Virus record (IMG/VR): IMGVR_UViG_3300028864_000016 | Coordinates: 62,001 to 126,000 of that record | Length of the DNA stretch: 64,000 nt | Reading direction: 5' to 3' (one strand) | In this document: piece by piece, positions 1-64,000 of the stretch | Position numbering within the stretch: position 1 is the stretch's first letter | How the letters are laid out: each line of letters starts with the position of its first letter | Translations under genes and position numbers: made by a program | Notes under the pieces: generated by a model | The model's database searches: none | The model's input: only the letters and a program-made list of their open reading frames with translations | Told to the model about the DNA's origin: nothing

Positions 1-55
1 TTTACATGCCCTTCTAAATAAAATAAATAAATTAAAATTCAAGGAGAGATAAAAT

Positions 56-676
56 ATGGAAATGATAAAAGATACTGATTATGTTGAAGTATACCACGAT
101 TATGATTATAAAACATACATAGCAAGTGAAAACCCATTAGATGCAGGATATGAATTGCCACCTAAGATTGATGGTGAACCTTATTATGTATCTGTATTAT
201 GGAAAGATATTATGAAAGCTAATATGAAATCAGACAATTTTAAAAATCAAGCTATTAGATTTTCACCAAGTATTGAAGAACAAGTCTATAAACAATTAAG
301 AATAGACGTTAATAAAGACAAGAACTCTTATTCAAGAGATGAAATAGAAAGAATGATATTACAACCAAACGATACAATTTTAAAGAAAATAACACAAATA
401 GATAAATTAGCAACAATTGATGCTTTCTTATCTCTATTAGTATATTTGAAAAATACTAATAAATATCTTATTGCTGAAAAAGTAGAACTATATATAAGAG
501 CAAGAAAAGAAGAAATAGAAGAAGGTATAAGAAAGTCAGAATTAGAAGTTGACGAAACTGAAAATATTGAATTAGCAGTAGTTCCAGAAAGCGAAAATGT
601 TGAATTAGTAGAAGCGTCTAATGAAGAAGTAAAGGAAGCTAAAATAGCTAAAAAGACTACTACACCTAAAAAATAA
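56..676 (+). CDS. Hypothetical protein, head/head-tail region of phage structural operon
   Basis: 206-aa ORF with GGAG RBS, at the start of a run of co-oriented virion genes; acidic/lysine-rich tail; no recognised motif. Confidence 0.45.
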   Translation: MEMIKDTDYVEVYHDYDYKTYIASENPLDAGYELPPKIDGEPYYVSVLWKDIMKANMKSDNFKNQAIRFSPSIEEQVYKQLRIDVNKDKNSYSRDEIERMILQPNDTILKKITQIDKLATIDAFLSLLVYLKNTNKYLIAEKVELYIRARKEEIEEGIRKSELEVDETENIELAVVPESENVELVEASNEEVKEAKIAKKTTTPKK

Positions 677-720
677 TAAGGGAGATATATAAATCTTCCT
701 TTAATAAATTATAGAAAGGA

Positions 721-1200
721 ATGATTATCTTGACCCCTTATTCAAAAGTAATAGATAGATTTGAACGTAAAATAAAAGAATATAAAGAATTTTTTTGTTA
801 TGAAAATGTTACTGACGAACAATTTATAGAGATTACAAATAGAAGAGAAATGGGATTATTAGAAGATGCAATAAGTGAATTACAGTTGGTTGTATCTATT
901 TCTCAGAATGTAAATTTTTTAGACAAAGATGATAATTTAGAAGCATTTAATTTTGATTTAGTACCAATCGAAGAAGATTTAATTAGTGATTATATGGTTG
1001 TAAAGATGTTCGATGAAGGAATAGTAAGACTAAAACAATATCAGAAATATTTTGGTGATGATATAAAAATGCCCAATTCTAATACAGAAAGGACTACTTA
1101 TTTAAAAGTTGCTGAATATAGACAAGCACAAATTGATAAAAAAGTTGCTAGTTATAACAGTAAGGACAGAAAAACTGGTAGTCATTTAATGGCATATTGA
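721..1200 (+). CDS. Putative head-tail adaptor/connector protein
   Basis: 159-aa ORF; size and position upstream of closure, terminator and tail-tube genes as in SPbeta-like siphoviruses (positional inference). Confidence 0.45.
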   Translation: MIILTPYSKVIDRFERKIKEYKEFFCYENVTDEQFIEITNRREMGLLEDAISELQLVVSISQNVNFLDKDDNLEAFNFDLVPIEEDLISDYMVVKMFDEGIVRLKQYQKYFGDDIKMPNSNTERTTYLKVAEYRQAQIDKKVASYNSKDRKTGSHLMAY

Positions 1201-1201
1201 T

Positions 1202-2497
1202 ATGAAGAAAGAAGATTTACAATATTATAGAATAATAAATAAAATTTCTGAAAATCAATCTTGTAAAGAATCATATATTTCTGAAATGTCTCAAGACTAC
1301 AACAAGGCAAGAGAAAATGCTATATATAGATTTGATGTATTAATAAATTCAATTGATGCAAAAGATGTATTTATAAATGAATTAGAAACTTCAATCAAAG
1401 GAGTTATCGACATCTCAAGGAAACAAACTGCTGATACTGAAATGGAAGAAAGATTGCAAGTATATCCTAATCTAATTAAGCGAGGCGATTATGTTAAGTT
1501 CAAAGTCAATGATACTGATACTCTTAGAACATATCTTATTAAATCTAAAATAGATAAGAAAAATGGATATGATGAAGGAATATTTGAGGAATGTAATTAT
1601 AATGTGAAGTTTATTTCAAGTAATGAATTAAATAAAATTATGGCAATTGTATCTAATAATACAAAATATACATTAGGGATTAAATCTTTAGTTTCAGGTA
1701 TTATTGAAGCAAATGGAATGTTTGGATTAATAATGTCAGATAATTCAATATCACAAAAAATAAGTTTAGGACAAAGATTTATAATTAACAAACAGGCTTG
1801 GAAGGCGACTCAAACGGACAGAGTGACGGTACCGGGAATATTAATAGTTTTATTAGGTGAGTCTAATATTAATGTAGAGACAGATGATGTAGTAAATGAA
1901 ATAGCAGATGCTCTTACGCATAATTATACAATTGCATTAAATTCAACATCACAATCAATAGTTGAAAACGGCACATATGAAATCAATCCAATAGTTAAAG
2001 ATAATGGAAAAGAAGTAGATAATTCTAATGTTACATATTTATCAAGTAATCCTGAAATAGCTACAATTGACTCAAAAGGTTTAGTTACTGCTTTAAAAAC
2101 AGGAACTTGTATTATAACTTGTAGTATTGGAACTGAAAAAATTGATTTATCGTTAAGTGTAATTGCTAAGACAACAATACCTGTAATAAATTATACAACA
2201 AGTTGGACAAATAATAATGGAAGTTTATTAAAGTTAATGAGTTCTACAACTACCTCAATAGTTAAGACAGTTGATGGTATAGCTGATAATTCTTTAGTTG
2301 TTAATTACAATTTTGATTCAATAGGGCAAAGTTTAATATCACAAAAGAAATTAACTATAACAAAAGTTTCAGATACAAGTTTTACAATTAAGAATACTAA
2401 TACCAGTGTTGTTACAAATATTAGTATAGATTTAATTGATTCTAGTAATGGAACTATCATTGAGACTAAAAATATTCAATTAAAAGGAGTGAGTTAA
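1202..2497 (+). CDS. Putative head-closure/neck protein with Ig-like (Big_2-type) domain
   Basis: Segment VTYLSSNPEIATIDSKGLVTALKTGTCIITCS is a typical bacterial Ig-like group 2 motif; position in head-tail module. Confidence 0.6.
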   Translation: MKKEDLQYYRIINKISENQSCKESYISEMSQDYNKARENAIYRFDVLINSIDAKDVFINELETSIKGVIDISRKQTADTEMEERLQVYPNLIKRGDYVKFKVNDTDTLRTYLIKSKIDKKNGYDEGIFEECNYNVKFISSNELNKIMAIVSNNTKYTLGIKSLVSGIIEANGMFGLIMSDNSISQKISLGQRFIINKQAWKATQTDRVTVPGILIVLLGESNINVETDDVVNEIADALTHNYTIALNSTSQSIVENGTYEINPIVKDNGKEVDNSNVTYLSSNPEIATIDSKGLVTALKTGTCIITCSIGTEKIDLSLSVIAKTTIPVINYTTSWTNNNGSLLKLMSSTTTSIVKTVDGIADNSLVVNYNFDSIGQSLISQKKLTITKVSDTSFTIKNTNTSVVTNISIDLIDSSNGTIIETKNIQLKGVS

Positions 2498-2605
2498 AGT
2501 ATGAAAATAAATATTTTAATAACTCCTAATAAATTAAAAGCCAATAAAAACGTAATTTTAAATGGACAAGTAATTAATTTAATTAAGTAAAGGAGGGTAA
2601 TAAGT

Positions 2606-3178
2606 ATGACATTAGATGATTTAGAAACAATTAACAATTTTCAAGTATTTGAAGATTTCATTCGTGAATTTATAATTTTAGATACTGACTTATTTAAAAT
2701 GATTTATTATCCTCAAAAAAATCCGTTAATTCAAGCAGATGAGGAAAATCCTTATAAAATATTTGAAGAAAGTGAAAGTAATGAGCATGGGGTAGTCTTA
2801 TTTGGTGCGAAAAATAATGAAATTTTGAATACTTCTAATATTGTTATTTTGATAGATTTTGAACAAACTCCTAAAGGAAATTTACAAGAATATAATACAG
2901 TATATATTATAATTCGTACAATTCTAAAAGGAGATGTGCAAAAATTAGGTAATGGATTAGATAGAGCATTTATAATTGATAAACTTATCGAAAATCAATT
3001 AGATAGGTCTACTTTGACAGGATTGGGTGAAATAAAAAAGACAAGTTTTAAACCACTTCCATTGAATGAGCAGAATCAAGGTTATATAGCTATGTATAAG
3101 GCAACATCATTTGCTTATGATTTTTTGAACAATAAGAATATACAAAAGAAATATTTTGGTGGTGAATATAATGAATAG
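2606..3178 (+). CDS. Putative tail terminator/completion protein
   Basis: 190-aa ORF two genes upstream of the tail tube; positional inference. Confidence 0.4.
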   Translation: MTLDDLETINNFQVFEDFIREFIILDTDLFKMIYYPQKNPLIQADEENPYKIFEESESNEHGVVLFGAKNNEILNTSNIVILIDFEQTPKGNLQEYNTVYIIIRTILKGDVQKLGNGLDRAFIIDKLIENQLDRSTLTGLGEIKKTSFKPLPLNEQNQGYIAMYKATSFAYDFLNNKNIQKKYFGGEYNE

Positions 3179-4043
3179 CGATTACTTAAAATTTCAGTTG
3201 AATAGGGGACTGGATATTATATTTAAAGATAAGAACCATCAACAAATTAAAGTTAAACAATCTAGAATTTCTGATATTGATGAAATAGGATTGCTAACTT
3301 ATTTAACTTTAACTTATATCTTTAGAATTCAAAAAGAACAGTTGAAATTATATGAAGATATTCAAGATCAATTGAAAAGCAAATCACTATTTGAATCTAT
3401 TGTAATACATGAAAATATATTAAATAGCAAAAAAGATTTTAACATTTCGGAATCAATGGTTATGTTACTAATACAATCATTGGCTTTCTTTTTAGATATT
3501 AAAGATTTTAATAGGATTGGAGTTTCTAATAATGTAGACGCTATAATTGTTTATGATTTTAAAGAACTTGAAGGACAAGTATATAAAGTTCCTATATTTG
3601 AATTAAATAATGATAACTTTGAAGAATTTAGTGAATTAATAAGAACGATAACTTGTACAGATGTAATTCAAGAAGAAAAAGAAGAAATGGATATGTTAGA
3701 ACATTATGACGATGAAGAACTACAGAGACTTCTAGAAGAACAATATAGAATATACAAAGAAGATAAGAAAAAGGAAGAAAATGAAAATAAAATAACTATT
3801 GATGAAGTTATAGCTTCAGTTTGTATGAGTGAGAATAGTAAATATAATTTTACTAATATTTCAGATTTAACAATTTGGCAACTTAACTTCTATTTTAATT
3901 TCTTGTTAGAAAAAGAAAATATTGAGATAGTTAAATCTCAATTTACTTCTGGAAATTATAACTTTGAAAAAGCTCCAGACTTAAATTGGATTAAGAAAAC
4001 TAAAATTAAATTAACAAAATGTAAAAAATTATTAAATGAATAA
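3171..4043 (+). CDS. Hypothetical tail-region protein
   Basis: ATG at 3171 preceded by GGTGGTG RBS, overlapping the previous stop region; in frame with ORF 3156..4043. Confidence 0.45.
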   Translation: MNSDYLKFQLNRGLDIIFKDKNHQQIKVKQSRISDIDEIGLLTYLTLTYIFRIQKEQLKLYEDIQDQLKSKSLFESIVIHENILNSKKDFNISESMVMLLIQSLAFFLDIKDFNRIGVSNNVDAIIVYDFKELEGQVYKVPIFELNNDNFEEFSELIRTITCTDVIQEEKEEMDMLEHYDDEELQRLLEEQYRIYKEDKKKEENENKITIDEVIASVCMSENSKYNFTNISDLTIWQLNFYFNFLLEKENIEIVKSQFTSGNYNFEKAPDLNWIKKTKIKLTKCKKLLNE

Positions 4044-4113
4044 ATTAAGTTCCTATAATTTCCATAGGAACTTTTTTATTATATAAAAATGTAAAATTTA
4101 AGGAGGAATATTA

Positions 4114-5217
4114 ATGGCAACTATTAATGAAAGATTTGGTATTTTAAATGCGAGTCAAGTAAAATTGAGAAATAGAACAACAAATAAATTATTACTTAAG
4201 ATACCACAAGCAAACAAATGTACATTTGAATACAAAACTACGGATAAATCAGCAAAGGAACAAGGTATAGAAAAACTATTTTGGTCAACAACACCAGTAG
4301 CAACCTACAAAATGGAAACTGAAACTATATCTTTTGCTCAACTTGCAGAAGCATTAGGTAGTGATGGATTAGTATTAAATACTGAAAATGAATCTTACTA
4401 TAAGGAAGAAGTATTTGTAGTAACAACAGATGGAACTTTAGTTCTTAATTTAAAATCTGAACCTATGAATGGAACAGTGATTAATTTTAATAAATTATCA
4501 CTTGGTGGAGAATTAGACATATCACTAGTTGGTGTAGTAGATGCTACTGATAAAAAGAAATTTACTATTACTAATTCAGAGTTAAGAATTGGGGATAAAG
4601 TTGAAGTAAATTATACAGAAGTTTTATCAGCAGGACAAGTTTATACATTTAAAGTATATGGTAATAAACAAGTAGATGCTAAAGAACTACAAGCAACCGT
4701 ATTAAGAAAAAATGTTGCTACAAATAAAATAGAATTAATGGATATGATTATTCCAAATGTAGTTATTCAATCTGGTGTAACATTATCATTTGACGCTGAA
4801 AACCCATCAAAATTTGAACTGAATTTCAAAGTACTTGGAGATCCGTTTAATACTGATGATGAAGGTAATCCATTATTCTGTGAATTTAAAGCAAAAGCAC
4901 CAAAAATTCCTGTAACTCCAATTGCTGATTTAGCAGGAGTATCAAATGTATCAACAAAAATTGATTTAACATTTACAGCACCAACTTCTTCAACATCAGT
5001 AGTATTAATGTATAAATTAAGTACAGATAGTACTTATAGTGCAGTGGCTACTAGTGGAACAACTGGGGTAAGAATAGCTTCTCCATTAACTGATACAAGT
5101 ACTTCAACTCAAGTATTAGGGCTAACGGCTTCAACATCTTACAATTTAAAAATTGTAGTAACAGGTGGTATTCATGAAGGTGAATCTAATCTTGTAACAA
5201 TTGTAACTATACCCTAG
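4114..5217 (+). CDS. Major tail tube protein with C-terminal FN3/Ig-like domain
   Basis: 367 aa, strong AAGGAGG RBS; beta-rich core ending ENPSKFELNFKVL; C-terminal FN3-like segment (IDLTFTAP...GLTASTSYNLKIVV). Confidence 0.7.
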   Translation: MATINERFGILNASQVKLRNRTTNKLLLKIPQANKCTFEYKTTDKSAKEQGIEKLFWSTTPVATYKMETETISFAQLAEALGSDGLVLNTENESYYKEEVFVVTTDGTLVLNLKSEPMNGTVINFNKLSLGGELDISLVGVVDATDKKKFTITNSELRIGDKVEVNYTEVLSAGQVYTFKVYGNKQVDAKELQATVLRKNVATNKIELMDMIIPNVVIQSGVTLSFDAENPSKFELNFKVLGDPFNTDDEGNPLFCEFKAKAPKIPVTPIADLAGVSNVSTKIDLTFTAPTSSTSVVLMYKLSTDSTYSAVATSGTTGVRIASPLTDTSTSTQVLGLTASTSYNLKIVVTGGIHEGESNLVTIVTIP

Positions 5218-5272
5218 TAATCCTACTAATATAGTAGGTCAATCAATACTAGGAGAAATGATTGTTGGATAA
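5212..5272 (+). other. Candidate +1 programmed frameshift (CCC-UAG) adding 18 aa SNPTNIVGQSILGEMIVG to the tail tube protein
   Basis: CCC TAG at 5212-5217; +1 frame open to TAA 5270-5272; 7-bp hairpin cctacta/tagtagg at 5222-5238. Confidence 0.6.
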
Positions 5273-5408
5273 AAATATAATCCAATATATTGTTGATTGA
5301 CAAAAGAATAAATTAAATGAATATTAAGAATGAGTATCTATATGGTACTCATCTATTAGTATTATAACAAATAAATTAAAACAATATATAAGGGAAGTGA
5401 ATATATAA

Positions 5409-5846
5409 ATGGACTTTAATTCAATAGGAGAAATGTATGCTGAATTAGAAAAACAAATTAAAACGGATTTGATGATAGAAGCACAAAAAATACATTTGGC
5501 AATTCAAGATTATATTATATCAGATATATACCAAACGTATAGTCCAAAATTCTATGACAGAACAGGAACTCTTTTAAATAGTATTGAAGTATCTCCTGTT
5601 AAGAAAAATGGAGATGAATATACTATTGAGATATATGTAAAAGATGAATTACATGATATAGCTTTTTGGGAAACAGGTGAACAAAGAACATTGACCGAAA
5701 TACTAGAATATTTTGCTGAAGGGCATGGATATGGTCGAGGTGGAATTAAATTAAATCCAATGCAATCAGTATGGGAAAATGAGTGTAAAGATGTAATTAA
5801 TAATCTTTTAGACTATCTTAAAAGGCGTGGTTTTGATTTTACATAA
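5409..5846 (+). CDS. HK97 gp10-like tail/neck component
   Basis: Motif YSPKFYDRTGTLLNSI typical of gp10-like proteins; 145 aa. Confidence 0.55.
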   Translation: MDFNSIGEMYAELEKQIKTDLMIEAQKIHLAIQDYIISDIYQTYSPKFYDRTGTLLNSIEVSPVKKNGDEYTIEIYVKDELHDIAFWETGEQRTLTEILEYFAEGHGYGRGGIKLNPMQSVWENECKDVINNLLDYLKRRGFDFT

Positions 5847-6026
5847 TAAGAAAATAAATTGTTCATTTTATTGCAATATAAATTATTTAAACAAATTAAA
5901 AGAAATAGTATTGACTTTATTTTTAAAATGGAGTAATATTACATTAAAGATAATTTAATGTATAAATAAATAAAGTCAATACATAATTTGAAAAACGTAT
6001 ATTTTAATGATGTTCTCCGACATCAA

Positions 6027-6155
6027 AATTTATTTAATGTATGTATGAGTAGTTATGACTAGGGGTAGCTCCCTTAGTCAGATTATTCTAATTAAATAAA
6101 TAATGGGGAATATGATTAAAATGTATGTGAAATTAATACATACATTAAATAAATT
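6027..6155 (+). promoter_or_regulatory. Structured 5-prime leader of the antirepressor gene
   Basis: Perfect 20-bp inverted repeat 6027-6046/6136-6155 enclosing hairpin tgactaggggtagctcccttagtca (6056-6080); TTGACT-17-TAATAT upstream at 5911-5939. Confidence 0.55.
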
Positions 6156-6179
6156 AAAATAAAAAGGAGATGTTTCATT

Positions 6180-7142
6180 ATGGAACAAAATAAAATTATT
6201 AAACTATTTACAGATGAAAAAGTAGAAGTAAAGGAACGAGAATTCACAAAAATTTTAGGTGGTTTTTCAGAAACAAGTCCCGTAATTACTGATAAACAAA
6301 TCGGAGATTTACTTGGATATGCAAAAGGTGCTAGGCAGGTTAGAGATCAAGTTAATAGTAATTTACAACATTTTACGAGAGATGATATTATTGATTTACA
6401 ACGTGGAGATGGGAGCGACACGTTTGCTGAAGTATTGAAAACACTAGGCTACGCAAAACAATCTATAACACAAGCTAAAAATATTTATGTGTTTTCTGAA
6501 GCAGGTTTTCTATTATATTTAAAGTTTGCCGAAGGTGATAAATCAGTAGAATTATACAAAGATTTTATTGAAGACTACTTTAAAACAAAAGCTGAGAATA
6601 TAGTAATGGAAAAGACATTAGAAGAAACTAAGCAAGCACTAATTGATGAAAGAAAATACATATTAGGTAGTGTTATTTTTGAAACTGATACAACTAAGAA
6701 AATGCAACTGTTACAAAGAGATAAAAAATTAGAAGAACAAATAAATGAAATAGAAAAGACTTTAGCTAAGGAAGAATTAATGGAACAATTAAAAGATAAA
6801 TTAGCTATTGCATATGCATTTGAACAATCTAATAAAGAATATAGTATTGGTACATTTGCTAGATTCTTAAATATTAAGAATTTCGGACAAAATAAATTAT
6901 TTGAATGGATGAGAGATAGCGAAATATTAATGAAAAACAATGAGCCATATCAAAGATTTATGAATAATTTTCATGTTATACCAGTTAAGAAAAATAAATT
7001 TACTGGTAGTAAAACTTTGATTAAAGCAAATGGAGTATCATACATAGTAAAGAGATTAATAAAAGATGGTAAAATTCAATCTAAAACTTACGAGGAAATT
7101 ATAAATGATATCAATGAAAATTTACAATCAGAAGCTAGTTAG
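6180..7142 (+). CDS. Phage antirepressor, C-terminal KilA-C/ANT domain
   Basis: C-terminal SIGTFARFLNIKNFGQNKLFEWMRDSEILMKNNEPYQRFM...KTLIKANGVSYI matches the ANT/KilA-C pattern; central coiled coil. Confidence 0.8.
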   Translation: MEQNKIIKLFTDEKVEVKEREFTKILGGFSETSPVITDKQIGDLLGYAKGARQVRDQVNSNLQHFTRDDIIDLQRGDGSDTFAEVLKTLGYAKQSITQAKNIYVFSEAGFLLYLKFAEGDKSVELYKDFIEDYFKTKAENIVMEKTLEETKQALIDERKYILGSVIFETDTTKKMQLLQRDKKLEEQINEIEKTLAKEELMEQLKDKLAIAYAFEQSNKEYSIGTFARFLNIKNFGQNKLFEWMRDSEILMKNNEPYQRFMNNFHVIPVKKNKFTGSKTLIKANGVSYIVKRLIKDGKIQSKTYEEIINDINENLQSEAS

Positions 7143-7214
7143 AAATAAATTAATATAAATAAAAATAAATGACTACATAGAAATGGACTAAATTAAATAT
7201 GAATAAAATTATTA

Positions 7215-7247
7215 GACTAGATACTAAAAAGGTATTCTAGTCTTTTT
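7215..7247 (+). terminator. Intrinsic terminator after antirepressor
   Basis: agactagatac...gtattctagtct hairpin followed by T-run. Confidence 0.7.
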
Positions 7248-7362
7248 ATGTAGAAATTACAAAGGAATTATTGACTCTATCCGAAAATAGTATTATTATA
7301 TATCTATAACCAATACATGAAAATAATGGTATGGAATAATAATACTAAGGGGATGAATAATT

Positions 7363-8097
7363 ATGAATAAAATCTTTAAAAAGTTTATTGTAATGGGAAT
7401 AATAGCTAGTTCGATAAGTATATTGCCTTTGACAGGAGCAAGTGCAGAGTGGAAACAAGACTCTAAAGGTTGGTGGAATACTGAAGGAAGTTCATGGTCA
7501 GTAGGTTGGAAGCAAATCGATTCTAAATGGTACTATTTTGGACAAGACGGTTATATGGCACATGATACTATTGTTGATGGATATAAAATTGATAATAATG
7601 GAGTATGGATTCAAAATAACACTGTAAACAATACAACAGAAACAAGTACAAATGTTTCGAATACGGCTAACAGTAATAATAGTTCTAATACTAATTTAAC
7701 TAATAACATAGATAATAGTACAAGTAGTAATTCAAGCGTTACATTAAATAATACTGGTGTGATTAATGCTAATACAACTAATAATGTTGCTGTTGATAAC
7801 ACTAGTAAAGAAGAAAAAGATTATTATAAAGAATTGAAGAAAAGTCAACAAAATGCACAAGATGATTTAAAAGCATATTATCAAAAACAATTAAATCAAG
7901 CTAAAGATGATTTAGCAGAAGCGAAAAAAGGATTAGATAATGTTAAAAGTCAATTAACTATTAAGACATTAGCAAAACAATCGGATGGAACTTGGCAATA
8001 TGTACCTTCTGTCGATACTTCAAAAGTTGCTCAATATGAAAAGAAAGTGAAAACTTATCAAGATTTAGTTGATTATTATGGGAAATTAGTTAAATAA
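7363..8097 (+). CDS. Secreted cell-wall-binding-repeat protein (moron) with a C-terminal tape-measure-like segment
   Basis: Signal peptide ending GASA; choline-binding-type repeats (GWKQIDSKWYYFGQDGYM); Asn/Thr linker; own promoter TTGACT-17-TATTAT (7271-7299) and terminators on both sides; C-terminus 29/63 identical to TMP segment 19693-19881. Confidence 0.85.
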   Translation: MNKIFKKFIVMGIIASSISILPLTGASAEWKQDSKGWWNTEGSSWSVGWKQIDSKWYYFGQDGYMAHDTIVDGYKIDNNGVWIQNNTVNNTTETSTNVSNTANSNNSSNTNLTNNIDNSTSSNSSVTLNNTGVINANTTNNVAVDNTSKEEKDYYKELKKSQQNAQDDLKAYYQKQLNQAKDDLAEAKKGLDNVKSQLTIKTLAKQSDGTWQYVPSVDTSKVAQYEKKVKTYQDLVDYYGKLVK

Positions 8098-8179
8098 TTA
8101 TAAACTTAAAAGACTTTAGAGATTATTAAATTAATTCTAAGGTCTTTTATTTTTATATAAGTAAAGTAAATAAAATGTG

Positions 8180-8207
8180 TTGACAGATAATAGTAAAAGA
8201 GTATAAT
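8180..8207 (+). promoter_or_regulatory. Sigma-A-type promoter driving a short non-coding transcript
   Basis: TTGACA (8180-8185)-16 nt-TATAAT (8202-8207) with no + strand ORF downstream. Confidence 0.75.
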
Positions 8208-8213
8208 AGAAAT

Positions 8214-8291
8214 TGTAAAGAAGTTAAAACTAAATTATATAAATGTTTCATGCGATAAGATGCTTAGTTCCAGTAAGTATCTTATTTTTTT
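8214..8291 (+). ncRNA. Candidate type I antitoxin sRNA (locus 1)
   Basis: Consensus promoter, terminator ataagatgctta...taagtatcttat plus T-run; carries a 12-nt copy (8242-8253) of the toxin start region (8523-8534). Confidence 0.55.
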
Positions 8292-8409
8292 ATATGTAAA
8301 AAGAACTTTCTATATTGCTTCATTACCACCTCACATGAGTTCCAGTCACGCTTTTTAACTCCACAATATTTACTCGTTCTTATTTCCAACTATTAAATTT
8401 TTCTATTTG

Positions 8410-8532
8410 TTATTTAATTATTGGGATATGTATATTTAAAACTGATGCTATCATATTAAAAAGTCCACCTAAGAAGATAAGTACTGATTTCAACAATTCG
8501 TTATCTATAGTAAATTTCTTGCAATGTTTCAT
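8410..8532 (-). CDS. Candidate type I toxin, 40 aa MKHCKKFTIDNELLKSVLIFLGGLFNMIASVLNIHIPIIK
   Basis: Translated by hand (below ORF-track cutoff); GGGAGGGAGG RBS inside a tgccatc/gatggca hairpin; single hydrophobic helix; convergent with sRNA. Confidence 0.65.
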   Translation of the reverse strand: MKHCKKFTIDNELLKSVLIFLGGLFNMIASVLNIHIPIIK

Positions 8533-8663
8533 GCCATCGCCTCCCTCCCAATTAGGAATATTCGAGATGGCAATATAATTATAACATTGTATGGAAGTAA
8601 TTACAATTTAATGGAAAATATATTTGGTTGTAAATAAGTATACAATTGTGATATAATGGAGAT

Positions 8664-8810
8664 AATAAATAAGAAAAAGCCTAGTGTTGAAGCACTAAGC
8701 CAGTCCTATAAACAATATCACGTTTTTACAGGTTTCAAAGGACTATTGAATCGATATGTAAATGAATACTAAATCACTGATAAAGCACTACTTGGATGGG
8801 GTGCTTTTTT
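8664..8810 (+). ncRNA. Candidate type I antitoxin sRNA (locus 2)
   Basis: TTGTAA-18-TG-n-TATAAT promoter (8628-8657); terminator aaagcactacttggatggggtgctttttt overlapping the last codons of the - strand peptide gene. Confidence 0.55.
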
Positions 8811-8937
8811 CAGTTGTCTCAAAATCAAAATCTTTGTAATGAATTTTAACTAGGTTTTCGGAATTCAGTGCTTTATATAAAACTAATATAATACCTAATA
8901 TTTCAATTACCTTAATAATAAAATCAAACATATCCAA
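8788..8937 (-). CDS. Candidate type I toxin, 49 aa (M)DMFDFIIKVIEILGIILVLYKALNSENLVKIHYKDFDFETTEKSTPSK
   Basis: GGAGGTG RBS 6 nt before a TTG start; N-terminal transmembrane helix with charged tail; anti-SD ccacct in a structured upstream leader. Confidence 0.65.
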   Translation of the reverse strand: MDMFDFIIKVIEILGIILVLYKALNSENLVKIHYKDFDFETTEKSTPSK

Positions 8938-9275
8938 CAGCAACACCTCCTAGAATTATATTTTCAATAACCCTTTGAGGTGGAAAACGTATAACCACCG
9001 TCTCATCCATAACGGCATATATGATAGAATAGTTTTACTATATTTTATAGATTTAAATGTTAAGTAGATTAATAAACCCCTTTATTTATATTAACTTTTC
9101 TCTACAGAATATAGTAAGATTATTATACCATAAAATTGGAAATATGGATATTATTATTTTGATTAATTGATTGTATTAAGAATAGAAGATTTTAGAAGTG
9201 TATTCAATGATATGATTAATTAGATTAATTACAGAATTTGATTTAAAAATATGTAAGACTAGCGATTTTTAGTTG

Positions 9276-9731
9276 CTAGTCTTTTTTTATAGGATAATAT
9301 TGATTTATATAAATTAACGTTTGTGCATTTATATCATTTACTGATAATCTCAAACATTCAATAAATAGTTGTTGTTTACTATCAGTTATCTTTTTATTAC
9401 GCATTACCATTTCAATAACCTTTTCATCTATGTTTTCACCTTTAAATATTTGTATAAACGACGAAGTTTTATGGTTTTGTGTTATTGAAAAGGACGTCAA
9501 CCAAGTTATAATTCTTTCTGCTAATTGTTTTGGTTTATATGTTTCTTCATAATAATTATCATAATCTTCTATAGGAAAACGACCCTCTAATCTTTCAAAA
9601 TATTGTTCCATCATATATTCAATTTCTTTACTTGGAGTTCTTTTATCAGTAATGCTTAAAAATTCTATATCACTTTTCATTCTATCCGGAAGTGTAATTA
9701 TTATCCTTGACTTATCATTTGGGATTGCCAT
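9276..9731 (-). CDS. Ribbon-helix-helix (Arc/CopG-like) transcriptional regulator
   Basis: N-terminal RIIITLPDRMKSDIEFLSITDKRTPSKEIEYMM fits the RHH strand-helix-helix pattern. Confidence 0.65.
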   Translation of the reverse strand: MAIPNDKSRIIITLPDRMKSDIEFLSITDKRTPSKEIEYMMEQYFERLEGRFPIEDYDNYYEETYKPKQLAERIITWLTSFSITQNHKTSSFIQIFKGENIDEKVIEMVMRNKKITDSKQQLFIECLRLSVNDINAQTLIYINQYYPIKKD

Positions 9732-9982
9732 AATGCTCTCTCCTTTAATATGTTTATTTTGTACACTTATATTGTAACATATTTATTTAGAAAATAAAAG
9801 TGAATATTAATTATATATTCTGAAACTTTTATATTGACAAGGTGTACACCTAGGTAGTATTATAAATACATAAGGTTGGTAAACAAAACCAATCAAATAA
9901 AAATAAGGCAACAACATAGAAGTTATCACCTAGTGTCTCGCAAATACTAGTATAACACATGTTTCAGCCTTAATCAAGGGAG

Positions 9983-10447
9983 ATGTGTATTGTGGGACAA
10001 GTATTAACAAATCAATATCCAAGGGAAGATTATTATGTAGGAATGCAAATTGACTGTAGGAATATTTTTATCAATTATGGTCACTGGTTAGAAAAGCAAG
10101 GTATTGAAAACGAAGGTGATATATCAGATTATGAAACATTTTTAAAGAAATGGAATGAAGAAAAAGAATTACAAAGGGATTTAGAATATAGTGATTTGAT
10201 GGCTTTTATAAGAGAAAATGAATTTGATAACTTGAATTTGTACAAGCAAGAAGATTATTACGATGAAGAGTATGATAAAGTCACCTGTATATATGGAGAA
10301 GAATTCTTCGATATAATAGGTATTAAAGAAAAGAAGTTTAGAAATTTGTTCGTGAAAAGCGAATACATAAGTGAGTATGAAGACAGAATGAATATAGTTA
10401 TTGAAACAAATGGCGGAAGACAAGGATATATATTAGAAGTTTCTTAA
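9983..10447 (+). CDS. Hypothetical protein, divergent from the RHH regulator
   Basis: 154-aa ORF downstream of TTGACA-18-TATTAT (9834-9863). Confidence 0.5.
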   Translation: MCIVGQVLTNQYPREDYYVGMQIDCRNIFINYGHWLEKQGIENEGDISDYETFLKKWNEEKELQRDLEYSDLMAFIRENEFDNLNLYKQEDYYDEEYDKVTCIYGEEFFDIIGIKEKKFRNLFVKSEYISEYEDRMNIVIETNGGRQGYILEVS

Positions 10448-10831
10448 AGTGTAATGTTGTTAATTTATAGGGTTTATTTTGATATATGTAAGACTAGATG
10501 ACTTCGTAAGTATGTCATACATAGATGAAGGTAAAAATGATATAGAATTGATGGTTAAGTTTAATAGAATTAATCAAAGATATATTATCGGAGTTTAGAT
10601 AATATATATAAGGGAGATATATAAATAGAGTTGTTAGTTATATCTGTTATTGTATTTCATATTCTAAATTATGGTATAATAACAGATATAATATTAATAT
10701 AGAAGGTGATTATTTTGAAAGTCAAAAGAAAACGAGGATGCCCAATTAAATCTATTAAATCAGATAAGCATAAAAGAATAATAAAAGCAACTATAATAGA
10801 ATCAAAGACTAAAAAAATTGGGGGTGTTGTT

Positions 10832-10984
10832 ATGATTGAATTAACTAGACCGTTAAGTTATGGATTTATTGTAAGAGAAGATAAAGTGGAAGATTTTTTA
10901 AACCATAAAAGAGACAAAAGTAAACTAGAAAGAGTTTTAAGAAAAGCTAATAAACTAAGAAAAAATATGGGAGTACACGAATAG
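10832..10984 (+). CDS. Small putative antitoxin partner of GNAT (50 aa)
   Basis: ATG 10832 with GGGGTG RBS; stop TAG abuts the GNAT ATG; size and order typical of GNAT type II TA pairs. Confidence 0.5.
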   Translation: MIELTRPLSYGFIVREDKVEDFLNHKRDKSKLERVLRKANKLRKNMGVHE

Positions 10985-11521
10985 ATGTTGTATGGGGAGA
11001 GTATTAACTTTAATATATTTAAATTGACTAAAGAGTACTTATCAATGGTTGAAAATTTTACATGTGGTAATGATGAAATAGATAAATATTTAAAAACAAA
11101 AGCTTTTGAAGACTTAGAGTTTGGTAATAGCTTTACTAGAATTATTATTAATAAAGATAATAATGAATTGATAGGTTATTATTCTATTAATTGTTCATCT
11201 ATAGTAATGGAAAATTACAATCATAGGTATTTTTCTCCTGCAATAGAAATTAAAATGTTTGCATTGAGTGAAAAATATCAAGGGATTAGACTTTCTAATG
11301 AAGACGATGATATGTTTAGTGACCAAATTCTATGTGAAATAATAAGTAAAATAGTTGGAATTACTGAAGCGTATATATCAGCAAGGAGTATAATACTATA
11401 TTCAGTTCCAAAAGCTAAAAGTTTTTATGAAAGAAATGGATTTGAAGCGTTTGTGGAATATATGCTTAGTAGTGACGATATGTATATTAAAGATTGTATT
11501 CCGATGTGGTTTCAATTATAA
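10985..11521 (+). CDS. GNAT-family acetyltransferase (AtaT/TacT-like putative toxin)
   Basis: FTCGNDEIDKYL, IKMFALSEKYQGI (motif A) and AKSFYERNGF (motif B) are typical of GNAT toxins. Confidence 0.75.
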   Translation: MLYGESINFNIFKLTKEYLSMVENFTCGNDEIDKYLKTKAFEDLEFGNSFTRIIINKDNNELIGYYSINCSSIVMENYNHRYFSPAIEIKMFALSEKYQGIRLSNEDDDMFSDQILCEIISKIVGITEAYISARSIILYSVPKAKSFYERNGFEAFVEYMLSSDDMYIKDCIPMWFQL

Positions 11522-11682
11522 AGTTGATTATAATTTGCTCTTATGAGTGTTATAATATATATAGGAACAAGTTAGTTAATGGGGTTGCAAACCTGTTAAT
11601 TTAATTAAAGGAGATTTTACTAACCGTCTCCGTTCCTATTTTTTAATATGGTTAGTAAATAAATTAAAGCGAGGTTAGTGTT

Positions 11683-13521
11683 ATGAGCAATGAAGAATAT
11701 CATAGAATTATAGAAAAATTCAAAGATGAAAATAAGGAATTAATTGAAAGTGGTAAATATAAAAAAATGTTTACTGAGAATTTACCAAAATGGAATAATG
11801 GGTGTTATATAGGTAAAATAAATTGGGAAAAAAGTATTGGATATAAAGTATTTTTTATATACGATAATTTAATAGGATGGATAAATATTATTAAATATAT
11901 TAAAGGAAAACAGCCAAAAGTAAAAATTTTATACAAAAGTAAGGAAGCTATGTTATTAACAAGTTGCTTTAGTAATTGCATAATAGGTGAGATACTAGGA
12001 AAGAAAACAAAAGATTTTAAAATAGAAATCGGAACTCATTATAAAGATAGTCAAAGGGATATAACTATTACGGATATGAAGAGAGAACAAAATGAAAATG
12101 GTAAATGGAGTAAATTATATAAATACACTTGCAATGTTTGTGGGTTTGACTGTGGAGAACACTACTATCCTAGAGATAAAAAATACAAAGACGAATTATG
12201 GATAGGGGAAAGTAATTTATTAAAACATAAACAAGGTTGTTCGTGTTGTCATAGTGTTATAGTAGTAAATGGAATAAACGACGTTATAACAACCGATCCT
12301 TGGATGATACCATATATAGGTAAAGAATGTGCTAAGACTCATACGCATGGGAGTAATGACAAAGTTCAAGTAACTTGCACTGACTGCGGAAGAATTAGAG
12401 ATAAGAAAATAGAAATAAATAAGATATACACTTACAAATCTATCGGGTGTTCTTGTAGCGATTCAGTTAGTTACCCAAACAAAATCGCATATTCTTTACT
12501 AGAACAATTAAATCAAATATATAAGTTTGATTATTTAGAACATGAATATTCGCCTGAATGGATAGGATTAAAAAGATATGATAATTATTTTATTTATCAA
12601 AAAAAACAATATATACTTGAAATGGATGGCAAGTGGCATTCTAAAGACAATAAAATGAGTGGACAAACCAAATATAAATCCAAAGCTATAGATGATTATA
12701 AAGATGAACAAGCTAGATTACATGGTATTGAAGTTATTAGAATTGATTGTACGATAAGCGATTTAAATTTTATTAAACAAAACGTATTGAGTAACAATAA
12801 TATAAATAATTTATTTGATTTACGCAAAATAGATTGGCAAAAGTGTGAAGATTTTGCTTTATCTAACTTAGTCAAAGTGGTTTGTGAATACAAAAGAAAC
12901 AATTCTAATATAACTGCTTTTAAAATTGCAAAAATAATGAAATTATCTCAAGGAACAATAAGAACCTATCTCAAAAAAGGCAGAGAATTATATTGGTGTG
13001 ATTATGATGCTAAAGAAGAGCAAAGAAAGAGTATAGAAAAATATAGATTAGATAAAAGTAAAGAAGTAAAAATATTTAAAGACGGAGTTTATTTAGGGAA
13101 ATTTATTTCATGTTCAGATTTAGCTAGAAAGTCAGAAAAATTATTTGGTGTTAAATTAAAAGGTGGAGGAATTATTAGAGTTTGTAATGGCAAAGCAATA
13201 CATTATAAAGGATATAAATTTGAATATGCAAATATAACAGACAAGGAACATATAATTATAGAACAAAATAAGTCTATTTTAAAGACAAAACATGTTATAT
13301 GTTTAAATAATAGAATTATAACATATAATGTAACACAATGTGCTAAGAATAGTTTACAATTATTTGGGATTAAAATATCATATTCATCAATATATAATAT
13401 TTGTAATAATAAACAAAAAGAGATAAAAGGCTTTATGTTTAAATATATTCAAGATTTAACAGAAGAAGACTATATAACATATGATATAACTAATAAGCTA
13501 AAAGAATTAAAAGCTATATAA
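11683..13521 (+). CDS. Free-standing homing-endonuclease-like protein (Cys-rich zinc ribbons, PD-(D/E)xK/Vsr-like core, NUMOD1-like repeats)
   Basis: CxxC pairs; RYDNYF...YILEMDGKWH nuclease core; C-terminal IIRVCNGK...YKGYKFEY and IYNICNNK...IKGFMFKY repeats. Confidence 0.7.
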   Translation: MSNEEYHRIIEKFKDENKELIESGKYKKMFTENLPKWNNGCYIGKINWEKSIGYKVFFIYDNLIGWINIIKYIKGKQPKVKILYKSKEAMLLTSCFSNCIIGEILGKKTKDFKIEIGTHYKDSQRDITITDMKREQNENGKWSKLYKYTCNVCGFDCGEHYYPRDKKYKDELWIGESNLLKHKQGCSCCHSVIVVNGINDVITTDPWMIPYIGKECAKTHTHGSNDKVQVTCTDCGRIRDKKIEINKIYTYKSIGCSCSDSVSYPNKIAYSLLEQLNQIYKFDYLEHEYSPEWIGLKRYDNYFIYQKKQYILEMDGKWHSKDNKMSGQTKYKSKAIDDYKDEQARLHGIEVIRIDCTISDLNFIKQNVLSNNNINNLFDLRKIDWQKCEDFALSNLVKVVCEYKRNNSNITAFKIAKIMKLSQGTIRTYLKKGRELYWCDYDAKEEQRKSIEKYRLDKSKEVKIFKDGVYLGKFISCSDLARKSEKLFGVKLKGGGIIRVCNGKAIHYKGYKFEYANITDKEHIIIEQNKSILKTKHVICLNNRIITYNVTQCAKNSLQLFGIKISYSSIYNICNNKQKEIKGFMFKYIQDLTEEDYITYDITNKLKELKAI

Positions 13522-13581
13522 AATAATTGGAATAATTAACTAAATCATGTTATAATCTTCTTATAAAGGGGTGATTGTAAC

Positions 13582-14133
13582 ATGAAAGAAAAATTATATC
13601 TTTATAAGAAGAAAATTATTTTAACCATACTTAGTATAATGATATGTATAAGTATTGGATTTGGTGGATTATATATTAAAAGTGTTAATAGTGTAAAAGA
13701 TTACAAATCATTTTGCAATAGTTATTTTGAAATAGATAAAAATATTTCAAAGAATGAAGAAGCATATTTAATGTATGTTAAGGCGATAAAAAATTATGTA
13801 ACCGTATTTACCAAATATGAAGGTCATGCGAAGCTTTCTGATGATAATAAAGTTAATATAGAAAAAGAAACTGAAGAGTATAATGGTTATATTAATGAAT
13901 TGAAAAAATTAAATCCACCACAAGAATTTAAAGATGATTATAAAAAACTAATAGACTTATATGATAAAGATAGTATTCGTAAAGAAAATATTAATAGAGA
14001 TTTTACAAATAACAATGCAAATAATATTAAAGATGATTATTTGATCGATAATAAAGATTTAACTCAATTAAGAAATGATTTTCAAAGCAAAATAACTATA
14101 ATATCAAAACAAAAAGACATAAAATTAAATTAA
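13582..14133 (+). CDS. Membrane-anchored hypothetical protein (moron)
   Basis: N-terminal basic stretch plus hydrophobic helix; own -10 TGTTATAAT upstream and hairpin/T-run downstream. Confidence 0.55.
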   Translation: MKEKLYLYKKKIILTILSIMICISIGFGGLYIKSVNSVKDYKSFCNSYFEIDKNISKNEEAYLMYVKAIKNYVTVFTKYEGHAKLSDDNKVNIEKETEEYNGYINELKKLNPPQEFKDDYKKLIDLYDKDSIRKENINRDFTNNNANNIKDDYLIDNKDLTQLRNDFQSKITIISKQKDIKLN

Positions 14134-14201
14134 TAAAGCAAAAAAGAACAACATCTCACTATATTGTTGTTCTTTTTTTGTATAATGAAGGAGATAATGT
14201 A

Positions 14202-14795
14202 ATGGGAATTAAATTAAAAGAAAAATACATAAAAAACAAATTAAAAGATAAGTTTGGAGAATTAGAAGTTTATAACCCACAACATAACAATAAAATACTG
14301 ATAGAATTAACAAAACTGATTGCTGATAATTCAAAAGAAATTCAATTAGATAATAAACAATCTGATATAGAAGTAATAAATACAATTAAAATTATGCGTT
14401 TTTTAATTATTAACTGTACAAATTTAGAAAATGAAGAATATTGGAATAATATTGATGATATTAGATTAGAAGAAATGTTAAACTTTGCCGATGGTGATTT
14501 TAAAAAAGCAGTTAATTCATTATTAGATATAATGTTAGAAATAGGAAATGATGTTAGAATTCAAAGTATTAGAAAATTAGATATTTTACAGAATAAATTA
14601 AATGAACTAGTTGAATCGGTAAAGGCTGATAATAATATTAATAAAACTTTAGCTAAGTTTGGATTGGATAAAGAGAAACTAATTAAATTACAAAATGGTG
14701 ATGAACACATTGCGAAAGAATTTCAAGAAAATATGATAAAAAGCATTGAAAGAGAAGTAAAACCCAAAAGACAATATAATAAAAAGAAAAAATAA
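14202..14795 (+). CDS. Putative tail assembly chaperone
   Basis: Immediately upstream of the tape measure; ATG 14202 with AAGGAGA RBS. Confidence 0.55.
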   Translation: MGIKLKEKYIKNKLKDKFGELEVYNPQHNNKILIELTKLIADNSKEIQLDNKQSDIEVINTIKIMRFLIINCTNLENEEYWNNIDDIRLEEMLNFADGDFKKAVNSLLDIMLEIGNDVRIQSIRKLDILQNKLNELVESVKADNNINKTLAKFGLDKEKLIKLQNGDEHIAKEFQENMIKSIEREVKPKRQYNKKKK

Positions 14796-14861
14796 TGGAG
14801 AGTGATTTTATTTATTGCTCTCTTTTTTATGTGTAAATATGAAAGGAGAGAATAATAAGAT

Positions 14862-16947
14862 ATGGCTGGTGAATATAAAAGTTCGATACGTCTTGGCGTT
14901 CAGTTAGAAAGTGAAAAAGATGTTAGTGGAAGATTACAAACTTTAATAAATACTTTACAAAAAGAAAAAATTAATTTAGATATAAATATTGCAAATTCAG
15001 ATGTAGCTAAACAATTAGAAACTTTAACTACTTTAGCAAATAATTTTAAAAATAGTTTGGGTAGTAATGTTTCATTAGGTAACGTGAATGAGATTATTAA
15101 TCAAGTTACCTCTGCAATGGTTAGTATGAATGACCAAGTATTAAAGACATCAAGAGTTGATATAGGTGATGGAATAACCAAACAATTAAAACAAACTGCT
15201 GAAGGTATTGGTGTAGTTAAAAGAGAATTACAATTATTAGATAAAGATGATAATAACACTTCTAAAATAAAACCTACAACTACAACAGATTATAATAAAA
15301 TAAGACAATCAATAGAAGATATAACAAAAGCACAAAAGCAATTAAATGCCTTAGAATCTAATGGATTTTCTGATATTAATAAGATTGCTTACTTAAAAAC
15401 TATGCTAAGTAATCCAAATAGTATAGGTTCAGATAATGAATTAAAAGGTTATTTAAATCAAGTTAAAGAATTGTTAGCAACTGAATCAAAAGTTATTGAA
15501 TATTCAAATAAATTAAATTCTCTGAAGTCTAATATGACTAATTTAACCGATGAGAAATATTCAAATGTTTTAAATACACAATCATTTGAACAAATAATTA
15601 ATGAGATAAATAATGCTCAAAATGGATTGAAAAACTTCGATGGTATAAATTTAAACGGCTTAAAACAACAATTTGATGAGTTGAGTGGAACTGTTTCTAA
15701 GTTTAGCACTGAAACTATAAGTTCTCAAAAAGCAGAACAAGATAATATAAAACAAAGAGAAAAATTAGAATCAGATAGGATATCTCAAATTCAGAAAGAA
15801 ATAGATTTAAGCAATAAATTAGTTGAAAATGAACAAAAGAGACAAGTAAAAGATGATTCAGCTAATTTAAAGCAATTAGAACAAGAACAGACTCTGTTAC
15901 AAAAACAAGCAGAAGCATACCAACATATAGACGCATTAAAATCAAACGGAATAGTAAATGAATCAGATATATCTAAACTTGAACAAATGGTTAAGAATTC
16001 TAAATCACTTCAAGATGTACGTAATGCAATTAATTCTATTATGAATACATCAATGATGAAAGAATCGTCTATTGTTACTATGTCTAAACAATTAGATGAT
16101 GCACAAATTAAATTGGATAAAATGAAGCAGAGTTTCGGAAATAAGTTGCCACAAGGCTTCGTAGAATCTACACAATCTGAAATTAATAAATTAAAAGAAG
16201 ATTTAACTAAAGTAGATAGTATGGGATTCAATGGTCTTAAAAATAGCTTGAATCAAGTTAATACTAATATGAAAGTAACCACTAACGAAACTCAACAATT
16301 AGTTAATTCTTTGAAAGAAACTAACAATGGTTCATTCTTTAGTGGAATCTCTAATTTTTTAGGTAAAGTTGGTATTTTTTATGGTGTTCAACAGGTAGTT
16401 CAAGAGATTAGTCAGCAGTTTAAAGATGCTAGTGAATATACTCAATCTTTAGATAAAAATGTGACAAATATTGAAATGATCACCTCGAAGAGTAAGGAAG
16501 AAGTTATTGGATTAACTAATCAATTTAAGGAATTAGGTGCTCAATTACATATAACTAATCAAGAAATGTTAGCAGGGTCAGAAGAACTTTTAAGGGCAGG
16601 TTTTGACAATAACACTACCAATAAAATGCTGGAAGCAAGTTCGATGGCTAGTAAGATTTCAGGTCAAACTACACAGGCAACAACAGAACAATTAATTGCA
16701 ATTAAGAATTCTTTCAATATGACTGGCGACCAAATGCAACATGTAATTGATGTTATTTCTAAATTAGATAATTCTAGTGCTACAAGTTTCGCTGAAATTT
16801 CTTCAGCAATTATGAGAACTAGTTTTAGTGCCCAACAAGCCGGAACAAGCTTTGATACGCTTTCAAGCTATGTAACTACAGTAAGTGAGAAGACTCGTAG
16901 ATCGGCAGAGACTATTGGAGAAGCATTTAAGAGTATTTATAGCAGAT
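14862..16947 (+). CDS. Tape measure protein, exon 1
   Basis: Long coiled coil, then TP901-type TMP core (LGAQLHITNQEMLAGSEELLRAG...TIGEAFKSIYSR); ends at a U typical of a group I 5-prime splice site. Confidence 0.85.
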
Positions 16948-17260
16948 TAATGATAAAAATAGTCTGCCTATACAGTAATGTATAGATAAAAACTAGGTGA
17001 ACCTGTAAATATAGGGTGTGCTATTAAATATAGTGCTAACGATGAAAGTCTAAGTTATTTAATAAAATAAATAATATGATAATATCGTGCCAAGTCTAAG
17101 TAATTAGAAAGGTGTAACGACTAAATTGGATTAATAATCCTAAGAGGTTTGAGGTGAAATTCCTTATTCCGTAGTGCCTAGCCCTCATGTGAGGTGAAGA
17201 GATAGTCTACTCCCACTTTTTAATAAGTGTTAAAGTATAGTGAAAACTAGGGTAAAAAGG
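16948..17260 (+). mobile_element. Group I self-splicing intron (313 nt, no ORF) in the tape measure gene
   Basis: P1: exon GCAGAU pairs with intron GUCUGC with terminal U-G; P2 ctatacagtaatgtatag; R element aacgacta; S element aagagatagtct; terminal G17260; splicing restores the frame SRYYNIKLGNIDEDG. Confidence 0.85.
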
Positions 17261-20200
17261 ATTATAACATAAAGTTAGGGAATATTGATGAGGATGGTAA
17301 AAACATAAATGACGTTGAGAAGGCAATGAATAACGTCGGTATTGCAATTCGTTCATCTAAGGGTGAGTTTAAGGATTTCGATGAGGTTTTAAATGAATTT
17401 GTGAATAAATATAAAAAAGGAACAATGAGTCAAGTTGATTTCTTAGCTGGAATAAACACGCTCGGTGGTTCTAGACAGAAAGAGACGATACTTAGTTTAG
17501 TCGAGAATTTCGACCAAGTTAAAAAACATCAAGATGATTTAACAAAAGCTACTGGTTCAGCTAAACAAATGTATGATGTTTATTCTCAATCTTTAGAAGC
17601 AAGAATATCTGATCTAAAAAGAGCATTTGAAGGATTGTATGAAAAAATAATGTCTTCGGATTCTTTAAAATGGCTAGTTTCAGAAGCTACTAATTTAATA
17701 ACTGCACTATCAAATCTAGATGGAAAATCAATAACATATATAGCAACAATTGGAACATTAAGTTTAGCATTGTCAAAATTAGTTAAAATTAACAAAGAAT
17801 TGATGCTATTAACTACAGAAGGTGGAATAGTAACTGGATTAACTAAATTTATTGGATTAGCTTCGGGAATGGTATCTTTAGAGAATGGGGCTACCGGTGT
17901 AGCAACTGCATTTGGTGTATTAGGAACTAGTATTAAAGGAGCTACTGCATCCGCTATGGGTTTTATAGCTACGCCAATTGGTTTAGCTATAACTTCAATC
18001 ACTGCTGTTATAGGAGTTGCAATTTATGGATTTGTTTCGTATCAACAACATCAAGCTGAGTTAACAGAACAATCTAAGTCTCTTAAATCAGCACTCGATG
18101 GCGTTAATAATTCTCTAAAGGGTGGAGACACTACTAAGGCACAAGAAGAAGCTAACAAAATGAAATCAGCACAAGAAAAGTTACAACAATATATTGAGTT
18201 AAGAAAGAAAGCACAAGATACTGATTCTAAATCATTAAATCCTACTGCAAGCGGTACAAACCAAACATCTGTAATAGAAGGGTTTAATCAAAAAATTAAA
18301 GAACAAATAAAAGTACTTACCGATGCTGGTTATACAGTTGAAGAAACTACTGGGAAAATAAAAGAATTTACTGACGCACAAGATAAAATATATAATACTA
18401 AAATAATAAATAGTATTAAAGAACAAACAAAATCACAATTAGAACATAGAGAAAATTTAGACAAAGTACAAGCTGAATATAATAATTATATTTCAACAGT
18501 TAAAAATTTGTATACAGAATATCAAAACTTATCTGCACAAGAAAATTTGTCGGCGGAACAAAAAACTAAACTACAGGGTACAGTAGAACAATTACAAGGT
18601 AAAATGAGTGGATTGAATGTCTCTATTGATGAAAATGGAAAAGTATTAATTTCAAATTCACCATTAATAGAAGCAAATATTCAGAAATTAATATCAGAAG
18701 GACTTACAGTTGATAATTTATCAGCTATTCGTATAACAGATTCTAAGGTAAATTCTCAATGGCAAGTAGGGAATTCTCAAGTTACATATAATGAAATAAC
18801 AAATAGAATTGAAATGTATAAAGCTGAGATAAAAGCGATACAATCTGTTATTCAAGCAAGAATGGCTGGGGCATCTGATTATTCAACGATGAGTATAGGT
18901 AAAGCACAAAGTCTAGAAGCTGGTTCACCAGAATTTGATAAACTAAAAGAAGAAACTGACCAATTACATGCGTATGAGAAAGCGAAAAAAGAAGCAGATG
19001 ATTTATATGCTGGGATAGGAAGTGTTGCATATTCTGCTCCTAGTGGAGGTGGTGTACAAACACCATCTAATGGAGATTATATGCCTTCTGGTGGGGATTC
19101 TAGCGAGAAAAAAAAGGCAGAAAAAGAACTTGAAGATTCAGAAAAGAAAATGTTATCTAATATCACAGATGCTTATAAACAAGCAAAAGATACTATATCG
19201 AATAATATTGAAGAAATAGATGCAAAGATAACTGGATTAGGTGATATAGATGATTCTAATTTTACTCAAAAAGTTTCACTTGTAAATGATAAAATAGGTG
19301 AACAAAAGCAAATAGTTGAAAAAGCACAAGAACAGTTAGACTCTTTAAAAAATACAACGGTAACAACGGCAGATGCACAAAAGGAACTTGAATCTGCAAC
19401 TTTATCTGCATCGAAGGAATTACGACAAGAAAGTTTAGAAGTAGCAAAATTACAATCAGAAATTGAAAAAACTGATATTGATGAACTAAAGAAAATGTAT
19501 GAAGATCAACAAAAGATTGAAACAGAAACTTTAGAAGCTAATCAAAAAGCACAAACAGATAAAATAGAATCTATTAAGAAAGCACAAGAAGATGCACATA
19601 ATGAGATAATGGATGACTATGAGGATGAATTAGATGCTTTAGATAAAAAATCTAAGAAATTAGATGAAGATAATGACAAGATAGATAGAGCTAATGAATT
19701 AGAAAAAGAGAAAAATGATTTAACAGAAAAACAAAAAGAGTTAAATAATGTTAAAAGTCAATTAACTAATCAAGTATATCAAAAGCAAGCAGATGGAACA
19801 TGGCAATTTGAGTATGTTGCAGATACTCAAAAGATTGCAGAAAAACAAAAAGAAGTTACAGAAGCACAAAAAACTCTTGATGATACAAATAGAAAAAATT
19901 CACTAGATGATGCTAAAAAAGAAATAGAAGATAAAAAAAGTGTTATTGAAGCTGATAAAAAAGCAGAAGATGAAGCATATACAAAGAAGAAAGCATATTT
20001 AGATGAGTATTCCTCTTATTTGAAAGAATCACAAGAGAGAGACACGAAACGTCTCGAGAATCATTATTCAGATATTGAAAAAATGGCAAAAGATACATTA
20101 AAGAAATTAGAAGAAGAGCATAACAATGATTGGAATGCTATTTCAGATTCAATTTCAGCTACACTAACTAGAACTAAAAAAGCATTAGAAGACTTAACTA

Positions 20201-21180
20201 CATTAAGAGCTAATTTTACAACTTCGGAAGCAAATGATGCTATTAATAGTGGGGATGTATCAGGATATTTAACAAAAAATAAAGATAAAATGAATTTAAA
20301 AGCAAGTGTAGATGAAAGTGATATAGATTCTCATTTAAATTCTATTAGTGACAAAGCAGATAAGGCTAACAATTCAGTTACTATATTGAATAAAACTTAT
20401 GACGAATTATTATCAAAGAAAAGCATTAATATAACCGAAGCTGATATTAATAATAAGAAAGTTCAAGTTCAAAAGCAAGTAGATATAGATAATGAAGGTT
20501 TAACAACTACTTTGAATAATTTAAAAGCTATTAATCTAGCAATTGAAACAGAAATAGACTCTCATTATTCAAAGGTAATTGACAAGCAAACTCAAGCACA
20601 ACAAAATGAGATGACTAGCTTACAAAACTTTGCAAAAGAATATACTATTTATTATAATAAATTCCTAGAATTAGTACAAACAGTTAATGACTTTAGATTT
20701 AATAATATTGTAGTGAATGTACAAGCATCTGTAGACAATGTATTACAAGGATTAGAAGTTATAGCAAAGGCTTATGAAAAATATGCTAAGGCATATAATA
20801 AAATGCACCCAGACGATACTATTTCTTCTAGTATTGATATATCAGATGTACAAAGTGCGAATACATCCTATAAAAAATCCGTAAGTGATTATCAAGCTAA
20901 TGTATTGTCATCATATTCTGCCGAAGCTTTTGAAAAATATGCAAGTCAAATTGGAAGTGGAATAGGAGATAGTTTATTGAGTAAGTTAAATAATTATAGT
21001 AGTTCTACTAGTAATATTAATAACACAAATAACGCTTCCACAACTAATAATAGTAATAAATCTACAACATCTAATACAACTAATGTAAATATAAATCAAC
21101 TTGATGTAAATACAAAGGACGCACAAAATTTATTAAATCAATTGTTAACAATAGTTAAAAATAAAACAAATTTGAGTTAG
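17261..21180 (+). CDS. Tape measure protein, exon 2 (spliced product 2001 aa)
   Basis: Frame is open upstream of ATG 17326 back to 17261; hydrophobic membrane segments, then long coiled coil; 2086+3920=6006 nt. Confidence 0.85.
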
Positions 21181-21226
21181 GATGTTTATTTGTCCTAACT
21201 CCTTTTTATATGTGAGGTGATAATTA

Positions 21227-21514
21227 ATGAATATTAATTTAAATGAAGGTGCTGAAATTCTTATAAATGCAATGCAAACTCATTCAAAAAATGAAGTAAA
21301 TAGAAACTCAATTCAAAGTATGAATAGACAAGGATATATAAAAACAGTATTAGGAAATGATTTATATACAGTAGTCATAGATGAAGAAGAATATACAATA
21401 GAAGCAAGGCAAGGTTTAACTTTATCTGTAAAAGATTTAGTAGTAATAATGCTATACAATGGAGATATTAGTAGACCTTGGATAATAGATAAAAAACCGA
21501 AGAATTGGAAATAA
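21227..21514 (+). CDS. Small tail-tip/baseplate protein
   Basis: 95 aa directly after TMP; OB-fold-like GYIKTVLGNDLYTVVIDEEEYTI. Confidence 0.45.
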   Translation: MNINLNEGAEILINAMQTHSKNEVNRNSIQSMNRQGYIKTVLGNDLYTVVIDEEEYTIEARQGLTLSVKDLVVIMLYNGDISRPWIIDKKPKNWK

Positions 21515-21540
21515 TAAATTAAAATAAAATTGAAAAGGAG

Positions 21541-22737
21541 ATGCTTATAATGGAAACTAATAATCAACAACTATGTGGGCTATCAAGAATTCGCAATCTC
21601 TCATGTAGAGTTGAATTACTAGATATAAATTATAACATAGTAGATACATTACAAGGAGAAATTACAACAGGAAGTATAACATTGAATAATAATCATTCAA
21701 GTACAGATGATAATGATAATAGTAATTTTGCTAGAATTACTGGAAGTATGGAGTTTATTCTAACATCTGATTTGGCAACAGATTATTTTAAATTGGACTT
21801 AAAACACTTGATACGTATATTTATGATAATTACGGATAAGGCTAGTGGAGTATTTGCAGAATATAATATAGGTGTATGTTTAATCAATTCTCCAAACATT
21901 ATTAGAGGAATAGACGGTAATAATAAAATAACGATAAGCCTAAATGATTTAATGTCAAATTATAATGGAGATTTCAATGGAGAAATTGAAAAGAAAATTA
22001 CAATAAAAACTAGTAAAGATTCAAGTTCAAACTTATCTCAAACAATATATGATGTAGCTACTAATGCAAATTTAATGGGCTTAGATTCAAGTAGAGTAAT
22101 GTTTGAATCTAATCCATATCAAATATTATCTGAAGTTACTTGTGAATCAGGAAATAAGATAACTGACTTATTAAAATCATTAATGGATTTATATAAAGGT
22201 TATGAATTATTTTTTAATCCTGATGGAATTCTTATATATCAAAGAATAAAAAATCATAATACTGATGCAATAATTCAAGAGTATGATAATAGCCCTAATA
22301 TTGTAAGTTATTCTATCAAAAAAGAATATACAAATGTAAGAAATCATATTGTCGTACTTGGTTGTACAGAGAGTGATACGACTAATAACAATGTGGGAAT
22401 ACAATATAGAGGTGAGGTAAAGCAAGAAAATATAAATCATCCTTTAAGTATAATAAATATAGGTGATAAAAAAAAAGTTATTTCAGATGATAAACAGTTA
22501 ACTAATGAATCATGTTTGTCAGAAGCTGAATATTGGTTAGACAAATATTCAAATTATGCTGATACACTTGAAATGCAAATGATACCAGATTTTAGATTAG
22601 TTCCTAATAGAGTTATTAAAGTTGTGTATTCAGACGATAGTATTACTATTAATGGAAGATATCTAATAAATAGTATAACATTTGGGCTTAAAGCTTCAGA
22701 TTTATCTACTGTAAGTTGTTCATTATTATATAATTAG
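21541..22737 (+). CDS. Putative baseplate hub/tail-tip protein
   Basis: YELFFNPDGILIYQ and NVRNHIVVLG motifs typical of hub proteins; position after TMP. Confidence 0.55.
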   Translation: MLIMETNNQQLCGLSRIRNLSCRVELLDINYNIVDTLQGEITTGSITLNNNHSSTDDNDNSNFARITGSMEFILTSDLATDYFKLDLKHLIRIFMIITDKASGVFAEYNIGVCLINSPNIIRGIDGNNKITISLNDLMSNYNGDFNGEIEKKITIKTSKDSSSNLSQTIYDVATNANLMGLDSSRVMFESNPYQILSEVTCESGNKITDLLKSLMDLYKGYELFFNPDGILIYQRIKNHNTDAIIQEYDNSPNIVSYSIKKEYTNVRNHIVVLGCTESDTTNNNVGIQYRGEVKQENINHPLSIINIGDKKKVISDDKQLTNESCLSEAEYWLDKYSNYADTLEMQMIPDFRLVPNRVIKVVYSDDSITINGRYLINSITFGLKASDLSTVSCSLLYN

Positions 22738-22855
22738 TTTTATAAATAAATATAAATAGTATATTAAACTGAGGCTTGGGTAAATCCAAGTCTTTTATCA
22801 TGTATATAATATTAAATTAAAACAAAATAAATCATAGATTTTAAAAGGAAGGTAG

Positions 22856-23785
22856 GTGAATAAATATATGGCTTTTATAACTCGTTTTGGTTTTAACGGT
22901 AGTCCATTCGTTGAAGCTTGTCATGTATCTCGAAAAGTTTCATACCTGATGGCTAGTAATGGTGTTTTTGATGAGATAAAAATAGATGAAACCTTAGATT
23001 CTACGAATTCCATCAAAAAAGAATCTTGGACGTTAGATACTACCTTTTTATCTAAATTTCAAAATTCACTTGAAGCAGGTAACATAATAGCTGGTGGAAT
23101 TAAAATTCAAAAAATAAGATTCAAGAGAAGAAAAATTGGGGAGTTATCTTGGCAAACAATGATAGATGTCCCTTTTAGTGATGATATAGAAAATTATGAT
23201 ACCCAAGATTTTTTTGTGGAGAATACTACAGATTATGAATATTCTCTTGTACCAGTAATTCAAAATTTTGAGGGGGTAGGAGTTACTGAACAAATAACAA
23301 CTGATTATCAATCTTTGTTTTTAACTGGCTTAAATTCAAAAGGAGAATTATGCAATTATCCATTGCGTTTTGATTTACATACTACAGATATTAGTTTAAA
23401 TTTTGACCAAACAATCCAAAAGACATTATCTTCTCAATATCCTGCTTTATTATGTGGAGAAAGCAAGTATTATAGCGGAAATATAGCAGTTAAATTAATA
23501 TCTCCAACAACAGAAGCCAATGGTGGGAAAGTGGACATGAAAGCTGAAAAAGCATATAGAGAAGCATTTGAAGATTTTATACATGGTGGTAAGCCTATGC
23601 TAATTAGAAATCATTCTATGTATATTTTGGGTGTCTTAACTGACCCTAAAAAGAATCCAGCTTTTGATGAAGAAGTTGCATTTGGTATATATGACTATAG
23701 TTTAGCTTTCAATGAGGTTAATAACGCAAAAGATATGGAAGTATTAAAGCAATATGGACTAACCTATGATGTTAGTGCAAGTTAA
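22856..23785 (+). CDS. Putative distal tail (Dit-like) protein
   Basis: DFFVENTTDYEYSLVPV FN3-like motif and LCGESKYYSGNI; position in tail-tip module. Confidence 0.45.
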   Translation: MNKYMAFITRFGFNGSPFVEACHVSRKVSYLMASNGVFDEIKIDETLDSTNSIKKESWTLDTTFLSKFQNSLEAGNIIAGGIKIQKIRFKRRKIGELSWQTMIDVPFSDDIENYDTQDFFVENTTDYEYSLVPVIQNFEGVGVTEQITTDYQSLFLTGLNSKGELCNYPLRFDLHTTDISLNFDQTIQKTLSSQYPALLCGESKYYSGNIAVKLISPTTEANGGKVDMKAEKAYREAFEDFIHGGKPMLIRNHSMYILGVLTDPKKNPAFDEEVAFGIYDYSLAFNEVNNAKDMEVLKQYGLTYDVSAS

Positions 23786-23852
23786 TCTATGAATATAAAA
23801 TCTTATAATTTGAACTAAATTAAAAATATAAAAGAAAGGAGGGTGATATTTT

Positions 23853-26498
23853 ATGGCTGTTCAAAAAATAGTACAAGGAAGTTTGTATCAAAATGGTCAA
23901 CAAATACAGTTCTCATCTGCACCTGCAACATATACAAGCAATGCTGTTTTAGAATTAAGATCAAGTGGAACGGATATAGAATGGTTAGTTATAAAAAGTG
24001 GAGCACATGAATATTTATTATCCACTAAAAATTTATTGAGTGGTATAAGTTATAATCAATTAAATATCCAAGGGTTCGTTAGTGGAAATTCATTGATTGC
24101 AATTGGAGATTCACAGTATAAGATTAGATTAATTACTAGTCAAGAATGGGATAATTTTGTATTAAATCAAATAAATTTAAATTCATTATTAACACCGAAT
24201 GCAGATGATTTAAGTGGAAATTATAATTCTATAACTATTACTAGTTCTGATACAAACAACTTATTACATTGGTGGAACTCCCCTTCATTAACTAAAAATA
24301 TCAGTGGAAGTAGTGTAATTGTAAGAGGTGGGAATGCAATTGGAACATCTAATAATATATCAATAACAGATAATTCGAATTACAGAATTGTATTAGAAAA
24401 ATATAATCTACCACCAGTTATTAGTGATAGTGATAGGTTTTTAGGTAATTTTACATCAAGTATTATACAAGAATATTCTATAGTAGACCCTGAAAATGAT
24501 TTATTTAAAATAGAAGAAATTTTAGATGGAACAGTGACTAAAACTCTAGAAAATCAAACAAGTAAAACTAAATTTACATATAGTTTATCAGGAACTCCGT
24601 GGAACAACCTATTAGCTGGTCAACATAATGTAAAAATAAGAGTTACGGATACATGTGATAACATTGTAATTAGAAATTGGACTTTTAATAAAATAGTAGA
24701 TACATCAACTGGTACGTCTGCAAATCTAACTAGACCAGTTATAACAACACCTATTAACTCCCTTTCTTTAAGTCCTATAAATGCTTTAGTAGATAATAAA
24801 ATAAATTTCACAGTAACAGGTGGTGAACTTGTTTACACAAATGAAATTAGTATAGTAGATAATTCTGATTCATCGGTAATTGTTTATAATAAAAAGTTAC
24901 CTGAATTATTTGATTTTTATAATACTATTCCATTAAATACATTAATTAATGGAAAAACATATCAAATAAAAATTCGAACATATAACTCAAGTGGACAATA
25001 TTCGGCATGGTCTGATACTGTACTGGTAAAATGTTTAACTCCACCAAATTTAATAATAACAACAATAATTGATGGAATGATAAAGAGTCCAAACCCTGTA
25101 ATGATGGCAACTTACAATCAAAGTGACAATGATGAATTGTATAGTTATGTCTATAATTTGTATAAAGATGGTGCTTTAATTTTATCTAGTGGTGTTCTAT
25201 TAGATAAATTAAGACAATATCAATTTTCAAATTTAGATAATAAAACAAATTATACAATAGAATTAAAGGTTAGAACTGCAAGTGGAATGGAAACTAGTAT
25301 TTCACAAGATTTTTATTGTGTATTTTTACAATCGAAATTACCAGCAGTTATAAAACTAGAAAATAGTCCAACCACTGGTAGTGTAAAAATAACGAGTTAT
25401 GTAAGGCAGATACGAGGAAGGATTTATAGTGGCGATAATATAAATTATATTGATGATGAGTGGGCAGATTTGCATAATACGGTAGTAATATGGGATAAAG
25501 ATGGAGCATTTCGTATAGAAGGTGATTGGACTGCTAAAATATGGGCAAGAGACTTGGAAGACAATGATGTAATGTTAGTCAAATTTAGTTTAGACGATGG
25601 TACATATATTCAATTAACTAGGTTTGAAAATATGTTTTCATTAACAAAAATAGTTGCTGGAGTAAAACTATATGAATTACACTCATTTGTTTTAGGAGAT
25701 ATATTACTTACAGACCAACTATATTTCTTTATTCAAAATGATACAAATTTAGGATTAATGAATTTTGATGTAAAAAGAGTTACAGAAGGAAGAACTACTT
25801 GGTTTTCTAAAACATATAATGATGATACTATGCCAGATTACGCTAGTGAAAATGGATTTTTAAGTGGTATAAATGACAATTTAAAAAATTCACTACTTAA
25901 TAATAATATTGATGGGAATGTAATTAAAGCTTACATTCCAACACTTGACGAATTATTACAATTAGATAATAATGCAAAGCTGGGAGAAGCAATAGTAGGA
26001 GCAATGGTTTTAGGAAATAGTGCAAGTTCTATAGATATTAATTCTGATGTAGATTATTTTACAAGAACGATTGATAGTATGAATAATAATAAATTAAAAG
26101 TAGTAAAAGCTGATGGGACTATTGGTAGTGATTATCCTAGTAGTAAATTAGGAATAAGATTTATAATTAAAATTTCAAATATAACAAAAGTATCAACTTA
26201 TAAAGATGTTGAAGATGATTGTTACAATTTAACTTTTAAAATATTAAAATTATTTAGTATACAAAATATTAGTAATTTAAAAGTAGGAGATAAAATAAAA
26301 ACAAATTCAGTTAAATATAAAAACAAAATAATTAAGTTTACTATTTGTAAGAAAGATGATACATCAGTTTATTTGCTATCAGATGTCATAACTGAAAAGG
26401 AATTTGACAATTCAGAATCAGTATATACAAATGGAAATCCAAATTGGAGTTTATCAAATATAAATCAATGGCTAAATAGCAATATAAAAATAGGCTAG
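23853..26498 (+). CDS. Large tail/baseplate protein with FN3-like and DUF6273-like segments
   Basis: LINGKTYQIKIRTYNSSGQYSAWS (FN3-like); NGNPNWSLSNINQWLNS and YIPTLDEL resemble DUF6273-type domains. Confidence 0.55.
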   Translation: MAVQKIVQGSLYQNGQQIQFSSAPATYTSNAVLELRSSGTDIEWLVIKSGAHEYLLSTKNLLSGISYNQLNIQGFVSGNSLIAIGDSQYKIRLITSQEWDNFVLNQINLNSLLTPNADDLSGNYNSITITSSDTNNLLHWWNSPSLTKNISGSSVIVRGGNAIGTSNNISITDNSNYRIVLEKYNLPPVISDSDRFLGNFTSSIIQEYSIVDPENDLFKIEEILDGTVTKTLENQTSKTKFTYSLSGTPWNNLLAGQHNVKIRVTDTCDNIVIRNWTFNKIVDTSTGTSANLTRPVITTPINSLSLSPINALVDNKINFTVTGGELVYTNEISIVDNSDSSVIVYNKKLPELFDFYNTIPLNTLINGKTYQIKIRTYNSSGQYSAWSDTVLVKCLTPPNLIITTIIDGMIKSPNPVMMATYNQSDNDELYSYVYNLYKDGALILSSGVLLDKLRQYQFSNLDNKTNYTIELKVRTASGMETSISQDFYCVFLQSKLPAVIKLENSPTTGSVKITSYVRQIRGRIYSGDNINYIDDEWADLHNTVVIWDKDGAFRIEGDWTAKIWARDLEDNDVMLVKFSLDDGTYIQLTRFENMFSLTKIVAGVKLYELHSFVLGDILLTDQLYFFIQNDTNLGLMNFDVKRVTEGRTTWFSKTYNDDTMPDYASENGFLSGINDNLKNSLLNNNIDGNVIKAYIPTLDELLQLDNNAKLGEAIVGAMVLGNSASSIDINSDVDYFTRTIDSMNNNKLKVVKADGTIGSDYPSSKLGIRFIIKISNITKVSTYKDVEDDCYNLTFKILKLFSIQNISNLKVGDKIKTNSVKYKNKIIKFTICKKDDTSVYLLSDVITEKEFDNSESVYTNGNPNWSLSNINQWLNSNIKIG

Positions 26499-26546
26499 GA
26501 GAATTTCTCTTGGCTTATTTTATTGAAAAAATAAGGAGGAAAAAGT

Positions 26547-28883
26547 ATGGCAACTTATATGACTGACGATTTAGTGCCAAGATGGTCAACTTTTACAACA
26601 GATAATGATTTAAACCCTGATACTTTTATAGTATTTCAAGATGTTGATAAATCACATTCTGATATGATTGAGAGATATTATACATTAAAGAATAAAACTT
26701 ATACAACGGATGCTGAAAAAACTGAAATGACACAATTGGCAGTAAATTTACAAGAATATCTACCAACGAGTGATACATGGAATAAATTATGTGCATGTAT
26801 ACGAGGAATGCAAATATATATGAGAGATGGTGTTGTAGTTTTTTATGAACAAAAAAAACAAGAGTTTGAAAATTTACTTAAACAATACAAAGATAGAGGC
26901 GATTGGAATGCAACTACAACTTTTGTTTTAGGTAATTTAGTAAAACATAATGGATATGGGTTCATGAGTACATTTGATGGAAGCAATTTAAATCATGAAC
27001 CAAATGAAAATGTGTCTAGTGATACATATTGGACAAGATATACCATCAAGGGAGATAAAGGAGACCCAAGTTTGAATATAAATTATAAAGGTGAATATTC
27101 ATCAACTACAACTTATGCAATAGGAGATGCTTGTAGTTTAAATCAGATAATGTATTATGCGAAACAAAATGCAACAATAGGAATATCACCAACTGATAAT
27201 ACAAAATGGGCATGTGTTGATAAATTTATTGTTAGTGGGGCACAACCAACAGATATACATATTGTGTGGTGGGATACTACTGTTAATAAATTAAAAAGAT
27301 ATAATGGGAATGATTGGATAATTCCAACAATTAATGCAAGTGATGTGTTAATAACTGATAGTGCTAATTATTTTATAAGTACAAATGTAGAAGGCGCATT
27401 AAGTGAATTAGGCTCAATTTATACAACAACAAATGTGGGTAATGTTTATTCAATAACTGTTCCTAATTTAATATCATTAACAGATGGATATCCAATAACG
27501 GTTAAATTTAATGTGGCTAGTACAGGCAGTATTGCGTTAAAAGTTAATAATTTAGTTTCTAGAAGTATAGTAGATTATTTTGGAAGTTCAGTTACAAATG
27601 TCCGTGCTAATTTAATAGTAAATTTAAGATATGAAATTATAAGTAATTCTTTTATATTACAGGGTAAAGGAGGTGATGGGAACGCAACACCAAATCAATT
27701 GTTATTAAATGCAACTGCAACAACTAAAAATGGACAAATTGTTGGTACAATGCCAAATAAGGGAGATATGATTATAACACCTACAAGTCAAAATATATCT
27801 ATTCCTATGGGATTTCATGGGGGAAATGGATATGTTCAAGGTGTTACTCCCAAAAGTCTAGGAGGATATGGTGTCTCAGATTATATATTATCTAATAATA
27901 TTGAAAGACAAATTATAGAAAAGTTCACTATTAATATTACCACTGGTACAGGGATTATTCGTACTCAAACAGATGGTTTAAACAATTGTTATATATTCAA
28001 TACTTCCGGATTGATTAAGTATGATTTTATTGGTAATCAGATATGGAAAAAAGATATATCAAACAACTATTACAAGAATTTATGTACCGATAATTCTAAT
28101 AATGTTATTATATCAATTACTAATACAGTAACAAAGTATGATGCTAATGGTTCTCAGTTATGGACATACACACCTCCAACTTGTGAATCTATAGATAGAA
28201 TGAAAACAGATGTTTTTGGTAATATTATATTAGCAGTATATAACTATACAAATCCATGCAGAATTGTTAAATTAAATACTAATGGCTCAGTGGTATGGGA
28301 TATATCTATGACATATGCTAATGTTAGTTCTAGTGGAATCACTACAGATGAGTTCGGAAATGTATATTATATGGCTAGTATGCCACAGGATAAATACGGA
28401 AATTCATTCTATTATTTCACACGTAAGATTGGTTCTTCTGGTAATATAATAATTTCAACTAGTACATCATCTGCTCCTATTGACAATGCTAGTTTAGTCT
28501 ATGTTAATAATTATTTGTATGAGGCTACAAATGGTACTTACGATTATGGTACAGACCCAGCAGGCATTGGTAAATCACAAAATGATTTCACAGCTCTGCC
28601 TACTGATTCCTATACTTATCATGCGTATGATGGATTTAATATATATATAGGTGCTTGTGCTAAAGATGGAAAATATCTTTATTTAATTAAGAGACCCGGA
28701 GAATTCACAATGACGGGTAATCAAATAATAAAAATGAATGTTAGTGATCTTACAGAGTTATGGTCATATACTGTGCCTGATAATATACAGGATATAACTG
28801 TAGATAATAACGGGGAAGTATGGTATGTGACATCATCAAATAAAATAGGAGTAATCTCAGAAAGATATCTTATATTAAAATAA
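26547..28883 (+). CDS. Tail fibre/receptor-binding protein with C-terminal beta-propeller-like region
   Basis: YKGEYSSTTTYAIGD-type carbohydrate-binding repeats; ILQGKGGDGNATPNQLL; repeated KYDxNGxQxW propeller blades. Confidence 0.6.
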   Translation: MATYMTDDLVPRWSTFTTDNDLNPDTFIVFQDVDKSHSDMIERYYTLKNKTYTTDAEKTEMTQLAVNLQEYLPTSDTWNKLCACIRGMQIYMRDGVVVFYEQKKQEFENLLKQYKDRGDWNATTTFVLGNLVKHNGYGFMSTFDGSNLNHEPNENVSSDTYWTRYTIKGDKGDPSLNINYKGEYSSTTTYAIGDACSLNQIMYYAKQNATIGISPTDNTKWACVDKFIVSGAQPTDIHIVWWDTTVNKLKRYNGNDWIIPTINASDVLITDSANYFISTNVEGALSELGSIYTTTNVGNVYSITVPNLISLTDGYPITVKFNVASTGSIALKVNNLVSRSIVDYFGSSVTNVRANLIVNLRYEIISNSFILQGKGGDGNATPNQLLLNATATTKNGQIVGTMPNKGDMIITPTSQNISIPMGFHGGNGYVQGVTPKSLGGYGVSDYILSNNIERQIIEKFTINITTGTGIIRTQTDGLNNCYIFNTSGLIKYDFIGNQIWKKDISNNYYKNLCTDNSNNVIISITNTVTKYDANGSQLWTYTPPTCESIDRMKTDVFGNIILAVYNYTNPCRIVKLNTNGSVVWDISMTYANVSSSGITTDEFGNVYYMASMPQDKYGNSFYYFTRKIGSSGNIIISTSTSSAPIDNASLVYVNNYLYEATNGTYDYGTDPAGIGKSQNDFTALPTDSYTYHAYDGFNIYIGACAKDGKYLYLIKRPGEFTMTGNQIIKMNVSDLTELWSYTVPDNIQDITVDNNGEVWYVTSSNKIGVISERYLILK

Positions 28884-29228
28884 AGTTAAATTTATAATTA
28901 GTATATCACTAGTTAAGAGTTAGTTTTTTAGTTGTATAAATATTTAACTCCATTATTAATACAAAGATAAGATAATAAAAATAAATTAAGACAAATAAAA
29001 TTATCTATGAACTCAAGATGTTTAAGATAAGTGATGTTTAAATTATCATTTATTGAATACAGATACACAAAAGATATAAGAGTATTAAATCAATGTTAAT
29101 TAACTTATGATGTTAGCTTAGATTAAGTAAATTTAATAATGAATTAATAAAAAGACTTAGAGTTAGATTTATTCTCTAGGTCTTTTATTATGTAAAAAAA
29201 ATACAATAAAGAAAGGAATGAGTTTAAA

Positions 29229-31190
29229 ATGGCAGATATAATTTTAGACCAATTAGGACTTAAAGCAGGTGATATATTTAAACAAAGTGATGTCGAAAAA
29301 ATTGATTCAAACGCAACTAAAACTCAAGATGCAATTAATTTGAATTTTAATAAAATTGGAGTTTTAACTACTAACGGAATAACAGAACCAGACTTAGCTA
29401 CTGCTATAAAAAATGACCGTACACAATTATCAGGTATTCCGAACCAAACATATATAACCGAAAAGGCAAAAACAATAGATGTAAATAATGCACTTGCATT
29501 AAAAGCAGATAAAACATCATTGGATTCTACTAATGCTAATGTAACAAATAATACAAATTCTATAGCAACACATACATCACAAATAGCAAGTTTATCAAGT
29601 GGATCTCCAAAAGGTGTATATGCAACATTATCTGCATTACAAACTGCTTATCCAACTGGAAATGCAAATACTTATATAGTAAATGGAGATATAAAAGAAG
29701 TTGATACATTAACAGTTACTGCTATTCCAACTGTGGCAGGAAATATCACTATTACTCTTAATGGAGTTGCTTTTACAGTAGCATTAACTTTAGCAATGAC
29801 AACAACAGATTTAGTAGCTACAGCTATAAGAGGAACTACTTTTAGTGGATGGACAACAGGTGGAAGTGGTTCAAATATTACATTTACAAAGGTAACTAGC
29901 GGAACAAATACATCACCTATTTTTAGTGGTGGTACTACAACTTCAACGGCTACATTTACAATTACAACATCAGGTGTTAATGCAGATTATGGTTGGTATT
30001 ATTGGAGTTTAAGTGCATGGAATAGAGGCAATACTTACCAAAGTACAAGTTTAGCAGATGGAGCAGTAACACCAGTAAAAACATCTTTTTTCGTACTCAA
30101 TGCTATCAACCTTTTAGACCCAACTAAATTTGTCGCAGGAACATCAGTCAATTCAGTCAATGGTGCAGTAGTAAACGATGCAAACTATTGTGCAAGTGGC
30201 TGGAGAATAATTAGCCCAAGTACATCATATTGTGGATATAAAACAAAATTTTATGCTTTTTTTGATTCGGCTTTTGCTTATATTTCTGGTGGTGCGACAT
30301 TAGATTCATACGTTACGTCACCATCAAATGCTACATATATGCGTGTGGCATTTTTAACCGCTGACACAAATAAGGCAATATTAGTGCAAGGTACGTCATG
30401 CCCTGAAAAAATAGTTTATAAATTTCAAATCGAAACGGAAGTCAATGAAAATATTATTAAAATGCAATCAGATATTATTGGACTTAAAGGGAAATGGTAT
30501 GGCAAAAACGCATTATGTATAGGTGATAGTTTAACAGCCGCAGGGGTGTGGCAACAAAAACTGAATACCATACTTGGAATGACTGTAACAACTCACGCAC
30601 TGGGTGGATTAGGATTAATAGAAATGGTTGATGGTGGTACAAATTCAAACGGTACTTTAGCACCTCTTACGAGTAGTGATGTAGCAAATAAAGACTTAAT
30701 AATAGTTTATGGAGGATATAATAACCGAGGAACAGCAGATGGTATTATTGGAGATATTTATCCTACAAACAACACGATAGCAGGATTATTGCAGTATGTT
30801 GTTAATAAGATTTATAGCCTATTAACAACAGCAAACAACTTAAAATGTAGAATTGCAATTGTAACACCACATTGTGCAGGTAAATATCAATTTATTGACG
30901 CTGACGGATATACTGAATATGCACCCGGTACAGGCAGAACAATGAAAACACTTGCAAAAAAGATTGAGGAAATTGCAAATCTCAACTCACTACCATGTTA
31001 CAATGCTTGGGAAAACAGTGGTATTAATAAATTTACTTGGAATGTATTTTCTGCATCTCCTAATGCTTATGATGCAAGTGGTAGCCAAGGTGGTACATAT
31101 CCTAACAATTATGACCAGTTACATCTTAATTCTTCAGTTGGTTATCCACATTTAGGAGAAAGAATTACTAGTTTTATTGAAACAATATAA
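29229..31190 (+). CDS. Tail-associated SGNH/GDSL hydrolase (spike/esterase)
   Basis: Block I CIGDSLT, block III GGYNN, block V DQLH; N-terminal coiled-coil anchor. Confidence 0.7.
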   Translation: MADIILDQLGLKAGDIFKQSDVEKIDSNATKTQDAINLNFNKIGVLTTNGITEPDLATAIKNDRTQLSGIPNQTYITEKAKTIDVNNALALKADKTSLDSTNANVTNNTNSIATHTSQIASLSSGSPKGVYATLSALQTAYPTGNANTYIVNGDIKEVDTLTVTAIPTVAGNITITLNGVAFTVALTLAMTTTDLVATAIRGTTFSGWTTGGSGSNITFTKVTSGTNTSPIFSGGTTTSTATFTITTSGVNADYGWYYWSLSAWNRGNTYQSTSLADGAVTPVKTSFFVLNAINLLDPTKFVAGTSVNSVNGAVVNDANYCASGWRIISPSTSYCGYKTKFYAFFDSAFAYISGGATLDSYVTSPSNATYMRVAFLTADTNKAILVQGTSCPEKIVYKFQIETEVNENIIKMQSDIIGLKGKWYGKNALCIGDSLTAAGVWQQKLNTILGMTVTTHALGGLGLIEMVDGGTNSNGTLAPLTSSDVANKDLIIVYGGYNNRGTADGIIGDIYPTNNTIAGLLQYVVNKIYSLLTTANNLKCRIAIVTPHCAGKYQFIDADGYTEYAPGTGRTMKTLAKKIEEIANLNSLPCYNAWENSGINKFTWNVFSASPNAYDASGSQGGTYPNNYDQLHLNSSVGYPHLGERITSFIETI

Positions 31191-31610
31191 TTCGTAATAT
31201 GAATAAATGATGTACAAGCTTAATAAGAAGGTGAAGTAATTTTTACCTTCTTATTTTATACTCAAAAATTAAAATAGTGAGTTGATAAATTGGACTTTTT
31301 ATCAAGAGTTTATGCATTTAAAATAACCATTTTAAGTTAACTTTGACTTTTAAGAATGGCTCTATGACTAGGTTTGAAGATTTAGTTTCCGTAACAAATG
31401 TTATGTCACTCACTCAAGATAAGACTTAATTCGTAGTTTATCTATTAACTCAAAAATCAATAAGAAAAGCTAATTTTAAAGGTTTGAATGAAAATTTCAA
31501 GCCTTTTTATTATGTAAAAAATTAAAAAGGAAGCGATGTATAAATGAATGAAGACTTAGGTGAAAATCTAGGTCTTTTACTATGTCCAAATTTAGAAAGG
31601 ATGGTTAATT

Positions 31611-31790
31611 ACGAACAAATATTTTGCGATAAATCAAAGAAGTTTAGCTGACGCACTTGTATTTTTAGGATTCAATTACATGAAGTTTGATGATGAAAAA
31701 TATGGAAAAGTTTATTCTTTTGTTAATTCTGAGAAGTTGCAATCATCAATTCATGAATTAAATAATTTAAAAAATATGACAAATAATTAA
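31611..31790 (+). CDS. Small DUF5659-like protein with non-ATG (ACG/ATT) start
   Basis: Open frame TNKYFAINQRSLADALVFLGFNYMKFDDEKYGKVYSFVNSEKLQSSIHEL...; AAGGATGG RBS 6 nt before ACG; same size and pattern as 48965..49159. Confidence 0.5.
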   Translation, partial: TNKYFAINQRSLADALVFLGFNYMKFDDEKYGKVYSFVNSEKLQSSIHELNNLKNMTNN

Positions 31791-31805
31791 GGAGTGTGGA
31801 TAATT

Positions 31806-32735
31806 ATGAAAATAGGAAACTTAGAAGTATATGGAGTTGTATATAAAATAACAAATTTAGTTAATGGAAAAGTTTATATTGGACAAACTATAAATGGATT
31901 TGATAAGAGATATGAAAGTAAAGGAATAGATATTGAAAGAGTTTATAACTATTATAATGGACGTGAAAGTAGAAAAAATGAAAATGAGTATATAAATATT
32001 CATCTATTAAAATCAATAAAAAGATATGGATTAAATAAATTTAATGTAGATAAAGTTTTTGATATTGCTTTTTCTAGAAATGAATTAAATATAAAAGAAC
32101 AATGTTGGATTAGTTTCTATAACTCCACTGATATAAATTTTGGTTATAATAGGGACAGTGGAGGAAATAATTTTAAACGTTTAAACGAAACCAAAAGAAA
32201 AATTAGTGAATATCAAAAAGGGGAAAGCAATGTAAATTCTATAAAAGTCATTTGTTTAAATACAAAAGAATTATTTATATCTGCAAGTGATGCAGGAAGA
32301 AAATTAAAAATTATTCAAACAAATATTTGTAGATGTTGTATAGGAACATTGAATTATGTATCTTCTCAAAATGGTGAAAAATTAGTTTTTTGTTATTATA
32401 ATAATTATTTAAAAATGAATGAATATGAAATAAATAAATTAATATCAAAAGCTTCTAATGGCAATAGTTCTAGTAAACCTAAAATAGTTATTTGTGTAAA
32501 TACTTTGAAAGTATATTATAGTATTGGAAAAGCCAGCAAACAAACAAATGTTAATAAAGGGCATATTGTTGATTGTTGTAAAGGTAAAAGACAATGTGCG
32601 GGAAAGCTTGAAGATGGTACTAAATTAGTGTGGAGATATGTAGAAAATTTAAGTCCAGAAGAATACATAAAATATGATATAGAAAATAAATTAAAAGGAG
32701 GAAATAGCGATGAACCAGTGGAAATGGTGCGTTGA
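31806..32735 (+). CDS. GIY-YIG homing endonuclease with NUMOD1-like repeats
   Basis: GVVYKITNLVNGKVYIGQT motif; two VICxNT...CCxG repeats. Confidence 0.85.
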   Translation: MKIGNLEVYGVVYKITNLVNGKVYIGQTINGFDKRYESKGIDIERVYNYYNGRESRKNENEYINIHLLKSIKRYGLNKFNVDKVFDIAFSRNELNIKEQCWISFYNSTDINFGYNRDSGGNNFKRLNETKRKISEYQKGESNVNSIKVICLNTKELFISASDAGRKLKIIQTNICRCCIGTLNYVSSQNGEKLVFCYYNNYLKMNEYEINKLISKASNGNSSSKPKIVICVNTLKVYYSIGKASKQTNVNKGHIVDCCKGKRQCAGKLEDGTKLVWRYVENLSPEEYIKYDIENKLKGGNSDEPVEMVR

Positions 32736-33522
32736 AATTGATGGAAAAGTTATTAAAGGATGGTATCAAGATACTAATAACGATAAATGGTATCATTTAA
32801 ATGAGTCAACTGGTGTTTTAGATACTGGATGGTTTCAAGATAAAGACTCTAGATGGTACTATCTTGATGAACAAAATGGAGATTTAAAAACAGGATGGAT
32901 TCAATTAAAATCTGTATGGTTTTATCTTGAATCTTCTAGCAATGGCTATATGGGAGAGTGTTATATTAATAGAACTGCAATAATTGATAGTAGGTCTTAC
33001 ACATTTAATGAAAATGGACATATTATTGAAGATAGTAATGTTAGTGATTCTTTAGTTTCAGAAGATTGTATTTCATTCGTGAAATCTTTTGAAGGATTTT
33101 TCCCGAACAAATACTACGATTGCGTTGGTGTTTTGACCCAAGGATATGGACTTACCGGAAAAGAAATTGCTAATTTGCCCGATGAAATTACAGAAGAACA
33201 AGCTAGTAATTTATTAAAAGAATTAATTAACTCTAATTATGCTCAAGTAATAAAAGATGATTTAGATTCTAAAGGCATAACATTAACTCAAAATGAATTT
33301 GATGCATTATGTTCATTTGCATATAATTGTGGAACGGATGCTCTTTTACATCAATCTACATTATATAGAAACGTGTGTAATGGAATTAAAGATGCAGATA
33401 CTATTACTTCTAATTTTAAAGCATGGTCTAATGGTGGAGGTAAAAGAATAGAAGGTTTATATCGTAGAAGAACTAAAGAAGCTAACATTTTTAATAATGC
33501 AGATTATACAGGAAACAATTAA
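32710..33522 (+). CDS. Endolysin: N-terminal cell-wall-binding repeats plus C-terminal GH24 lysozyme
   Basis: GWYQD/KWYHL repeats; FEG...YYDCVGVLTQGYG (E-x8-D-x5-T); QNEFDALCSFAYNCG; GLYRRRTKE. Confidence 0.9.
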   Translation: MNQWKWCVEIDGKVIKGWYQDTNNDKWYHLNESTGVLDTGWFQDKDSRWYYLDEQNGDLKTGWIQLKSVWFYLESSSNGYMGECYINRTAIIDSRSYTFNENGHIIEDSNVSDSLVSEDCISFVKSFEGFFPNKYYDCVGVLTQGYGLTGKEIANLPDEITEEQASNLLKELINSNYAQVIKDDLDSKGITLTQNEFDALCSFAYNCGTDALLHQSTLYRNVCNGIKDADTITSNFKAWSNGGGKRIEGLYRRRTKEANIFNNADYTGNN

Positions 33523-33557
33523 ATAAATTAAAACAAAATTTTAAGGAGGAATATATT

Positions 33558-33890
33558 ATGGACAGTTTTTTAACATGGGAATACGTTGCGACATTTGCAG
33601 GTGTGGTATTTGCTACAAATTTATTTGTTAATTTTACAAAAGAACTACCTTATATTAAAAATATATCAACTAAATATTATACATCTTTAGTTGCTTTTGT
33701 ATTAATAATATTATCTAGTTTGACATTATCTACTTTTAATTTCAAAGATTTACCTTTAGTAATATTAAACAGTATATTAGTTACTTTTACTGCCACTGGG
33801 GGATATGATTTTACATATAAGAAAGTTACTAATACTGAAATTGTAAATGATAAAACTGCCACAGTTCAAGAAACTAAAACAGTAGAATAA
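33558..33890 (+). CDS. Holin
   Basis: Three hydrophobic helices with charged C-tail, directly after the endolysin. Confidence 0.75.
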   Translation: MDSFLTWEYVATFAGVVFATNLFVNFTKELPYIKNISTKYYTSLVAFVLIILSSLTLSTFNFKDLPLVILNSILVTFTATGGYDFTYKKVTNTEIVNDKTATVQETKTVE

Positions 33891-34128
33891 TAAATTATAA
33901 GTAAGAAAAACACTTTAAATCAATTCTTTTAAAAGGACTTAGATGCAATATTCTAGGTCTTTTTATTATATTTATTTTTAATGGAGTTCATCTATATATG
34001 GTGAATTACTAAAAAATAAATCAAATTGGATAGATAGGAAGTCATGAGCCTATTGATAAGGGGTAAATTCCTACACCCTTTCCAATGTATTAAAAGTAGG
34101 AAAATAAATCAAGAAAGTAGGAATAAAC

Positions 34129-35796
34129 ATGTATAGTAAAGAAGAACTAAAAACAATGGATAAGGATATTAAAGTAAAGAAATTCCTTAAATTAATTTAT
34201 AGGGGTTTTGATGAAGATGAAGAATATATAAGGATATTTCAAAATAATGAAACTAGAAATACTCCAGCAACAGAAACTAAAGTAAAATTCTATAATGATA
34301 TTGATAGTGTTGTTAATTATGTTACAAGTGGTACTAAATACAATAAAAATACATATTTTCAACTAGCAACAGTTGATGATAGTGGTGAAGGTAAAATTGA
34401 AAATTTGCTTTATCGATATTGTATTGGACTTGATTTTGATAAAAAGGAATTAGGTGAAGATTTTGACCATTTAGATATATTAAACTTGTTCAAGCAATAT
34501 AAAATTCATTTTCATTGTCTCATAGATTCAGGTAATGGATTTCATGTATATATTTGTATTAATAAAACAAATAAACTTGATATGGTTAATGAAGTTCAAA
34601 AAGCATTATGTGAGAAGTTTGGAGCGGATAAATTTGCTATTAAGAAAACACAGATTTTGCGAATTCCATATTCATATAATATTAAAGATGAGGATAAAAC
34701 AAAATTAGTAAAGATAGTTGCAATGGATAACAGAGATGAAATTAGACCATATGATATAGAATTTTTATATGAAAAGAATTGTAAAAATACAGTTATAAAT
34801 AATCCTAGTGAAAAGAAAATTACCTATATGATTAATAATACTAATATTCCAAAATGTATAACTAAAATATTAGAAAATGGAACTATTGAAGGAGATAGAT
34901 ATTTAGATCTCCAAAAAATAGTTATTAATCTAAGACAAAGAAATAAAACAGTTGAAGAAATAATATTAGTATGTAAATCATGGGCAGAAAAGAGTAGCTA
35001 TAATGACAACTTAGAGTATAGAATCAAAAATATATATGACAATTTAAAATATGTACATATGGAATGCAAAGAATGTGATAATAAAAGTGAATGCTTTAAT
35101 TTTACAGAATCGGAATTTGACTTTAATTCATTAGCTGATGAAGATGGAGTAATTTATGAAACTTATCAATTAGAAGATAAAATAACAAAGAAAATTAGAA
35201 ATAAACAAAATGGAGGGATTAACATGTTAAATGGAAATGAAATTTTAATATTAAATGTATTAAGGTTAGAATATGATAATCCAAGACCACTTACCAAAAA
35301 TGGTACAGATATGAAATTATTAATGAGAAGTATAACTCATAAAAATAAATCTTGTTTATCTGAAAATACAGTAAGAGAAACTTTGATTAGTTTAATTGAG
35401 AAAAAATATGTATTAGAAGAGATTGGGTTAAGAAATAAAAAACATTATAAATTTAATCCAATAAGAACTACTTTAGATAAAACAATAAAAATAAGTTATA
35501 TGGCAACAGTATTATGTATTTGTAAACAAATTAGTACAAATGAATTAGCATTATACATATTAATGAGATACTTACATAAGCAACAATTATTAGAAAATAA
35601 AACAAAAGGAAATCTATTCACAATGACTCAATCTGATTTAGCTAAAGCATATTATGGAAATAGTACAACTGAAAATCAAACACATATAAGTAAAATGATA
35701 AAGAATTTATTAGATTGTCATATTATTGATATTTATGATATTGAACAAAGTAAGAATAATGGATTTGAATATTATAGATATAGACTTAATAGCTAG
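34129..35796 (+). CDS. RepB-type (AEP superfamily) primase/replication initiator with C-terminal winged helices
   Basis: IGLDFD (DxD), DSGNGFHVY (SGxGxH) and QILRIPYSYN motifs; C-terminal HTH-like SQSDLAKAYY-type segment. Confidence 0.75.
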   Translation: MYSKEELKTMDKDIKVKKFLKLIYRGFDEDEEYIRIFQNNETRNTPATETKVKFYNDIDSVVNYVTSGTKYNKNTYFQLATVDDSGEGKIENLLYRYCIGLDFDKKELGEDFDHLDILNLFKQYKIHFHCLIDSGNGFHVYICINKTNKLDMVNEVQKALCEKFGADKFAIKKTQILRIPYSYNIKDEDKTKLVKIVAMDNRDEIRPYDIEFLYEKNCKNTVINNPSEKKITYMINNTNIPKCITKILENGTIEGDRYLDLQKIVINLRQRNKTVEEIILVCKSWAEKSSYNDNLEYRIKNIYDNLKYVHMECKECDNKSECFNFTESEFDFNSLADEDGVIYETYQLEDKITKKIRNKQNGGINMLNGNEILILNVLRLEYDNPRPLTKNGTDMKLLMRSITHKNKSCLSENTVRETLISLIEKKYVLEEIGLRNKKHYKFNPIRTTLDKTIKISYMATVLCICKQISTNELALYILMRYLHKQQLLENKTKGNLFTMTQSDLAKAYYGNSTTENQTHISKMIKNLLDCHIIDIYDIEQSKNNGFEYYRYRLNS

Positions 35797-35976
35797 TTAG
35801 TGTCAGTTGATTGTTAGCCAACTAATATATAATGTACTATATAATATAGACCAAAGTTGAGGTGGTAAAGTTTAATAATGGCTATATCACTAGGTTTAAA
35901 TAGTATCATAGAATGTAATTTATCTATACCAAAAACATGAAACTGAATAAATTAATATAAATTAAGGGGTAATTAA

Positions 35977-36279
35977 ATGAGTGGAGTATATATTTTAAAT
36001 AATGTTAATAAAAATAAATCAGACAAGCTATATGTAAAAATTGGATGTAGTAAAGACATTTTAAAAAGAATATCTCAGATAAGAAGTTCATTTAGGTTTA
36101 ATGGTAACTTAGATGAACTTTATTTATATAAAACTATAGAATGTACGGAATATAAACAACTTGAGAAAATTTTACATCAAATAATGAAGTCAAGAAAGAT
36201 AACTAATGAGTGGTTTCTTACTGAGGAAAGCTTTTTACTGAATAGGTTAAATATGGTTGATTTAGGTAGATACAAGTAA
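35977..36279 (+). CDS. T5orf172/GIY-YIG-like small protein
   Basis: GVYIL...YVKIGCSKDILKRISQI...LEKILHQ...NEWF. Confidence 0.7.
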   Translation: MSGVYILNNVNKNKSDKLYVKIGCSKDILKRISQIRSSFRFNGNLDELYLYKTIECTEYKQLEKILHQIMKSRKITNEWFLTEESFLLNRLNMVDLGRYK

Positions 36280-36481
36280 ATAAATTAAGAGAATGATAAA
36301 AGGAGATTGAATAAGAAATCTAGTCTCCTTTTATTAAATGAAAAAATCCACTTCAAATTCATCTTTTAACAACAGTTATTTTTATAAGATTTATTAAAAT
36401 TAGTAAGTCTTATAAAATAACTATTGCAAATATTATAAAAGAGTCAACTAAACGAATAAAAATATAAAGGAGGAATTAATT

Positions 36482-37291
36482 ATGGGATTTGATGAAGTAC
36501 AATACGCTTTAGGTAAAAAAAATAGAAAAGTAACATTGCCGAGTAATACAAATGTTCCAGTTGGTGGAATAGATATTAATACAAAAATTAAAGATGTAGA
36601 TATCAATGATTTATTTACAAATATGCTAATAAGAAGTTTAGCCCCAAAAACAAATCTTAAATTTTATGATTCATTAGGTGATATTATAGATACTAGCTTA
36701 ATAAGAACCACAGGAGTTCCACTATTAATAAAAACAATAAAAGCAATATCAGAAAAGTCTACTGAATCCGATATTATAGTAAGTATGCAAACATATTCAA
36801 ATCCCATAATAAATGATTTCTCTAAAATAGACATAGAACCAAATTCAAGTTTAAATGAATGGACTTTTAATAATATAACAATAGATGAAACAACAACATT
36901 TTCTGTTACAACAAGTAATGAAAAAGGTTTTATTGGAAAATATAATACAGTTTTTAATTTTGTAAATTGTTGTTATGTGGGACTAATGCCTATTGAAACT
37001 ACAATAGAAACAATAACTCAAGAAGAAATAAAAAATGGTACAACTATATTACAACAAAAAAATACTATAAACAATTTGTTTAATGGAATTGGTAAAATAT
37101 TTTTTGCATATGACTCTACTTGGGGAAATGCTAAAACAATAGTTGATGTGATGAACAACGTTAATATTATAAGTGCATTTGAAAAAAAGAATTTAGTGAT
37201 TTCTAATGAAAGTGGAACTGTAACATATATCCTTTATCTAGCCAATGTAAGAGGTAATTATAGTGATAGTGAAGTATCATTAAAATTTTAG
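36482..37291 (+). CDS. Virion-associated hypothetical protein (second fibre cassette)
   Basis: First gene of the co-oriented cassette; beta-rich; CYVG...IFFAYDSTWG pattern seen in tail-associated proteins. Confidence 0.4.
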   Translation: MGFDEVQYALGKKNRKVTLPSNTNVPVGGIDINTKIKDVDINDLFTNMLIRSLAPKTNLKFYDSLGDIIDTSLIRTTGVPLLIKTIKAISEKSTESDIIVSMQTYSNPIINDFSKIDIEPNSSLNEWTFNNITIDETTTFSVTTSNEKGFIGKYNTVFNFVNCCYVGLMPIETTIETITQEEIKNGTTILQQKNTINNLFNGIGKIFFAYDSTWGNAKTIVDVMNNVNIISAFEKKNLVISNESGTVTYILYLANVRGNYSDSEVSLKF

Positions 37292-37318
37292 AAGATATTG
37301 AGAGGTGAATAATATTAG

Positions 37319-37870
37319 ATGAGAAGCATTAAAAATTATATAAAAGAATACATTAAAAAATTTATATTACTTTTATTACATGATTATATTGAAAAAACTA
37401 AACGAGATATAAAAGAAGAGTTAATAGAAAATGGTAGAGTATATATTGAAGAAAATATATCTAATAAGATACAAAGCAACATAGAAGATATAAATAAAAA
37501 TAAAAAGAGTATTGAAGAATTGAAAGAAAAAGAATCTAACAACCACTATGTATCACTTCCTAATGAAAAAATTATAGGGAGTCAAGAAAATATAAAAGAT
37601 GGAACTATTTCATACGATTATTTAGGTAGTAAAATTATTGAAAATATATATTTGGACGGGAAATGGATACAACTGAACAACAATAATAATATAAAAGAAG
37701 TACAAACAGTGAAAAATTATGTGAATATAGATAATGGTTTAAGAGAATTTGATAAAGATTTAATATTTTCTAAGGATAAATCTATCGTTATTACAGATAG
37801 TTTGAACCACGATGATAAATACAAAATAACAATAAAAAGTTCAAATCTATTTTTAGAAAAGATAACATAG
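37319..37870 (+). CDS. Hypothetical protein (second fibre cassette)
   Basis: 183-aa ORF with coiled-coil N-half; RBS GAGGTG. Confidence 0.4.
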   Translation: MRSIKNYIKEYIKKFILLLLHDYIEKTKRDIKEELIENGRVYIEENISNKIQSNIEDINKNKKSIEELKEKESNNHYVSLPNEKIIGSQENIKDGTISYDYLGSKIIENIYLDGKWIQLNNNNNIKEVQTVKNYVNIDNGLREFDKDLIFSKDKSIVITDSLNHDDKYKITIKSSNLFLEKIT

Positions 37871-37887
37871 AAAGGAGGTGTTTATAA

Positions 37888-40578
37888 ATGAGTGATTTTT
37901 TAAAAGGTAATCCGTTAATAATGCCAAATTATTTTCTCGGAGATGTACCAATGGACACAAAAACAAAAGCATCATCAGTATCAGAAGTTTTAACAACTCT
38001 TACAAAAGAAAATAGATATACAGGATTAAAAATATATTGTGAGTCGGAAAGAGAATTTTATTGTTTTAAATATGGAATCGAAGACACTGATTTTATAAAA
38101 ATTAGCGAAGTAATTCCACATATTAAGGTTGATAATTATGCGTCATTACCTACTATCAATCAAGATACAACAGTTGTATACATAACATCAGATACAATGA
38201 TTGAATATACATGGGATGGTAGTGATTGGAGTACATTTAAAAATATAGCAGATAATATATCGTTTAACAATAATCCAAATGGAACTGACATATACCCAAA
38301 TGATTATCAAACTGTTCAAAAGGTATTGGAACAAAATAAAAAAGAAGTTGATTCAAAAGTAGATAAAGAAATTGGTAAATCTTTAATACTAGATACCGAA
38401 ATAGCAAGACTTCAAGGAATTTCAACAAATTCAAATAAAGTTGAAATTTCTAATATAAATGGGAATATTAAAATAGATGGTGTAGAAAATATAGTTTATA
38501 CTTTACCAAGTAATACTGAAACTGTAGAAGGTAGTAACTCTAAAGTAGATATAGCTATTAATAATATTAAAGATAATGTTACTAATGATGGTAATACCTT
38601 AGCTAAACTTAGAAACCTAATAGGTGGGATACAAACATTATTAAATTCTGACGATATAAACTTAGATAGCTTACAGGAAATAGTAGGTTATATAAAAAAT
38701 AACAAATCATTGATTGATGGTATTACTATTAATAAAATAAATTATACAGATATAGTAAATGTTTTAACAAGCATAGAAATAAATAAACCTTTATCAGCCA
38801 ATCAAGGAAAGATTTTAAATGATTTAATTACAACTTTAGCTACTACTACTCAATCAGCTTTAAATTTAAAATCTGATATATCTTATGTAAATCAACAAGA
38901 CGCCACAAAAGTAGATAAGGTTACAGGCAAGAGTTTAGTTTTAGATACAGAAATATCTAAGTTGGCTACTATTTCAACTGGGGCAGAAGTAAATGTACAA
39001 TCTGATTGGAGTACTGATAGTGAAATAGATGACAGTTACATAAAGAATAAACCTGATTTAACCTTAAAACAAGATATAGTAGATAATCAATTAAATACTG
39101 CAAATAAATCTATAGTATATAGTATAAATGAAGTAAATAGTGACTTAATAAATAATGGCATAAAACCAATTTATCAATCAAATCCATTTGGATTCGATTC
39201 ACCTGTCACAGAGTCACGAATCCAACAATGGTTTAGTGACAACGGTTCTCCTATTAATTGGCAAGGATATGATACTAATAATCCATATAAAGACTGCAAA
39301 ATGACAATGGGAGTTAATGAGAGTTATGTTCTTTGGATAGGAACTAATTATTGGTACTACGGAAAATTCGAAAATGGTAACTATTGGGAGAATATGACAC
39401 AAATGACTCCTAGTGATTTTACTCTAGGATATATTAGTATGATTGCAACAGGGAATAAGTTTTTATCTGATAAAGCTGATTTAATTCATACTCACACTAA
39501 AACTGATATCACTAATTTTACGCACACACATTTAAAATCAGATGTAACAGACTTTCCTCATATTCATGTTAAAACGGATATAACTAATTTCTCACACACG
39601 CATGTTAAAAATGATATAAGTGATTTAGCAAATGCAACTACTACTGTAAGTGGATTGATGAGCAATACTGATAAAACTAAACTAGATAATATTTACTCAT
39701 CATCTTCTCCCAGTAGAGATTTTAAAACTGCATATAGTGCTAGTGGCGTATATAGGATAACAAACCCACTTAGTAATATTCCCCCAGGTTATGAGCAAGT
39801 ATACGGTGATTTTTGGGTAGATGTTAAATATCTTGATGCTAATAATCAAAACCTGACTGCTTATGATATTAAATCTTCTGCTATTTGGAGATTATCTTGC
39901 GTTGCTGGAACATGGAGTGAATGGTCTAGATTAGACTATGGTAATTCAGCTTCTTCTGATAAAATAAATTCACCTGATACTAGATCACTATCTGGGTATT
40001 CACTTCCATCTGAATACATATCAAAAGGAAAAGGTGTTATATATGAATTTAAAAACATTACAAATATAGCATTAAGTCCTACAACTTTTCCAGTAATAGG
40101 TACAATGTCATATTGTCAAGTAGAAACAAAAATACCTTGGAATGACGCTAGTGGCGGTTATCCTACACAAACAGCTACTTGTTTAGGATATGTTTTCACA
40201 AGAACTGGTACTAGTAATTCAACTTGGAGTGCTTGGAGTCAATTTATGACAGTTCCATCTAGTATTGACTATGTTATAGAAACATGGCGTAGTGGAACAG
40301 AATGGAGAAGAACATATAAGAGTGGTTGGGTAGAACAAGGTGGATATGTTACTATTAAATCAGATGATTGGACGTCGATTACTTTGCCTGTCACTATGAT
40401 AGATGTTAACTATAGTGTTAGTGTATCTGTACGTGCTGACTCTGGTGTTGGCAGTAATGGTTCAGATACTTGCTACTATGGTAATATCGCTACTACAGGG
40501 TTTAATATAGCCAGTGACTATAGTGGTGCGTCATATAAAAATGGAATAAGATGGGAAGTTAAAGGACAAAAAGCATAA
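37888..40578 (+). CDS. Fibre protein with HxH repeats, knob-like segments and gp53-like C-terminal domain
   Basis: KVDKxxGKSL repeats, VQSDW...YIKNKP, four HxH repeats, WSEW/WSAWS knob ends, RTYKSGWVEQGG...WEVKG C-terminus. Confidence 0.7.
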   Translation: MSDFLKGNPLIMPNYFLGDVPMDTKTKASSVSEVLTTLTKENRYTGLKIYCESEREFYCFKYGIEDTDFIKISEVIPHIKVDNYASLPTINQDTTVVYITSDTMIEYTWDGSDWSTFKNIADNISFNNNPNGTDIYPNDYQTVQKVLEQNKKEVDSKVDKEIGKSLILDTEIARLQGISTNSNKVEISNINGNIKIDGVENIVYTLPSNTETVEGSNSKVDIAINNIKDNVTNDGNTLAKLRNLIGGIQTLLNSDDINLDSLQEIVGYIKNNKSLIDGITINKINYTDIVNVLTSIEINKPLSANQGKILNDLITTLATTTQSALNLKSDISYVNQQDATKVDKVTGKSLVLDTEISKLATISTGAEVNVQSDWSTDSEIDDSYIKNKPDLTLKQDIVDNQLNTANKSIVYSINEVNSDLINNGIKPIYQSNPFGFDSPVTESRIQQWFSDNGSPINWQGYDTNNPYKDCKMTMGVNESYVLWIGTNYWYYGKFENGNYWENMTQMTPSDFTLGYISMIATGNKFLSDKADLIHTHTKTDITNFTHTHLKSDVTDFPHIHVKTDITNFSHTHVKNDISDLANATTTVSGLMSNTDKTKLDNIYSSSSPSRDFKTAYSASGVYRITNPLSNIPPGYEQVYGDFWVDVKYLDANNQNLTAYDIKSSAIWRLSCVAGTWSEWSRLDYGNSASSDKINSPDTRSLSGYSLPSEYISKGKGVIYEFKNITNIALSPTTFPVIGTMSYCQVETKIPWNDASGGYPTQTATCLGYVFTRTGTSNSTWSAWSQFMTVPSSIDYVIETWRSGTEWRRTYKSGWVEQGGYVTIKSDDWTSITLPVTMIDVNYSVSVSVRADSGVGSNGSDTCYYGNIATTGFNIASDYSGASYKNGIRWEVKGQKA
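39484..39627 (+). repeat. Four tandem 36-bp (12-aa) repeats xHxHxKxD(I/V)xxF
   Basis: IHTHTKTDITNF/THTHLKSDVTDF/PHIHVKTDITNF/SHTHVKNDISDL. Confidence 0.85.
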
Positions 40579-40680
40579 CACCTATATTAACATAAATTAA
40601 AGACTTTAGTTTAAAATTAATTTACCACTATGATAAAAATGTATTTATTAAAAATTGAAAATAGAAAGGATTGATAATTA

Positions 40681-40878
40681 ATGGCATTAGATTTAAATCA
40701 ACAAGGACACTTGATTAATTACCCAGTAAAGCAATGGACAGCACATTCATTAGATGAGTTTCCAATAGAAAGTGACTCATTATCTATACCTCATGGAAGT
40801 TTTTGTACATTAGTAGCAAAGCCAGATTATATTGTGTATGTTTATGATTCGATATTAAAAGAATGGTATGAATTATAA
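40681..40878 (+). CDS. Small hypothetical protein (fibre cassette)
   Basis: 65 aa with AAAGGA RBS. Confidence 0.5.
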   Translation: MALDLNQQGHLINYPVKQWTAHSLDEFPIESDSLSIPHGSFCTLVAKPDYIVYVYDSILKEWYEL

Positions 40879-40906
40879 AAAATAGCAAAGAAAGGAGTGA
40901 TAATTA

Positions 40907-43048
40907 ATGGAGGGAATAGTTGTTTATGCTTTACTTAATAAAAAGTTAAAAGCACTTGCAAGTGGAATATCAAGCATTGTACCAATATCAAATGGATTAA
41001 GATTTACAACTACTAATGGTACGAATATAGATGTAACATTGCCAACTCATACACATTCTAATTTAGATACCATTTTAGAGAAATTTACTTTAGATGGAAG
41101 TAATAAATTATTATTTGATGGACAATCTTTAGATAAGCAATTAGATTTAACAAATTATGTTCAAAAAGAAACTGGAAAAGGATTATTTACAGGAAATTAT
41201 AATGATTTAATAAATAAACCAGCCTCACAACAACCTAATAAATCAATTTCTTTTACTTCAAGTGATTGGGTTCAAGATGCAGTTGATTTAGATAAATATA
41301 CTTTAGAAATAACACATGGATTAAAAACCATTGATATTGTAGGAGTTATATATAATTCTTCAGGGGAAGAAGAAACAATAGGCTTTAAACCATTGGATAT
41401 TGACAGAGTAAGATTAACAAATATCTCACCTACCGATGGAAGGGCAGTTCTAAATTACACTAGCACAATAAATACTGGTACGAATACAGGAATTTCAGAC
41501 TTATCAGGATTTACAAGTGATGATTTATCAGAAGGGACAAATAATAAATACTTAACACCTTCCGAAAAAACAATAGTTGGCTCAATAAATTTAACATCTC
41601 CTAGTGATAAACAGGTGTTATCTTATGATAGTGCTACTGGAAATTTAGTTAATGAAACTATTAATGATGAAAAGGTTAAGTTAACTTCATCTAGTACAAC
41701 GGCAGAATATATTGGAGATTTAATAGATAATTCAACCATACAAATATCTGGAAATAAAATAGTTGCGAAGAGTTTACAAGGGCAAACGGTAACTTTAACA
41801 GAATTGAATTATATTAGTGGTCTTAATGAGAATATTATGACTAAATTCTCTAACTTTCTAAATGGTGGGATTCAGGTTTATACAACTAAAACTTTTAGTT
41901 CTTATAGTGAATTATTAAGTTTTAATTATGCAACCTTGACAACAGGAAAAATATATTTAATGTATGTTTCAAAAGATGAAACACATAGCAATAATGGAAC
42001 TACATATATGTGCCATTCTACTACTAACACTACAACTAATCTACCATATTATTGTGGTTTATCTACAGCTACTCAAAGGGATTTCGGTGTTGATAAAGTT
42101 GATTTGACTAGTGAAGTAAAAAATCAACTTCCCCAAGCCAATATAGATATGATAGGAATTTTAAAGACAATTGATATAATTGATGATTTAACTCATACTG
42201 ATACAGATAAGCCATCTAGTGCAAATCAAGTAAAAATTTTAAAAGGATTAGTTGATAGTAAGACTCAAACTAATGATATTGGTATTGCCGGAAATTTAAC
42301 TGATACATATTCTATTGATAAGATTATTGAATTGTTGAACAATAAACAAAATAAAATATATACACAAAGTACACAACCTAGTTCTCCAACTATAAATACA
42401 ATATGGATTGATACAACAAATAGTACAAATTATACGATTAAATGTTATAATGGCACAGGATTTATCCAAGTAGGTAGTTCTGGTGGAATTACAATTGAAA
42501 ATTGGTCTAGTTTAACATCATATATAAGTAATTCAAGTTTTGTTATATACAATAGTAATTTATATAGATGTAAGACAACACATATAAGTACAATGACTTT
42601 TGAATCTGCAAATTGGGATTTAGTAGGTGGTGATGTTACTAAAACATATCTTGAAACAATAATTAATACAATATATCCAGTTGGGCATATATTAATGACA
42701 GAAAATAGTGCAAATCCAAATACATATTTAGGCGTAGGAACTTGGGTAGCTTATGGAGCTGGTAGAGTTCCGGTTGGTATAGATGGAACACAAACTGAAT
42801 TTAATGCCATTGGTAAAACTGGTGGAACTACGAAACATACGCTTTCTATTGAAGAACTTCCAAATCATACTCATGGTTATTATTATCCAAGTAACACTAC
42901 AGTTGGGCGAGAAGGTGGTGTTGTAGCTGAGGATACGGCAAAAGGTACAAGTTATACTACTTTACAAACAAGTGCCATAGGCTTAGGACAAGCACATAAT
43001 AATTTATCTCCATATGTCGTATGTTATATGTGGAAACGTACAGTATGA
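40907..43048 (+). CDS. Fibre/baseplate protein with T4 gp10-like C-terminal domain
   Basis: C-terminal IYPVGHILMTENSANPNTYLGVGTWVAYGAGRVPVG...HTLSIEELPNHTH...HNNLSPYVVCYMWKRT. Confidence 0.7.
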   Translation: MEGIVVYALLNKKLKALASGISSIVPISNGLRFTTTNGTNIDVTLPTHTHSNLDTILEKFTLDGSNKLLFDGQSLDKQLDLTNYVQKETGKGLFTGNYNDLINKPASQQPNKSISFTSSDWVQDAVDLDKYTLEITHGLKTIDIVGVIYNSSGEEETIGFKPLDIDRVRLTNISPTDGRAVLNYTSTINTGTNTGISDLSGFTSDDLSEGTNNKYLTPSEKTIVGSINLTSPSDKQVLSYDSATGNLVNETINDEKVKLTSSSTTAEYIGDLIDNSTIQISGNKIVAKSLQGQTVTLTELNYISGLNENIMTKFSNFLNGGIQVYTTKTFSSYSELLSFNYATLTTGKIYLMYVSKDETHSNNGTTYMCHSTTNTTTNLPYYCGLSTATQRDFGVDKVDLTSEVKNQLPQANIDMIGILKTIDIIDDLTHTDTDKPSSANQVKILKGLVDSKTQTNDIGIAGNLTDTYSIDKIIELLNNKQNKIYTQSTQPSSPTINTIWIDTTNSTNYTIKCYNGTGFIQVGSSGGITIENWSSLTSYISNSSFVIYNSNLYRCKTTHISTMTFESANWDLVGGDVTKTYLETIINTIYPVGHILMTENSANPNTYLGVGTWVAYGAGRVPVGIDGTQTEFNAIGKTGGTTKHTLSIEELPNHTHGYYYPSNTTVGREGGVVAEDTAKGTSYTTLQTSAIGLGQAHNNLSPYVVCYMWKRTV

Positions 43049-43200
43049 TAAAATATTACATAACAAATTAAAAGAAACAAAAACCCATTAAATGACTCAT
43101 TTTAATAATTGCATAAACCAAAGATTAGAAGGAGGATTCAGATGAAATATTTTGAGTCCTTTTATCTTATAAAAATAAAGATAGAAAGGAATGATGAATA

Positions 43201-44544
43201 TTGGAGAACTTTGAAATAAACAAACAAGTTCAGTTAGTAAAAGAAAAAGAAACTATATTATCTAAATTAACATTAGGTAATAATGAAAAGGTCTTAATAG
43301 ATGGCGAAGCAATTTTAACTAGCAGTTCTAGTGATTTAACTGAATATATAAAAACGGCAGATGCTGATTTAAAATATGAACTAAAAGATATAGCTGGGTA
43401 TGTTCATACTGATAATAATTATAATGACGTAGAAAAGGCTAAGGTAGAAGCAATGACTAATGGTTCAAAATATATTGGATTATTTCCTACTTTAGCTGAA
43501 AGAGATATTGTTACAACTTTAAATATTGGCAATTGGTGTACAGTAGATGTAGATTCTAGTCATAGTAATAAAAAAACTAAATTTTATTATGATGGAACTC
43601 AGTGGATTTACGATGGAGAATATCAAGAAGATTCTTTTGGTATTGATGATAATTCCATAGACAGTACACAAAATGGGTGGTCTGCTTCAAAATTAAGGAA
43701 TGAGTTAGCTTTAAAAGCAAATAAAGATGGAACAGATATTGATTTAACAACATTCCAAGGAGATATAATTCCAATTACTAATGGAATACAAAATATTGGT
43801 TCTCCAACTAATAGGTTTGGTACTATATACGTAAACGAAGCAAAATTAAGCACAAACACTTTATATATAGGTGATACGCCTGTAATCGGAACGAATCAAG
43901 ATACTATAATGGTTAAAGCAGATTTAGATCAGAGTTTAACAGTTAAAACTACAGGAGTAGGAACTACAAAAGTCATATCAGCGAGTGGAGTTGAATTATC
44001 AACATCAGGAATGAATGCAAATATAAATGTACAAGCAACAGGACAAGGTGCTAATGCGAATTTAAGTGCAACCAATCAAGTTAATTTGAACTCACCAAAT
44101 GTAAATATTCAAGGTTCTACAAATGTAACTGGTGGTATTTCAGTTGATAATTTAACGGTACGTGGAAATGTAGTAATGAATGGAGAAAGTTTTATATCTA
44201 ATGCTACAACGGTTCAAATTGAAGATAATATAATAGAATTAAATAAAAATGAAGTTGGGTATGGAGTTACTTCTGGCAGGGCTGGTATAAAAATTAATAG
44301 GGGCGATGCTGACGATTATTTGTTAATATTTGATGAAACTGATGATAAAGCTAAAATAGGAACAGATTCAACATTGAAAGCAATTGCAACTGAAGACTAT
44401 GTAAATGCATTATTAAATAACAAATTATCTTCTAGTAATATAAAAGCTGGTTCAAATATTACTATAACAACAAATGGTAATGATATAACGTTAAATGCTA
44501 CAGGTGGTTCTGGATTATCTGCTTATTCTGAATTCGTAATATAA
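43201..44544 (+). CDS. Fibre-like structural protein
   Basis: TTVQIEDNIIELNKNE...AGIKINRG beta-helix-like motif common in phage fibres; TTG start with AAAGGA RBS. Confidence 0.55.
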   Translation: MENFEINKQVQLVKEKETILSKLTLGNNEKVLIDGEAILTSSSSDLTEYIKTADADLKYELKDIAGYVHTDNNYNDVEKAKVEAMTNGSKYIGLFPTLAERDIVTTLNIGNWCTVDVDSSHSNKKTKFYYDGTQWIYDGEYQEDSFGIDDNSIDSTQNGWSASKLRNELALKANKDGTDIDLTTFQGDIIPITNGIQNIGSPTNRFGTIYVNEAKLSTNTLYIGDTPVIGTNQDTIMVKADLDQSLTVKTTGVGTTKVISASGVELSTSGMNANINVQATGQGANANLSATNQVNLNSPNVNIQGSTNVTGGISVDNLTVRGNVVMNGESFISNATTVQIEDNIIELNKNEVGYGVTSGRAGIKINRGDADDYLLIFDETDDKAKIGTDSTLKAIATEDYVNALLNNKLSSSNIKAGSNITITTNGNDITLNATGGSGLSAYSEFVI

Positions 44545-44563
44545 AAAAGGGTGTGAGAATAAA

Positions 44564-44716
44564 ATGGCAGATATAACTTTAGATAAAATAGATAAAAAAG
44601 ATGGACAAGTAGTCACACAAGAAGATATTGCAAAAATAGATAAAAATATGTCAACCATAGAAACAGTAATTAAAGACATTGGAACGACGTTGACTTATTC
44701 AGAATTTGTAATATGA
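44564..44716 (+). CDS. 50-aa mini-protein MADITLDKIDKKDGQVVTQEDIAKIDKNMSTIETVIKDIGTTLTYSEFVI
   Basis: Translated by hand; AAGGGTG RBS; N-terminus 15/36 identical to the N-terminus of 29229..31190; C-terminal YSEFVI identical to that of 43201..44544. Confidence 0.8.
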   Translation: MADITLDKIDKKDGQVVTQEDIAKIDKNMSTIETVIKDIGTTLTYSEFVI

Positions 44717-44749
44717 AAAACAAATTAAATAAAAAGGAGATGATGCTAA

Positions 44750-46750
44750 ATGGCAAATCCAAATATTAATATAGGTGTTATAAATGAATCTTCGGTAGCG
44801 TCTCAAACACAAGTCGGAAAAATCCTTTTTACGGAACAAGGAAATCAATACATAATAAAATCAGATGGTAGCAAATTAAAAATTAGCGATATTATAGTAG
44901 TTGATACACTTCCTAGCACAAACATTCAATCACATAAAATATACATTTTAAGCACCCAAAATTACAGTATGAACTATTATGACGGGTCAGCTTGGCATAT
45001 ATTAGGTGGTAGTTCAGACAGTCAAATTTCAATAGGTACAACACCACCAACAGATACAAATAAATTATTCATAGATATTACAGATAAAACTAAACCAATA
45101 CTTAAATGGTACGATTCTACAACTACTTCATGGATTAATATTAGTTCAACTCAAATTCAAAGTGATTGGAATCAAACTGATAATTCAAAAGCAGATTTTA
45201 TTAAAAATAAACCTAGTGGAAGCAATGCAACTTCTATAAATAATATTCTAGTTGATGATACAACTAGAACTAATGGTACAGGTTTGTTTTACAACTCAGG
45301 TACTGGAAAATATGAGAATGCAACAGTTAATATTGCTGGCATTGTTGGTTCTAGCCAAATCACAAAGGCTGGAGAAAATGTTACAATAGCTAGTGGCTCT
45401 GAAGTTATTTTTAATCATATTGCAAGTGAGAATATAGTCCCAAGTATAGAAGAACAAATTGCAGGAAGTTCTGTTACAGATACACATGTTGATTTTTCAG
45501 ATAGTAGTAAATATACATTACAAGATAGTGGAAAAATACTAGTTGGAAATAATAAATCCGAATTAGATATTTATACTAAATTATTAATGCATATGGACGA
45601 TAGTAATTTTACAGATGTTTGTGGACATACTGTTACAAATAATGGTGTTACTTTAGATACTAGTATTAAAAAATTTGGAACAGGAAGTGCTAAATTTAAT
45701 GGAACTAGTTCTTATTTAAGTTTACCAACTTCAATAGATTGGAATTTAGGAAATAGAGATTTTGAAATAAAAGCTAATGTGACATTAAATTCAATAGCTA
45801 GTACAGGAACATTGTGTGGTATTTGGAATTCTAATAAATATTCTTTTATCATACAATTTTCATCAAATGGTCTAAGCTTTGTTGTAACAACTGATGGTAC
45901 TGGTAGCACAGTTACAAATTATACGGCAACTTATACATGGGCAGTTGGTGAAAATTATCATATAGCAATAGAAAGGTATTCTAATAATTTATATATGTTC
46001 GTAAATGGAGTACTAATATCTACTTATTCAATTACAAAAACTATATATGCATCAACTTCTCCTTTAGATATTGGTAGGAGCACCGATTCTGGTGGATTAG
46101 CATATTTAAATGGAAATATAGATGAATTTATATTAAAAAAGGGTAAAGCTTCTAATATAACAAGTTTTTCACCACCAACTTCGATATCCCCTATTCCATA
46201 TTTAACATCAAATATACCAACATACTTAAAAACAACAGGAACAAGTAATTTTAGTTTAACAACAATAGATACAATAACATCGTTAACTATACCGGTAACA
46301 TTGCCGAGTGCCAATACAACTTGTAAGTGCTTAGTATCACTTGATAATGGTATAAATTGGTTATATAGGTCTAGTGGAATCTTGTATAAATATACTGGAG
46401 ATTTAACCACAAGTTGGACAAGTTCGAATTTAAATACTGATTTACAAACTTACTTTTCGAATATAAATTTAAATACTTTAACTAATGATTTAAGTAGTTT
46501 AGGTATAACTCCTATTAGTTTAAATTTCGCTTTCCAACTTTCAACTTCTGATTTAGCTCAAACACCTTCAGTATCTGCAATTACAATGGTTTATGTTAAT
46601 AAATCACATAATGAATTTGCAAGTTTCGGAAGTTACTCAGATAGTTATAGCATGTACGGAGTAAAGAGAATAAATTCTTCTAGTATAGGTGTAAAGAATA
46701 AATCGGCAGTTACTAAAGTAATTAAGGTGAATTTAGTTACTAGTATATAA
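44750..46750 (+). CDS. LamG/concanavalin-like domain virion protein
   Basis: KKFGTGSAKFNGTSSYL...DFEI...NYHIAIERYSNNLYMFVNG...NGNIDEFILKKG LamG pattern. Confidence 0.75.
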   Translation: MANPNINIGVINESSVASQTQVGKILFTEQGNQYIIKSDGSKLKISDIIVVDTLPSTNIQSHKIYILSTQNYSMNYYDGSAWHILGGSSDSQISIGTTPPTDTNKLFIDITDKTKPILKWYDSTTTSWINISSTQIQSDWNQTDNSKADFIKNKPSGSNATSINNILVDDTTRTNGTGLFYNSGTGKYENATVNIAGIVGSSQITKAGENVTIASGSEVIFNHIASENIVPSIEEQIAGSSVTDTHVDFSDSSKYTLQDSGKILVGNNKSELDIYTKLLMHMDDSNFTDVCGHTVTNNGVTLDTSIKKFGTGSAKFNGTSSYLSLPTSIDWNLGNRDFEIKANVTLNSIASTGTLCGIWNSNKYSFIIQFSSNGLSFVVTTDGTGSTVTNYTATYTWAVGENYHIAIERYSNNLYMFVNGVLISTYSITKTIYASTSPLDIGRSTDSGGLAYLNGNIDEFILKKGKASNITSFSPPTSISPIPYLTSNIPTYLKTTGTSNFSLTTIDTITSLTIPVTLPSANTTCKCLVSLDNGINWLYRSSGILYKYTGDLTTSWTSSNLNTDLQTYFSNINLNTLTNDLSSLGITPISLNFAFQLSTSDLAQTPSVSAITMVYVNKSHNEFASFGSYSDSYSMYGVKRINSSSIGVKNKSAVTKVIKVNLVTSI

Positions 46751-46783
46751 ATAATAAATTAATATAGATAGGAAGTGGTCTAA

Positions 46784-47143
46784 TTGGTTGGATATGTATA
46801 TTTTTCTCAATCAAAAATTATAAATAACAAAATAAATAATGTTGAATATATAGATTCAGGTTGTAAAGAAATTAAGGGAACGAATGATAATGGAGATTCT
46901 ATATGTTCTTTATTTAATGGAGGTTCAGATTTTATAATTCTTGAAAGTGATACTATTAATAAAAATATAGGTGAAGAAATTAATTTAGATAGTTTGATAG
47001 ATACTAGAGATTTTTTCTTAAAAGGTAAGGATTATTGGTATCAAGAACAAATTAAAAACAATAAAGAAACTATTAATAATCAAACTGAATTAGTTAATTC
47101 ATTAATAGAAATGGTAATAACAACAACATTACCAACTACTTAA
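46784..47143 (+). CDS. Putative fibre-assembly/chaperone-like protein
   Basis: 119 aa after the fibre genes, C-terminal coiled coil; positional inference. Confidence 0.35.
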   Translation: MVGYVYFSQSKIINNKINNVEYIDSGCKEIKGTNDNGDSICSLFNGGSDFIILESDTINKNIGEEINLDSLIDTRDFFLKGKDYWYQEQIKNNKETINNQTELVNSLIEMVITTTLPTT

Positions 47144-47159
47144 TAGGAGGTGAAAGGAG

Positions 47160-47354
47160 GTGATACAAATGGCAAGTTTTAAAAAAGTTTTAGAATATGA
47201 CATAAATACTAATCATGCAAAACATGATAGAAGTTATTATGAAACTGTTATTGCAACATGGTTATTAAAAAATTATTTAACTTCTGATGAAGCAGATTCT
47301 TTATTAGCTTTATTAGATACATGTTATCCACAAACAGAAACTCAAGCTCAATAA
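47160..47354 (+). CDS. Small hypothetical protein ending the fibre cassette
   Basis: 64 aa, GGAGG RBS; followed by terminator 47395-47427. Confidence 0.45.
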   Translation: MIQMASFKKVLEYDINTNHAKHDRSYYETVIATWLLKNYLTSDEADSLLALLDTCYPQTETQAQ

Positions 47355-47394
47355 ATTAATAAGGCATTGTAAAACTAGCATTTTATTCAAAAAT

Positions 47395-47427
47395 AAAATA
47401 GAGTAGTCGATATCACTACTCTATTTT
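47395..47427. terminator. Bidirectional intrinsic terminator
   Basis: aaaatagagtagt-cgatatc-actactctatttt. Confidence 0.75.
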
Positions 47428-47901
47428 CTACAAATATAAACAAATTAACTAAATAATAAAAGAAGTTGATTAAATAAAATCAATCTTTATTACTCTTTTA
47501 GTTTAACACAAATTAATGTGTTTGTAAAGTGTAAAATTTTATAAAATAAAAAGCAAGGGCTTGAATCTTGCTTTTTAAATGGAGACTTAAGACTGTGGTT
47601 TATATCTTAAGTCATTGTTATTATAACATATATTTAATCATTTGTAAATACTGTAAATAAAGAGTAAGACGAGCCATCGTGGGTTAACTCTTTCCTACTC
47701 TTTATTTTGTGCAATTTAGTATTAAATAATTATTATATCATAAAACTAGTTATTCGTATATGGGTTTTAAATTTAATTTAAAATTTTAAAAACCTATTAT
47801 ACCTATAGTTGTGTTATAAAAATACGTTCAAATTCATCACTAATAGTAAAAGATAGTCAAAGTCAGTATAAAATAAGTAGAAAAGTTTAATACTCTCCTA
47901 C

Positions 47902-48114
47902 TTAATATTTTCTAACCATATCCATAAAATTATCGAATGTTTCTTGGCTTTGTAAATGTGGTTGCATAGCTACTTCTATAAGTTTAGATATTGGTATTCC
48001 CGTATTGTCTTTTATGTATTTAAGTTCATCGATCAATTGTTTGTCCAAAGTAGTGTTAAAAGATTTTCTGATTGAATTTTTACAATAATTGAATTTAAAT
48101 TTAAAATTTAGCAT
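47902..48114 (-). CDS. Ribbon-helix-helix DNA-binding protein
   Basis: RKSFNTTLDKQLIDELKYIKDNTGIPISKLIEVAM is a classic RHH pattern. Confidence 0.75.
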   Translation of the reverse strand: MLNFKFKFNYCKNSIRKSFNTTLDKQLIDELKYIKDNTGIPISKLIEVAMQPHLQSQETFDNFMDMVRKY

Positions 48115-48382
48115 TTGTACCCCACCTTTTAAGGGAATTATACCATAATTTTAATGAGGATACAATAAGGACTTATATGCTTATTTGCGAAACGTCAATT
48201 TAGAAAACAAGGATGTTATAAGGATTAACATGAGGATATATTTTTAAAATGAGGTGAATAGGAGGGTGTAGTGGGATATATTATGAGGATAATTTGCTAT
48301 TAAATATTATTACTTTGAGTTTGTACGAAATTGTACAGGCTCTTTTATTATGACAAAAATAGAAATTAGAAAGGAGAAATAT

Positions 48383-48952
48383 ATGGAAGAAAAACAAGTA
48401 TTAAAGTTGACATTGCCTTTACCAAGTTCAATTAATCATATTTATGGTAGAAATAAGTTTGGATCAACTTATTTAAAAAAAGAAGGAAAAGATTATAAAA
48501 GTATAAATGGAGAATACATAAAGCAAGAAGTCATTAAACAAGGTTGGGAAAAGTTATTAGAATTTGAATATTGTTATCTTGATGAAGTTGTATATATGAA
48601 TAAAAAAGGAAGAGATTCTGATAACTTAAAAAAATTAACACAAGATACAATTACAGAATGTGAAGTAGTTTGGTTCGATGATACTTATTGTATGCCTAGA
48701 ACTAATAGGATATACATAGATAAGAACAATCCTAGAATTGAAATTACTTTAACTCCTACTAATACTGTAGGAATATTTGATAACAAGGCTGACTTTGAAT
48801 GTTTCGAAACTCAATGCAAAATATGTAGTAGTTATAAAGAAGGAAGATGCTCTGTATTCATAGAAAGTAAGGAAAATAAAATAAATGAACATGTTGAGTT
48901 AGTTTATAACAAATGGAATTGTAATAAATTTAGAGTTAGCAAAAAGAAATAA
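48383..48952 (+). CDS. rusA: RusA-family Holliday junction resolvase
   Basis: LPLPSSINHIY N-terminus; RDSDNLKKLTQD...FDD catalytic aspartate pattern; NPRIEITL. Confidence 0.75.
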   Translation: MEEKQVLKLTLPLPSSINHIYGRNKFGSTYLKKEGKDYKSINGEYIKQEVIKQGWEKLLEFEYCYLDEVVYMNKKGRDSDNLKKLTQDTITECEVVWFDDTYCMPRTNRIYIDKNNPRIEITLTPTNTVGIFDNKADFECFETQCKICSSYKEGRCSVFIESKENKINEHVELVYNKWNCNKFRVSKKK

Positions 48953-48964
48953 ATTAAATGGAGA

Positions 48965-49159
48965 GTGGAATTGATGGACTATAAAAATCAATTATATGTA
49001 TGTAAAACTTTGAGAATGATGAACTTTTTATGTAAGAAATATGATTGTATTAAACTTGCAGATGATAAGGATAATACTAAGTTTAAAGTATTTTTGTTTA
49101 AAGATAGCAATGAACTTAGAGAATATTTAAAAGAATATGATAATGAAATAAATAAGTAG
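48965..49159 (+). CDS. Small DUF5659-like protein
   Basis: YVCKTLRMMNFL...DKDNTKFKVFLFKDSNELREYL; precedes an endonuclease, as at 31611. Confidence 0.5.
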   Translation: MELMDYKNQLYVCKTLRMMNFLCKKYDCIKLADDKDNTKFKVFLFKDSNELREYLKEYDNEINK

Positions 49160-49244
49160 ATTAGGCATTTCTAAGAGAATTAGAGTGCCTTTTATTATGT
49201 CTAAAAATAAATGAATTATAAATAAGAAAGAAGGAATTTATATT

Positions 49245-50897
49245 ATGGGAAAGAAAAAAAGAACACATGAACAATTTGTAGAAGAAGTATTAAATATTGT
49301 AGGTCATGAAAAGTATGAATTTTTAACTGAGTATCAAGGGTGTGATAAGAAAATAACAATTAAATGTAAAGAAGACGCATATAGTTGGAGTATACAAGCA
49401 AATGGATTTTTAAATAATGGTTGTCATTGCCCTAAATGTAATAATAAAGTAATGAATAAAGATACTGATTATTTTAAAACTCAATTAAAAGAATTATATG
49501 AAGATGAATACATTTGCTTAGGTGAATATACTGGAGCTAAGAATAAGGTTCTGATAAAACATAATATTGAAAATTGTGGTAATGAATTTATGACAACTCC
49601 TGACAGTATAGTAAATAAAAAGAATGGCTGTCCAATTTGTAATCACAGAAAAGGTGCAGATAAATTATTTATAAGTCATGAAGAGTTTTGTGATAGAACT
49701 TCTAAACTGTTTAATAATGAGTTTGAATTATTATCACTATATAAAGGTGGTAAAGAAAATATTACTGTAAAACATATCCCTTGCGGTAGAGTATATGATA
49801 GACAAGCAGGAGATATTTTACAAGGAAAAGGTTGTAAATTTTGTGGATTTGGAGCTACAAAAGATACTCAGTGGTTTAAAGAAAAGGTATATGAAATGTA
49901 TCAAGAAGAATATACTGTTCTAGGTGAATACATAAGTACAGACACAACGATATTAATGAGACATAACAAATGTGGAAAAATGTATTCAATTAGACCAATA
50001 GATTTTATACGAGGAACTAGATGTAAATGTGAGTCAACATCTAAAGGAGAAAAAATAATTGAAATATTTTTAAGGTTTAATAGGATAGAATTTAAACAAC
50101 AATATACGTATGAAGATTGTAAAAATAAAGCAAGATTGCCTTTTGATTGTGCCGTAAAAGATAATAATGGACAAGTTATATTTCTGATTGAATTTGATGG
50201 GATTCAACATTATGAACCTATATATGGAGAAGAACAATTTGCAGATACAAAGTATAATGACGCAACAAAGAACTCTTATTGTGAGGATAATAATATTCCA
50301 CTAATAAGAATACCATTTTGGGATATGGACAAGATAAATAATATTTTAATAGATTATTTTAAAATTATAAATATTGATACAAATATGCCTACGGAAGGTT
50401 TAAATATTTGGGAAGAAGGTAATCAATTTAAATTGATTAAACTTTTAAAAGAATTACCTAATGGAATATATCCTAAAAGCTATGTAATAGAACAGTTGAA
50501 TTCTACAACAGTAATAAGTAGTTTAGCTAATATATTAAGGATAGATTGTATAAAAGAGGTTTGTAATAAATTAAATATACAATATAATAATAAAACTATT
50601 ACAATATTAAATAATTATACAAATTATGATAAATACAATAACTTAATTGAAACAATTAAAACATATAGAATTACAAAATCAATAAATATGTTTGCAGATT
50701 TATATACTAATATGAGTAAAATATTGGATAAATGTTATAAAAAAGATATATTCTGTAGTATGAATTGTTTTCATGGATTAGATAAACAATCGTCTGAATA
50801 TAAATTTATAGAAAATTTTATGGAAGAAAATAATTTATATTTTGAACACAATTATGTTTGTAAAAAACAAATTAAAAATAGAAAGGACTTGATTTAA
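49245..50897 (+). CDS. Free-standing endonuclease-like protein (tandem Zn-ribbon repeats plus PD-(D/E)xK/Vsr-like core)
   Basis: Repeated EYxG...HxxCG...CPxC units; RLPFDCAV...LIEFDGIQHY...LIRIPFW core. Confidence 0.75.
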   Translation: MGKKKRTHEQFVEEVLNIVGHEKYEFLTEYQGCDKKITIKCKEDAYSWSIQANGFLNNGCHCPKCNNKVMNKDTDYFKTQLKELYEDEYICLGEYTGAKNKVLIKHNIENCGNEFMTTPDSIVNKKNGCPICNHRKGADKLFISHEEFCDRTSKLFNNEFELLSLYKGGKENITVKHIPCGRVYDRQAGDILQGKGCKFCGFGATKDTQWFKEKVYEMYQEEYTVLGEYISTDTTILMRHNKCGKMYSIRPIDFIRGTRCKCESTSKGEKIIEIFLRFNRIEFKQQYTYEDCKNKARLPFDCAVKDNNGQVIFLIEFDGIQHYEPIYGEEQFADTKYNDATKNSYCEDNNIPLIRIPFWDMDKINNILIDYFKIINIDTNMPTEGLNIWEEGNQFKLIKLLKELPNGIYPKSYVIEQLNSTTVISSLANILRIDCIKEVCNKLNIQYNNKTITILNNYTNYDKYNNLIETIKTYRITKSINMFADLYTNMSKILDKCYKKDIFCSMNCFHGLDKQSSEYKFIENFMEENNLYFEHNYVCKKQIKNRKDLI

Positions 50898-50898
50898 T

Positions 50899-51813
50899 AT
50901 GGGCAAAAGAGTACATATACATTATTTCACAAAGGAGAAAAACGATTTAGTAAATAAAGATAACAGAAAAAAATATGACAAATATCTAAAGAGTAATATT
51001 ATAAAGAACAAGGATGTTAAGGAAACAACTTATCTCGTTTACGAGAATTATTTCAACCAATTTTTGGTTTATCTTGCTGAGGAATGGGAAAACCTTGATT
51101 TATATTCAGAAGATTTTAGTGATAATGCTATTGATATTATGGAGGGGTTCATGTCTTTTTGTCAAGATACACTTCAAAATAATAAGAAAATAATTAATAC
51201 TAAAATATCAGCAGTATCTAGTTTCTTTTTATGGAGCGTTAAAAGAAAGGAAATTAAATTTCATCCCTTTCAAGGTCAATTAGATCGCATGAAGGGGGCG
51301 AGAGAAGAACATATTATAGGTAATTATTTTTTAAATGATGAACAAATATTAGCTATTCAAACTGGACTAATAGAAAATCCAGACAATAAATTTGATTTAT
51401 TAGATATAGTTCTATGGAACGTTATGTTGGATTCAGCTAATAGAATTGGTGCAATTGATAGATTAACACTATCTAGCTATGATGTAGACGAATGTTGTTT
51501 TAGAGATATACGTGAAAAAGAAGGCTATATTATTGACGTATCTGTAAATGAAAATACAGTGGAATTAATTCATACGTGGTTAGAATATAGAAAAGAACAT
51601 ATGGATAATTTAGAAATAGACGCTTTATTTATTAGTAGATACGGTGGAGTTTATAAAAAAATGTCTAAAGGAACTTTACAAGCAAGAATTAAAAAGATGG
51701 GTACTATTATAGGGATTGATGACTTTAGGTCTCACTGCGTCAGAAAAACCGCATCTAATAGTATGTTATCTAAGGGTATAGATCCTTCTTTAGTTAGTAA
51801 ATATTTAAACCAT
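50899..51813 (+). CDS. Tyrosine recombinase/integrase, exon 1
   Basis: DSANRIGAI (catalytic R), FRSHCVRKT (HxxR), YLNH (H); lacks the catalytic Tyr. Confidence 0.85.
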
Positions 51814-52102
51814 AAACTACAACTTGTGGCTTAATGGAGTAATCCATTTCGAATAACTCGCTTAATACGGGGAAGGCTAAATCTTTAAAGAGACATGCTA
51901 ACCTACCGTGCTAAATTATTCTATATAAATAAATTATTAGAATATAAAAGCCTAACGACTATTCCTTCGGGAAGTACCTATAAGTATAGGGAAATGGTGA
52001 GTCTCCTACTAGGAGAGTGATATAGTCTAATCTTATGGGAAATCATAAGCAGTTCATAAGAGAACGGTATAGGAATTAACGAACCTATATGAATATAAAA
52101 TG
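51814..52102 (+). mobile_element. Group I self-splicing intron (289 nt, no ORF) in the tyrosine recombinase gene
   Basis: P1: exon UUAAACCAU pairs with GUGGCUUAA with terminal U-G; P10: exon-2 AAG pairs with CUU; R aacgacta; S gatatagtcta; terminal G52102; splicing gives YLNH-KDVSTTLAFY. Confidence 0.85.
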
Positions 52103-52288
52103 AAGGATGTTTCAACCACATTAGCATTTTATCAAAAGCCTAAATCTTCAGTTGAGATAAGAGATGCTATAAAGAAACAAATTAAATTACTATCTAAAAA
52201 GAAAGAAGAAGGTATGGAAGATGAAATTGAAATACCAGTAGTAGTTGAATCACAGTCTAATTCATTTGGGAATAAAAGAAACTTCTAA
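52103..52288 (+). CDS. Tyrosine recombinase, exon 2 (carries the catalytic Tyr; spliced product 366 aa)
   Basis: KDVSTTLAFYQK matches the H-x-x-x-x-T-T-x-x-Y box II end of tyrosine recombinases. Confidence 0.85.
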   Translation, partial: KDVSTTLAFYQKPKSSVEIRDAIKKQIKLLSKKKEEGMEDEIEIPVVVESQSNSFGNKRNF

Positions 52289-52671
52289 CTCTGTTTAAAA
52301 CACGAGTTTTAGAACAACCACATAAAAAGCCAATTTTAAAAGGAAATATATCTATATATTGTGGTTTTATATATAATAACATACTGCATATAGTGTATAA
52401 AACCAATCTCATAGTCAGTCTATCCAAAAATTCTGATAAAAAATATTGGGTGAATGTTTTGCCTAATTAAATAACTATGAGATTAATCTATAACTAAAAA
52501 TAAATATAAAGGTAAATTATTATGGAACTAAATTTAACAATACCATGCATAATATTAATTTAATTCTATAATTAATATTATTTACATAAACCAAAAATTT
52601 TATACAATACTACAGAAAAATAAAATAAAATAGGAGGAGATTTTATTCATTAACTAGGAGGTGTCATAATT

Positions 52672-52986
52672 ATGGATAGTACAGACCTAATTAAAATATT
52701 ATTAAATCAAGTAAAAGAAAGAGATGATTTAATAAAAATCCTTTCAGACAATATAACAAAGTTATCTGATGCTTATATAGTAAAAGATAAAGAGAAGGAA
52801 AAAAGATATAACAACACATTAAGAATATCAATTATATCTTGTTTAATAGCAATGACTGTAATAATAAGTATTTTTGTATGTTCGTATTTTTGGAGTGATT
52901 ATCCAATAAGCACGATAAATGGTAATGGAAATTCTACTATATCAGGAAATAATAATACAAATAATCAGAATGGAGGTGCAAATTAA
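52672..52986 (+). CDS. Small membrane protein (coiled coil, TM helix, Asn/Gly-rich tail)
   Basis: GGAGGTG RBS; hydrophobic ISIISCLIAMTVIISIFVCSYFW; promoter TTTACA-16-TACAAT at 52581-52608. Confidence 0.65.
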   Translation: MDSTDLIKILLNQVKERDDLIKILSDNITKLSDAYIVKDKEKEKRYNNTLRISIISCLIAMTVIISIFVCSYFWSDYPISTINGNGNSTISGNNNTNNQNGGAN

Positions 52987-53063
52987 TGAGTTGGTGGAGT
53001 GATTTATGGTCAAAAGCAAAAAAACCTAAGAAGCCTAAAGAAGATGATGATAATAATAACTAG
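52986..53063 (+). CDS. 25-aa micropeptide MSWWSDLWSKAKKPKKPKEDDDNNN
   Basis: TAATG stop/start overlap with the upstream gene and GGAGGTG RBS; its own stop TAG overlaps the next RBS. Confidence 0.6.
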   Translation: MSWWSDLWSKAKKPKKPKEDDDNNN

Positions 53064-53077
53064 GAGGTGTATTAATT

Positions 53078-53383
53078 ATGAGTGAAAACGAAAGAATGGC
53101 AATTATTGAGACAACATTAGATACAATTAAAGGTGATATACATTTATTATATAAAAAAACCGATGAAATAAATTCATTAAATACTGCTATAGCACTTCTT
53201 ACTGCAAGTGTAAATGAATTAAAAATAACAGTTAATGCTTTAAATGGGAAACTGGATCTTGCTACAAATGAGCCAATAAAAGAAAAAGCAAAGAATTGGA
53301 ATAATATAATTAATACAGGAATAAGTACAGTTGTCGGTGGACTAATTGCATATATATTAATGAAACTAGGATTAAGCAAATAA
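53078..53383 (+). CDS. XhlA/haemolysin-like or holin-like small protein (coiled coil plus C-terminal TM)
   Basis: ERMAIIETTLDTIKGDI coiled coil; C-terminal ISTVVGGLIAYILMKLGL. Confidence 0.55.
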   Translation: MSENERMAIIETTLDTIKGDIHLLYKKTDEINSLNTAIALLTASVNELKITVNALNGKLDLATNEPIKEKAKNWNNIINTGISTVVGGLIAYILMKLGLSK

Positions 53384-53385
53384 AA

Positions 53386-53462
53386 AGAAGTCAACTTTTA
53401 CAAGCTAACTTCTAACAAAATACCATCAAGAGAAATACCAATTACAAATTAAAATTTCTCTT
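53386..53462 (-). ncRNA. Candidate convergent sRNA
   Basis: - strand TTGACA (53496-53491)-16-TATAAT (53474-53469); hairpin aagagaaa/tttctctt, then a terminator shared with the end of 53078..53383. Confidence 0.45.
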
Positions 53463-53502
53463 AATAATATTATACAACATTCACCATAAATGTCAATGGA
53501 TT

Positions 53503-53561
53503 AAATGAGGTACTATACAATAATTTCTAATTAATTTTAGAATTTGTATAGTACCTCATTT
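53503..53561. repeat. Long inverted repeat (perfect 18-bp arms) at the + / - strand convergence
   Basis: aaatgaggtactatacaa...ttgtatagtacctcattt with inner ttctaa/ttagaa pairing. Confidence 0.8.
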
Positions 53562-53656
53562 TTTCTGATTTTCTGAAAAGCAAATGGTTAATCACTAATA
53601 TTAAAACTTTCTACCTTATTAATATCTACAAATATATGGATATTATACATGGTTAT

Positions 53657-53902
53657 TTAAATTTTGAATAATATCCATTTACAGTCTTCAATCATGTACT
53701 TTATTTCGCAAATCTTTTGTAATCCATCAATATTAACGTTACAAGTAAATACCCAAGACCTGTTTCCGCACAACCTTATTACCTTTACTATATTTATAAC
53801 CTTAAATCCATTATCTTCTTCAATTTTAAATCTAATAGGTTTAATCTTTCCAATCTTGTCAAAGTGGCAAATAACCTCAATATTTTGGGATAATACCTTC
53901 AC
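53657..53902 (-). CDS. Small clostridial SOS-associated protein
   Basis: GTG start with AAGGAAG RBS; VKVLSQNIEVICHFDKIGKIKPIRFKI...CEIKYMIEDCKWILFKI; LexA-type box upstream. Confidence 0.55.
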   Translation of the reverse strand: MKVLSQNIEVICHFDKIGKIKPIRFKIEEDNGFKVINIVKVIRLCGNRSWVFTCNVNIDGLQKICEIKYMIEDCKWILFKI

Positions 53903-53942
53903 AAAATGCACTTCCTTTTATATTATATATTAATATTATACA

Positions 53943-53954
53943 GAACATTTGTTT
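53943..53954. promoter_or_regulatory. LexA/DinR-type SOS box
   Basis: GAAC-ATTT-GTTT fits the Firmicute GAAC-N4-GTTY consensus; lies between the -35 and TATAAT of the - strand promoter. Confidence 0.6.
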
Positions 53955-53990
53955 GTTTGGGAAGTGCAAATTAGTGTTAAATTTATCCTT

Positions 53991-54689
53991 TTATAAAGAC
54001 TTTAATCTCTCATAATCATTTTCTATTCCACAGAAAATTAATTCTTTAGAATAAGGTAATGTTGTACACCACTTACAGAATACTTCTTGCCATTCATATT
54101 TTAATCTATGATGTTTTCTTTGTTGTATAATATTACTTATAGTAGCATAATTTGTATTAACAGTTCTTTTATTCTGATAAGATTCTGGTAGTATTCTTTT
54201 AGCTGAAGATAATACTTCGTCTTTTTGTCCTTGAGTATCACATTCTTCAAAAAATATATCTCTTAAAATATTTAAATCTTCTATTATATTTGACAAATGT
54301 CCATTTTCAAATGCATCAGCAGAATGACATTCAAACATATCTAATGTAATCTCAGTATTTTTATCAAATAGCTTATGCATTGTTGAAGTTGAATTTGCAG
54401 ATGTTCCTATTTTATAAGTATCAAATTCTGACCACCAATACCTAGGTGCTGTTATATCACACCAAACTTGTATTTGTCTAAAGAATTTGCAATGTTCTGT
54501 ACCAGCTTTAATTAATGTTTGTGCTAGTTTTAAATCTTTGTCACCCATAATAAATTCCTCTATATTAATGTTTGGGCTATTTAATAGTAACCCTTTGTAA
54601 CTATCACTTAAATTCCAACTATTTTTTGGATTTCTCATTCCTCTAAAACTTGCTTTAAATCCATAAACCTCTGTATTTTCTATTTTCAT
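53991..54689 (-). CDS. ThyX-like (FAD-dependent thymidylate synthase-like) phage protein
   Basis: LIKAGTEHCKFFRQIQVWCDITAPRYWWSEFDTYK...STSTMH...AKRILPESY...NYATISNIIQQRKHH parallels ThyX architecture. Confidence 0.55.
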   Translation of the reverse strand: MKIENTEVYGFKASFRGMRNPKNSWNLSDSYKGLLLNSPNINIEEFIMGDKDLKLAQTLIKAGTEHCKFFRQIQVWCDITAPRYWWSEFDTYKIGTSANSTSTMHKLFDKNTEITLDMFECHSADAFENGHLSNIIEDLNILRDIFFEECDTQGQKDEVLSSAKRILPESYQNKRTVNTNYATISNIIQQRKHHRLKYEWQEVFCKWCTTLPYSKELIFCGIENDYERLKSL

Positions 54690-54725
54690 ATCATATCATT
54701 CTCCTTATCTATATTAATTTATTTA

Positions 54726-55064
54726 TTATACAATTTTAAAATATTTATCAGCTATTGCATAAGCATTCGTCAATTCATATTCACTATATTCATCATTTAA
54801 TTCTGATGATTCTCTTTCAAATAAGGTTTTATCATAACTTCCAACTTCTAATTCATTATGTAATACTTCAATGTCATTTCTTAACTGGTCATTTTCTTTC
54901 ATTAATTCTAATTTATCGGCTTTCAACATTTCATTTTCTAGTTTGAGCCTATTCAATTCTGCTAATATCTCCATAAAGGTTGATTGTTGAAACCCTATTT
55001 TACACTCTTCTATTTCTTCTACTTTACATTCACACATATTACTCATTTTAATTCGCTCCCTCAT
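54726..55064 (-). CDS. Coiled-coil hypothetical protein
   Basis: Heptad pattern LAELNRLKLENEMLKADKLELMKENDQLRNDIEVL. Confidence 0.5.
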   Translation of the reverse strand: MRERIKMSNMCECKVEEIEECKIGFQQSTFMEILAELNRLKLENEMLKADKLELMKENDQLRNDIEVLHNELEVGSYDKTLFERESSELNDEYSEYELTNAYAIADKYFKIV

Positions 55065-55103
55065 AATTTATTTATATTAATTTATTTGCATTGAAGATTT
55101 ATA

Positions 55104-55886
55104 CTAAACATTAGTATATTTATCGTCACTTCCTTTTATTAAATTACATAAATTATCATTATTCATGTATAGTTTATAATCTTCATTAAGCCATTTATGT
55201 ATTTTATTTAATCTTACTTCATTATAGAAATCTTGTCTTATATACCAATCTTCTAATTTATCCGTACACTTACTACTATTACAAGTTTTACAACTAGGTA
55301 CACAATTGGATAAATTGTTAGCTCCATTATGGTCTACGTGTTCCCTATGAAAATCAGTATGTTTTAATTTCCCTGCAAATGTATTAAAATGTTCTTCAAT
55401 TGGCAACCCACAATAGGCACAACAATTATTGAAATATTCCTTACAAGACAACCATTCTTCTTTTGTAATTGTATGTTGTTTATTCATTTCTCGATATTCT
55501 CTATATTCTTTCAACTTGTCAGGATTATTTCTTTGCCAGTTCTTTAAGTTGCCTTTTGCGCGACTTCTTCTTGACACTTCTCTAAAATATTCTCTTTTAT
55601 CAGGGGTATATTTTCTTTTATGTTCATTTCTTTTGTATTCTAAGTAATGTTCTCTATTATCAATTTGTTGATATTTACTACTATTTCTTACATTACATTT
55701 TTTACAATAAGGGAATAAACCATCTGAACTTCCTTTGTTCTTATAAAAATGTTCAGTATCATACAATATCCATTCATCTTCATCTGGAAAATATTCATTA
55801 TGCTTACTACAATATTTATAAATAACTCCATCTATTTCTTTATGATTCTGTTCATAATATATACGGTTTTTCTCTTCTTGATTCAT
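55104..55886 (-). CDS. HNH endonuclease
   Basis: CCAYCG...HREHVDHNGANNLSNCVPSCKTCNSSK. Confidence 0.85.
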   Translation of the reverse strand: MNQEEKNRIYYEQNHKEIDGVIYKYCSKHNEYFPDEDEWILYDTEHFYKNKGSSDGLFPYCKKCNVRNSSKYQQIDNREHYLEYKRNEHKRKYTPDKREYFREVSRRSRAKGNLKNWQRNNPDKLKEYREYREMNKQHTITKEEWLSCKEYFNNCCAYCGLPIEEHFNTFAGKLKHTDFHREHVDHNGANNLSNCVPSCKTCNSSKCTDKLEDWYIRQDFYNEVRLNKIHKWLNEDYKLYMNNDNLCNLIKGSDDKYTNV

Positions 55887-55935
55887 TTAATCACTCACTT
55901 TCTTTTATTATAAAAATTCCAATAATATTTAACTT

Positions 55936-56112
55936 TTATATTCTTTTAATTTGTTGATTATCTAATTTTGTTTCTAGTTCGTTTACCTTATTAATCAATT
56001 CATTGATTTTTTCAGTTTGTGCATTGCATACCTTGCAAGCAAGTATAATTGCTTCAGATTTATTAAACATACCTACAGAACCTATAATTTTTGTTTTTAA
56101 TTTTCCAATCAT
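55936..56112 (-). CDS. 58-aa hypothetical protein
   Basis: Translated by hand (MIGKLKTKIIGSVGMFNKSEAIILACKVCNAQTEKINELINKVNELETKLDNQQIKRI); AAGGAG RBS. Confidence 0.55.
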   Translation of the reverse strand: MIGKLKTKIIGSVGMFNKSEAIILACKVCNAQTEKINELINKVNELETKLDNQQIKRI

Positions 56113-56124
56113 ATCTAATGCTCC

Positions 56125-58212
56125 TTAATTACCTTTTATTATTTGTAAGAATTCATTTTCATTTATAATTGTTATATTACTTTTACCACTTGCATTGTCA
56201 TCCATTGCTTTTTTATCTTTGCCACTCTTAGACATATCATGTCCACAAATAAGGTAGTCTAGTTTGACTTTGTATCCTGTTTCTACTATAGCTCCTAAAC
56301 TTTCAAGTAATTCTTTTAATTCTTGTTTTTTTATATTAAAGCTACCAGTCGGATACACTTTTTTGCCTTGGAAGGGCGTTTGTTGAGTTATTATTACTTC
56401 TTTAGGTTTATCTTCAATAAATGTTAATTCTATTTGTGTTAGATATCCTAATACTTCTATATTGCTTGAATCATGAAACCAGTTATAAATACTATTTGCA
56501 ACGACTTCTCCACAGTCATCCATTTTTATTAAGTCTTTAATTTTCAATTGTAATATATTATTTATTGTATCTAATGGAGTTTCACCTTTTACAAATTCAA
56601 CTAAAGTTTGTGCAGTTTTAATTCCTACATTCGCTATACCTAATGCAAATATAAAGCTAGGTAATTTACATTTTTTAGATTCTTCTATAGCTTTGATTAG
56701 TTTATTATATGAAGGTAATTGAAATCCTTCTTGTTTAAGTATTAGTTCTTTATTATTATCTTTCTTTAGAATATAAATATCTGCTATTGATTTTAATATA
56801 CCTAATTCAATAAATTTTTCAATTGTCTTTTCTGATAAACCTACTATATTCATGGCTTGTCTAGAACAATAGTGGTCAATAGATTTTGATAGTTGTGATT
56901 TACAACTCATAGTATTTGTACAATATACATATCGAGTTTTATTATCTTGTCTTATTTCTGTATCAGCACCACAAGAAGGACATTTGCTAGGTGGTATAAT
57001 ATCTTCAACATCTAAATTATTTAAACTTTCTTCAACTACTCCCATAACTTCTGGAATTACATCATTACTTCTTCTTATGAAAATTTCAGAATTAATCTTA
57101 ACTACTTTTCTTTCAATATCATCTAAATTATTTAAAGTAGCACGTTTTACTGTTGTTCCTCCTAATTCTACTGGTTCTAATAATCCTGTTGGTACAGTCT
57201 TTCCTTGTCTACTAGTATTCCATTCAACTCCTATTAGCTTGGTTGTAGTTTCTTCTGCTTCATATTTATAAGCCAACGAAAACTTAGGAAATTTAATTGT
57301 GTAACCCATAGCTTGTTGTGTCATTAAATCATTTATAGTTATTACCGACCCATCAATGTCATAAGCTAGATATGGTCTTTCTTTCTCTATATTATTGATA
57401 GCTTGAATAACTTCTTCATATGTATTACAAATATCATAGTCTGCAACGGGAAGCCCTCTAAATTTTATATAATCTAATTGTTCTTGATAAGTTTTAAAAC
57501 AACCGAATCCAATTTCATCATTAATTTCATTTATATTATAAAAATATATGATTGGTTTTCTTTTGGCAGTTTCCGATACGTCTAAATTTCTTAATGCTCC
57601 AGCTATACCATTTCTTAAATTTTTAAGTGGAGTTTGTGCAGTTTTGTTATATTCTTCAAATGATTTTTTAGTCATTAATTCTTCACCATGAAATGATATA
57701 TCTTCTATTCTATTATCATTATGATTTAATTCTAATGGTAAATTTATAGTAGTTTTAACTTGTTTTGTAAAGTCGTCTCCAATTATACCTGTTCCCCTGC
57801 TAGATGCTTGTTCATAACTATCTTTTACATATTTTGTTTTAACAGTTAAACCATCAAATTTCTTGAGTACAAGATATTTTGGTTGTGGTAATTTTATATT
57901 ATGTGTTTTGTTATACTCCTTAACAAAGTTTTCACAAATAATCAACCATTGTCTTACTTCTTCTAAGGACTGTCTTTTATCCAATGACCATAGTTTATTT
58001 TTATGTTGTACTTTTTCAAACCCTTTTAAAGTTTCACTACCAATTTTTTGTGAAGGACTATTTGGTAATATAACTCCTGTTTCTTTTTCTAGTTTTAATA
58101 ATTTAGAATATTCTTCATCCCATAGTTTATCACTTACAGGTGCATTTCCTAATGTATAATACTCATAATTCCATCTATTTAGCTTATTTACTAATTCTTT
58201 TATATCTTCCAT
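56125..58212 (-). CDS. ligA: NAD-dependent DNA ligase
   Basis: KFDG adenylation motif, LAYK, ATLNN, RRSNDVIPEV, C-x2-C zinc finger, HhH repeats, C-terminal BRCT. Confidence 0.95.
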   Translation of the reverse strand: MEDIKELVNKLNRWNYEYYTLGNAPVSDKLWDEEYSKLLKLEKETGVILPNSPSQKIGSETLKGFEKVQHKNKLWSLDKRQSLEEVRQWLIICENFVKEYNKTHNIKLPQPKYLVLKKFDGLTVKTKYVKDSYEQASSRGTGIIGDDFTKQVKTTINLPLELNHNDNRIEDISFHGEELMTKKSFEEYNKTAQTPLKNLRNGIAGALRNLDVSETAKRKPIIYFYNINEINDEIGFGCFKTYQEQLDYIKFRGLPVADYDICNTYEEVIQAINNIEKERPYLAYDIDGSVITINDLMTQQAMGYTIKFPKFSLAYKYEAEETTTKLIGVEWNTSRQGKTVPTGLLEPVELGGTTVKRATLNNLDDIERKVVKINSEIFIRRSNDVIPEVMGVVEESLNNLDVEDIIPPSKCPSCGADTEIRQDNKTRYVYCTNTMSCKSQLSKSIDHYCSRQAMNIVGLSEKTIEKFIELGILKSIADIYILKKDNNKELILKQEGFQLPSYNKLIKAIEESKKCKLPSFIFALGIANVGIKTAQTLVEFVKGETPLDTINNILQLKIKDLIKMDDCGEVVANSIYNWFHDSSNIEVLGYLTQIELTFIEDKPKEVIITQQTPFQGKKVYPTGSFNIKKQELKELLESLGAIVETGYKVKLDYLICGHDMSKSGKDKKAMDDNASGKSNITIINENEFLQIIKGN

Positions 58213-58244
58213 TTCATATCTCCTTTATTTATATTAATTTGTTA

Positions 58245-58397
58245 TTAAATAGCTTCTTTTAATTCACATTTACTATTTTCTTGCCTATTATAAGCTTTGG
58301 TCATTTCAGCATACTCTATTGAATAACTCCAATCATTATAATCTCCTTCTTTTTCACAACCTAATTCACCAGTATTATTGAATTCATTCTTTAACAT
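58245..58397 (-). CDS. 50-aa hypothetical protein
   Basis: Translated by hand (MLKNEFNNTGELGCEKEGDYNDWSYSIEYAEMTKAYNRQENSKCELKEAI); AAGGAGTG RBS. Confidence 0.4.
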   Translation of the reverse strand: MLKNEFNNTGELGCEKEGDYNDWSYSIEYAEMTKAYNRQENSKCELKEAI

Positions 58398-58534
58398 AAC
58401 ATTCACTCCTTATTTAATTTATTAATATTTATGTAATTTACTCTGGGAAGTTTGTCCTATTTACCTTAACTCTTCCTTTAAATTAATAATACTACTTTAT
58501 GGATAAACTGTCAATGCCTATTTCTATTAATTTA

Positions 58535-60130
58535 TTAATTTAATTGTAAGGAAATATATTGACCTGTATTGGTGGCAACTAACTCATCATATTCAAAAGG
58601 TTTAAATCCAAATTCTTTTACTAAATCTTTTTCTTTGTCAGACATATTATTATATCTTTTAGCCATAAAATCATCGGGCAACCAATTTTTACCCTTTCCA
58701 GCTAAGATATTAAATTGCTTTAATAAATTTTCATCTTTATACTTTATATGTATTGTCCCTTTTTGATAAACATCGAGATAAAAGAATTCCCCATCTATAT
58801 TCTTTTCACAAGATTGTATCTTTTTTCTTATCACATCAGTATCTAATATAAATTTCTTCCCTGTTAAATTATTAAATATTATAGTTAAATCTTTTAATAC
58901 ATCTGGAACGCATTGATATGAATATTCTAAATAACAAGGTATTATATTTTTACCTTTTATCATATAAGCATTGTTTGTCTTCCAGCCACTATACATATGT
59001 ATATTTTTATTCCATGAGGCATAGGAATAACTATATTTACTAGTTAATTTATCAAATACTTCTGCAACAGTCTGCTCATAAGATTTTGGAATAGAACTCA
59101 TAATGTTTTCATAAAAATATCTACAATTTTCTATCGTAAAAGGTATGTCTGCTTGTCGCTCCATATTATACGAAAAATCATTTTTTAACTTAGATGGAAG
59201 TTTTGACTTAAAATCTGTTTCGTTTATAAATTTCTCCCAGTATTCTAGTGTCAATTGTGATATATAATCATTAATTTTAATATGTGTTTTTGGTAATGTC
59301 TCGCTACACATTATTCCTATTTCTTGCTTTATACTTAAACCTTGAAATAAATATTTAATACGTTCTCTTTCTTCATATATTTTTATTATTGAATTCTTAC
59401 AAATATTAAACTCTAATAAAAGTTGTTGCAATTTATTCATTTTAGGAATAACAGACTTAAAACTATAATCTGAGTCAATATTTACATTTTCTCTTTTGAA
59501 TTCTTGTTCAAACATTGTTTCAGTATTTTTCATTGGTATTTTTAAATATATTAATGCAATTTCAACATCGGTTTTTCTTTCTGCATAAATAAACGCTTCT
59601 TGTATATATTCTATATCTGCATTATATTCTCTTAATTTATTTGACAACTCTATTCTTTCTTTAGAATAAGGATTTTTAATCGTTTCTGCATTTATTATAC
59701 AAAGTATCTTACCACCTATTCTTTCTTGAATACATATTGATTTTAATAAATGTTTTGCTCCATTACTAAAAGGAACGTTTTGAATTATTAAGTCATAAAA
59801 TCTTGGTGGATCAAAAGTTAAATAGTCATTCCATATAATATTATAATTTTGTCCTCTTAACAAACTATTTAATGTTTTGTCATATTCTATAACATCAAAT
59901 TTTATATATTTATCTGTATTTGTTTCTATATTGCTATATTTTGTGTTATATTTGTTTCTATCTTTTAAATAGTATTCTTTATAGGCATTAACAATATCCC
60001 CCTTTCCACACTCTGGTTCTAATATGTATTTACATTTATTAAGTCCATAGTTATCAGATTGTAACTTATCTAGCATTTTGAAAACAAGTTCTTTTGGAGT
60101 CGGATAAAAATCTTGAGTATCATTAAACAT
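58535..60130 (-). CDS. Class I SAM-dependent methyltransferase with DUF4942-like C-terminal domain
   Basis: DFYPTP, ILEPECGKGDI (motif I), YDLIIQNVPF (motif IV variant); C-terminal YQKGTIHIKYKDENLLKQFNILAGKGKNWLP. Confidence 0.7.
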   Translation of the reverse strand: MFNDTQDFYPTPKELVFKMLDKLQSDNYGLNKCKYILEPECGKGDIVNAYKEYYLKDRNKYNTKYSNIETNTDKYIKFDVIEYDKTLNSLLRGQNYNIIWNDYLTFDPPRFYDLIIQNVPFSNGAKHLLKSICIQERIGGKILCIINAETIKNPYSKERIELSNKLREYNADIEYIQEAFIYAERKTDVEIALIYLKIPMKNTETMFEQEFKRENVNIDSDYSFKSVIPKMNKLQQLLLEFNICKNSIIKIYEERERIKYLFQGLSIKQEIGIMCSETLPKTHIKINDYISQLTLEYWEKFINETDFKSKLPSKLKNDFSYNMERQADIPFTIENCRYFYENIMSSIPKSYEQTVAEVFDKLTSKYSYSYASWNKNIHMYSGWKTNNAYMIKGKNIIPCYLEYSYQCVPDVLKDLTIIFNNLTGKKFILDTDVIRKKIQSCEKNIDGEFFYLDVYQKGTIHIKYKDENLLKQFNILAGKGKNWLPDDFMAKRYNNMSDKEKDLVKEFGFKPFEYDELVATNTGQYISLQLN

Positions 60131-60295
60131 CTTTTAACAATCCTTTCATATTTATTTATATAATTTGTTATTTAACTTTCTATATCATCTTACCACTAGT
60201 TCCAAATTAATGCAATAGATATATGGAACTATTTTAATTTATTCCCATATAAAAAGAAGCAGTTTTTGTTACTGCTTCTAAAGATAAATATGTAT

Positions 60296-61012
60296 TTATT
60301 TGATTATTTGAATGTCAGACTGCTGAACAACATCGAAATCACTTATATCAAAATGAATTGAAGTATCCTTTCCAACAACACCTTGCAATAAGTCTTTTAT
60401 ATCTCCTTGAGTGTTCTCTAATGCTTTATACCGTAAATCTTCATTGGAAAGGACTGAATTGTAAGCTAATTGCCTAACTCTGTAATTTATATTATTAATT
60501 TCAGTAGGAGTAAATTTACTTGTTAACCACCCTATCCTTTCTTTACTTTGTACACTTGATAACTCGCATTTGGTTAATGAAAGTCTATTGGGACTAAGTT
60601 TAATATTTATAGTGTTGTTGTAAATATGTATTGGGATATCTTTTAATGAATAAGAATACATAAAATCAAATTGCGATTCAACACTAATATCTTTACTATT
60701 CCATTCCGATAATTTAGTTCTTAGCCATGTAATATTTGGGTCATTGCTTGATAGATTGTTGTTACTAAAAGTAGCATTTGTGTTGGTTGTACCACTTAGA
60801 CAATTTAAACTATTCTCTAAATTTAATTTATCAATAACAATTTGTTTATCAATAACTTTGAAGGTTCGCTCTTGCTTATTTTGATTATTTAAATTTTGTT
60901 GAACTTTAAGTTGTTGGTTGCTTTTATTATATAGGTTGTTAGTAAATATACTCAGAATACTAAGACTTATGAGTAATCCTGCAATAATAAACTTGATTAA
61001 CTTATTCTTCAT
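60296..61012 (-). CDS. Membrane-anchored DUF4230-like protein
   Basis: N-terminal TM helix; FMYSYSLKDI...KLSPNRLSL...ALENTQGDIKDLL pattern. Confidence 0.45.
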   Translation of the reverse strand: MKNKLIKFIIAGLLISLSILSIFTNNLYNKSNQQLKVQQNLNNQNKQERTFKVIDKQIVIDKLNLENSLNCLSGTTNTNATFSNNNLSSNDPNITWLRTKLSEWNSKDISVESQFDFMYSYSLKDIPIHIYNNTINIKLSPNRLSLTKCELSSVQSKERIGWLTSKFTPTEINNINYRVRQLAYNSVLSNEDLRYKALENTQGDIKDLLQGVVGKDTSIHFDISDFDVVQQSDIQIIK

Positions 61013-61346
61013 CTTCTTCAACCTCATCATTTGTATTGCTTAAGTATCTTACCATTTCGTCTCTAGCCTTTATAATGAGTTGCTTATCATCTTCAGTTAA
61101 ATCTTTCATTTTTAAAAATTTATTATATTGTCTTTTAACCCAAAATATATCTATTTTATTTTTAATTGTTGGGATTAAAAAGTTATCAATGTAAATTATG
61201 AAATCTATAGCAATTCCAAACATTAATACTAAGTAATAATAAAGCATTAATATTCCACTGTTTTTAGTATGTAAATTTTGTCCTATGAGGTAAACTATCG
61301 CGCCTAATAATTGGTAGATTAATATTGAATATAACATTATTAACAT
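61002..61346 (-). CDS. Small membrane protein
   Basis: Two hydrophobic helices; GGAAGTG RBS; overlaps the downstream gene. Confidence 0.55.
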   Translation of the reverse strand: MLIMLYSILIYQLLGAIVYLIGQNLHTKNSGILMLYYYLVLMFGIAIDFIIYIDNFLIPTIKNKIDIFWVKRQYNKFLKMKDLTEDDKQLIIKARDEMVRYLSNTNDEVEEDEE

Positions 61347-61495
61347 TTTAATACACTTCCTTTATTTAATTTATTATCACCTACTTTCTATACTTTTGTT
61401 TTTGGGAAGGTAGAAATAAATCTACCTTATTTAATTTTTACTTACTTTTCCATAGCTTTAAAACTTGATTCCGAATCAGTTTACATTATTGTCAC

Positions 61496-62044
61496 CTACT
61501 TTATTTTATTTATATATTCATCTGTAATTACTTTTGCAAATCTACCAAATGCACTAACTTCTTGCAATGTTAAATCTACTGTTTTTAAATTATTTTTATC
61601 TGAAATTTTATAATATGATGGAAGATTCACATACTCACCTAAATTAACATCATTTTTATCTAATACTACCCAAGAGTTTTTATTTTCTGTATTTATTTTA
61701 AATAAAGTATATGGTTTTTTCTCATGTTCTATATAAACCATACATTTATTTAAAGTTTCTGAATTCAAATCAGATTCATATTTTCCACTTAATAATTTAG
61801 TAATTTCCATAATATTATCTGAATTAATGTTTTCTATAGGAATAATTTTATCCATAAAATCTAGTGTAGAATTAGTAATGTTTGCAGTTCCAACATGTGC
61901 TATGTCAGATAATAAATCTCCATATACAACATAGCAATAGCAACTGTTAGATAAAACTTTAATGAGAATATCTCCAGTTTTTATTCCTCTTTGTCTTAAT
62001 TCTTTTTGAGTAATTGATTTTAAATTTGTAATATTCATATTCAT
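61496..62044 (-). CDS. Hypothetical protein
   Basis: 182-aa ORF with AAGGAGAG RBS. Confidence 0.5.
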   Translation of the reverse strand: MNMNITNLKSITQKELRQRGIKTGDILIKVLSNSCYCYVVYGDLLSDIAHVGTANITNSTLDFMDKIIPIENINSDNIMEITKLLSGKYESDLNSETLNKCMVYIEHEKKPYTLFKINTENKNSWVVLDKNDVNLGEYVNLPSYYKISDKNNLKTVDLTLQEVSAFGRFAKVITDEYINKIK

Positions 62045-62174
62045 TCTCTCCTTTAATATTTTTATATTATTTTAATTTATTGCATCATTTTAAAAGTATG
62101 ATTTTAACTGAGTATTGGGAAATCGAGGCTAGTGATAGCCTCATTCTTAAATCTAGTTTTTTGGTATTTTCTGA

Positions 62175-62666
62175 TTATTTTGTTCCAGAACTTCCAAATC
62201 CCTTTTCATTTCTTTCACTTTCATCTAGTTCATCTACAACAATTACTTCATCAGTTGATATATAACCTATAACCATTTGTGCTAACTTTGTTTTAGCAGG
62301 GATGTCAACTTCATAATCTTCTTGATTATAGACTATGATTCCTATATCTCCTCTATAATTGGAATCTAAAGTTCCTAATTGTACTCTTAAATATGGTGAG
62401 CATTCTGTATAAGTAGGTGGCATTTCAGTAGGAGGATACATAGTACCAAAACATCCACTACATCCTTTTAATGTAATCCCACTTCTAGGTCTTATAGTTG
62501 CTTCTTGATTAGTTTCTAATTGTACTGATATTCCTGTAGGTATTACAATTGTTTGATTGGGTTGTATTGTCGCTTCATTTAAGGTAAATAAATCAAAACC
62601 AGCATCGCCTACTTTACCTTTGCATGGAATTATTGCATTTTCATTTAATTTTTTAAATTTTATCAT
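62175..62666 (-). CDS. dut: Trimeric dUTPase
   Basis: AGFDL, RPRSG, GTLDSNYRGDIG, LAQMVI, RNEKGFGSSG (motifs 1-5). Confidence 0.92.
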   Translation of the reverse strand: MIKFKKLNENAIIPCKGKVGDAGFDLFTLNEATIQPNQTIVIPTGISVQLETNQEATIRPRSGITLKGCSGCFGTMYPPTEMPPTYTECSPYLRVQLGTLDSNYRGDIGIIVYNQEDYEVDIPAKTKLAQMVIGYISTDEVIVVDELDESERNEKGFGSSGTK

Positions 62667-62763
62667 TATATATCTCTCCTTCAAATTCTTATTATTTTAT
62701 ATTTTTAATTTATTTCGTTTTAGCAACTGCACTTGTGAATAAGTGTGTCGGTCAAGTTGATAA

Positions 62764-62943
62764 TTATCTTAAATCATCTAAAGCATTTTCAATAACGTAT
62801 AATTTATCATCAATAGTATTTGATAAGTCTTGTATTTGTTCTATTAATTTTTGTGATTCTTCTAAATCAACATAGTCACCATTTAGAATATTTGACAAGC
62901 TATTTATCTTATCATCTAATTCGCTAATTAATTTTGTTCTCAT
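62764..62943 (-). CDS. 59-aa coiled-coil hypothetical protein
   Basis: Translated by hand (MRTKLISELDDKINSLSNIL...ENALDDLR); AAAGGAG RBS. Confidence 0.55.
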   Translation of the reverse strand: MRTKLISELDDKINSLSNILNGDYVDLEESQKLIEQIQDLSNTIDDKLYVIENALDDLR

Positions 62944-62999
62944 TTTAATATCTCCTTTATAATTTATTTAACAGTTGATAAATTGTAGTATTTAACAAC

Positions 63000-63218
63000 T
63001 TATCTCACATCAAATTCAATCATCATTTCATGTATAATAGCTAATCTATGTGATGTACTTTCCCAATCATCAGTTATACAAAAATGATATTTGATTGCAT
63101 TTAATTGTTCTTTTATTAATTCTTTTTGTTCTTTAGACAAGTTCAAATTTTCTCTAAACTCTTTAATAGAACAACCTTTATATTTACTTTTTAATTCTTT
63201 TAACTCATCTGTATCCAA
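63000..63218 (-). CDS. Hypothetical protein
   Basis: 72 aa with AGGAGG RBS. Confidence 0.5.
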   Translation of the reverse strand: MDTDELKELKSKYKGCSIKEFRENLNLSKEQKELIKEQLNAIKYHFCITDDWESTSHRLAIIHEMMIEFDVR

Positions 63219-63297
63219 TAAACTACCTCCTTTAACTTGGTATAAAATATCTGTTTTAATAACTCTGTAAGTGTCTTATATCCTTATTCTTAAATTA

Positions 63298-63939
63298 CTA
63301 TTTCTTGATATAATATAGCAATAATCCACCTAATACATTAGATATTGTTACTATCACTAATGATATAATTACATTTATAATATTTAAATTCATTCCACTA
63401 CAAAATCCTAAAGTATAATAAGTCATATCTGCAATACTGTGATTAAATCCACATATTACAAACACAGTGATAAAGAATCCACTTATTAAATGATTACTAT
63501 ACATTTTGTAATTAGCTACTGCACAACATACAAGAAAATTACATACAATACCACCAATGATTAATTGTATTGGATTAAGTGCTAATTTAGTATTTACTAT
63601 TTGTTCTACATTTGGATGTAATACTTGAAATAATGCTATAGTCGTTATTACTGATCCTATTAAATTTCCAATCCAAGTTTTAGTTAATGTTTTAATATAT
63701 TCTTTAATTGATATATTACTTTTTGAAAAATATTGTTGTGTATATGTATCTGTTTTTAAACTTAATACTTGTCCAGTAAATAAATCGAATCCAAAAATCA
63801 TAACTAAACTTAAACCTAAATAGAACATAATACTTGCTATAAATGGACTATTTGTCTTTTGTAATGTTATTAAGTAAGCAAATGTACCTAATGATATAGA
63901 AACACCTGCCATTATAGAATTTTTATACTTACTTATCAT
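63298..63939 (-). CDS. Formate/nitrite transporter (FNT) family channel
   Basis: SIMAGVSISLG, GFDLFTG, TWIGNLIGS, GIVCNFLVCCAV, FVICGFNHSIADM, VTISNVLGG. Confidence 0.85.
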   Translation of the reverse strand: MISKYKNSIMAGVSISLGTFAYLITLQKTNSPFIASIMFYLGLSLVMIFGFDLFTGQVLSLKTDTYTQQYFSKSNISIKEYIKTLTKTWIGNLIGSVITTIALFQVLHPNVEQIVNTKLALNPIQLIIGGIVCNFLVCCAVANYKMYSNHLISGFFITVFVICGFNHSIADMTYYTLGFCSGMNLNIINVIISLVIVTISNVLGGLLLYYIKK

Positions 63940-64000
63940 ATATAACTACTTCACCTTTCTTTAATGATTTTTGAACATCAATTATTCTTTGATTATAACT

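Follow-up and report, generated by a model that had tools for sequence, protein, structure and literature searches.

It is already known that +1 frameshifts at a CCC codon followed by a stop can place whole Ig, FN3 or CBM domains on a fraction of the tail tube subunits of siphophages. The 64,000-nt stretch examined here (positions 62,001 to 126,000 of virus record IMGVR_UViG_3300028864_000016, referred to as the window) raises a related question: does a tail tube gene that reads its FN3 domain in frame use the same kind of site to append a peptide of only 18 residues, or is the open +1 frame behind its stop codon incidental? The CCC-stop site, the hairpin behind it and the +1 frame are referred to together as the cassette, and homologous loci are denoted by L numbers. 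The features of the window are collected in Table 1. The phage itself was found in at least 18 peat DNA runs.

Table 1 Features of the window that bear on the proposed frameshift
Feature	Position	Strand	Details
Tail tube gene	4114..5217	+	367-aa protein in frame 0, with a YomU/SPR-type tube domain and FN3
Shift site CCC TAG	5212..5217	+	CCC 5212-5214, TAG 5215-5217; CCC-TAR kept in 12 homologous loci
+1 extension, 18 codons, SNPTNIVGQSILGEMIVG and TAA	5216..5272	+	codons 5216..5269, stop 5270-5272
7-bp hairpin CCTACTA/ATA/TAGTAGG	5222..5238	+	arms 5222-5228 and 5232-5238; probable shift stimulator
Outer 7-bp helix CCTAGTA/TACTAGG	5213..5253	+	arms 5213-5219 and 5247-5253; encloses the 5222..5238 hairpin
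Hairpin ATGAGTA/9-nt loop/TACTCAT	5330..5352	+	3' of the +1 stop, ahead of the next gene
Motif AKLGEAIVGAMVLG	25974..26015	+	residues 708-721 of the 881-aa distal tail protein 23853..26498

The tail tube gene and its CCC TAG end

The product of gene 4114..5217 is a tail tube protein of the SPR/SPbeta (YomU) type that carries FN3 in frame; the tube domain covers approximately residues 1-255 and FN3 approximately residues 270-365. PF27173 (YomU_Tube) is assigned by precomputed annotation to this protein and to all 35 relatives, and the protein matches phrog_2729 with an E value of 2e-27, while the Pfam fn3 match (E 5.5e-5, 23.7 bits) falls slightly under the 25-bit cut-off. An AF2 model built with an alignment reached a pLDDT of 86, with values of 90-96 across the FN3 region, and was used instead of the single-sequence model (pLDDT 34). 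The top Foldseek matches of this model were the SPR tail tube structures 8xkn_B and 8ygm_A (E 7e-11 to 9e-11, TMt 0.74), followed by many FN3 tandem structures; a profile search among PDB sequences gave no match. The SPR/SPbeta tail tube (8xkn, 8ygm, 9jgh; PF27173) thus has the same fold, and the neighbour types are also the same: in the relatives, YomX/W/V lie 5' and YomN lies 3' of the tube gene, and the window genes 3156..4043 and 5409..5846 are kept beside it. However, sequence identity to the solved SPR/SPbeta proteins is only ~15%, and these have 220-240 residues without FN3. The tape measure gene is located downstream of the tube gene, at 14862..21180. At the nucleotide level, blastn of positions 3000-7200 against the phage collection returned no match, and tblastn retrieved phiCD211-like C. 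difficile phages only (26-28% identity), in which the tube gene ends with AAG AAA TAG TAA and has no cassette.

As stated in the original prediction, the gene ends with ATA CCC TAG, preceded by ACT. CCC accounts for 39 of the 1021 Pro codons (3.8%) across the 218-kb genome; in the tube gene it occurs a single time, at the last sense position, and among the 235 ORFs of the genome this gene alone has a CCC-stop ending. The presence of such a site at the end of 4114..5217 exceeds chance. TAG closes 43 of the 235 ORFs genome-wide (18%) versus 9 of the 12 CCC-stop loci described below. Around the site, the +1 frame stays open over 3 codons on the 5' side and 18 on the 3' side, the -1 frame is closed after 6 codons, and the 0 frame holds a second stop (TAG TAA). 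No ATG, GTG or TTG precedes codon 15 of the +1 frame in the window, and across the CCC-stop loci this frame is open for just 2-11 codons 5' of the site, without a start codon. An open frame of 18 codons is by itself unremarkable at 26% GC, and its significance derives from the homologues rather than from its length.

Could the site be an artifact of assembly? No insertion or deletion was found at the shift site in independent DNA assemblies from peat runs, and therefore this possibility can be set aside. Two wetland RNA libraries contained identical short contigs of the tube gene, all from parts other than the shift site. A +1 shift of the prfB (RF2) type was also considered and rejected: the site is CCC TAG, not CUU UGA, and the upstream sequence AAT CTT GTA ACA ATT GTA ACT ATA contains no GGAGG-like, i.e., Shine-Dalgarno-like, element. 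The window has just the principle of a pause at the stop codon in common with prfB.

Conservation of the cassette in homologous loci

If the cassette is functional, CCC-TAR and an open +1 frame should be conserved in homologues, as the original prediction proposed to check. This was found to be the case in the DNA of 12 of ~20 distinct homologous loci (nine with TAG and three with TAA), with a coding signature in the +1 frame; all 12 carry CCC and not the commoner CCA or CCT. Among the database proteins of the tube family, 12 of 35 end in Pro at the CCC-stop site. The 12 loci differ in what follows. In five of them, designated class A (L009, L010, L011, L012 and L046), a complete FN3 domain of 94-95 aa lies in the +1 frame (the L046 contig runs out after 66 aa); in a further six, one of them the window, the tube gene already reads FN3 in frame, and a peptide of 18-22 aa follows in +1; and in the remaining one, L044, a short peptide of the same type follows a tube without FN3. 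An extension that is itself a folded domain (Ig, FN3 or carbohydrate-binding) is therefore present in L009-L012 and L046 and not in the window (18 aa). The continuation of the +1 frame into FN3 at five loci shows that recoding at this cassette is functional in the YomU-type tube family. The proposal that FN3 is constitutive in the window is also borne out: here the domain is part of 4114..5217, and the five class A relatives obtain it only via the CCC-TAR shift.

Tube domains that are 81-93% identical to that of the window carry three different C-terminal architectures, and the lineages with a short +1 peptide extend to tube domains only 27-53% identical to it. The closest relative by tube domain (L005, 93%) ends with GCA TAA TAA and has no cassette, so the tag on the tail tube is dispensable. 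A profile scan with alignment A3 recovered four metagenome loci (the window's contig, an L021-type lineage and L012's contig) with no new tube end, and no locus in genome contigs; alignment A2 was too diverse for metagenome and genome scans, and no further lineages came from scanning with P0022, P0008 or the capsid protein of L121.

The short glycine-spaced peptide that had been predicted in the +1 frame is encoded there in full and ends at TAA. It is laid out as an [SN]xPx[NS] linker with three pentads behind it, hhGxx-hhGxx-hhG. Short +1 peptides of differing sequence could be compared from seven loci (window, L031, L014, L023, L053, L054 and L044); they are 18-22 aa long and have in common the motif [SN]-x-P-x-[NS] followed by three hhGxx pentads. 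Between the window and L014, whose tube proteins are 51-53% identical, 11 of the 18 residues of the peptide are identical where 4.7 are expected (P<2e-4), and the nucleotide differences by +1 codon position number 5/5/14; the same peptide test between the window and L044 gave P=0.007. The two other frames across the region of the short +1 peptide contain stops throughout. The differences concentrate at third codon positions of the +1 frame and thus follow a coding pattern.

The next question is whether an RNA element accompanies the site. A 7-bp hairpin starting 5 nt after the stop had been predicted, and it proved to be perfect, with its first base at the fifth nucleotide past TAG (a 4-nt gap; 7 nt past CCC). 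Perfect hairpins of at least 5 bp that begin 2-5 nt past the stop are present at 10 of the 12 CCC-stop loci, the exceptions being L014 and L054, and are built from six different stem sequences; by comparison, 4.8% of random genome positions have a hairpin of this kind, and the six loci without CCC have none. Since the hairpin lies within the +1 coding sequence, part of its conservation could reflect the peptide. RNAfold of the window site gave an MFE of -14.6 kcal/mol (z -4.6 versus shuffles). The outer helix, which is weaker in L031 and missing elsewhere, is specific to the lineage of the window and so not a conserved part of the structure. The hairpin farther downstream, 5330..5352, is weakly terminator-like, lacks a T run and was not called by the consensus terminator scan; its place in L005, L009, L010 and L044 is taken by a clear intrinsic terminator, TAGACA..TGTCTA plus a T run. 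Rfam produced no match at the shift site and none at gathering level in the whole window.

The result of the homologue comparison is thus positive, and the interpretation of CCC-UAG as a +1 recoding site is supported by the conserved site, the length and motif of the peptide, the codon pattern and the hairpin. At the sequence level, the comparison demonstrates selection on the CCC-TAR site, on the hairpin and on the +1 peptide. It makes it quite likely that the tube gene is decoded in two ways, into the 367-aa form and a minor, +1-shifted, tagged form. The occurrence of the shift, its efficiency and the binding partner of the tag are what we infer in the following scheme. Most ribosomes would terminate at TAG and release the 367-aa tube-FN3 protein; a minority would slip by +1 during the wait with the stop codon in the A site, when the P-site peptidyl-tRNA-Pro on the rare CCC re-pairs with the overlapping CCU. 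The hairpin at 5222..5238 probably aids this slip, since a distance of 7 nt past CCC would place it at the mRNA entrance of the ribosome. The slipped ribosomes would decode from AGT on and append SNPTNIVGQSILGEMIVG, giving a minor form of 385 aa. The predicted C-terminal Glu-C peptide is SNLVTIVTIP for the 0-frame form and SNLVTIVTIPSNPTNIVGQSILGE for the shifted form. The C-terminus of the tube protein and the FN3 domain are on the exterior of the tail, so the virion would carry sub-stoichiometric surface tags, which would be short, fairly hydrophobic and glycine-punctuated. Such a tag may serve as a strand-like element for docking or adhesion, with another virion protein, the host surface or the tag itself as its binding partner.

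Other explanations for the conserved element

Could the cassette instead be an evolutionary relic of access to FN3, with the 18-codon frame rarely or never translated? Class A relatives do reach FN3 through the same cassette, the tube ends are highly mosaic (the three architectures on 81-93% identical tube domains), open frames of this length are not rare at this GC content, and the close relative L005 is entirely devoid of the cassette. However, the cassette lies 3' of FN3 and not at the tube-FN3 junction, so it is no leftover in place, and a relic would gather stops and indels, whereas the changes observed at conserved residues are mostly synonymous. Peptides alike in length and motif are also found in seven lineages with tube identities down to 27-53%, including after the FN3-less tube of L044, and we consider the relic explanation decidedly unlikely. 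Even less probable, in our estimation, is that the conserved element acts as RNA only (in termination, mRNA stability or downstream regulation), with CCC-TAG and the open frame being incidental. The fold of two stable helices in the window and its location where an abundant late gene ends and a terminator would be looked for would suit this possibility, but the hairpins behind the stop have no T run, a separate terminator-like hairpin is present farther 3' (and clear terminators in the relatives), and in class A the hairpin is situated within a 95-codon FN3 frame, so there it is no terminator. Substitutions with a period of three in the +1 frame and the lack of an Rfam match also speak against it, and we regard it as highly improbable.

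The peptide could, finally, be made by another route, and it is true that TAG is reassigned in some large phages and that short ORFs are frequently missed. Nevertheless, an independent small gene would need a start codon, which is found neither in nor 5' of the +1 frame; readthrough would add nothing, since the 0 frame continues TAG TAA, and three homologues have TAA as the stop. Reassignment of TAG conflicts with its closing 43 ORFs of this genome, and for polymerase slippage the CCC run is too short and the DNA contigs of independent runs display no length variation. The probability that any of these routes applies is close to negligible, and programmed +1 recoding at CCC TAG is the explanation that we retain.

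Related motifs, known systems and implications

Another question is whether the tag resembles other virion proteins. An echo of its motif had been noticed in the 881-aa distal tail protein, and the three-pentad likeness is real: a search for hG[EDQN]xhhG in six frames of the 218 kb gave two matches only, the tag and this protein. However, the motif of the 881-aa protein is kept in homologues of four genomes, three of which have a tube without the cassette, and so co-occurrence lends the likeness no support; the notion that tag and motif were gained and lost together was rejected, as the latter is kept with or without the tube cassette. A pattern scan for IVG..G..IVG-stop gave 71 matches, ~60 of which come from a single abundant, unrelated 216-aa protein without a PHROG match and were discounted as redundancy. 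Three-pentad peptides, which usually form the end of the protein, were found in four settings: after CCC-TAR on tubes with or without FN3; in L121, apparently in the -1 frame past a G run that ends a lambda-E-type major capsid gene, with ACG GGG GAG TAA as the candidate site; in L077, as the in-frame C-terminus of an Ig-domain tail protein; and in the interior of the 881-aa distal tail protein. That the peptide is a portable virion-surface module, installed sub-stoichiometrically via recoding, is a speculative and rather unlikely reading of this distribution. On this reading, a fibre or an enzyme might dock onto the peptide as a strand. When the tail genes of the window were compared across four related genomes, two were restricted to the cassette-bearing pair (2 genomes versus 3): the adjacent anti-repressor, probably part of one recombined block with the cassette, and the N-terminus of a 653-aa fibre-like protein. 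This restriction is a lead, not evidence. The fibre-like protein, an SGNH hydrolase encoded at 29229..31190, is a candidate docking partner because no genome except the other cassette-bearing one examined shares its N-terminal 130 aa.

In Bacillus phage SPP1, the tail tube proteins gp17.1 and gp17.1* result from a proven +1 shift at CCC UAA, with a slip to the overlapping CCU; they have a common N-terminus, and the extension is displayed on the exterior of the tail (PMC6316719). The window resembles SPP1 in the rare CCC Pro codon directly 5' of the stop of the tail tube gene, and five homologues of its gene append FN3 just as SPP1 does, but in the window FN3 is already in frame, the shift would append 18 residues and no domain, and the tube fold family is of the YomU/SPR type, not the SPP1 type. 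In the lactococcal 936-group phage PhiC0139, the MTP-TpeX fusion, formed at a CCC.UAG 'shifty stop', was detected by western blot, and its cargo is a carbohydrate-binding extension of 22.6 kDa, visible as structures around the tail (PMC4759559). In both phages the major tail protein gene closes with the identical hexanucleotide CCC UAG, whereas the cargo in the window is an 18-aa peptide and not a 22.6-kDa extension. Listeria phage PSA, also a Gram-positive siphophage, reportedly recodes the 3' ends of major structural genes as well; +1 programmed frameshifts in Cps and Tsh are said to produce C-terminally extended minor forms, with extensions longer than that of the window. In the T7 capsid protein 10A/10B, a shift near the end of the gene adds a short, surface-exposed, non-domain peptide to a minority of subunits. 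The T7 shift differs in its -1 direction, its location in the capsid and not the tail and the length of its extension (53 residues), and 10B has no sequence similarity to the window peptide.

What is new here is that one cassette, whose hairpin covaries and keeps a fixed distance, is present throughout the SPbeta-type tube gene family of large Clostridium-like phages, that it serves interchangeable cargoes, and that one of these is a conserved peptide of 18-22 aa rather than a domain, whose conservation implies a function for a very small tag on a minor form. In practical terms, gene callers cut products short at CCC-stop sites, and the motif of the peptide could be used to search for further virion proteins made by recoding. 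The three architectures on 81-93% identical tubes constitute a natural experiment on the reason why phages maintain their decorations at sub-stoichiometric levels. If the docking-strand reading is true, the phage could hang a few side appendages along its tail.

The tail tube gene and its probable shift site

The source record of 218 kb has a GC content of 25.8% (the window covers its bases 62001-126000), and its phage occurs in peat metagenomes (at least 18 runs). In the 367-aa protein, residues 5-249 match phrog_2729 and residues 276-358 match Pfam fn3. PF27173 (YomU_Tube) is assigned in protein databases to this protein and to all 35 relatives, in which YomX, YomW and YomV genes lie upstream of the tube gene and YomN downstream. 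The AlphaFold model (30 relatives; pLDDT 86) has as its best structural match the tail tube solved by cryo-EM from Bacillus phage SPR (8xkn_B, 8ygm_A; E about 1e-10, TM 0.74 on target), and its C-terminal part matches FN3 tandems. A split tape measure and then distal tail genes follow downstream. Thus, the gene encodes a tail tube protein with a constitutive FN3 domain, and the profile matches, synteny and SPR-like model bear out what the original prediction had assumed. A relative carries the label Clostridium beijerinckii, and more distant ones are phages of Clostridioides difficile.

Coordinates of the features in the window
Feature	Position	Details
Tail tube gene	4114..5217 (+)	367 aa; last codons ACT ATA CCC TAG
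+1 frame	5216..5269	T of TAG skipped; SNPTNIVGQSILGEMIVG, then TAA 5270-5272
Hairpin	5222-5238	perfect 7 bp, CCTACTA / ATA / TAGTAGG; begins at fifth nt past stop
Outer helix	5213-5219 with 5247-5253	not conserved
Intergenic hairpin	5330-5352	without T run
Anti-repressor gene	6180..7142	ANT/KilAC, ORF6N
Split tape measure	14862..21180	two ORFs, 14862..16985 and 17326..21180
Gap in tape measure	16993..17230	group I intron model match
Distal tail protein	23853..26498	881 aa; AKLGEAIVGAMVLG at residues 708-721
Fibre-like protein	29229..31190	653 aa
RNA-library contigs	3905-4055, 4084-4234, 4620-4799	first lies just upstream of the start codon

Over its full length, the Rfam model for group I introns aligns with the gap between the two tape measure ORFs, at 38.3 bits (E 3e-8) where the gathering score is 50 bits; in phiCD211, a distant relative, the tape measure gene carries an annotated group I intron in a similar position. 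phiCD211 also resembles the window in having the anti-repressor gene inside the tail module, where it follows the tube and YomN genes and precedes the tape measure.

On re-reading, the CCC TAG end, the +1 peptide, the hairpin and the similar motif in the 881-aa protein were all as originally described. A second stop immediately follows the first in the 0 frame (TAG TAA), and the -1 frame has six codons before its stop. Upstream of the site, just three codons are open in the +1 frame, so entry must fall within the gene's final codons. Among 235 ORFs, a crude set from the 218-kb genome, CCC makes up 39 of 1021 proline codons and is the last sense codon of a single ORF, the tube gene itself, where it occurs once among 13 proline codons. 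No tRNA genes were found in this genome. The hexanucleotide is identical to the 'shifty stop' CCC.UAG that fuses the major tail protein of lactococcal phage PhiC0139 to TpeX, a fusion demonstrated with antibodies (PMC4759559). Given this identity, and since CCT is ten times commoner than CCC in the 218-kb genome, we propose that the same P-site slip would occur at CCC TAG in the window, as in the known CCC-stop systems.

Gene ends and hairpins in related loci

Viral contigs, metagenomes and Logan assemblies supplied the 3' DNA of the tube gene for about 20 distinct lineages, to which phiCD211 was added; the loci are metagenomic, and some lineages consist of one contig each. Their gene ends were grouped by the presence of the cassette (CCC-TAR stop, hairpin and +1 frame) and by what the +1 frame encodes.

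Tube gene ends and their +1 frames
Group	Loci	Gene end	+1 frame
Class A	L009, L010, L011, L012, L046	tube domain ending ...T-P, CCC TAG or CCC TAA	FN3 domain of 94-95 aa (L046 contig ends after 66 aa)
Class C	window, L031, L014, L023, L053, L054	in-frame FN3 ending ...[TI]-P, CCC TAR	short peptide (tag): SNPTNIVGQSILGEMIVG in the window; SNPTNIVGQATVGEMILG, SNPNNIVGFAIADQAIVG, NNPISSGIVGQGTVGNAVVQP, NDPASPLVGIGLIGQMIIG, SLPHSNVIGDAIVGNLILGYYQ in other loci
Class E	L044	tube without FN3, CCC TAG	STPENGAIVDLSTVSDTIVG
No cassette	L005, L021 group, L022 group, L024, L047, L048, phiCD211	other last codons, mostly TAA TAA	none comparable

Class A is the arrangement of Bacillus phage SPP1, whose +1 slip from CCC to the overlapping CCU at CCC UAA yields gp17.1*, the form with an FN3-like extension, as about one subunit in four (PMC6316719). 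Among the database relatives, 12 of 35 proteins end in proline. At the DNA level, all 12 distinct CCC-stop loci use CCC and none the common CCA or CCT, and the stop is TAG at nine of them, compared with 18% of the ORFs of the genome.

A perfect stem of 5-9 bp starting 2-5 nt past the stop is present at 10 of the 12 CCC-stop loci, in six kinds of sequence (CCTACTA/TAGTAGG, CTATTTC/GGAATAG, TCCTGCCAG/CTGGTAGGA, CCCCG/CGGGG, CCTCC/GGAGG and AGCCTC/GAGGCT); the hairpin of L054 is interrupted, and L014 has no convincing hairpin after the stop. Hairpins of equal quality occur at 4.8% of random genome positions, and six loci lacking CCC have none. When CCC occupies the P site, the stem starts ~ 7 nt downstream of this codon; a structure at that distance would meet the mRNA entrance of the ribosome, as is typical of elements that stimulate frameshifting. 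The shift-site region matched no Rfam family. Known from siphophage tail tube genes, the CCC-stop +1 shift is here supported for the SPbeta-type tube family, where a covarying hairpin accompanies the site.

In FN3-adding relatives, the hairpins lie within 3796-3830 (L009), 3802-3836 (L010), 2843-2877 (L011) and 1644-1678 (L046), and their arms, CCUCC and GGAGG, are anti-Shine-Dalgarno-like and Shine-Dalgarno-like pentamers mutually paired just past the shift site. An intergenic block 3' of the tube gene is kept in L005, L009, L010, L011, L024 and L044 (AATATTGA.., a hairpin TAGACA..TGTCTA with a T run, and GAGTATTTAAA); the window keeps its flanks around a different hairpin.

Coding signature of the +1 peptide and rival explanations

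The tags follow the pattern [SN]-x-P-x-[NS], 0-2 more residues and three pentads of hydrophobic-hydrophobic-Gly-x-x, the third usually being the protein end. Between the window and L014, whose tube proteins are 51-53% identical, the nucleotide differences at +1 codon positions 1, 2 and 3 number 5, 5 and 14, and seven codons differ only synonymously. Identity extends to 11 of 18 residues, whereas random placement of as many changes would be expected to leave 4.7 (P<2e-4); the corresponding values are P=0.007 for the window and L044 and P=0.0004 for L031 and L014. The two remaining frames of this stretch contain many stops, and none of the +1 tag frames has a start codon. These comparisons support purifying selection on a +1 peptide that is reachable from the tube gene only, which is the signature of programmed frameshifting.

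That the +1 frame is a relic or arose by chance is contradicted by the coding signature, by the recurrence of the same peptide length and by the existence of the class E locus. An element acting only as RNA after the stop is likewise contradicted: substitutions have a period of three, the class A hairpin lies inside a long FN3 frame, and separate terminators exist further downstream. An independent ORF, readthrough, TAG reassignment and transcriptional slippage are excluded as a group: the +1 frame lacks a start codon, TAG TAA forms a tandem stop, some homologues use TAA, TAG serves as a normal stop in this genome, and the length is constant across independent DNA assemblies. The finding is real, and programmed frameshifting is supported by comparison: the conservation of the site and of the open +1 frame in homologues, named as a check in the original prediction, was found at the 12 CCC-stop loci, and the tags compared carry the coding signature.

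RNA-library contigs from two wetland metatranscriptome runs are identical to parts of the gene, all outside the shift site, and may be DNA carry-over.

Module exchange and the possible role of the tag

Relative to the window, the identities of the tube and FN3 domains are 93% and 59% in L005 (no cassette), 81% and 44% in L009 (class A), 37% and 97% in L013 (class C) and 27% and 57% in L031 (class C). The cassette and tag of L031 are almost identical to those of the window, and one peat run (X14) contains the window's phage plus a contig with an L031-type cassette. Judged from these sequences, the C-terminal modules (FN3 types, cassette, tag) are swapped far more quickly than the tube domain changes; class C could simply have arisen by the in-frame insertion of FN3 ahead of CCC in a class E gene.

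The anti-repressor is 86% identical to its counterpart in genome G005, while the tube domain of G005 is just 27% identical, and this gene probably travels with the FN3-cassette block. Two genes are common to the cassette-bearing genomes G000 and G005 and absent from three cassette-less ones: this adjacent anti-repressor and the N-terminal 130 aa of the fibre-like protein (63% identity to a 762-aa ORF of G005; weak C-terminal GDSL/SGNH hydrolase match). Their link to the cassette is a lead only.

In six frames of the 218-kb genome, hG[EDQN]xhhG has two matches only, the tag and the 881-aa distal tail protein, whose homologues keep the motif as ILGKAIVGDMILG, ALGKATIGTMLL and VLGEYVLGTTLL; a weak DUF6273 resemblance in its C-terminal part lies outside the motif. 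Co-occurrence with the tag was rejected because genomes lacking the tube cassette keep the motif just as cassette-bearing ones do.

Further contexts came from a pattern scan for the tag core, from which L121 and L077 were picked because they fit the pattern. In L121 (IMGVR_UViG_3300009095_000482), a lambda-E-type (Phage_cap_E) major capsid gene (L121:5219-6127:-) ends ACG GGG GAG TAA; a -1 slip on the G run would open a frame that reads ...GVTGTTAIVGNAKVGESIVG-stop and ends with the three-pentad tag known from the tube, making it a candidate for a capsid tag recoded by a -1 shift. No relatives of the gene turned up in the collection searched. L077:743-1570:- (IMGVR_UViG_3300045988_179000) encodes a 275-aa Ig-domain tail protein beside a Gp10_C-type fibre gene, and its in-frame end, NTNIVGFAVAGRAIVG, is very like the L014 tag. 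One phage protein of 216 aa, very abundant (L067 and some 60 further viral contigs), dominated the scan; it ends ...YYLIVGKNAEGGSIVG and has no PHROG match, and since its middle pentad lacks hydrophobic character, kinship to the tag is doubtful.

The tag is moderately hydrophobic (GRAVY of the last 13 residues 0.35-2.05; 1.4 in the window) and would sit outside the tail. Whereas known tail tube shifts deliver a domain, this lineage would deliver a conserved 18-residue tag instead, which, as a working idea held with low confidence, may be a docking or adhesion strand shown by a minority of subunits.

What the first reader, a model, noticed from the sequence alone, without database searches (positions are those of the whole stretch)
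16948..17260. Group I intron splitting the tape-measure gene
Seen: the two ORF-track fragments join into one 2001-aa frame when 16948-17260 is removed; P1 with a U-G splice pair, R/S (P7) elements and a terminal G are all present. Unspliced mRNA would give a 707-aa truncated TMP. Known: phage group I introns mostly sit in nucleotide-metabolism, replication, terminase or lysin genes; a TMP location is uncommon to my knowledge. Inference: tail assembly depends on splicing efficiency.
Basis: partly seen in the sequence, partly recalled or inferred. Interest (0 to 1): 0.75.

Follow-up and report, generated by a model that had tools for sequence, protein, structure and literature searches.

The report
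Group I intron in phage tape-measure gene
A 313-base group I intron, with no gene of its own, really does interrupt the tail tape-measure gene of this 218-kb peat phage, but introns in phage tape-measure genes were already described in 2008, so this is a well-supported ordinary case.

Summary
Removing window 16948-17260 (313 nt) joins ORFs 14862-16985 and 17326-21180 into one 2001-aa frame reading ...KSIYSR-Y-YNIKLG.

- **Junction:** a 69%-identical tape-measure gene from another peat phage (L012) reads ...KSIFSRYENIKLG without interruption across this site. Psychrobacillus phage Perkons aligns gap-free.
- **RNA:** the insert matches Rfam RF00028 (38.3 bits, below the 50-bit cut-off, E 2.9e-8). 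It has P1 with U·G at the 5' splice site, P3 to P9, an invariant P7 and a terminal G. It shares its core with at least 110 phage introns in IMG/VR. Across 24 of them, P3, P4, P6a and P9 show compensatory changes.
- **Not an assembly artefact:** independent contigs carry it.
- **Splicing not observed:** no RNA run holds the locus.

A tape-measure location is not new. Tourasse & Kolstø (2008) described group I introns at three sites in Bacillus cereus-group prophage tape-measure genes. Five other IMG/VR members of this intron family also sit in tape-measure genes.

Side findings: the relative L012 carries a different intron 32 nt upstream, and the same genome has introns in an integrase-like gene and in the large terminase gene.

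Verdict: real, a new member of a known kind, modest interest.

The parts
14862..16947 (+). Tape-measure gene, exon 1 (695 codons plus the first base of the junction codon)
   Evidence: ORF list and translation. PF10145 covers aa 553-695, profile positions 2-144 of 201, 71.9 bits. TIGR01760 covers aa 527-695, profile 15-184 of 349, 73.7 bits. tblastn finds annotated phage tape-measure genes.
16948..17260 (+). Group I intron, 313 nt, with no ORF of its own
   Evidence: RF00028 match at 16993-17230, 38.3 bits, E 2.9e-8 (E 2.5e-9 genome-wide). Unconstrained fold gives P1-P8, z -3.6. Helices listed. Covariation.
17261..21180 (+). Tape-measure gene, exon 2 (the last two bases of the junction codon, 1305 codons and the stop)
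   Evidence: Translation. PF10145 continues at exon-2 aa 16-56, profile 150-190. Collinear with the Perkons, PMBT24 and L012 tape-measure proteins.
16942..16967 (+). P1: exon GCAGAU plus intron UA (16942-16949) paired with the guide strand UAGUCUGC (16960-16967). U16947·G16962 marks the 5' splice site
   Evidence: Eight standard pairs. Predicted by the unconstrained fold.
16968..16985 (+). P2 hairpin (7 bp, GUAA loop). It contains the in-frame stop TAG 16983-16985 that ends the 707-aa unspliced product
   Evidence: A nearly identical P2 occurs in the tape-measure intron of L063.
16993..16999 (+). P3, 5' strand (CUAGGUG)
   Evidence: Pairs with 17175-17181. 100% standard pairs in 24 related introns, and 4 of 7 pairs show compensatory changes. 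An anchor-based test gave 35 of 48 perfect 5-bp matches against 0 of 48 in the control.
17002..17036 (+). Two hairpins between P3 and J3/4, called P3.1 (17002-17015) and P3.2 (17018-17036) here
   Evidence: Compensatory changes in family members (PT1-1 and EH93P1). P3.1 is a recognised optional element (PMC3873408).
17039..17113 (+). P4-P6 domain: P4 17039-17044/17083-17088, P5 and P5a, P6 17089-17091/17111-17113, P6a with a GUAA loop
   Evidence: Aligned to the P4/P5/P6 positions of RF00028. P4 is 100% paired with 2 compensatory pairs. P6a has 5 of 5 compensatory pairs.
17117..17123 (+). P7, 5' strand (A-C-GACUA, with C17118 bulged); the R element. G17119-C17207 is the likely guanosine-binding pair
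   Evidence: Invariant in 24 of 24 family members. Matches the RF00028 consensus AGACUA. The assignment of the G-binding pair is by analogy with known group I structures.
17128..17170 (+). P7.1 (17128-17140) and P7.2 (17146-17170) hairpins, between P7 and the 3' strand of P3
   Evidence: The same arrangement occurs in EH93P1, PT1-1 and L067.
17175..17181 (+). P3, 3' strand (UGCCUAG)
17183..17194 (+). P8 hairpin (CCUC-AUGU-GAGG)
   Evidence: RNAalifold predicts P8 with compensatory changes in the family.
17203..17208 (+). P7, 3' strand (UAGUCU), preceded by J8/7 UGAAGAGA; the S element
   Evidence: Invariant AUAGUCU in 24 of 24. Matches the RF00028 consensus.
17212..17252 (+). P9 three-way element (CCC/GGG, an inner hairpin and a GAAA-capped hairpin)
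   Evidence: P9 and the GAAA hairpin show compensatory changes in the family.
17260..17260 (+). Terminal guanosine (omega-G), the last intron base
   Evidence: Only this G keeps the frame; using G17259 gives an immediate stop, as the sequence shows. Relatives also end in G 5-12 nt after GGGUA.

Best explanation
Window 16948-17260 is a group I intron of the phage IA type (P7.1 and P7.2 present, plus two extra hairpins after P3). It has no ORF and lies inside the conserved TP901/PhageMin_Tail domain of a 2001-aa tail tape-measure gene.

Inferred mechanism, from the established group I pathway:
1. The transcript folds so that the guide sequence GUCUGC pairs with the exon end GCAGAU.
2. A free guanosine bound at P7 attacks after U16947.
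3. The freed exon-1 3'-OH then attacks after G17260.
4. This joins AGCAGAU to AUUAUAAC and restores the codon UAU.

Only spliced mRNA encodes the full tape measure. Ribosomes on unspliced mRNA stop 12 codons into the intron, in P2, before the catalytic core. The intron has no nuclease gene of its own. Its spread is therefore passive with the phage, or depends on recombination or a nuclease supplied in trans.

What is shown: the sequence anatomy, covariation in the intron family, and restoration of a conserved protein. What is inferred: catalysis and in vivo splicing.
For: - RF00028 match with E 2.9e-8 and E 2.5e-9 genome-wide.
- An unconstrained fold reproduces P1-P8, z -3.6.
- All 18 helices consist of standard pairs.
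- The core motif is shared with at least 110 IMG/VR phage stretches and with introns that split annotated genes, for example the large terminase gene of Enterococcus phage EH93P1.
- Across 24 family members P3 and P4 are 100% paired with compensatory changes, P6a and P9 covary, and P7 is invariant.
- The P3 anchor test gave 35 of 48 perfect matches against 0 of 48 in the control.
- Excision gives one 2001-aa frame.
- That frame aligns gap-free with L012 (GESFKSIFSRYENIKLG, uninterrupted at this site) and with Perkons.
- PF10145 and TIGR01760 are cut in mid-domain by the insert.
- The identical insert is found in several independent metagenome contigs.
Against: - The Rfam score of 38.3 bits is below the curated 50-bit cut-off, and the whole-window gathering scan found nothing.
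- P10 is weak, about 3 bp.
- No RNA reads cover the locus, so no spliced junction was seen.
- Self-splicing was not tested.
- Only one close intron-free allele (L012, with its twin L126) is available.
Confidence: 0.9

Rival explanations
1. The intron is decayed and no longer splices. The tape-measure gene is then a pseudogene, or is expressed as two separate polypeptides: 707 aa, plus 1284 aa from ATG 17326.
For: Splicing was not observed. The Rfam score is below the cut-off. There is no homing endonuclease, as expected late in an intron's life cycle.
Against: Every core helix is intact, and all family-invariant positions (P7, P6, J8/7) are kept. The same sequence was recovered from about 20 peat runs dated 2019 and 2024, which argues for a replicating phage. 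The break falls inside a conserved domain that is continuous in all homologues.
Confidence: 0.07
2. The insertion is an assembly artefact or chimera, or another kind of element (IS or MITE, group II intron, intein).
For: The source is a metagenome assembly.
Against: Independent contigs from other samples carry the identical insert and span both borders. It has no terminal inverted repeats and no transposase. It is not in frame, so it is not an intein. The only RNA-family match that is more than marginal is group I.
Confidence: 0.01
3. The intron splices and also has a regulatory role. Slow or conditional splicing would set the supply of tape-measure protein or the timing of tail assembly, or yield a useful 707-aa isoform.
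For: Only logic supports this: full-length protein requires splicing, and the unspliced frame ends cleanly after 12 intron codons.
Against: There is no evidence of regulation. The relative L012 lacks an intron at this site. Related introns sit in many unrelated genes, which fits a selfish passenger better.
Confidence: 0.05

Closest known systems
TMP-IVS1, IVS2 and IVS3 group I introns in tape-measure genes of Bacillus cereus-group prophages, such as the lambda01-like prophages (Tourasse & Kolstø 2008, PMC2504315)
   Same: Group I introns (IA1 or IA2) interrupt a conserved phage tape-measure gene at several alternative sites. Some lack a complete endonuclease gene. Related introns are adapted to different sites through changes in P1.
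   Different: The host phage differs (a 218-kb phage from peat, 27% G+C). Whether any insertion site coincides was not determined, and sequence relatedness to those introns was not tested.
The phage intron family sharing the core GUGCCAAG...AAGGUGUAACGACUAA. Examples are the large-terminase intron of Enterococcus phage EH93P1 and an intron of Staphylococcus phage PT1-1 (Sextaecvirus)
   Same: The architecture is the same (P3, UGAAC, two hairpins, J3/4, P4-P6, P7, P7.1/P7.2, P3', P8, P7', P9). Identity over the core is 76-82%.
   Different: Those two carry an ORF in a loop (P8 in PT1-1, the P5 region in EH93P1) and sit in other genes. This one has no ORF and sits in a tape-measure gene.
Staphylococcus phage Twort orf142 introns (group I, in a tail-tube gene)
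   Same: Phage group I introns in a tail structural gene (PMC11878797). There is 82-87% identity over about 60 nt of the P7'-P9 region with Twort-like phages.
   Different: Similarity is limited to the 3' part. The gene and the insertion site differ. From memory, not checked here: the Twort introns are of subgroup IA2, self-splice in vitro, and one has a solved crystal structure.
Group I introns in capsid and minor-tail genes of Cluster J mycobacteriophages (PMC3706429)
   Same: Introns in late structural genes that are spliced during late expression.
   Different: High-G+C hosts and different genes. Relatedness was not examined.

Membership tests
Group I intron (Rfam RF00028) | Covariance-model score at or above the curated cut-off (50 bits) | tested here: not met
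   38.3 bits, E 2.9e-8 locally, E 2.5e-9 for the genome. The model mis-aligns P1-P3 because of the extra hairpins. A sibling intron in L088 also scores only 36.3 bits. The match is statistically significant but below the curated score.
Group I intron | P1 formed by an internal guide sequence, with a U·G pair at the 5' splice site | tested here: met
   GCAGAU·UA pairs with UAGUCUGC, and U16947 pairs with G16962.
Group I intron | Terminal guanosine at the 3' splice site, and exon ligation that restores the host gene | tested here: met
   G17260. The joined frame of 2001 aa reads SRYYNIKLG, against SRYENIKLG in the uninterrupted L012.
Group I intron | P7 helix with the conserved R and S elements, forming the P3/P7 pseudoknot | tested here: met
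   GACUA pairs with UAGUC and is invariant in 24 of 24 relatives. P3 brackets the 5' strand of P7.
Group I intron | P3-P8 and P4-P6 domains supported by covariation | tested here: met
   P3 has 4 of 7 and P4 has 2 of 6 compensatory pairs, with 100% pairing. P6a has 5 of 5. P8 was found by RNAalifold.
Group I intron | P10 pairing of the guide sequence with the 3' exon | tested here: inconclusive
   At most about 3 bp (exon-2 AUU with AAU 16958-16960), by inspection.
Group I intron | Guanosine-dependent self-splicing, or a spliced RNA in vivo | not testable with these tools
   No RNA run holds the locus, and nothing was laid from three metatranscriptomes.
Subgroup IA (phage type) | P7.1 and P7.2 hairpins between P7 and the 3' strand of P3 | tested here: met
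   17128-17140 and 17146-17170. The finer assignment to IA1 or IA2 was not tested.
Mobile intron with its own homing endonuclease | An endonuclease ORF inside the intron | tested here: not met
   The intron is 313 nt with no ORF. Endonuclease-like genes stand free elsewhere, at 11683-13521 and 49245-50897.
Phage tail tape-measure protein (TP901 / PhageMin_Tail type) | PF10145 or TIGR01760 core domain above the cut-off, very long mostly helical protein, and a position in the tail module | tested here: met
   PF10145 71.9 bits and TIGR01760 73.7 bits. Homology to annotated tape-measure genes. A tail-protein gene lies downstream, phrog_1887.

The most novel reading that the evidence does not exclude
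The conserved core of tape-measure genes may be a recurrent landing zone for ORF-less group I introns in large Firmicutes-type phages. At least four or five distinct sites lie within about 65 codons: this window's site, L012's site 32 nt upstream, two sites in L063 and two in L088.

The introns appear to move between unrelated genes that share a short target. The L012 tape-measure intron and this genome's integrase intron are 75% identical and share the flank ACCAU^A(A)GGA.

They may be mobilised in trans by free-standing endonuclease genes such as 11683-13521 and 49245-50897 ('collaborative homing'). The intron would then also protect its own phage's gene from cleavage.
Probability: 0.2. Interest if true: 0.5.

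Novelty: new member of a known kind. Interest (0 to 1): 0.3.

Why it matters
- **Annotation:** gene callers split this tape-measure gene into 707-aa and 1284-aa pieces. Read correctly, it is one 2001-aa protein, and that length is what any estimate of tail length should use.
- **Detection:** a large, recognisable phage intron family scores below Rfam's cut-off (36-38 bits) and is missed by standard scans.
- **Biology:** it adds an environmental, multi-intron example (tape-measure, integrase-like and large terminase genes in one 218-kb genome) to the known cases of introns in late structural genes. The neighbouring-site polymorphism with L012 gives natural material for studying how ORF-less introns move. 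It does not open a new class of system.

Tried and rejected
- **Whole-window Rfam scan at gathering threshold:** no hits. It even missed the 61.8-bit intron at 51809-52049 that later searches found, so this is a filter effect and not absence.
- **RNA evidence:** two run searches and one read-laying found no RNA covering the locus.
- **Close relatives in annotated phage records:** megablast of 20 kb found none.
- **Metagenome scan for more tape-measure relatives:** it returned only L126, a twin of L012.
- **Alternative P3 pairing (GUGCUAU 17018-17024 with GUAGUGC 17170-17176):** rejected. That 5' strand forms a local hairpin that covaries in PT1-1 and EH93P1, whereas CUAGG/CCUAG covaries across the family.
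- **Weak second RF00028 hit at window 16760-16985 (16.8 bits):** it overlaps the end of exon 1 and P1-P2, and I regard it as a spurious sub-alignment.
- **The 612-aa ORF at 11683-13521 as a paralogue of the HNH gene at 49245-50897:** no pairwise similarity.
- **Weak ProA hit in exon 2 (18.7 bits against a 1500-bit cut-off):** dismissed as noise, probably from low-complexity sequence.
- **The count of structure pairs:** not used, to avoid typing a long bracket string. The same counts were computed by script.

Full report
**Setting.** The window is bases 62001-126000 of a 218,173-base IMG/VR virus record, estimated 88% complete. It has 26.9% G+C. It comes from peat metagenomes, and about 20 DNA runs dated 2019 and 2024 hold the stretch.

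**Observation.** ORF 14862-16985 (707 aa) and ORF 17326-21180 lie in different frames. Removing 16948-17260 (313 nt) gives a 6006-nt frame of 2001 codons with no internal stop. It reads GEAFKSIYSR-Y-YNIKLGNIDEDGK, and the junction codon is T|AT.

**The host gene is a tape-measure gene.**
- Exon 1, aa 553-695, matches PF10145 positions 2-144 of 201 at 71.9 bits.
- Exon 1, aa 527-695, matches TIGR01760 positions 15-184 of 349 at 73.7 bits.
- Exon 2, aa 16-56, continues PF10145 at positions 150-190. The insert therefore cuts the domain in the middle.
- tblastn with the end of exon 1 and with the start of exon 2 hits the same annotated tape-measure genes. In Psychrobacillus phage Perkons the two matches are separated by exactly the expected 10 codons.
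- A tail-protein gene follows.

**The decisive homologue.** IMG/VR contig 3300030114_000013 (L012, with its twin L126) encodes a tape-measure protein 69% identical over exon 1. It reads GESFKSIFSRYENIKLGAVDDDGK with no interruption across our site. A MAFFT alignment of the spliced protein with L012 and Perkons is gap-free through the junction.

**The insert is a group I intron.**
- RF00028 matches 16993-17230 at 38.3 bits. That is below the 50-bit cut-off, but E is 2.9e-8 and 2.5e-9 genome-wide.
- An unconstrained fold gives P1, P2, a long-range P3, two hairpins, P4, P5/P5a, P6/P6a, P7.1, P7.2 and P8, with z = -3.6.
- My helix list consists only of standard pairs. P1 is GCAGAU·UA with UAGUCUGC, with U16947·G16962. 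P7 is GACUA/UAGUC with C17118 bulged, and the intron ends at G17260.
- L2 and L6a are GUAA loops and L9b is a GAAA loop.
- P10 is weak.

**Comparative support.**
- blastn finds 76-87% identity between parts of the core and introns or intergenic inserts in Enterococcus, Staphylococcus, Enterocloster and Lactobacillus phages. These include split large-terminase genes.
- The motif GTGCCAAG-N(8-30)-AAGGTGTAACGACTAA occurs in at least 110 IMG/VR stretches.
- An anchor-based test of P3 gave 35 of 48 perfect 5-bp complements, with more than 20 different sequences, against 0 of 48 for a shifted control.
- In a 24-member alignment (A1), RNAalifold independently predicts P3, P3.1, P4, P5, P6a and P8, and 18 of 30 predicted pairs carry compensatory changes.
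- My own counts give P3 and P4 100% paired (4 of 7 and 2 of 6 compensatory), P6a 5 of 5, P9 and P9b covarying, and P6 and P7 invariant.
- This settled an ambiguity about P3 and showed that the two hairpins between P3 and J3/4 are real. P3.1 is a recognised optional element (PMC3873408).

**Not an artefact.** Identical copies occur in three other IMG/VR contigs. Logan contigs of an independent run span both borders.

**Splicing itself.** No RNA run holds the locus, and three metatranscriptomes from one of the source studies laid nothing. Catalysis is therefore inferred.

**Mechanism (inferred from the established group I pathway).**
1. Guanosine attacks after U16947.
2. Exon 1 attacks after G17260.
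3. The joined mRNA encodes the 2001-aa protein.

On unspliced RNA, ribosomes terminate at TAG 16983-16985 in P2, upstream of the catalytic core. From memory, not checked here, this is the usual arrangement in phage introns. There is no intron ORF, so the intron cannot home on its own.

**Novelty.**
- Tourasse & Kolstø 2008 (PMC2504315) described IA1 and IA2 introns at three sites in tape-measure genes of B. cereus-group prophages. Some lacked endonuclease genes, and P1 was adapted to each site.
- Twort orf142 is a tail-tube gene (PMC11878797).
- Cluster J mycobacteriophages splice introns in capsid and minor-tail genes (PMC3706429).
- In my survey, 84 distinct family members fall into 20 host-gene clusters. 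These are terminase-like (34), NrdD, Pol III alpha, Pol A, RNR, and tape-measure genes (5).

The tape-measure location is thus a minority location, but an established one.

**Side findings.**
- L012 carries a different group I intron (3855-4127, 69.2 bits) 32 nt upstream of our site.
- That intron is 75% identical to one in this window at 51814-52102 (61.8 bits). The latter splits an integrase-like tyrosine-recombinase gene just before the catalytic-Tyr region, and it has similar flanks ACCAU^A(A)GGA.
- An HNH endonuclease gene lies directly upstream of that gene.
- The large terminase gene, upstream of the window, has two introns.
- L063 and L088 tape-measure genes each carry two introns in the same domain.

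**Verdict.** This is a real group I intron with correctly placed splice sites. It is a new member of a known kind, and interest is modest.

Noticed in passing
window 51814-52102 (exons 50899-51813 and 52103-52288): A second group I intron (RF00028 61.8 bits, above the cut-off) splits an integrase-like tyrosine-recombinase gene (PF00589, phrog_1). The break falls just before the catalytic-Tyr region, and the exons join in frame as ...KYLNH|KDVSTTLAFYQK. I did not look for published precedents for an intron in a phage integrase gene.
   Followed up: partly
L012:3855-4127 (also L126:2175-2463) compared with window 51814-52102: The 69%-identical relative has no intron at our site. It carries a different group I intron (69.2 bits) 32 nt upstream in the same tape-measure domain. 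That intron is 75% identical to this genome's integrase intron, and both have the flank ACCAU^A(A)GGA. This suggests one intron lineage occupying two unrelated genes through a short shared target.
   Followed up: partly
G000:C1:55038-55278 and 55813-56116 (L002/L003, upstream of the window): Two more group I introns (61.3 and 38.4 bits) split a gene whose first piece matches the large terminase subunit (phrog_5989). The genome therefore has at least four group I introns.
   Followed up: partly
window 49245-50897: A free-standing HNH or homing-endonuclease gene (phrog_559, E 1.6e-75) ends 2 bases before the intron-containing integrase-like gene. It is a candidate trans-acting nuclease for that ORF-less intron.
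   Followed up: no
window 11683-13521: A 612-aa ORF lies two small genes upstream of the tape-measure gene. It matches phrog_4538, with a homing-endonuclease-like segment (phrog_9084, aa 223-377) and a weak HNH hit. It has no Pfam or NCBIfam match and no pairwise similarity to the HNH gene at 49245.
   Followed up: partly
L063 (minus strand, about 3600-3000) and L088:3040-3692: Other IMG/VR tape-measure genes carry two introns each inside the same conserved domain. In L063 they are only 11 codons apart. L088 has RF00028 hits of 36.3 and 24.4 bits. P1 and P2 of L063's first intron closely resemble those of our intron, with the guide sequence changed to fit its own site.
   Followed up: partly
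window 1-64000 (method note): The whole-window Rfam scan at gathering threshold returned nothing. Yet 51809-52049 scores 61.8 bits when searched locally or through the genome search. Members of the tape-measure intron family score only 36-38 bits. Standard scans under-call these introns.
   Followed up: yes

What the first reader, a model, noticed from the sequence alone, without database searches (positions are those of the whole stretch)
36482..47354. A second, 11-kb fibre/adhesin cassette outside the tail operon
Seen: ten co-oriented genes after the lysis and Rep genes encode fibre hallmarks (HxH repeats, gp53-like and gp10-like C-termini, LamG) and share short motifs (KVDKxxGKSL, QSDW...IKNKP), although the main tail module already has fibre and spike genes. 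Inference: an accessory branched fibre or head-fibre system extending host range or binding spores/mucus, perhaps expressed separately.
Basis: partly seen in the sequence, partly recalled or inferred. Interest (0 to 1): 0.6.

Follow-up and report, generated by a model that had tools for sequence, protein, structure and literature searches.

The report
Variable tail-fibre module of a jumbo phage
The ten genes are real phage fibre genes, but related phages carry a fibre cluster at the same spot, so this is most likely the lineage's normal, fast-changing host-recognition module and not an extra accessory system.

Summary
Window 36482-47354 carries ten co-oriented ORFs. Four encode long fibre-type proteins.
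- 896 aa: four HxH motifs at a 12-residue period, then two tandem C-terminal knob domains of the R-pyocin / AP22 gp53 type.
- 713 aa: a Gp10_C domain.
- 447 aa: a widely shared fibre core.
- 666 aa: a LamG lectin domain.

The window lies in a 218-kb, 26% GC virus record from peat. No sheath gene was found, so it looks like a siphovirus. Its closest known relative is Clostridium phage c-st (SPbeta-like).

The cassette is separated from the tape-measure/Dit/hub/spike genes by a homing endonuclease, an endolysin, a holin-like gene, a 555-aa protein and a T5orf172 gene.

The "accessory second system" reading is not supported. Three related viral contigs have a fibre cluster at the same position, between the tail-tip genes and a tyrosine recombinase. 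Its content is mosaic. A trio is conserved: the 269-aa protein, the 183-aa protein and the first ~175 residues of the big fibre. The distal parts are swapped. A contig from another peat sample is 100% identical over 16.6 kb and then diverges sharply just before the LamG fibre gene.

This is an ordinary hypervariable receptor-binding module in a new phage lineage. Attachment site, virion presence and receptors are untested.

The parts
36294..36336 (+). Terminator-like hairpin followed by a U-run, between the T5orf172 gene and the first cassette gene. It is a weak copy of the recurrent hairpin + YTTTTATTATGTAAAAA element.
   Evidence: RNA fold -17.5 kcal/mol, z = -4.5. Pattern match at 36328 with 3 mismatches.
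36482..37291 (+). 269-aa protein with no known family. It is the conserved first gene of the trio. Inferred to be a structural or adaptor protein for the big fibre.
   Evidence: No Pfam, PHROG or NCBIfam hit. Only 4 clusters were found among 5.8 billion, at 65-99% identity. It is always followed by the 183-aa homologue and the fibre N-terminus in G001 and G003. The AF2 model failed.
37319..37870 (+). 183-aa protein: a region rich in charged residues that reads as helical or coiled-coil, followed by a conserved C-terminus. Second gene of the conserved trio.
   Evidence: Homologues in G001 (C-terminal 67 residues 84% identical; middle expanded) and in G003 (62% identical). No family hit.
37888..40578 (+). 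896-aa long fibre. Parts: a conserved N-terminal anchor (residues 1-175), a shaft with two KVDKxxGKSL repeats, Phage_fiber_rpt, four HxH motifs (residues 534-572; nt 39487-39603) and two tandem knob/lectin-like domains (residues ~685-896; nt ~39940-40575).
   Evidence: N-terminus 73-81% identical in G003 and G001, while the distal parts differ. C-terminal domain: 1485 representatives at E<=1e-3. AF2 pLDDT is about 90 for the last domain. Foldseek: R2 pyocin fibre 6ct8 E=2.8e-5, AP22 gp53 4mtm E=9e-3.
38354..38955 (+). Pair of 50-nt direct repeats (KVDK motif) 552 nt apart. An in-frame 552-nt (184-codon) skip between them appears in contigs from two wetland RNA libraries.
   Evidence: Repeat family D2, 74% identity. 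Joint 38373->38926 in runs X19 and X20.
40681..40878 (+). 65-aa accessory protein that travels with 713-type fibres. Possibly an adaptor or chaperone.
   Evidence: 29% identical over its full length to the 68-aa ORF of G001. Weak matches (E 0.02-0.08) link it to the N-terminal part of G001's 151-aa ORF, and link that ORF to G002's 64-aa ORF, which directly precedes the 713-like 859-aa fibre.
40907..43048 (+). 713-aa fibre with a C-terminal Gp10_C head domain (residues 585-712; nt 42659-43042). Its N-terminal part is semi-conserved in relatives.
   Evidence: PF21939, E=2.9e-29. T4 gp10 structure 2fkk, E=3e-4. It is the only Gp10_C in the genome. The same domain ends tail or structural proteins of Streptococcus, Blautia and Microbacterium siphophages. 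N-terminus 31-33% identical in G001 and G002, which carry other distal domains.
43127..43165 (+). Terminator-like hairpin inside the cassette, between the 713-aa and 447-aa genes.
   Evidence: RNA fold -15.9 kcal/mol, z = -3.7.
43201..44544 (+). 447-aa fibre (TTG start) with a widely shared central core (residues ~185-390).
   Evidence: 52 homologues share about half the protein. They are joined to PTR, collagen, Mtd_N, Phage_fiber_2, BppL_N or LamG modules. Conserved core defined. Atlas look-alikes carry BppL_N + Mtd_N. A profile search gives a weak hit to a 'tail tip gp86' structure, E=0.02.
44564..44716 (+). 50-aa ORF that looks like a recombination scar. Its N-terminus resembles that of the SGNH spike gene (29229), and its last six residues equal the end of the 447-aa protein.
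   Evidence: JGI also calls this gene. The divergence from contig L001 begins inside it.
44750..46750 (+). 666-aa fibre: N-terminal virion-protein module, QSDW...IKNKP motif, LamG lectin domain (residues 317-460; nt 45698-46129) and a C-terminal domain.
   Evidence: PF13385, E=1e-11. phrog_25416 'virion structural protein' on residues 6-138. G002 has a 684-aa LamG counterpart whose C-terminus is 52% identical. The allele is replaced in L001.
46784..47143 (+). 119-aa accessory protein downstream of the LamG fibre. Possibly an assembly factor.
   Evidence: 42% identical to the 128-aa ORF in the corresponding position in G002. No family hit.
47160..47354 (+). 64-aa ORF, the last gene of the cassette. 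Function unknown.
   Evidence: ORF list. JGI calls a 61-aa gene here. No family hit.
47395..47427 (.). Palindromic terminator-like hairpin that closes the cassette.
   Evidence: RNA fold -13.7 kcal/mol, z = -5.3.
31794..36279 (+). The insert that separates the cassette from the tail-tip genes: homing endonuclease (31794-32735), endolysin (32710-33522), holin-like gene (33558-33890), 555-aa primase-polymerase-like protein (34129-35796) and T5orf172 gene (35977-36279).
   Evidence: The content of this insert differs between relatives.
21541..31190 (+). Tail-tip genes of the main module: Dit-like (21541-22737), 309-aa protein, 881-aa hub-like protein, 778-aa fibre with a beta-propeller (26547-28883) and 653-aa spike with an SGNH/GDSL esterase domain (29229-31190).
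   Evidence: Homologues in G001 and G002 share the N-termini but have swapped C-terminal domains.
50899..51834 (+). Tyrosine recombinase that follows the fibre cluster in every relative.
   Evidence: PF00589, E=1e-17. 53% identical in G003. Integrase-family genes also follow the cluster in G001 and G002. 28% identical to the c-st Xer-type recombinase CST104.

Best explanation
The cassette is the distal, hypervariable receptor-binding part of the tail gene set of a clade of peat-dwelling, c-st/SPbeta-like jumbo siphoviruses.

It encodes four long, presumably trimeric fibres with different distal binding domains:
- 896 aa: an HxH shaft plus two pyocin/gp53-type knobs.
- 713 aa: a Gp10_C head domain.
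- 447 aa: a core shared with Mtd_N/BppL_N-carrying fibres.
- 666 aa: a LamG lectin domain.

It also encodes two conserved small structural or adaptor proteins (269 and 183 aa) and small accessory proteins (65, 119 and 64 aa, plus a 50-aa scar).

The conserved N-terminal parts would anchor the fibres on the tail tip. The distal parts bind cell-wall saccharides and are exchanged by recombination, which tunes host range. Insertion of non-structural genes (homing endonuclease, lysis genes, a primase-like gene, T5orf172) cut the locus off from Dit and the hub. The whole clade inherited that arrangement.

Shown: the gene content, the domain identities, the positional conservation, the mosaicism and a natural recombination breakpoint. 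Inferred: trimeric state, attachment to the tail tip, saccharide receptors and the roles of the small proteins.
For: Phage type:
- Tape measure, Dit-like and hub genes are present and no sheath gene was found.
- The YonO-type RNA polymerase is 50% identical to that of c-st.
- The relative PMBT24 is a siphovirus with thin fibres at the tail tip (PMC11035940).

Domains. The R-pyocin fibre knobs and lectin foot bind LPS sugars (PMC11871291). Gp10_C ends tail or structural proteins of siphophages.

Position conserved, content mosaic:
- G002 keeps the flanking genes at 83% and 85% identity but only fragments of the cassette.
- G001 keeps the 269/183/896 genes at 67-81% identity and nothing of the 447, 666 or Gp10_C parts.
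- G003 keeps the trio with a 482-aa Collar-domain fibre. Its cluster begins with a YomF_N protein, a marker of the SPbeta/c-st tail operon.

Natural recombination:
- Contig L001 is identical to the window over 27888-44542 and then differs at 245 positions in the next ~1 kb.
- Shaft length varies by repeat units.
- Contigs from two wetland RNA libraries lie on 37075-40139.
Against: - No virion proteomics or microscopy exists for this uncultured phage.
- The attachment site is not shown. The complex prediction gave no answer and the 269-aa model failed.
- BLAST finds no homologue of the cassette proteins in c-st, where the annotated tail genes all precede the endolysin. The split arrangement is therefore specific to this clade.
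- Only three relatives could be examined, and two of them are incomplete contigs.
- RNA-library contigs cannot prove transcription.
Confidence: 0.7

Rival explanations
1. This is an accessory second fibre system, acquired on top of a complete tail adsorption apparatus, that gives this phage extra targets.
For: The main tail module already has a beta-propeller fibre and an SGNH esterase spike. About 5 kb of unrelated genes, plus a hairpin, precede the cassette. Sequencing depth in one peat run drops from ~26 to ~5 after 40600, which hints that the downstream half is not present in every strain.
Against: All three relatives have a fibre cluster at the same position. The flanking genes and the conserved trio diverge about as much as core genes do. 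G003's cluster starts with the tail-operon marker YomF_N. Contig depth is a poor measure of abundance.
Confidence: 0.1
2. These are head, neck or collar fibres that decorate the capsid or the connector, not the tail tip.
For: Attachment is untested. One homologue of the knob domain and one homologue of the 447-aa core carry the phi29 head-fibre Pfam domain. The N-terminus of the 666-aa protein has an insignificant Head_binding hit, E=0.19.
Against: No window protein matches a head-fibre family. The folds and domains found are those of tail fibres and baseplate proteins. The locus lies at the far end of the tail genes, more than 30 kb from the head genes, and in G003 it is contiguous with YomF_N and pectate-lyase-type spikes.
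Confidence: 0.1
3. The fibres belong to a separate mobile element or satellite-like island (primase-like gene, T5orf172, fibres, RusA, recombinase) that sits inside the phage genome.
For: A primase-polymerase-like motif pair in the 555-aa protein, T5orf172, a RusA-like gene and a tyrosine recombinase flank the fibres. The genome contains many homing endonucleases.
Against: No flanking direct or inverted repeats were found. The BLAST comparison finds no homologue of the 555-aa protein in the examined parts of G001 and G003, yet the fibre cluster and the recombinase are there. The 555-aa and RusA-like proteins are as conserved with G002 (83% and 85%) as core virion proteins are. c-st has the RusA-like and Xer-type genes at the same end of its late region without these fibres.
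Confidence: 0.05

Closest known systems
R-type pyocin and P2-type tail fibres, and Acinetobacter phage AP22 gp53 (PDB 6ct8, 6cl6, 6cxb, 4mtm)
   Same: The 896-aa protein ends in two tandem ~105-residue beta-sandwich domains. These match the pyocin knob/foot region over 203 columns and match gp53. An array of HxH motifs precedes them. From my own knowledge, HxH motifs bind metal ions in the trimeric shafts of T4 gp37 and of pyocin fibres.
   Different: Sequence identity is only 13-15%, and the Pfam Gp53-like_C hit is below threshold. The carrier is a sheath-less phage of a low-GC host, not a contractile tail or tailocin. No downstream chaperone of the pyocin type was recognised.
Receptor-binding modules of SPbeta and Clostridium phage c-st (yomI-yomD tail operon; CST131-CST109)
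   Same: Same phage supergroup: YonO-type RNA polymerase, tape measure annotated as two ORFs, and a Xer-type recombinase and a RusA-like gene at the end of the late block. G003's cluster contains a YomF_N protein.
   Different: In c-st the annotated tail genes all precede the endolysin. Here and in G001 and G002 a lysis gene lies between the tail-tip genes and the fibre cluster. BLAST detects no similarity between the fibre proteins of the two phages.
T4 baseplate wedge protein gp10 (C-terminal domain, PDB 2fkk)
   Same: The last 128 residues of the 713-aa protein match PF21939 at 103 bits and match the 2fkk sequence.
   Different: Only the C-terminal domain is shared. The rest of gp10, which docks gp11 and gp12, is absent. 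In siphophages this domain ends tail or structural proteins, so this protein is not a baseplate wedge orthologue.
Multi-fibre or branched adsorption systems (CBA120/G7C tailspike branches, T5 side and central fibres, multi-depolymerase jumbo phages)
   Same: Several different receptor-binding proteins in one virion gene set. Conserved N-terminal anchors carry swapped distal domains.
   Different: No gp10-like docking domains were found in the N-termini. Branching was not shown; the complex prediction gave no answer.

Membership tests
Gp53-like_C fibre-tip domain (PF21882; AP22 gp53, R-pyocin fibre knobs) | Profile match above the curated cut-off | tested here: not met
   15.3 bits against a cut-off of 24.9, E=0.03, on residues 811-890. 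The G001 homologue scores 17.2 bits.
Gp53-like_C fibre-tip domain (PF21882; AP22 gp53, R-pyocin fibre knobs) | Homology through intermediates, and the same fold | tested here: met
   11 of 50 homologues from the exhaustive search hit PF21882, best E=7e-7. Foldseek: 6ct8 E=2.8e-5, 6cxb TM 0.55, 4mtm TM 0.48, all with probability 1.00. Model pLDDT is about 90 for the last domain.
HxH metal-binding trimeric fibre shaft (T4 gp37/gp12, pyocin fibres) | Regularly spaced HxH motifs | tested here: met
   HxH at residues 534, 546, 558 and 570. The same period is kept in G001 at 746-782.
HxH metal-binding trimeric fibre shaft (T4 gp37/gp12, pyocin fibres) | Trimer with bound metal ions | not testable with these tools
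   Needs the purified protein or a structure.
T4 gp10 family | C-terminal domain (PF21939) | tested here: met
   103.2 bits against a cut-off of 27. PDB 2fkk E=3e-4.
T4 gp10 family | Full-length baseplate wedge architecture within a contractile tail | tested here: not met
   Only residues 582-712 match. No sheath family was found in the genome.
LamG / concanavalin-A-like lectin domain (PF13385) | Profile match above the cut-off | tested here: met
   45.7 bits against a cut-off of 27.6, residues 317-460 of the 666-aa protein.
Phage head fibre (phi29 gp8.5, PF11133) | Profile match in a cassette protein | tested here: not met
   No hit, even at E up to 10 for the fragments scanned.
Invertible fibre cassette or shufflon (Mu Gin, P1 Cin, R64 Rci) | Inverted repeats that flank alternative fibre C-termini on the opposite strand, next to a recombinase | tested here: not met
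   A tyrosine recombinase lies 3.5 kb downstream. No significant inverted repeats were found, the best being 46 nt at 76%. No antisense fibre ORFs exist.
Diversity-generating retroelement acting on a fibre (BPP-1 Mtd) | Reverse transcriptase plus a template/variable repeat pair | tested here: not met
   No RVT_1 in the 218-kb record. No long direct repeat pair in 31000-53000.
Branched tailspike/fibre systems (CBA120, G7C) | gp10-like docking domains in the N-termini, and demonstrated binding between fibre proteins | tested here: inconclusive
   No such domain in the N-terminal parts. The complex prediction returned no verdict.

The most novel reading that the evidence does not exclude
The conserved pair of 269-aa and 183-aa proteins, which has no relatives outside this small clade, forms a new kind of docking platform. 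This platform would carry several interchangeable fibres as one branched organelle, possibly at a site other than the baseplate (neck or head). If so, the split gene arrangement reflects a structurally separate adsorption device.
Probability: 0.1. Interest if true: 0.6.

Novelty: new member of a known kind. Interest (0 to 1): 0.3.

Why it matters
The result gives a first map of the host-recognition genes of an uncultured, c-st-like jumbo siphovirus that is common in peat. It was found in about 18 peat metagenome runs.

The map shows which parts are fixed anchors and which parts are exchanged in nature. One breakpoint is resolved to within about 50 bases. That is useful for predicting host range and for choosing domains to express for receptor studies.

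It is not a new principle. Scattered, mosaic fibre genes are usual in large phages.

Tried and rejected
- Megablast of the cassette against known phages: no match.
- tblastn of the 896-aa and 555-aa proteins against known phages: almost nothing.
- PDB sequence searches of the four big proteins and of the 555-aa protein: only the gp10 hit.
- NCBIfam: nothing.
- AlphaFold2 of the 269-aa protein with a 4-sequence alignment: pLDDT 31, unusable.
- Complex prediction of 269 aa + 183 aa + fibre residues 1-175: no verdict. This is not evidence either way.
- Rfam over 28500-52500: no RNA family.
- Shufflon and DGR ideas: rejected.
- YomF_N could not be searched in the window because the local Pfam copy lacks PF27067. 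JGI's precomputed hits list it for none of the window's tail genes.
- A handle look-up for the JGI contig failed. It was solved through the IMG/VR copy.
- BLAST against c-st found no homologues of the fibre genes.
- Contexts of two other jumbo contigs that carry the 447-type core were uninformative.
- 'Rep' could not be verified. Only a motif pair was read by eye.
Full report
**What the window is.** The window is bases 62001-126000 of a single 218,173-bp virus record. GC content is about 26%. The record carries:
- a tape measure in two ORFs (14862-16985 and 17326-21180);
- a Dit-like gene (21541-22737);
- a 309-aa protein and an 881-aa hub-like protein;
- a 778-aa fibre whose N-terminus matches a tail-fibre PHROG and whose C-terminus is a beta-propeller;
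- a 653-aa protein with a fibre-like N-terminus and an SGNH/GDSL esterase domain.

No tail sheath family is found in the record, which CheckV estimates at 88% complete. A 926-aa YonO-type RNA polymerase upstream is 50% identical to that of Clostridium botulinum phage c-st. It also matches Enterocloster and SPbeta-like phages. One of these, PMBT24, is a siphovirus with thin fibres at the tail tip (PMC11035940). The DNA occurs in about 18 peat metagenome runs. I take it for a jumbo siphovirus of a low-GC Gram-positive host. The endolysin carries choline-binding repeats.

**The observation.** Ten + strand ORFs fill 36482-47354, and JGI's independent gene calls give the same ten.
- The 896-aa protein has Phage_fiber_rpt, two copies of KVDKxxGKSL, QSDW...IKNKP, and HxH at residues 534, 546, 558 and 570.
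- The 713-aa protein ends in Gp10_C at 103 bits.
- The 666-aa protein has Laminin_G_3 and the same QSDW...IKNKP motif.

The shared motifs are generic fibre motifs. A scan of IMG/VR with the 666-aa protein confirmed 148 stretches, and most of them match little beyond residues ~131-156. BLASTP finds no other similarity among the cassette proteins.

Upstream lie a homing endonuclease, an endolysin, a holin-like ORF, a 555-aa protein and a T5orf172 gene. No library recognises the 555-aa protein. I only read a primase-polymerase-like motif pair in it, so the label "Rep" stays unverified.

**The distal domains.** An exhaustive HMMER search with residues 600-896 of the big fibre found 1485 representatives at E<=1e-3. 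Most match a ~105-residue unit at their own C-terminus, and the query contains two such units in tandem. Eleven of 50 of these homologues hit Pfam Gp53-like_C, although the window protein itself is below threshold.

An AlphaFold2 model built on that alignment has pLDDT around 90 for the last domain. Foldseek places it with the R2 and R1 pyocin fibre C-termini, the cyanophage Pam1 tailspike receptor-binding domain, AP22 gp53 and snail lectins. In R-pyocin fibres these knob and lectin-like domains bind LPS sugars (PMC11871291).

The 447-aa protein has a central core shared by 52 proteins. In these the core is joined to PTR, collagen, Mtd_N, Phage_fiber_2, BppL_N or LamG modules. Atlas look-alikes carry BppL_N and Mtd_N. 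A profile search gives only a weak hit to a "tail tip" protein.

**Relatives.** Four contigs from other peat samples are 98.7-100% identical to the window over the stretches they cover (L001, L003-L005); L001 changes allele at ~44,590 (see "Recombination seen in nature"). Three diverged relatives could be read further: G001 (103 kb), G002 (196 kb, with terminal repeats) and the more distant G003 (92.6 kb).
- G002 has homologues of the endolysin (77%), the 555-aa protein (83%) and T5orf172. Then comes a cluster of different fibres interrupted by two homing endonucleases, then the RusA-like gene (85%). Of the window's cassette it keeps only pieces: the N-terminus of the 713-aa protein at 33%, the end of the 447-aa protein, the C-terminus of the 666-aa protein at 52%, and the 119-aa ORF at 43%.
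- G001 has a different lysin (GH25) and other genes before T5orf172. Then follow a 151-aa ORF, a 556-aa ORF and a hexapeptide acetyltransferase. After these come homologues of the 269-aa (69%) and 183-aa proteins and a 1108-aa version of the big fibre (N-terminus 81%, residues 284-896 67%). It has no counterpart of the Gp10_C, 447 or 666 genes.
- G003 has an uninterrupted 1797-aa tape measure, Dit- and hub-sized genes, and then five non-structural genes (HTH, Ant, PIN). Its cluster follows: YomF_N, two pectate-lyase-type proteins, XepA, the 269 homologue (65%), the 183 homologue (62%), and a 482-aa Collar-domain fibre whose first 174 residues are 73% identical to the window's fibre. Another Collar protein and the recombinase (53%) complete it.

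So the position is conserved while the content is not. The 269/183/fibre-N-terminus trio behaves as a fixed anchor unit with exchangeable distal parts. YomF belongs to the SPbeta/c-st tail operon. This argues that the cluster is the distal part of that operon, cut off by inserted genes. In c-st itself the annotated tail genes all precede the endolysin, and BLAST detects no similarity to its fibre proteins.

**Recombination seen in nature.** Contig L001, from another peat sample, is identical to the window from 27888 to 44542. From about 44590 on it differs at 245 positions over ~1 kb. The change starts inside the 50-aa ORF just before the LamG fibre gene. That ORF looks like a scar: its N-terminus resembles that of the SGNH spike gene, and its last six residues equal the end of the 447-aa protein.

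Contigs from two wetland RNA libraries lie on 37075-40139 and on nothing between 40800 and 42399. Both show an in-frame 552-nt skip between the two KVDK repeats, which gives a shorter shaft. This fits the short G003 and long G001 versions of the fibre. These are contigs, so they show presence in an RNA library, not proven transcription.

In one DNA run the depth falls from ~26 to ~5 after 40600. This hints that strains differ in the downstream half. Contig depth is a weak measure, so I give this little weight.

**Expression.** Terminator-like hairpins stand at the following sites:
- 36294-36336, the head of the cassette;
- 43127-43165, inside the cassette;
- 47395-47427, the end of the cassette;
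- 29154-29186, 31478-31506 and 33930-33965, in and after the main tail module.

The hairpin at the head therefore does not mark the cassette as a special unit.

**Rejected mechanisms.** There is no inversion system: no significant inverted repeats and no antisense fibre ends. There is no DGR: no reverse transcriptase and no template repeat. There are no flanking repeats that would mark an island.

**Verdict.** The fibre nature is well supported. The "accessory second system" reading is not supported. This is the normal, hypervariable receptor-binding locus of a new clade of c-st-like jumbo siphoviruses. Attachment site, virion presence and receptors remain inferred. The AlphaFold model of the 269-aa protein failed and the complex prediction gave no verdict.

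No alternative genetic code was used.

Noticed in passing
window 16946-17281 (Rfam match 16993-17230, + strand): A likely group I intron interrupts the tape-measure gene. RF00028 matches over the full model at 38.3 bits (below the gathering score of 50), E=3.4e-8. G003's uninterrupted tape measure aligns collinearly up to 16946 and again from 17281. The c-st tape measure is also annotated as two ORFs. In G002 the second part carries a further endonuclease-like insert.
   Followed up: partly
window 4073, 29182, 31504, 48342 and 49189 (+ strand); weaker copies at 36328 and 43159: A recurrent element lies just upstream of late genes: a variable hairpin followed by YTTTTATTATGTAAAAA. There are 15 matches at up to 3 mismatches against 5.1 expected by chance. 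The best copies lie 13-40 nt before a gene start. The hairpins fold with z-scores of -3.7 to -5.8. It could be a terminator/promoter unit for the phage's own YonO-type polymerase. This was not tested.
   Followed up: partly
window 29229-31190; G001 homologue at L085:17457-18959: The spike protein keeps its first ~78 residues between relatives but swaps the enzyme domain. It is an SGNH/GDSL esterase here and a polysaccharide deacetylase in G001. This suggests receptor-modifying (deacetylating) spikes.
   Followed up: partly
window 38373-38926: An in-frame 552-nt skip between the two KVDK repeats of the 896-aa fibre gene appears in contigs of two wetland RNA libraries. It was not seen in the two DNA runs laid. 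It is most likely a strain variant with a shorter shaft.
   Followed up: partly
window 34129-35796: This 555-aa protein is 83% identical in G002 and has no match in Pfam, PHROGs (one weak hit), NCBIfam, PDB or known phages. By eye it has LDFD and GNGFHVY motifs like an archaeo-eukaryotic primase-polymerase, and its C-terminal part reads like a DNA-binding region.
   Followed up: partly
window 11683-13521 and 31794-32735; further copies elsewhere in the 218-kb genome and in the G002 cassette: There are many paralogous homing-endonuclease genes (phrog_4538 / GIY-YIG / NUMOD types). Two of them sit inside the fibre cluster of G002.
   Followed up: no
window 48350-48952 and 50899-51834: A RusA-like gene and a Xer-type tyrosine recombinase close the late block, as do CST102 and CST104 in phage c-st (31% and 28% identity). 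This fits a plasmid-like prophage lifestyle as in c-st. That point rests on my own knowledge and was not tested.
   Followed up: no
G001 cassette, L086:7570-8133: A hexapeptide-repeat acetyltransferase gene sits among the fibre genes of the relative G001. It may be a surface-modifying moron.
   Followed up: no

What the first reader, a model, noticed from the sequence alone, without database searches (positions are those of the whole stretch)
44524..44716. Unannotated 50-aa protein built from the spike N-terminal anchor and a neighbour's C-terminal tag
Seen: residues 1-36 are 15/36 identical to the N-terminus of the SGNH spike 15 kb away (MADIxLDxxxxKxGxxxxQxDxxKIDxN); the last six residues YSEFVI match the end of the upstream gene, also at DNA level (44524-44544 versus 44696-44716). 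Inference: a minimal adaptor docking the second cassette onto the spike attachment site, or a payload-free plug competing with the spike.
Basis: partly seen in the sequence, partly recalled or inferred. Interest (0 to 1): 0.6.

Follow-up and report, generated by a model that had tools for sequence, protein, structure and literature searches.

The report
Conserved 50-residue tail-fibre coupler protein
A tiny, conserved gene in an uncultured wetland jumbo phage encodes an N-terminal anchor module, a short coiled coil and an eight-residue C-terminal peptide, and it most likely acts as a snap-on connector in the tail-fibre apparatus.

Summary
ORF 44564-44716(+) encodes 50 aa. Residues 1-37 are 41% identical to the N-terminus of the SGNH-like fibre at 29229-31190. 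Its last six residues, YSEFVI, also end the upstream fibre 43201-44544.

It is a real gene, not a scar. Six lineages carry it at 52-98% identity, with dN/dS 0.05-0.43 and an in-frame linker indel. The last eight residues never change, although six of those eight codons carry synonymous changes. Wetland metatranscriptome contigs cover it.

The N-terminal 40 aa form a module that heads proteins of 52-946 aa with unrelated bodies. The small gene always lies between a protein ending Y(S/T)(E/D)FVI and a fibre starting MANPNINIGVINES.

Across 11 loci the upstream tail and the next fibre's first 20 residues change together, in three matched types. Two natural fusion proteins lack both tail and head.

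Best reading: a flexible C-terminal peptide docks on the next fibre's N-terminal head, and the 50-aa protein (anchor, trimer-type coiled coil, Gly linker, same tail) is an optional second coupler. It is a new variant of the known docking-peptide and adaptor systems for receptor-binding proteins.

The parts
44564..44716 (+). Small gene, 50 codons plus TGA: anchor, coiled coil, linker and tail.
   Evidence: It is called as a gene on 24+ public contigs. dN/dS is 0.05-0.43 across six lineages.
44546..44557 (+). Shine-Dalgarno-like site (AAAGGGTGTGAG) upstream of the small gene.
   Evidence: The equivalent AAGGG motif is kept in L104, L006, L106 and L107, although the intergenic length varies.
44564..44680 (+). 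N-terminal anchor module, residues 1-39 (consensus MADITLEKINK.NGQ..TQ.DI.KID.N...I...I).
   Evidence: A profile search of 1.84 billion representatives finds the same module heading proteins of 52-704 aa. Alignment A5 gives D21, I25, D26 and N28 as invariant and L6 and G14 as nearly invariant.
44618..44680 (+). Helix of residues 19-39, with a/d heptad positions I22, I25, M29, I32, I36 and I39.
   Evidence: AF2 model maac5fa87a7dd has a helix at 19-39 with mean pLDDT 75. The heptad spacing was read from the sequence. Trimer formation is inferred.
44681..44689 (+). Short linker (G-T-T). It is 4 residues longer and Gly-rich in four of the other lineages.
   Evidence: Alignments A2 and A4 show an in-frame 4-codon indel.
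44690..44713 (+). C-terminal tail, residues 43-50 (LTYSEFVI).
   Evidence: It is invariant in six lineages, while six of the eight codons carry synonymous changes. It has low confidence in the monomer model.
44518..44541 (+). The same tail at the end of the upstream fibre (SAYSEFVI), preceded by a GGSG linker.
43201..44544 (+). Upstream fibre protein X, 447 aa. Its N-terminal module (LENFEI...) and its tail are conserved and its body is mosaic.
   Evidence: It has no Pfam family.
44750..46750 (+). Downstream fibre, 666 aa, with a Laminin_G_3 (ConA-like) domain at residues 317-460.
   Evidence: Pfam E 1e-11. PHROGs structural hits.
44750..44890 (+). The 'head' of the downstream fibre, residues 1-47. 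Residues 2-22 co-vary with the upstream tail type.
   Evidence: Alignment A3. Tail/head table. Both natural fusions lack it. Residues 1-7 have pLDDT below 50 in the monomer model.
44750..45169 (+). Conserved N-domain of the downstream fibre (residues 1-140). It heads fibres with LamG, SPRY, GDSL and F5/8-C bodies.
   Evidence: The AF2 model is beta-rich with pLDDT 73.5.
29229..31190 (+). SGNH-like fibre or spike, 653 aa, carrying the paralogous anchor module at residues 1-39 (29229-29345).
   Evidence: The Lipase_GDSL_2 hit is weak (E 2e-4, below the Pfam cut-off). The same anchor sits on 742-aa and 861-aa proteins with different bodies.
40907..43048 (+). gp10-like baseplate protein, 713 aa, with Gp10_C at residues 585-712. 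In relative L006 its middle part is fused directly to the tail module.
   Evidence: Pfam E 3e-29. L006 comparison.

Best explanation
The ORF is a genuine, conserved tail-fibre gene in a 218-kb AT-rich uncultured phage. Its product has three parts.
1. A 39-residue N-terminal attachment module. The same module heads the SGNH-like fibre 15 kb upstream and many other receptor-binding proteins. It includes a three-heptad, Ile-rich coiled coil that probably makes the protein a trimer.
2. A short flexible linker.
3. An eight-residue C-terminal peptide, LTYSEFVI.

The same peptide, also on a Gly/Ser linker, ends whichever protein lies upstream (X). It most likely docks non-covalently on the N-terminal head (about residues 1-47) of the next fibre, the LamG fibre encoded at 44750. 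The fibre apparatus would thus be built from separate polypeptides joined tail to head.

The 50-aa protein would then be a minimal second coupler. Its tail holds the LamG fibre's head, and its anchor module holds a socket of the type used by the SGNH-like fibre. This would mount or brace the same fibre through a second attachment.

Shown here: the gene is real, both modules are homologous to recurring modules, the synteny is fixed, tail and head co-vary, and natural fusions exist.
Inferred: the binding itself, trimer formation, presence in the virion, and which socket the anchor uses.
For: 1. Real gene.
- Orthologues occur in six lineages at 98, 78, 76, 72 and 52% identity to the window protein.
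- Pairwise dN/dS is 0.05-0.43, variable sites by codon position are 26/18/40, and the linker has an in-frame 4-codon indel.
- Spacing and frame relative to X vary between lineages, so it is not a readthrough or frameshift extension of X.
- Metatranscriptome contigs with no mismatches span 44528-44794 and 44596-44916.

2. The anchor is a true module.
- A profile search finds it at the N-terminus of proteins of 52, 104, 129, 135, 253, 417, 469 and 643 aa.
- It also heads proteins of 742 and 861 aa and of 462 and 946 aa in two related jumbo phage genomes.

3. The tail is the most constrained part.
- All 8 residues are invariant across the six lineages, while six of the eight codons carry synonymous changes.

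4. Fixed synteny: X with tail, then the small gene, then a fibre with a type-1 head, in window, L104, L006, L106, L107 and L105.
- X is respectively a 447-aa fibre (window and L104), a gp10-like fusion, a 325-aa, a 92-aa and a 48-aa protein.

5. Three matched tail/head types over 11 loci.
- Y(S/T)(E/D)FVI pairs with M(A/S)NPNINIGVINES.
- WNTFNL pairs with M(A/T)TNL(Q/N)FN.DLESN.
- YFAEEW pairs with MANNIDIGRTLESN.
- The rest of the N-domain stays alike; L112 is 74% identical to the window over residues 1-140.

6. Rosetta-stone fusions.
- P0028 joins the 92-aa X body to fibre residues 48-140.
- The 1088-aa L099 protein joins the X body to fibre residues 50-103.
- Both lack the tail and the head.

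7. In L105 both upstream proteins are minimal 'anchor + tail' units with different anchors.
Against: - No structural or biochemical evidence of binding exists.
- The tail-coding and head-coding DNA are 15-35 nt apart where there is no small gene. Their co-variation could therefore reflect co-inheritance of one recombination segment rather than co-evolution of an interface.
- The three types rest on 8, 2 and 1 loci, which are not phylogenetically independent.
- Five related loci work without the small gene, so it is dispensable for joining X to the fibre.
- The socket for the anchor module is unknown, and no conserved upstream partner was found for the SGNH-like fibre.
- A trimeric X and a trimeric coupler on one trimeric head raises an unsolved steric and stoichiometric problem.
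- RNA-library contigs may contain carried-over DNA.
Confidence: 0.5

Rival explanations
1. Payload-free plug or competitor. The protein occupies the anchor socket, the fibre head, or both, without bridging them. It would thereby set how many SGNH-like fibres or LamG fibres are mounted.
For: It carries no receptor-binding body. It shares the anchor with the SGNH-like fibre and the tail with X, so competition with either is sterically simple. It is absent from several relatives, as expected of a modulator. Truncated receptor-binding proteins that keep only the docking peptide are known in Klebsiella phages, for example a 69-aa one (PMC6872550).
Against: Both ends are under constraint at once. 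The tail is invariant, and the residues that define the anchor family are also kept. A plug of one site would need only one end. The gene is kept in lineages down to 52% identity.
Confidence: 0.17
2. Assembly factor. A trimeric coiled coil with three tethered tails gathers three N-terminal heads of the LamG fibre and brings them into register to start trimerisation. It is then either retained or released.
For: The heptad pattern, with Ile or Met at the a and d positions, fits a trimer. The flexible linker of variable length suits a tethered-peptide clamp. The head residues are disordered in the monomer model.
Against: X already supplies three identical tails. Candidate chaperone-like small genes follow the fibre in all loci (119-aa and 64-aa products in the window). 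The anchor's N-terminal 18 residues, which lie outside the helix, are conserved with those of large fibres, pointing to a docking role rather than mere oligomerisation.
Confidence: 0.15
3. Evolutionary by-product. The gene is a deletion derivative of a longer anchor-bearing fibre that ended in the same tail. Alternatively, it was created and lost by recombination between the two 27-nt tail-coding repeats, and it has little function of its own.
For: The two direct repeats (24/27 bases) flank exactly one small-gene unit. Locus L111 has X with the tail followed directly by the fibre, as a repeat-mediated deletion would leave. The fibre genes of this clade are heavily mosaic. Some anchor-bearing proteins continue after the anchor with a tail-like SKTY(S/A)ELQ stretch.
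Against: Purifying selection acts in every pairwise comparison. Synonymous-only change in the tail shows protein-level rather than DNA-level conservation. The gene has been retained over divergence with dS above 1. This reading may explain the gene's origin but not its maintenance.
Confidence: 0.08
4. The shared tail is not a docking peptide for the next fibre. It is instead a signal read by a third party, such as a common chaperone, a protease or a baseplate pocket, and the small protein is another client of that party.
For: Short hydrophobic C-terminal peptides often serve as recognition tags (general knowledge). The co-variation with the head could be due to linkage alone.
Against: Both natural fusions drop tail and head together while keeping the flanking bodies. 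That pattern is expected if tail and head are the two halves of one joint. Tail type switches together with the head, while the downstream small genes stay alike.
Confidence: 0.1

Closest known systems
Adaptor and 'anchor-branch' receptor-binding-protein systems of podoviruses and Klebsiella phages (K1-5/SP6 gp37 adaptor; G7C gp66-gp63.1; KP32- and KP34-type phages). See PMC6872550 and PMC13352976.
   Same: - Receptor-binding proteins are separate polypeptides joined non-covalently through short conserved peptides of 7-11 residues and conserved N-terminal anchor modules.
- Adaptor or truncated proteins that keep only the attachment parts exist, for example a 69-aa truncated second RBP.
- A T4 gp10-like protein lies in the same cassette here.
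   Different: - Here the short peptide is C-terminal on the proximal partner and appears to pair with the N-terminal head of the distal fibre. In the known systems an N-terminal peptide docks on a gp10-like domain.
- The coupler is only 50 aa and combines an anchor with a tail.
- There is no sequence similarity to T7 gp17-type anchors or to any Pfam or PHROG family.
- The phage is an AT-rich jumbo phage from wetlands, not a podovirus.
T4 long-tail-fibre joints (gp34-gp35-gp36-gp37) and the gp10-gp11-gp12 network of the T4 baseplate (established knowledge).
   Same: A fibre is built serially from several gene products joined end to end, with small joint proteins. A gp10-type baseplate protein is the root. 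The gene order follows the assembly order.
   Different: No sequence relationship was detected for the small protein, X or the head. T4 joint proteins are much larger. No matched tail/head alleles are described there, to my knowledge.
Small phage fibre helpers (T4 gp57A; tail fibre assembly proteins; XkdW/XkdX-type genes after fibre genes).
   Same: They are small, partly helical proteins encoded next to fibre genes.
   Different: No family match was found. Helpers do not share an N-terminal module with the fibres or a C-terminal peptide with the neighbouring fibre. In this clade, XkdX-type genes lie after the fibre in related loci.
T4 fibritin (wac) N-terminal attachment region.
   Same: From memory only, it has a similar first dozen residues and a coiled coil after an N-terminal attachment segment.
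   Different: Profile and sequence searches of all PDB chains gave no fibritin match. The resemblance is therefore not supported.

Membership tests
N-terminal anchor module family defined here (M.DI.L.KINK.NGQ..TQ.DI.KID.N...I) | The module lies at the extreme N-terminus of the protein. | tested here: met
   Every significant hit but one aligns from its residue 1-4. The exception, P0011 (704 aa, 12 matched stretches), is a repetitive protein without the module.
N-terminal anchor module family defined here (M.DI.L.KINK.NGQ..TQ.DI.KID.N...I) | The conserved residues L6, G14, D21, I25, D26 and N28 are present. | tested here: met
   All are present in the window protein and its five orthologues.
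N-terminal anchor module family defined here (M.DI.L.KINK.NGQ..TQ.DI.KID.N...I) | The module is followed by a variable body (enzyme or fibre). | tested here: not met
   The 50-aa protein has no body, only a linker and the 8-residue tail. It is a body-less member.
Anchor-branch / adaptor RBP systems (K1-5 gp37, G7C, Klebsiella KP32-type) | An anchor domain related to the T7 gp17 N-terminal domain. | tested here: not met
   No Pfam or PHROG family matches the small protein even at E 10.
Anchor-branch / adaptor RBP systems (K1-5 gp37, G7C, Klebsiella KP32-type) | A T4 gp10-like branching domain offers the docking site. | tested here: inconclusive
   A Gp10_C protein is encoded two genes upstream. 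In L006 a gp10-like protein carries the tail itself. Nothing shows that the small protein touches it.
Anchor-branch / adaptor RBP systems (K1-5 gp37, G7C, Klebsiella KP32-type) | A short conserved peptide on the partner RBP mediates attachment. | tested here: inconclusive
   A conserved tail and a matched head exist and co-vary.
Anchor-branch / adaptor RBP systems (K1-5 gp37, G7C, Klebsiella KP32-type) | The protein is present in the virion and physically bridges components. | not testable with these tools
   This needs virion mass spectrometry or cryo-EM of an uncultured phage.
Tail fibre assembly chaperones (gp57A, Tfa, gp38) | Sequence membership of a known chaperone family. | tested here: not met
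   There are no hits in Pfam or PHROGs.
T4 fibritin N-terminal region | Detectable sequence similarity to fibritin. | tested here: not met
   PDB-wide profile and sequence searches return no fibritin chain.

The most novel reading that the evidence does not exclude
The C-terminal peptide and the N-terminal head form a portable, allele-specific joining code, with at least three matched types. This code lets these phages split, fuse and re-pair fibre segments at will. The 50-aa protein would be a natural universal coupler: it converts one kind of baseplate socket (the anchor socket used by enzymatic spikes) into a mount for any fibre carrying a type-1 head, so that one receptor-binding fibre is displayed from two different positions.
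Probability: 0.3. Interest if true: 0.72.

Novelty: new variant of a known kind. Interest (0 to 1): 0.55.

Why it matters
Phage host range is set by how receptor-binding proteins are mounted on the tail. Engineering efforts already exploit short docking peptides in Klebsiella and coliphage podoviruses.

A second, unrelated solution would add a very small natural connector to that toolbox. It consists of a C-terminal octapeptide on a flexible linker that pairs with a matched N-terminal head, plus a 50-residue anchor-and-tail coupler.

It would also explain how the fibre genes of this clade can be so mosaic, appearing split, fused and swapped, without losing assembly.

It further shows that very short ORFs between fibre genes can be constrained structural parts rather than annotation noise.

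Tried and rejected
**Searches that found nothing**
- Megablast of 43000-47000 against GenBank phages gave no match. tblastn of the 50-aa protein there gave only chance hits at E 5.
- Pfam and PHROGs found no family for the small protein or its orthologues, even at E 10.
- PDB sequence and profile searches gave nothing significant. The remembered likeness to the T4 fibritin N-terminus is not supported.
- Foldseek of the N-domain model against PDB gave no hit at E up to 0.001. The monomer model of a probably trimeric fibre piece is a poor query.
- ESM Atlas look-alikes were unnamed small viral proteins. The scores, at or below 0.90, lie in the range that shuffled proteins also reach, so they are leads only.

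**Scans for more relatives**
- IMG/VR scans with the anchor alignment, the N-domain alignment and a degenerate DNA pattern for the tail returned only the same lineage plus three chance hits.
- The genome-contig scan found no prophage relatives, so no host was identified. An earlier attempt failed for lack of conserved columns.

**Not run or no support**
No complex model exists, and none was tried by another route.
- The search for a conserved tail upstream of the SGNH-like fibre found none. The upstream proteins end differently in two strains.
- The promoter and terminator scan showed no plus-strand terminator and no promoter enrichment around the gene.

**Readings rejected**
- Readthrough or frameshift extension of the upstream gene, because frame and spacing are not conserved.
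- A minus-strand gene over the same DNA, because the substitution pattern fits the plus frame.

- Only table 11 was used.
- Read laying was given 3,550 bases.
Full report
**Setting**

The window is bases 62001-126000 of a 218,173-base IMG/VR virus record. The record is 26.9% G+C and has a CheckV completeness estimate of 88%. No GenBank phage is close.

The region 14.8-47.4 kb is one plus-strand run of tail, baseplate and fibre genes. The relevant genes are these.
- 40907-43048 encodes a 713-aa protein with a clear T4 Gp10 C-terminal domain (Pfam E 3e-29).
- 43201-44544 encodes a 447-aa fibre-like protein with no family. I call it X.
- 44564-44716 is the ORF in question.
- 44750-46750 encodes a 666-aa fibre with a concanavalin-A-like Laminin_G_3 domain.
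- 29229-31190 encodes a 653-aa protein with a weak GDSL/SGNH match (E 2e-4, below the Pfam cut-off).

**The observation**

The ORF encodes 50 residues and has a Shine-Dalgarno-like GGGTG 10 nt upstream.

Residues 1-37 align without gaps to residues 1-37 of the SGNH-like protein, with 15 identities and pairwise E 5e-7. A six-frame search of the whole genome finds just that one extra place, at E 2e-4.

The last six residues plus the stop are the same as in X. The DNA at 44522-44548 and 44694-44720 agrees at 24 of 27 bases.

**Is it a gene?**

Yes.
- Public gene callers call it on at least 24 contigs from JGI, ENA and Logan assemblies.
- Word search and an exhaustive profile search found diverged orthologues of 50-54 aa. 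Their loci were fetched.
- Six lineages are now known, at 98, 78, 76, 72 and 52% identity to the window protein.
- All 15 pairwise dN/dS values are below 1 (0.05-0.43). Variable sites by codon position number 26, 18 and 40. The only indel is an in-frame, Gly-rich, four-codon insertion in the linker.
- The last eight residues, LTYSEFVI, are invariant. Six of those eight codons nevertheless show synonymous differences, so the constraint acts on the protein and not on a DNA repeat.
- The spacer to X is 15-35 nt, and the frame relation changes between strains. This rules out a conserved readthrough or frameshift product.
- Contigs from wetland metatranscriptome libraries lie on 44528-44794 and 44596-44916 without a mismatch and are contiguous with both neighbours. 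This fits a polycistronic message, but DNA carry-over in those libraries cannot be excluded.

**The N-terminal half is a real module**

The profile of the small family hits the extreme N-termini of proteins of 104, 129, 135, 253, 417, 469 and 643 aa. The one other long hit, P0011 (704 aa, 12 matched stretches), is a repetitive protein that matches only internally and does not carry the module.

The N-terminus of the SGNH-like protein recurs on proteins of 742 and 861 aa whose bodies are unrelated to its own and end alike. Two related jumbo phage genomes each carry one such protein, of 462 and 946 aa.

In the joint alignment D21, I25, D26 and N28 are invariant, and L6 and G14 are nearly so. This is a shared N-terminal module placed in front of variable receptor-binding or enzymatic bodies.

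AlphaFold2 (pLDDT 75) predicts an extended stretch at residues 1-18, a helix at 19-39, and an unconfident tail. In the helix, I22, I25, M29, I32, I36 and I39 fall at a 3-4-3-4-3 spacing. This is the a/d pattern of a coiled coil. From established coiled-coil rules, beta-branched residues at both positions favour trimers. Trimer formation is an inference.

**The C-terminal peptide and its likely partner**

In all six lineages the small gene sits between a protein ending in the same peptide and a fibre whose first residues read M(A/S)NPNINIGVINES.

The upstream protein differs greatly between lineages:
- the 447-aa fibre (window and L104);
- a gp10-like protein fused directly to the 70-residue tail module (L006);
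- a 325-aa protein (L106);
- a 92-aa protein (L107);
- a 48-aa mini-protein made only of X's N-terminal module plus the tail (L105).

Every tail follows a Gly/Ser/Asn-rich linker.

The fibre's first 140 residues are themselves a conserved module placed in front of LamG, SPRY, GDSL or F5/8-C bodies.

Relatives without the small gene gave the key result. The last six residues of the upstream protein and the first 20 or so residues of the fibre change together.

| Type | Tail of upstream protein | Head of next fibre | Loci |
|---|---|---|---|
| 1 | Y(S/T)(E/D)FVI | M(A/S)NPNINIGVINES | 8 |
| 2 | WNTFNL | M(A/T)TNL(Q/N)FN.DLESN | L112, L110 |
| 3 | YFAEEW | MANNIDIGRTLESN | L121 |

The rest of the N-domain stays similar. 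L112, for example, is 74% identical to the window over residues 1-140.

Two natural fusion proteins place an X-type body and the later part of the fibre N-domain on one chain:
- P0028, 777 aa;
- the 1088-aa protein of the 229-kb relative (L099).

Both lack the tail as well as head residues 1-47.

Together these results indicate that tail and head are the two halves of a non-covalent joint between consecutive fibre segments.

The main caveat is linkage. The two coding stretches are adjacent, so co-inheritance is expected in any case. In addition, types 2 and 3 rest on three loci only.

**What the small protein does**

It carries exactly the tail that X uses, and it occurs only with type-1 heads. 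Both of its ends are constrained: the tail absolutely, and the anchor at the positions that define the anchor family.

The most economical reading is a bifunctional coupler. The tail holds the head of the LamG fibre. The anchor holds a socket of the kind used by the SGNH-like fibre.

L105 makes this plausible. There, both upstream genes are minimal 'anchor + tail' units with different anchors.

The gene is optional. Five related loci lack it, so X-to-fibre joining does not need it.

I put 0.5 on the coupler reading. The rest is shared among:
- a plug or competitor;
- a trimerisation clamp for the fibre head;
- a tag read by a third party;
- a by-product of recombination between the two tail-coding repeats. 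This last reading may well explain how the gene arose and is lost, but not why it is kept.

**Comparison with known systems**

Functionally, the closest systems are the adaptor and 'anchor-branch' receptor-binding-protein systems. In these, conserved N-terminal anchors, T4 gp10-like domains and docking peptides of 7-11 residues join separate proteins. Truncated proteins that keep only the docking part occur there too (PMC6872550, read; PMC13352976, listed).

This case differs in four ways:
- the peptide is C-terminal and pairs with an N-terminal head;
- the coupler is only 50 residues;
- there is no detectable sequence relationship to those families;
- the virus type is different.

The T4 long-fibre joints are an analogy in architecture only. 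A remembered likeness to the fibritin N-terminus failed the PDB-wide sequence test.

**Limits**

- The host is unknown.
- All relatives are metagenomic fragments.
- No alternative genetic code was used.

Noticed in passing
L099:9992-13258 (IMGVR_UViG_2710264778_000001, 229 kb): One 1088-aa protein strings together modules that the window phage encodes in three separate genes: gp10-like 1-87, X 184-427, LamG-fibre 50-103 and gp10-like 234-480. This shows extreme split/fused mosaicism of the fibre genes in this clade.
   Followed up: partly
L104 (Ga0302161_10000003) compared with window 40578-46750: A strain sharing 95% (X) and 98% (small gene) protein identity has a different gp10-like gene (973 aa), a LamG-fibre homologue only 53% identical, and two extra genes (66 and 482 aa) after it. 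Recombination breakpoints therefore flank the X + small-gene unit.
   Followed up: partly
L108:3342-4971: A 56-aa gene and a 472-aa gene are inserted between the tail-bearing 101-aa protein and its fibre. The C-terminus of the 472-aa product resembles those of the window products 11683-13521 and 31794-32735, suggesting a mobile homing-endonuclease-type insertion.
   Followed up: no
window 31794-32735: This 313-aa product has weak NUMOD1 / I-HmuI-like NUMOD matches (E 4e-5 and 6e-3, below the Pfam cut-offs). It is probably a free-standing homing endonuclease sitting among the structural genes.
   Followed up: no
window 14862-16985 and 17326-21180: Two long ORFs of 707 and 1284 aa lie in the expected tape-measure position, separated by a 340-nt gap. 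This could be a tape-measure gene split by an intron or other insertion, or simply two genes.
   Followed up: no
window 32710-33890: The 270-aa product starts with W/Y-rich repeats of the cell-wall-binding type, and the next product (110 aa) looks membrane-spanning. Together they may form a lysis cassette embedded between the fibre cassettes. This was read from the translations only.
   Followed up: no
L128 (G002:C1:46891-50028) 462-aa protein, and P0016: In these anchor-bearing proteins the anchor is followed by SKTY(S/A)ELQ(I/V)MV, which resembles the LTYSEFVI tail but is internal. This may hint that the small gene arose by truncation of such a protein.
   Followed up: no
L129 (G001:C1:144302-147412): In the 229-kb relative the anchor-bearing 946-aa protein directly follows the homologue of window gene 22856-23785. 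That baseplate-region protein is therefore a candidate for the anchor's socket.
   Followed up: no
window 28884-29228 and 31191-31793: Two non-coding gaps of 345 and 603 nt flank the SGNH-like fibre gene. A gap of about 375 nt lies upstream of the variant gene in L116. These gaps are unusual in an otherwise tightly packed gene run.
   Followed up: no
P0012, P0015 (104 and 129 aa): Other short anchor-bearing proteins end in a different conserved motif (T.(S/T)EY.A(L/I)T...T(I/L)YLI). They may be couplers with another kind of C-terminal joint.
   Followed up: no
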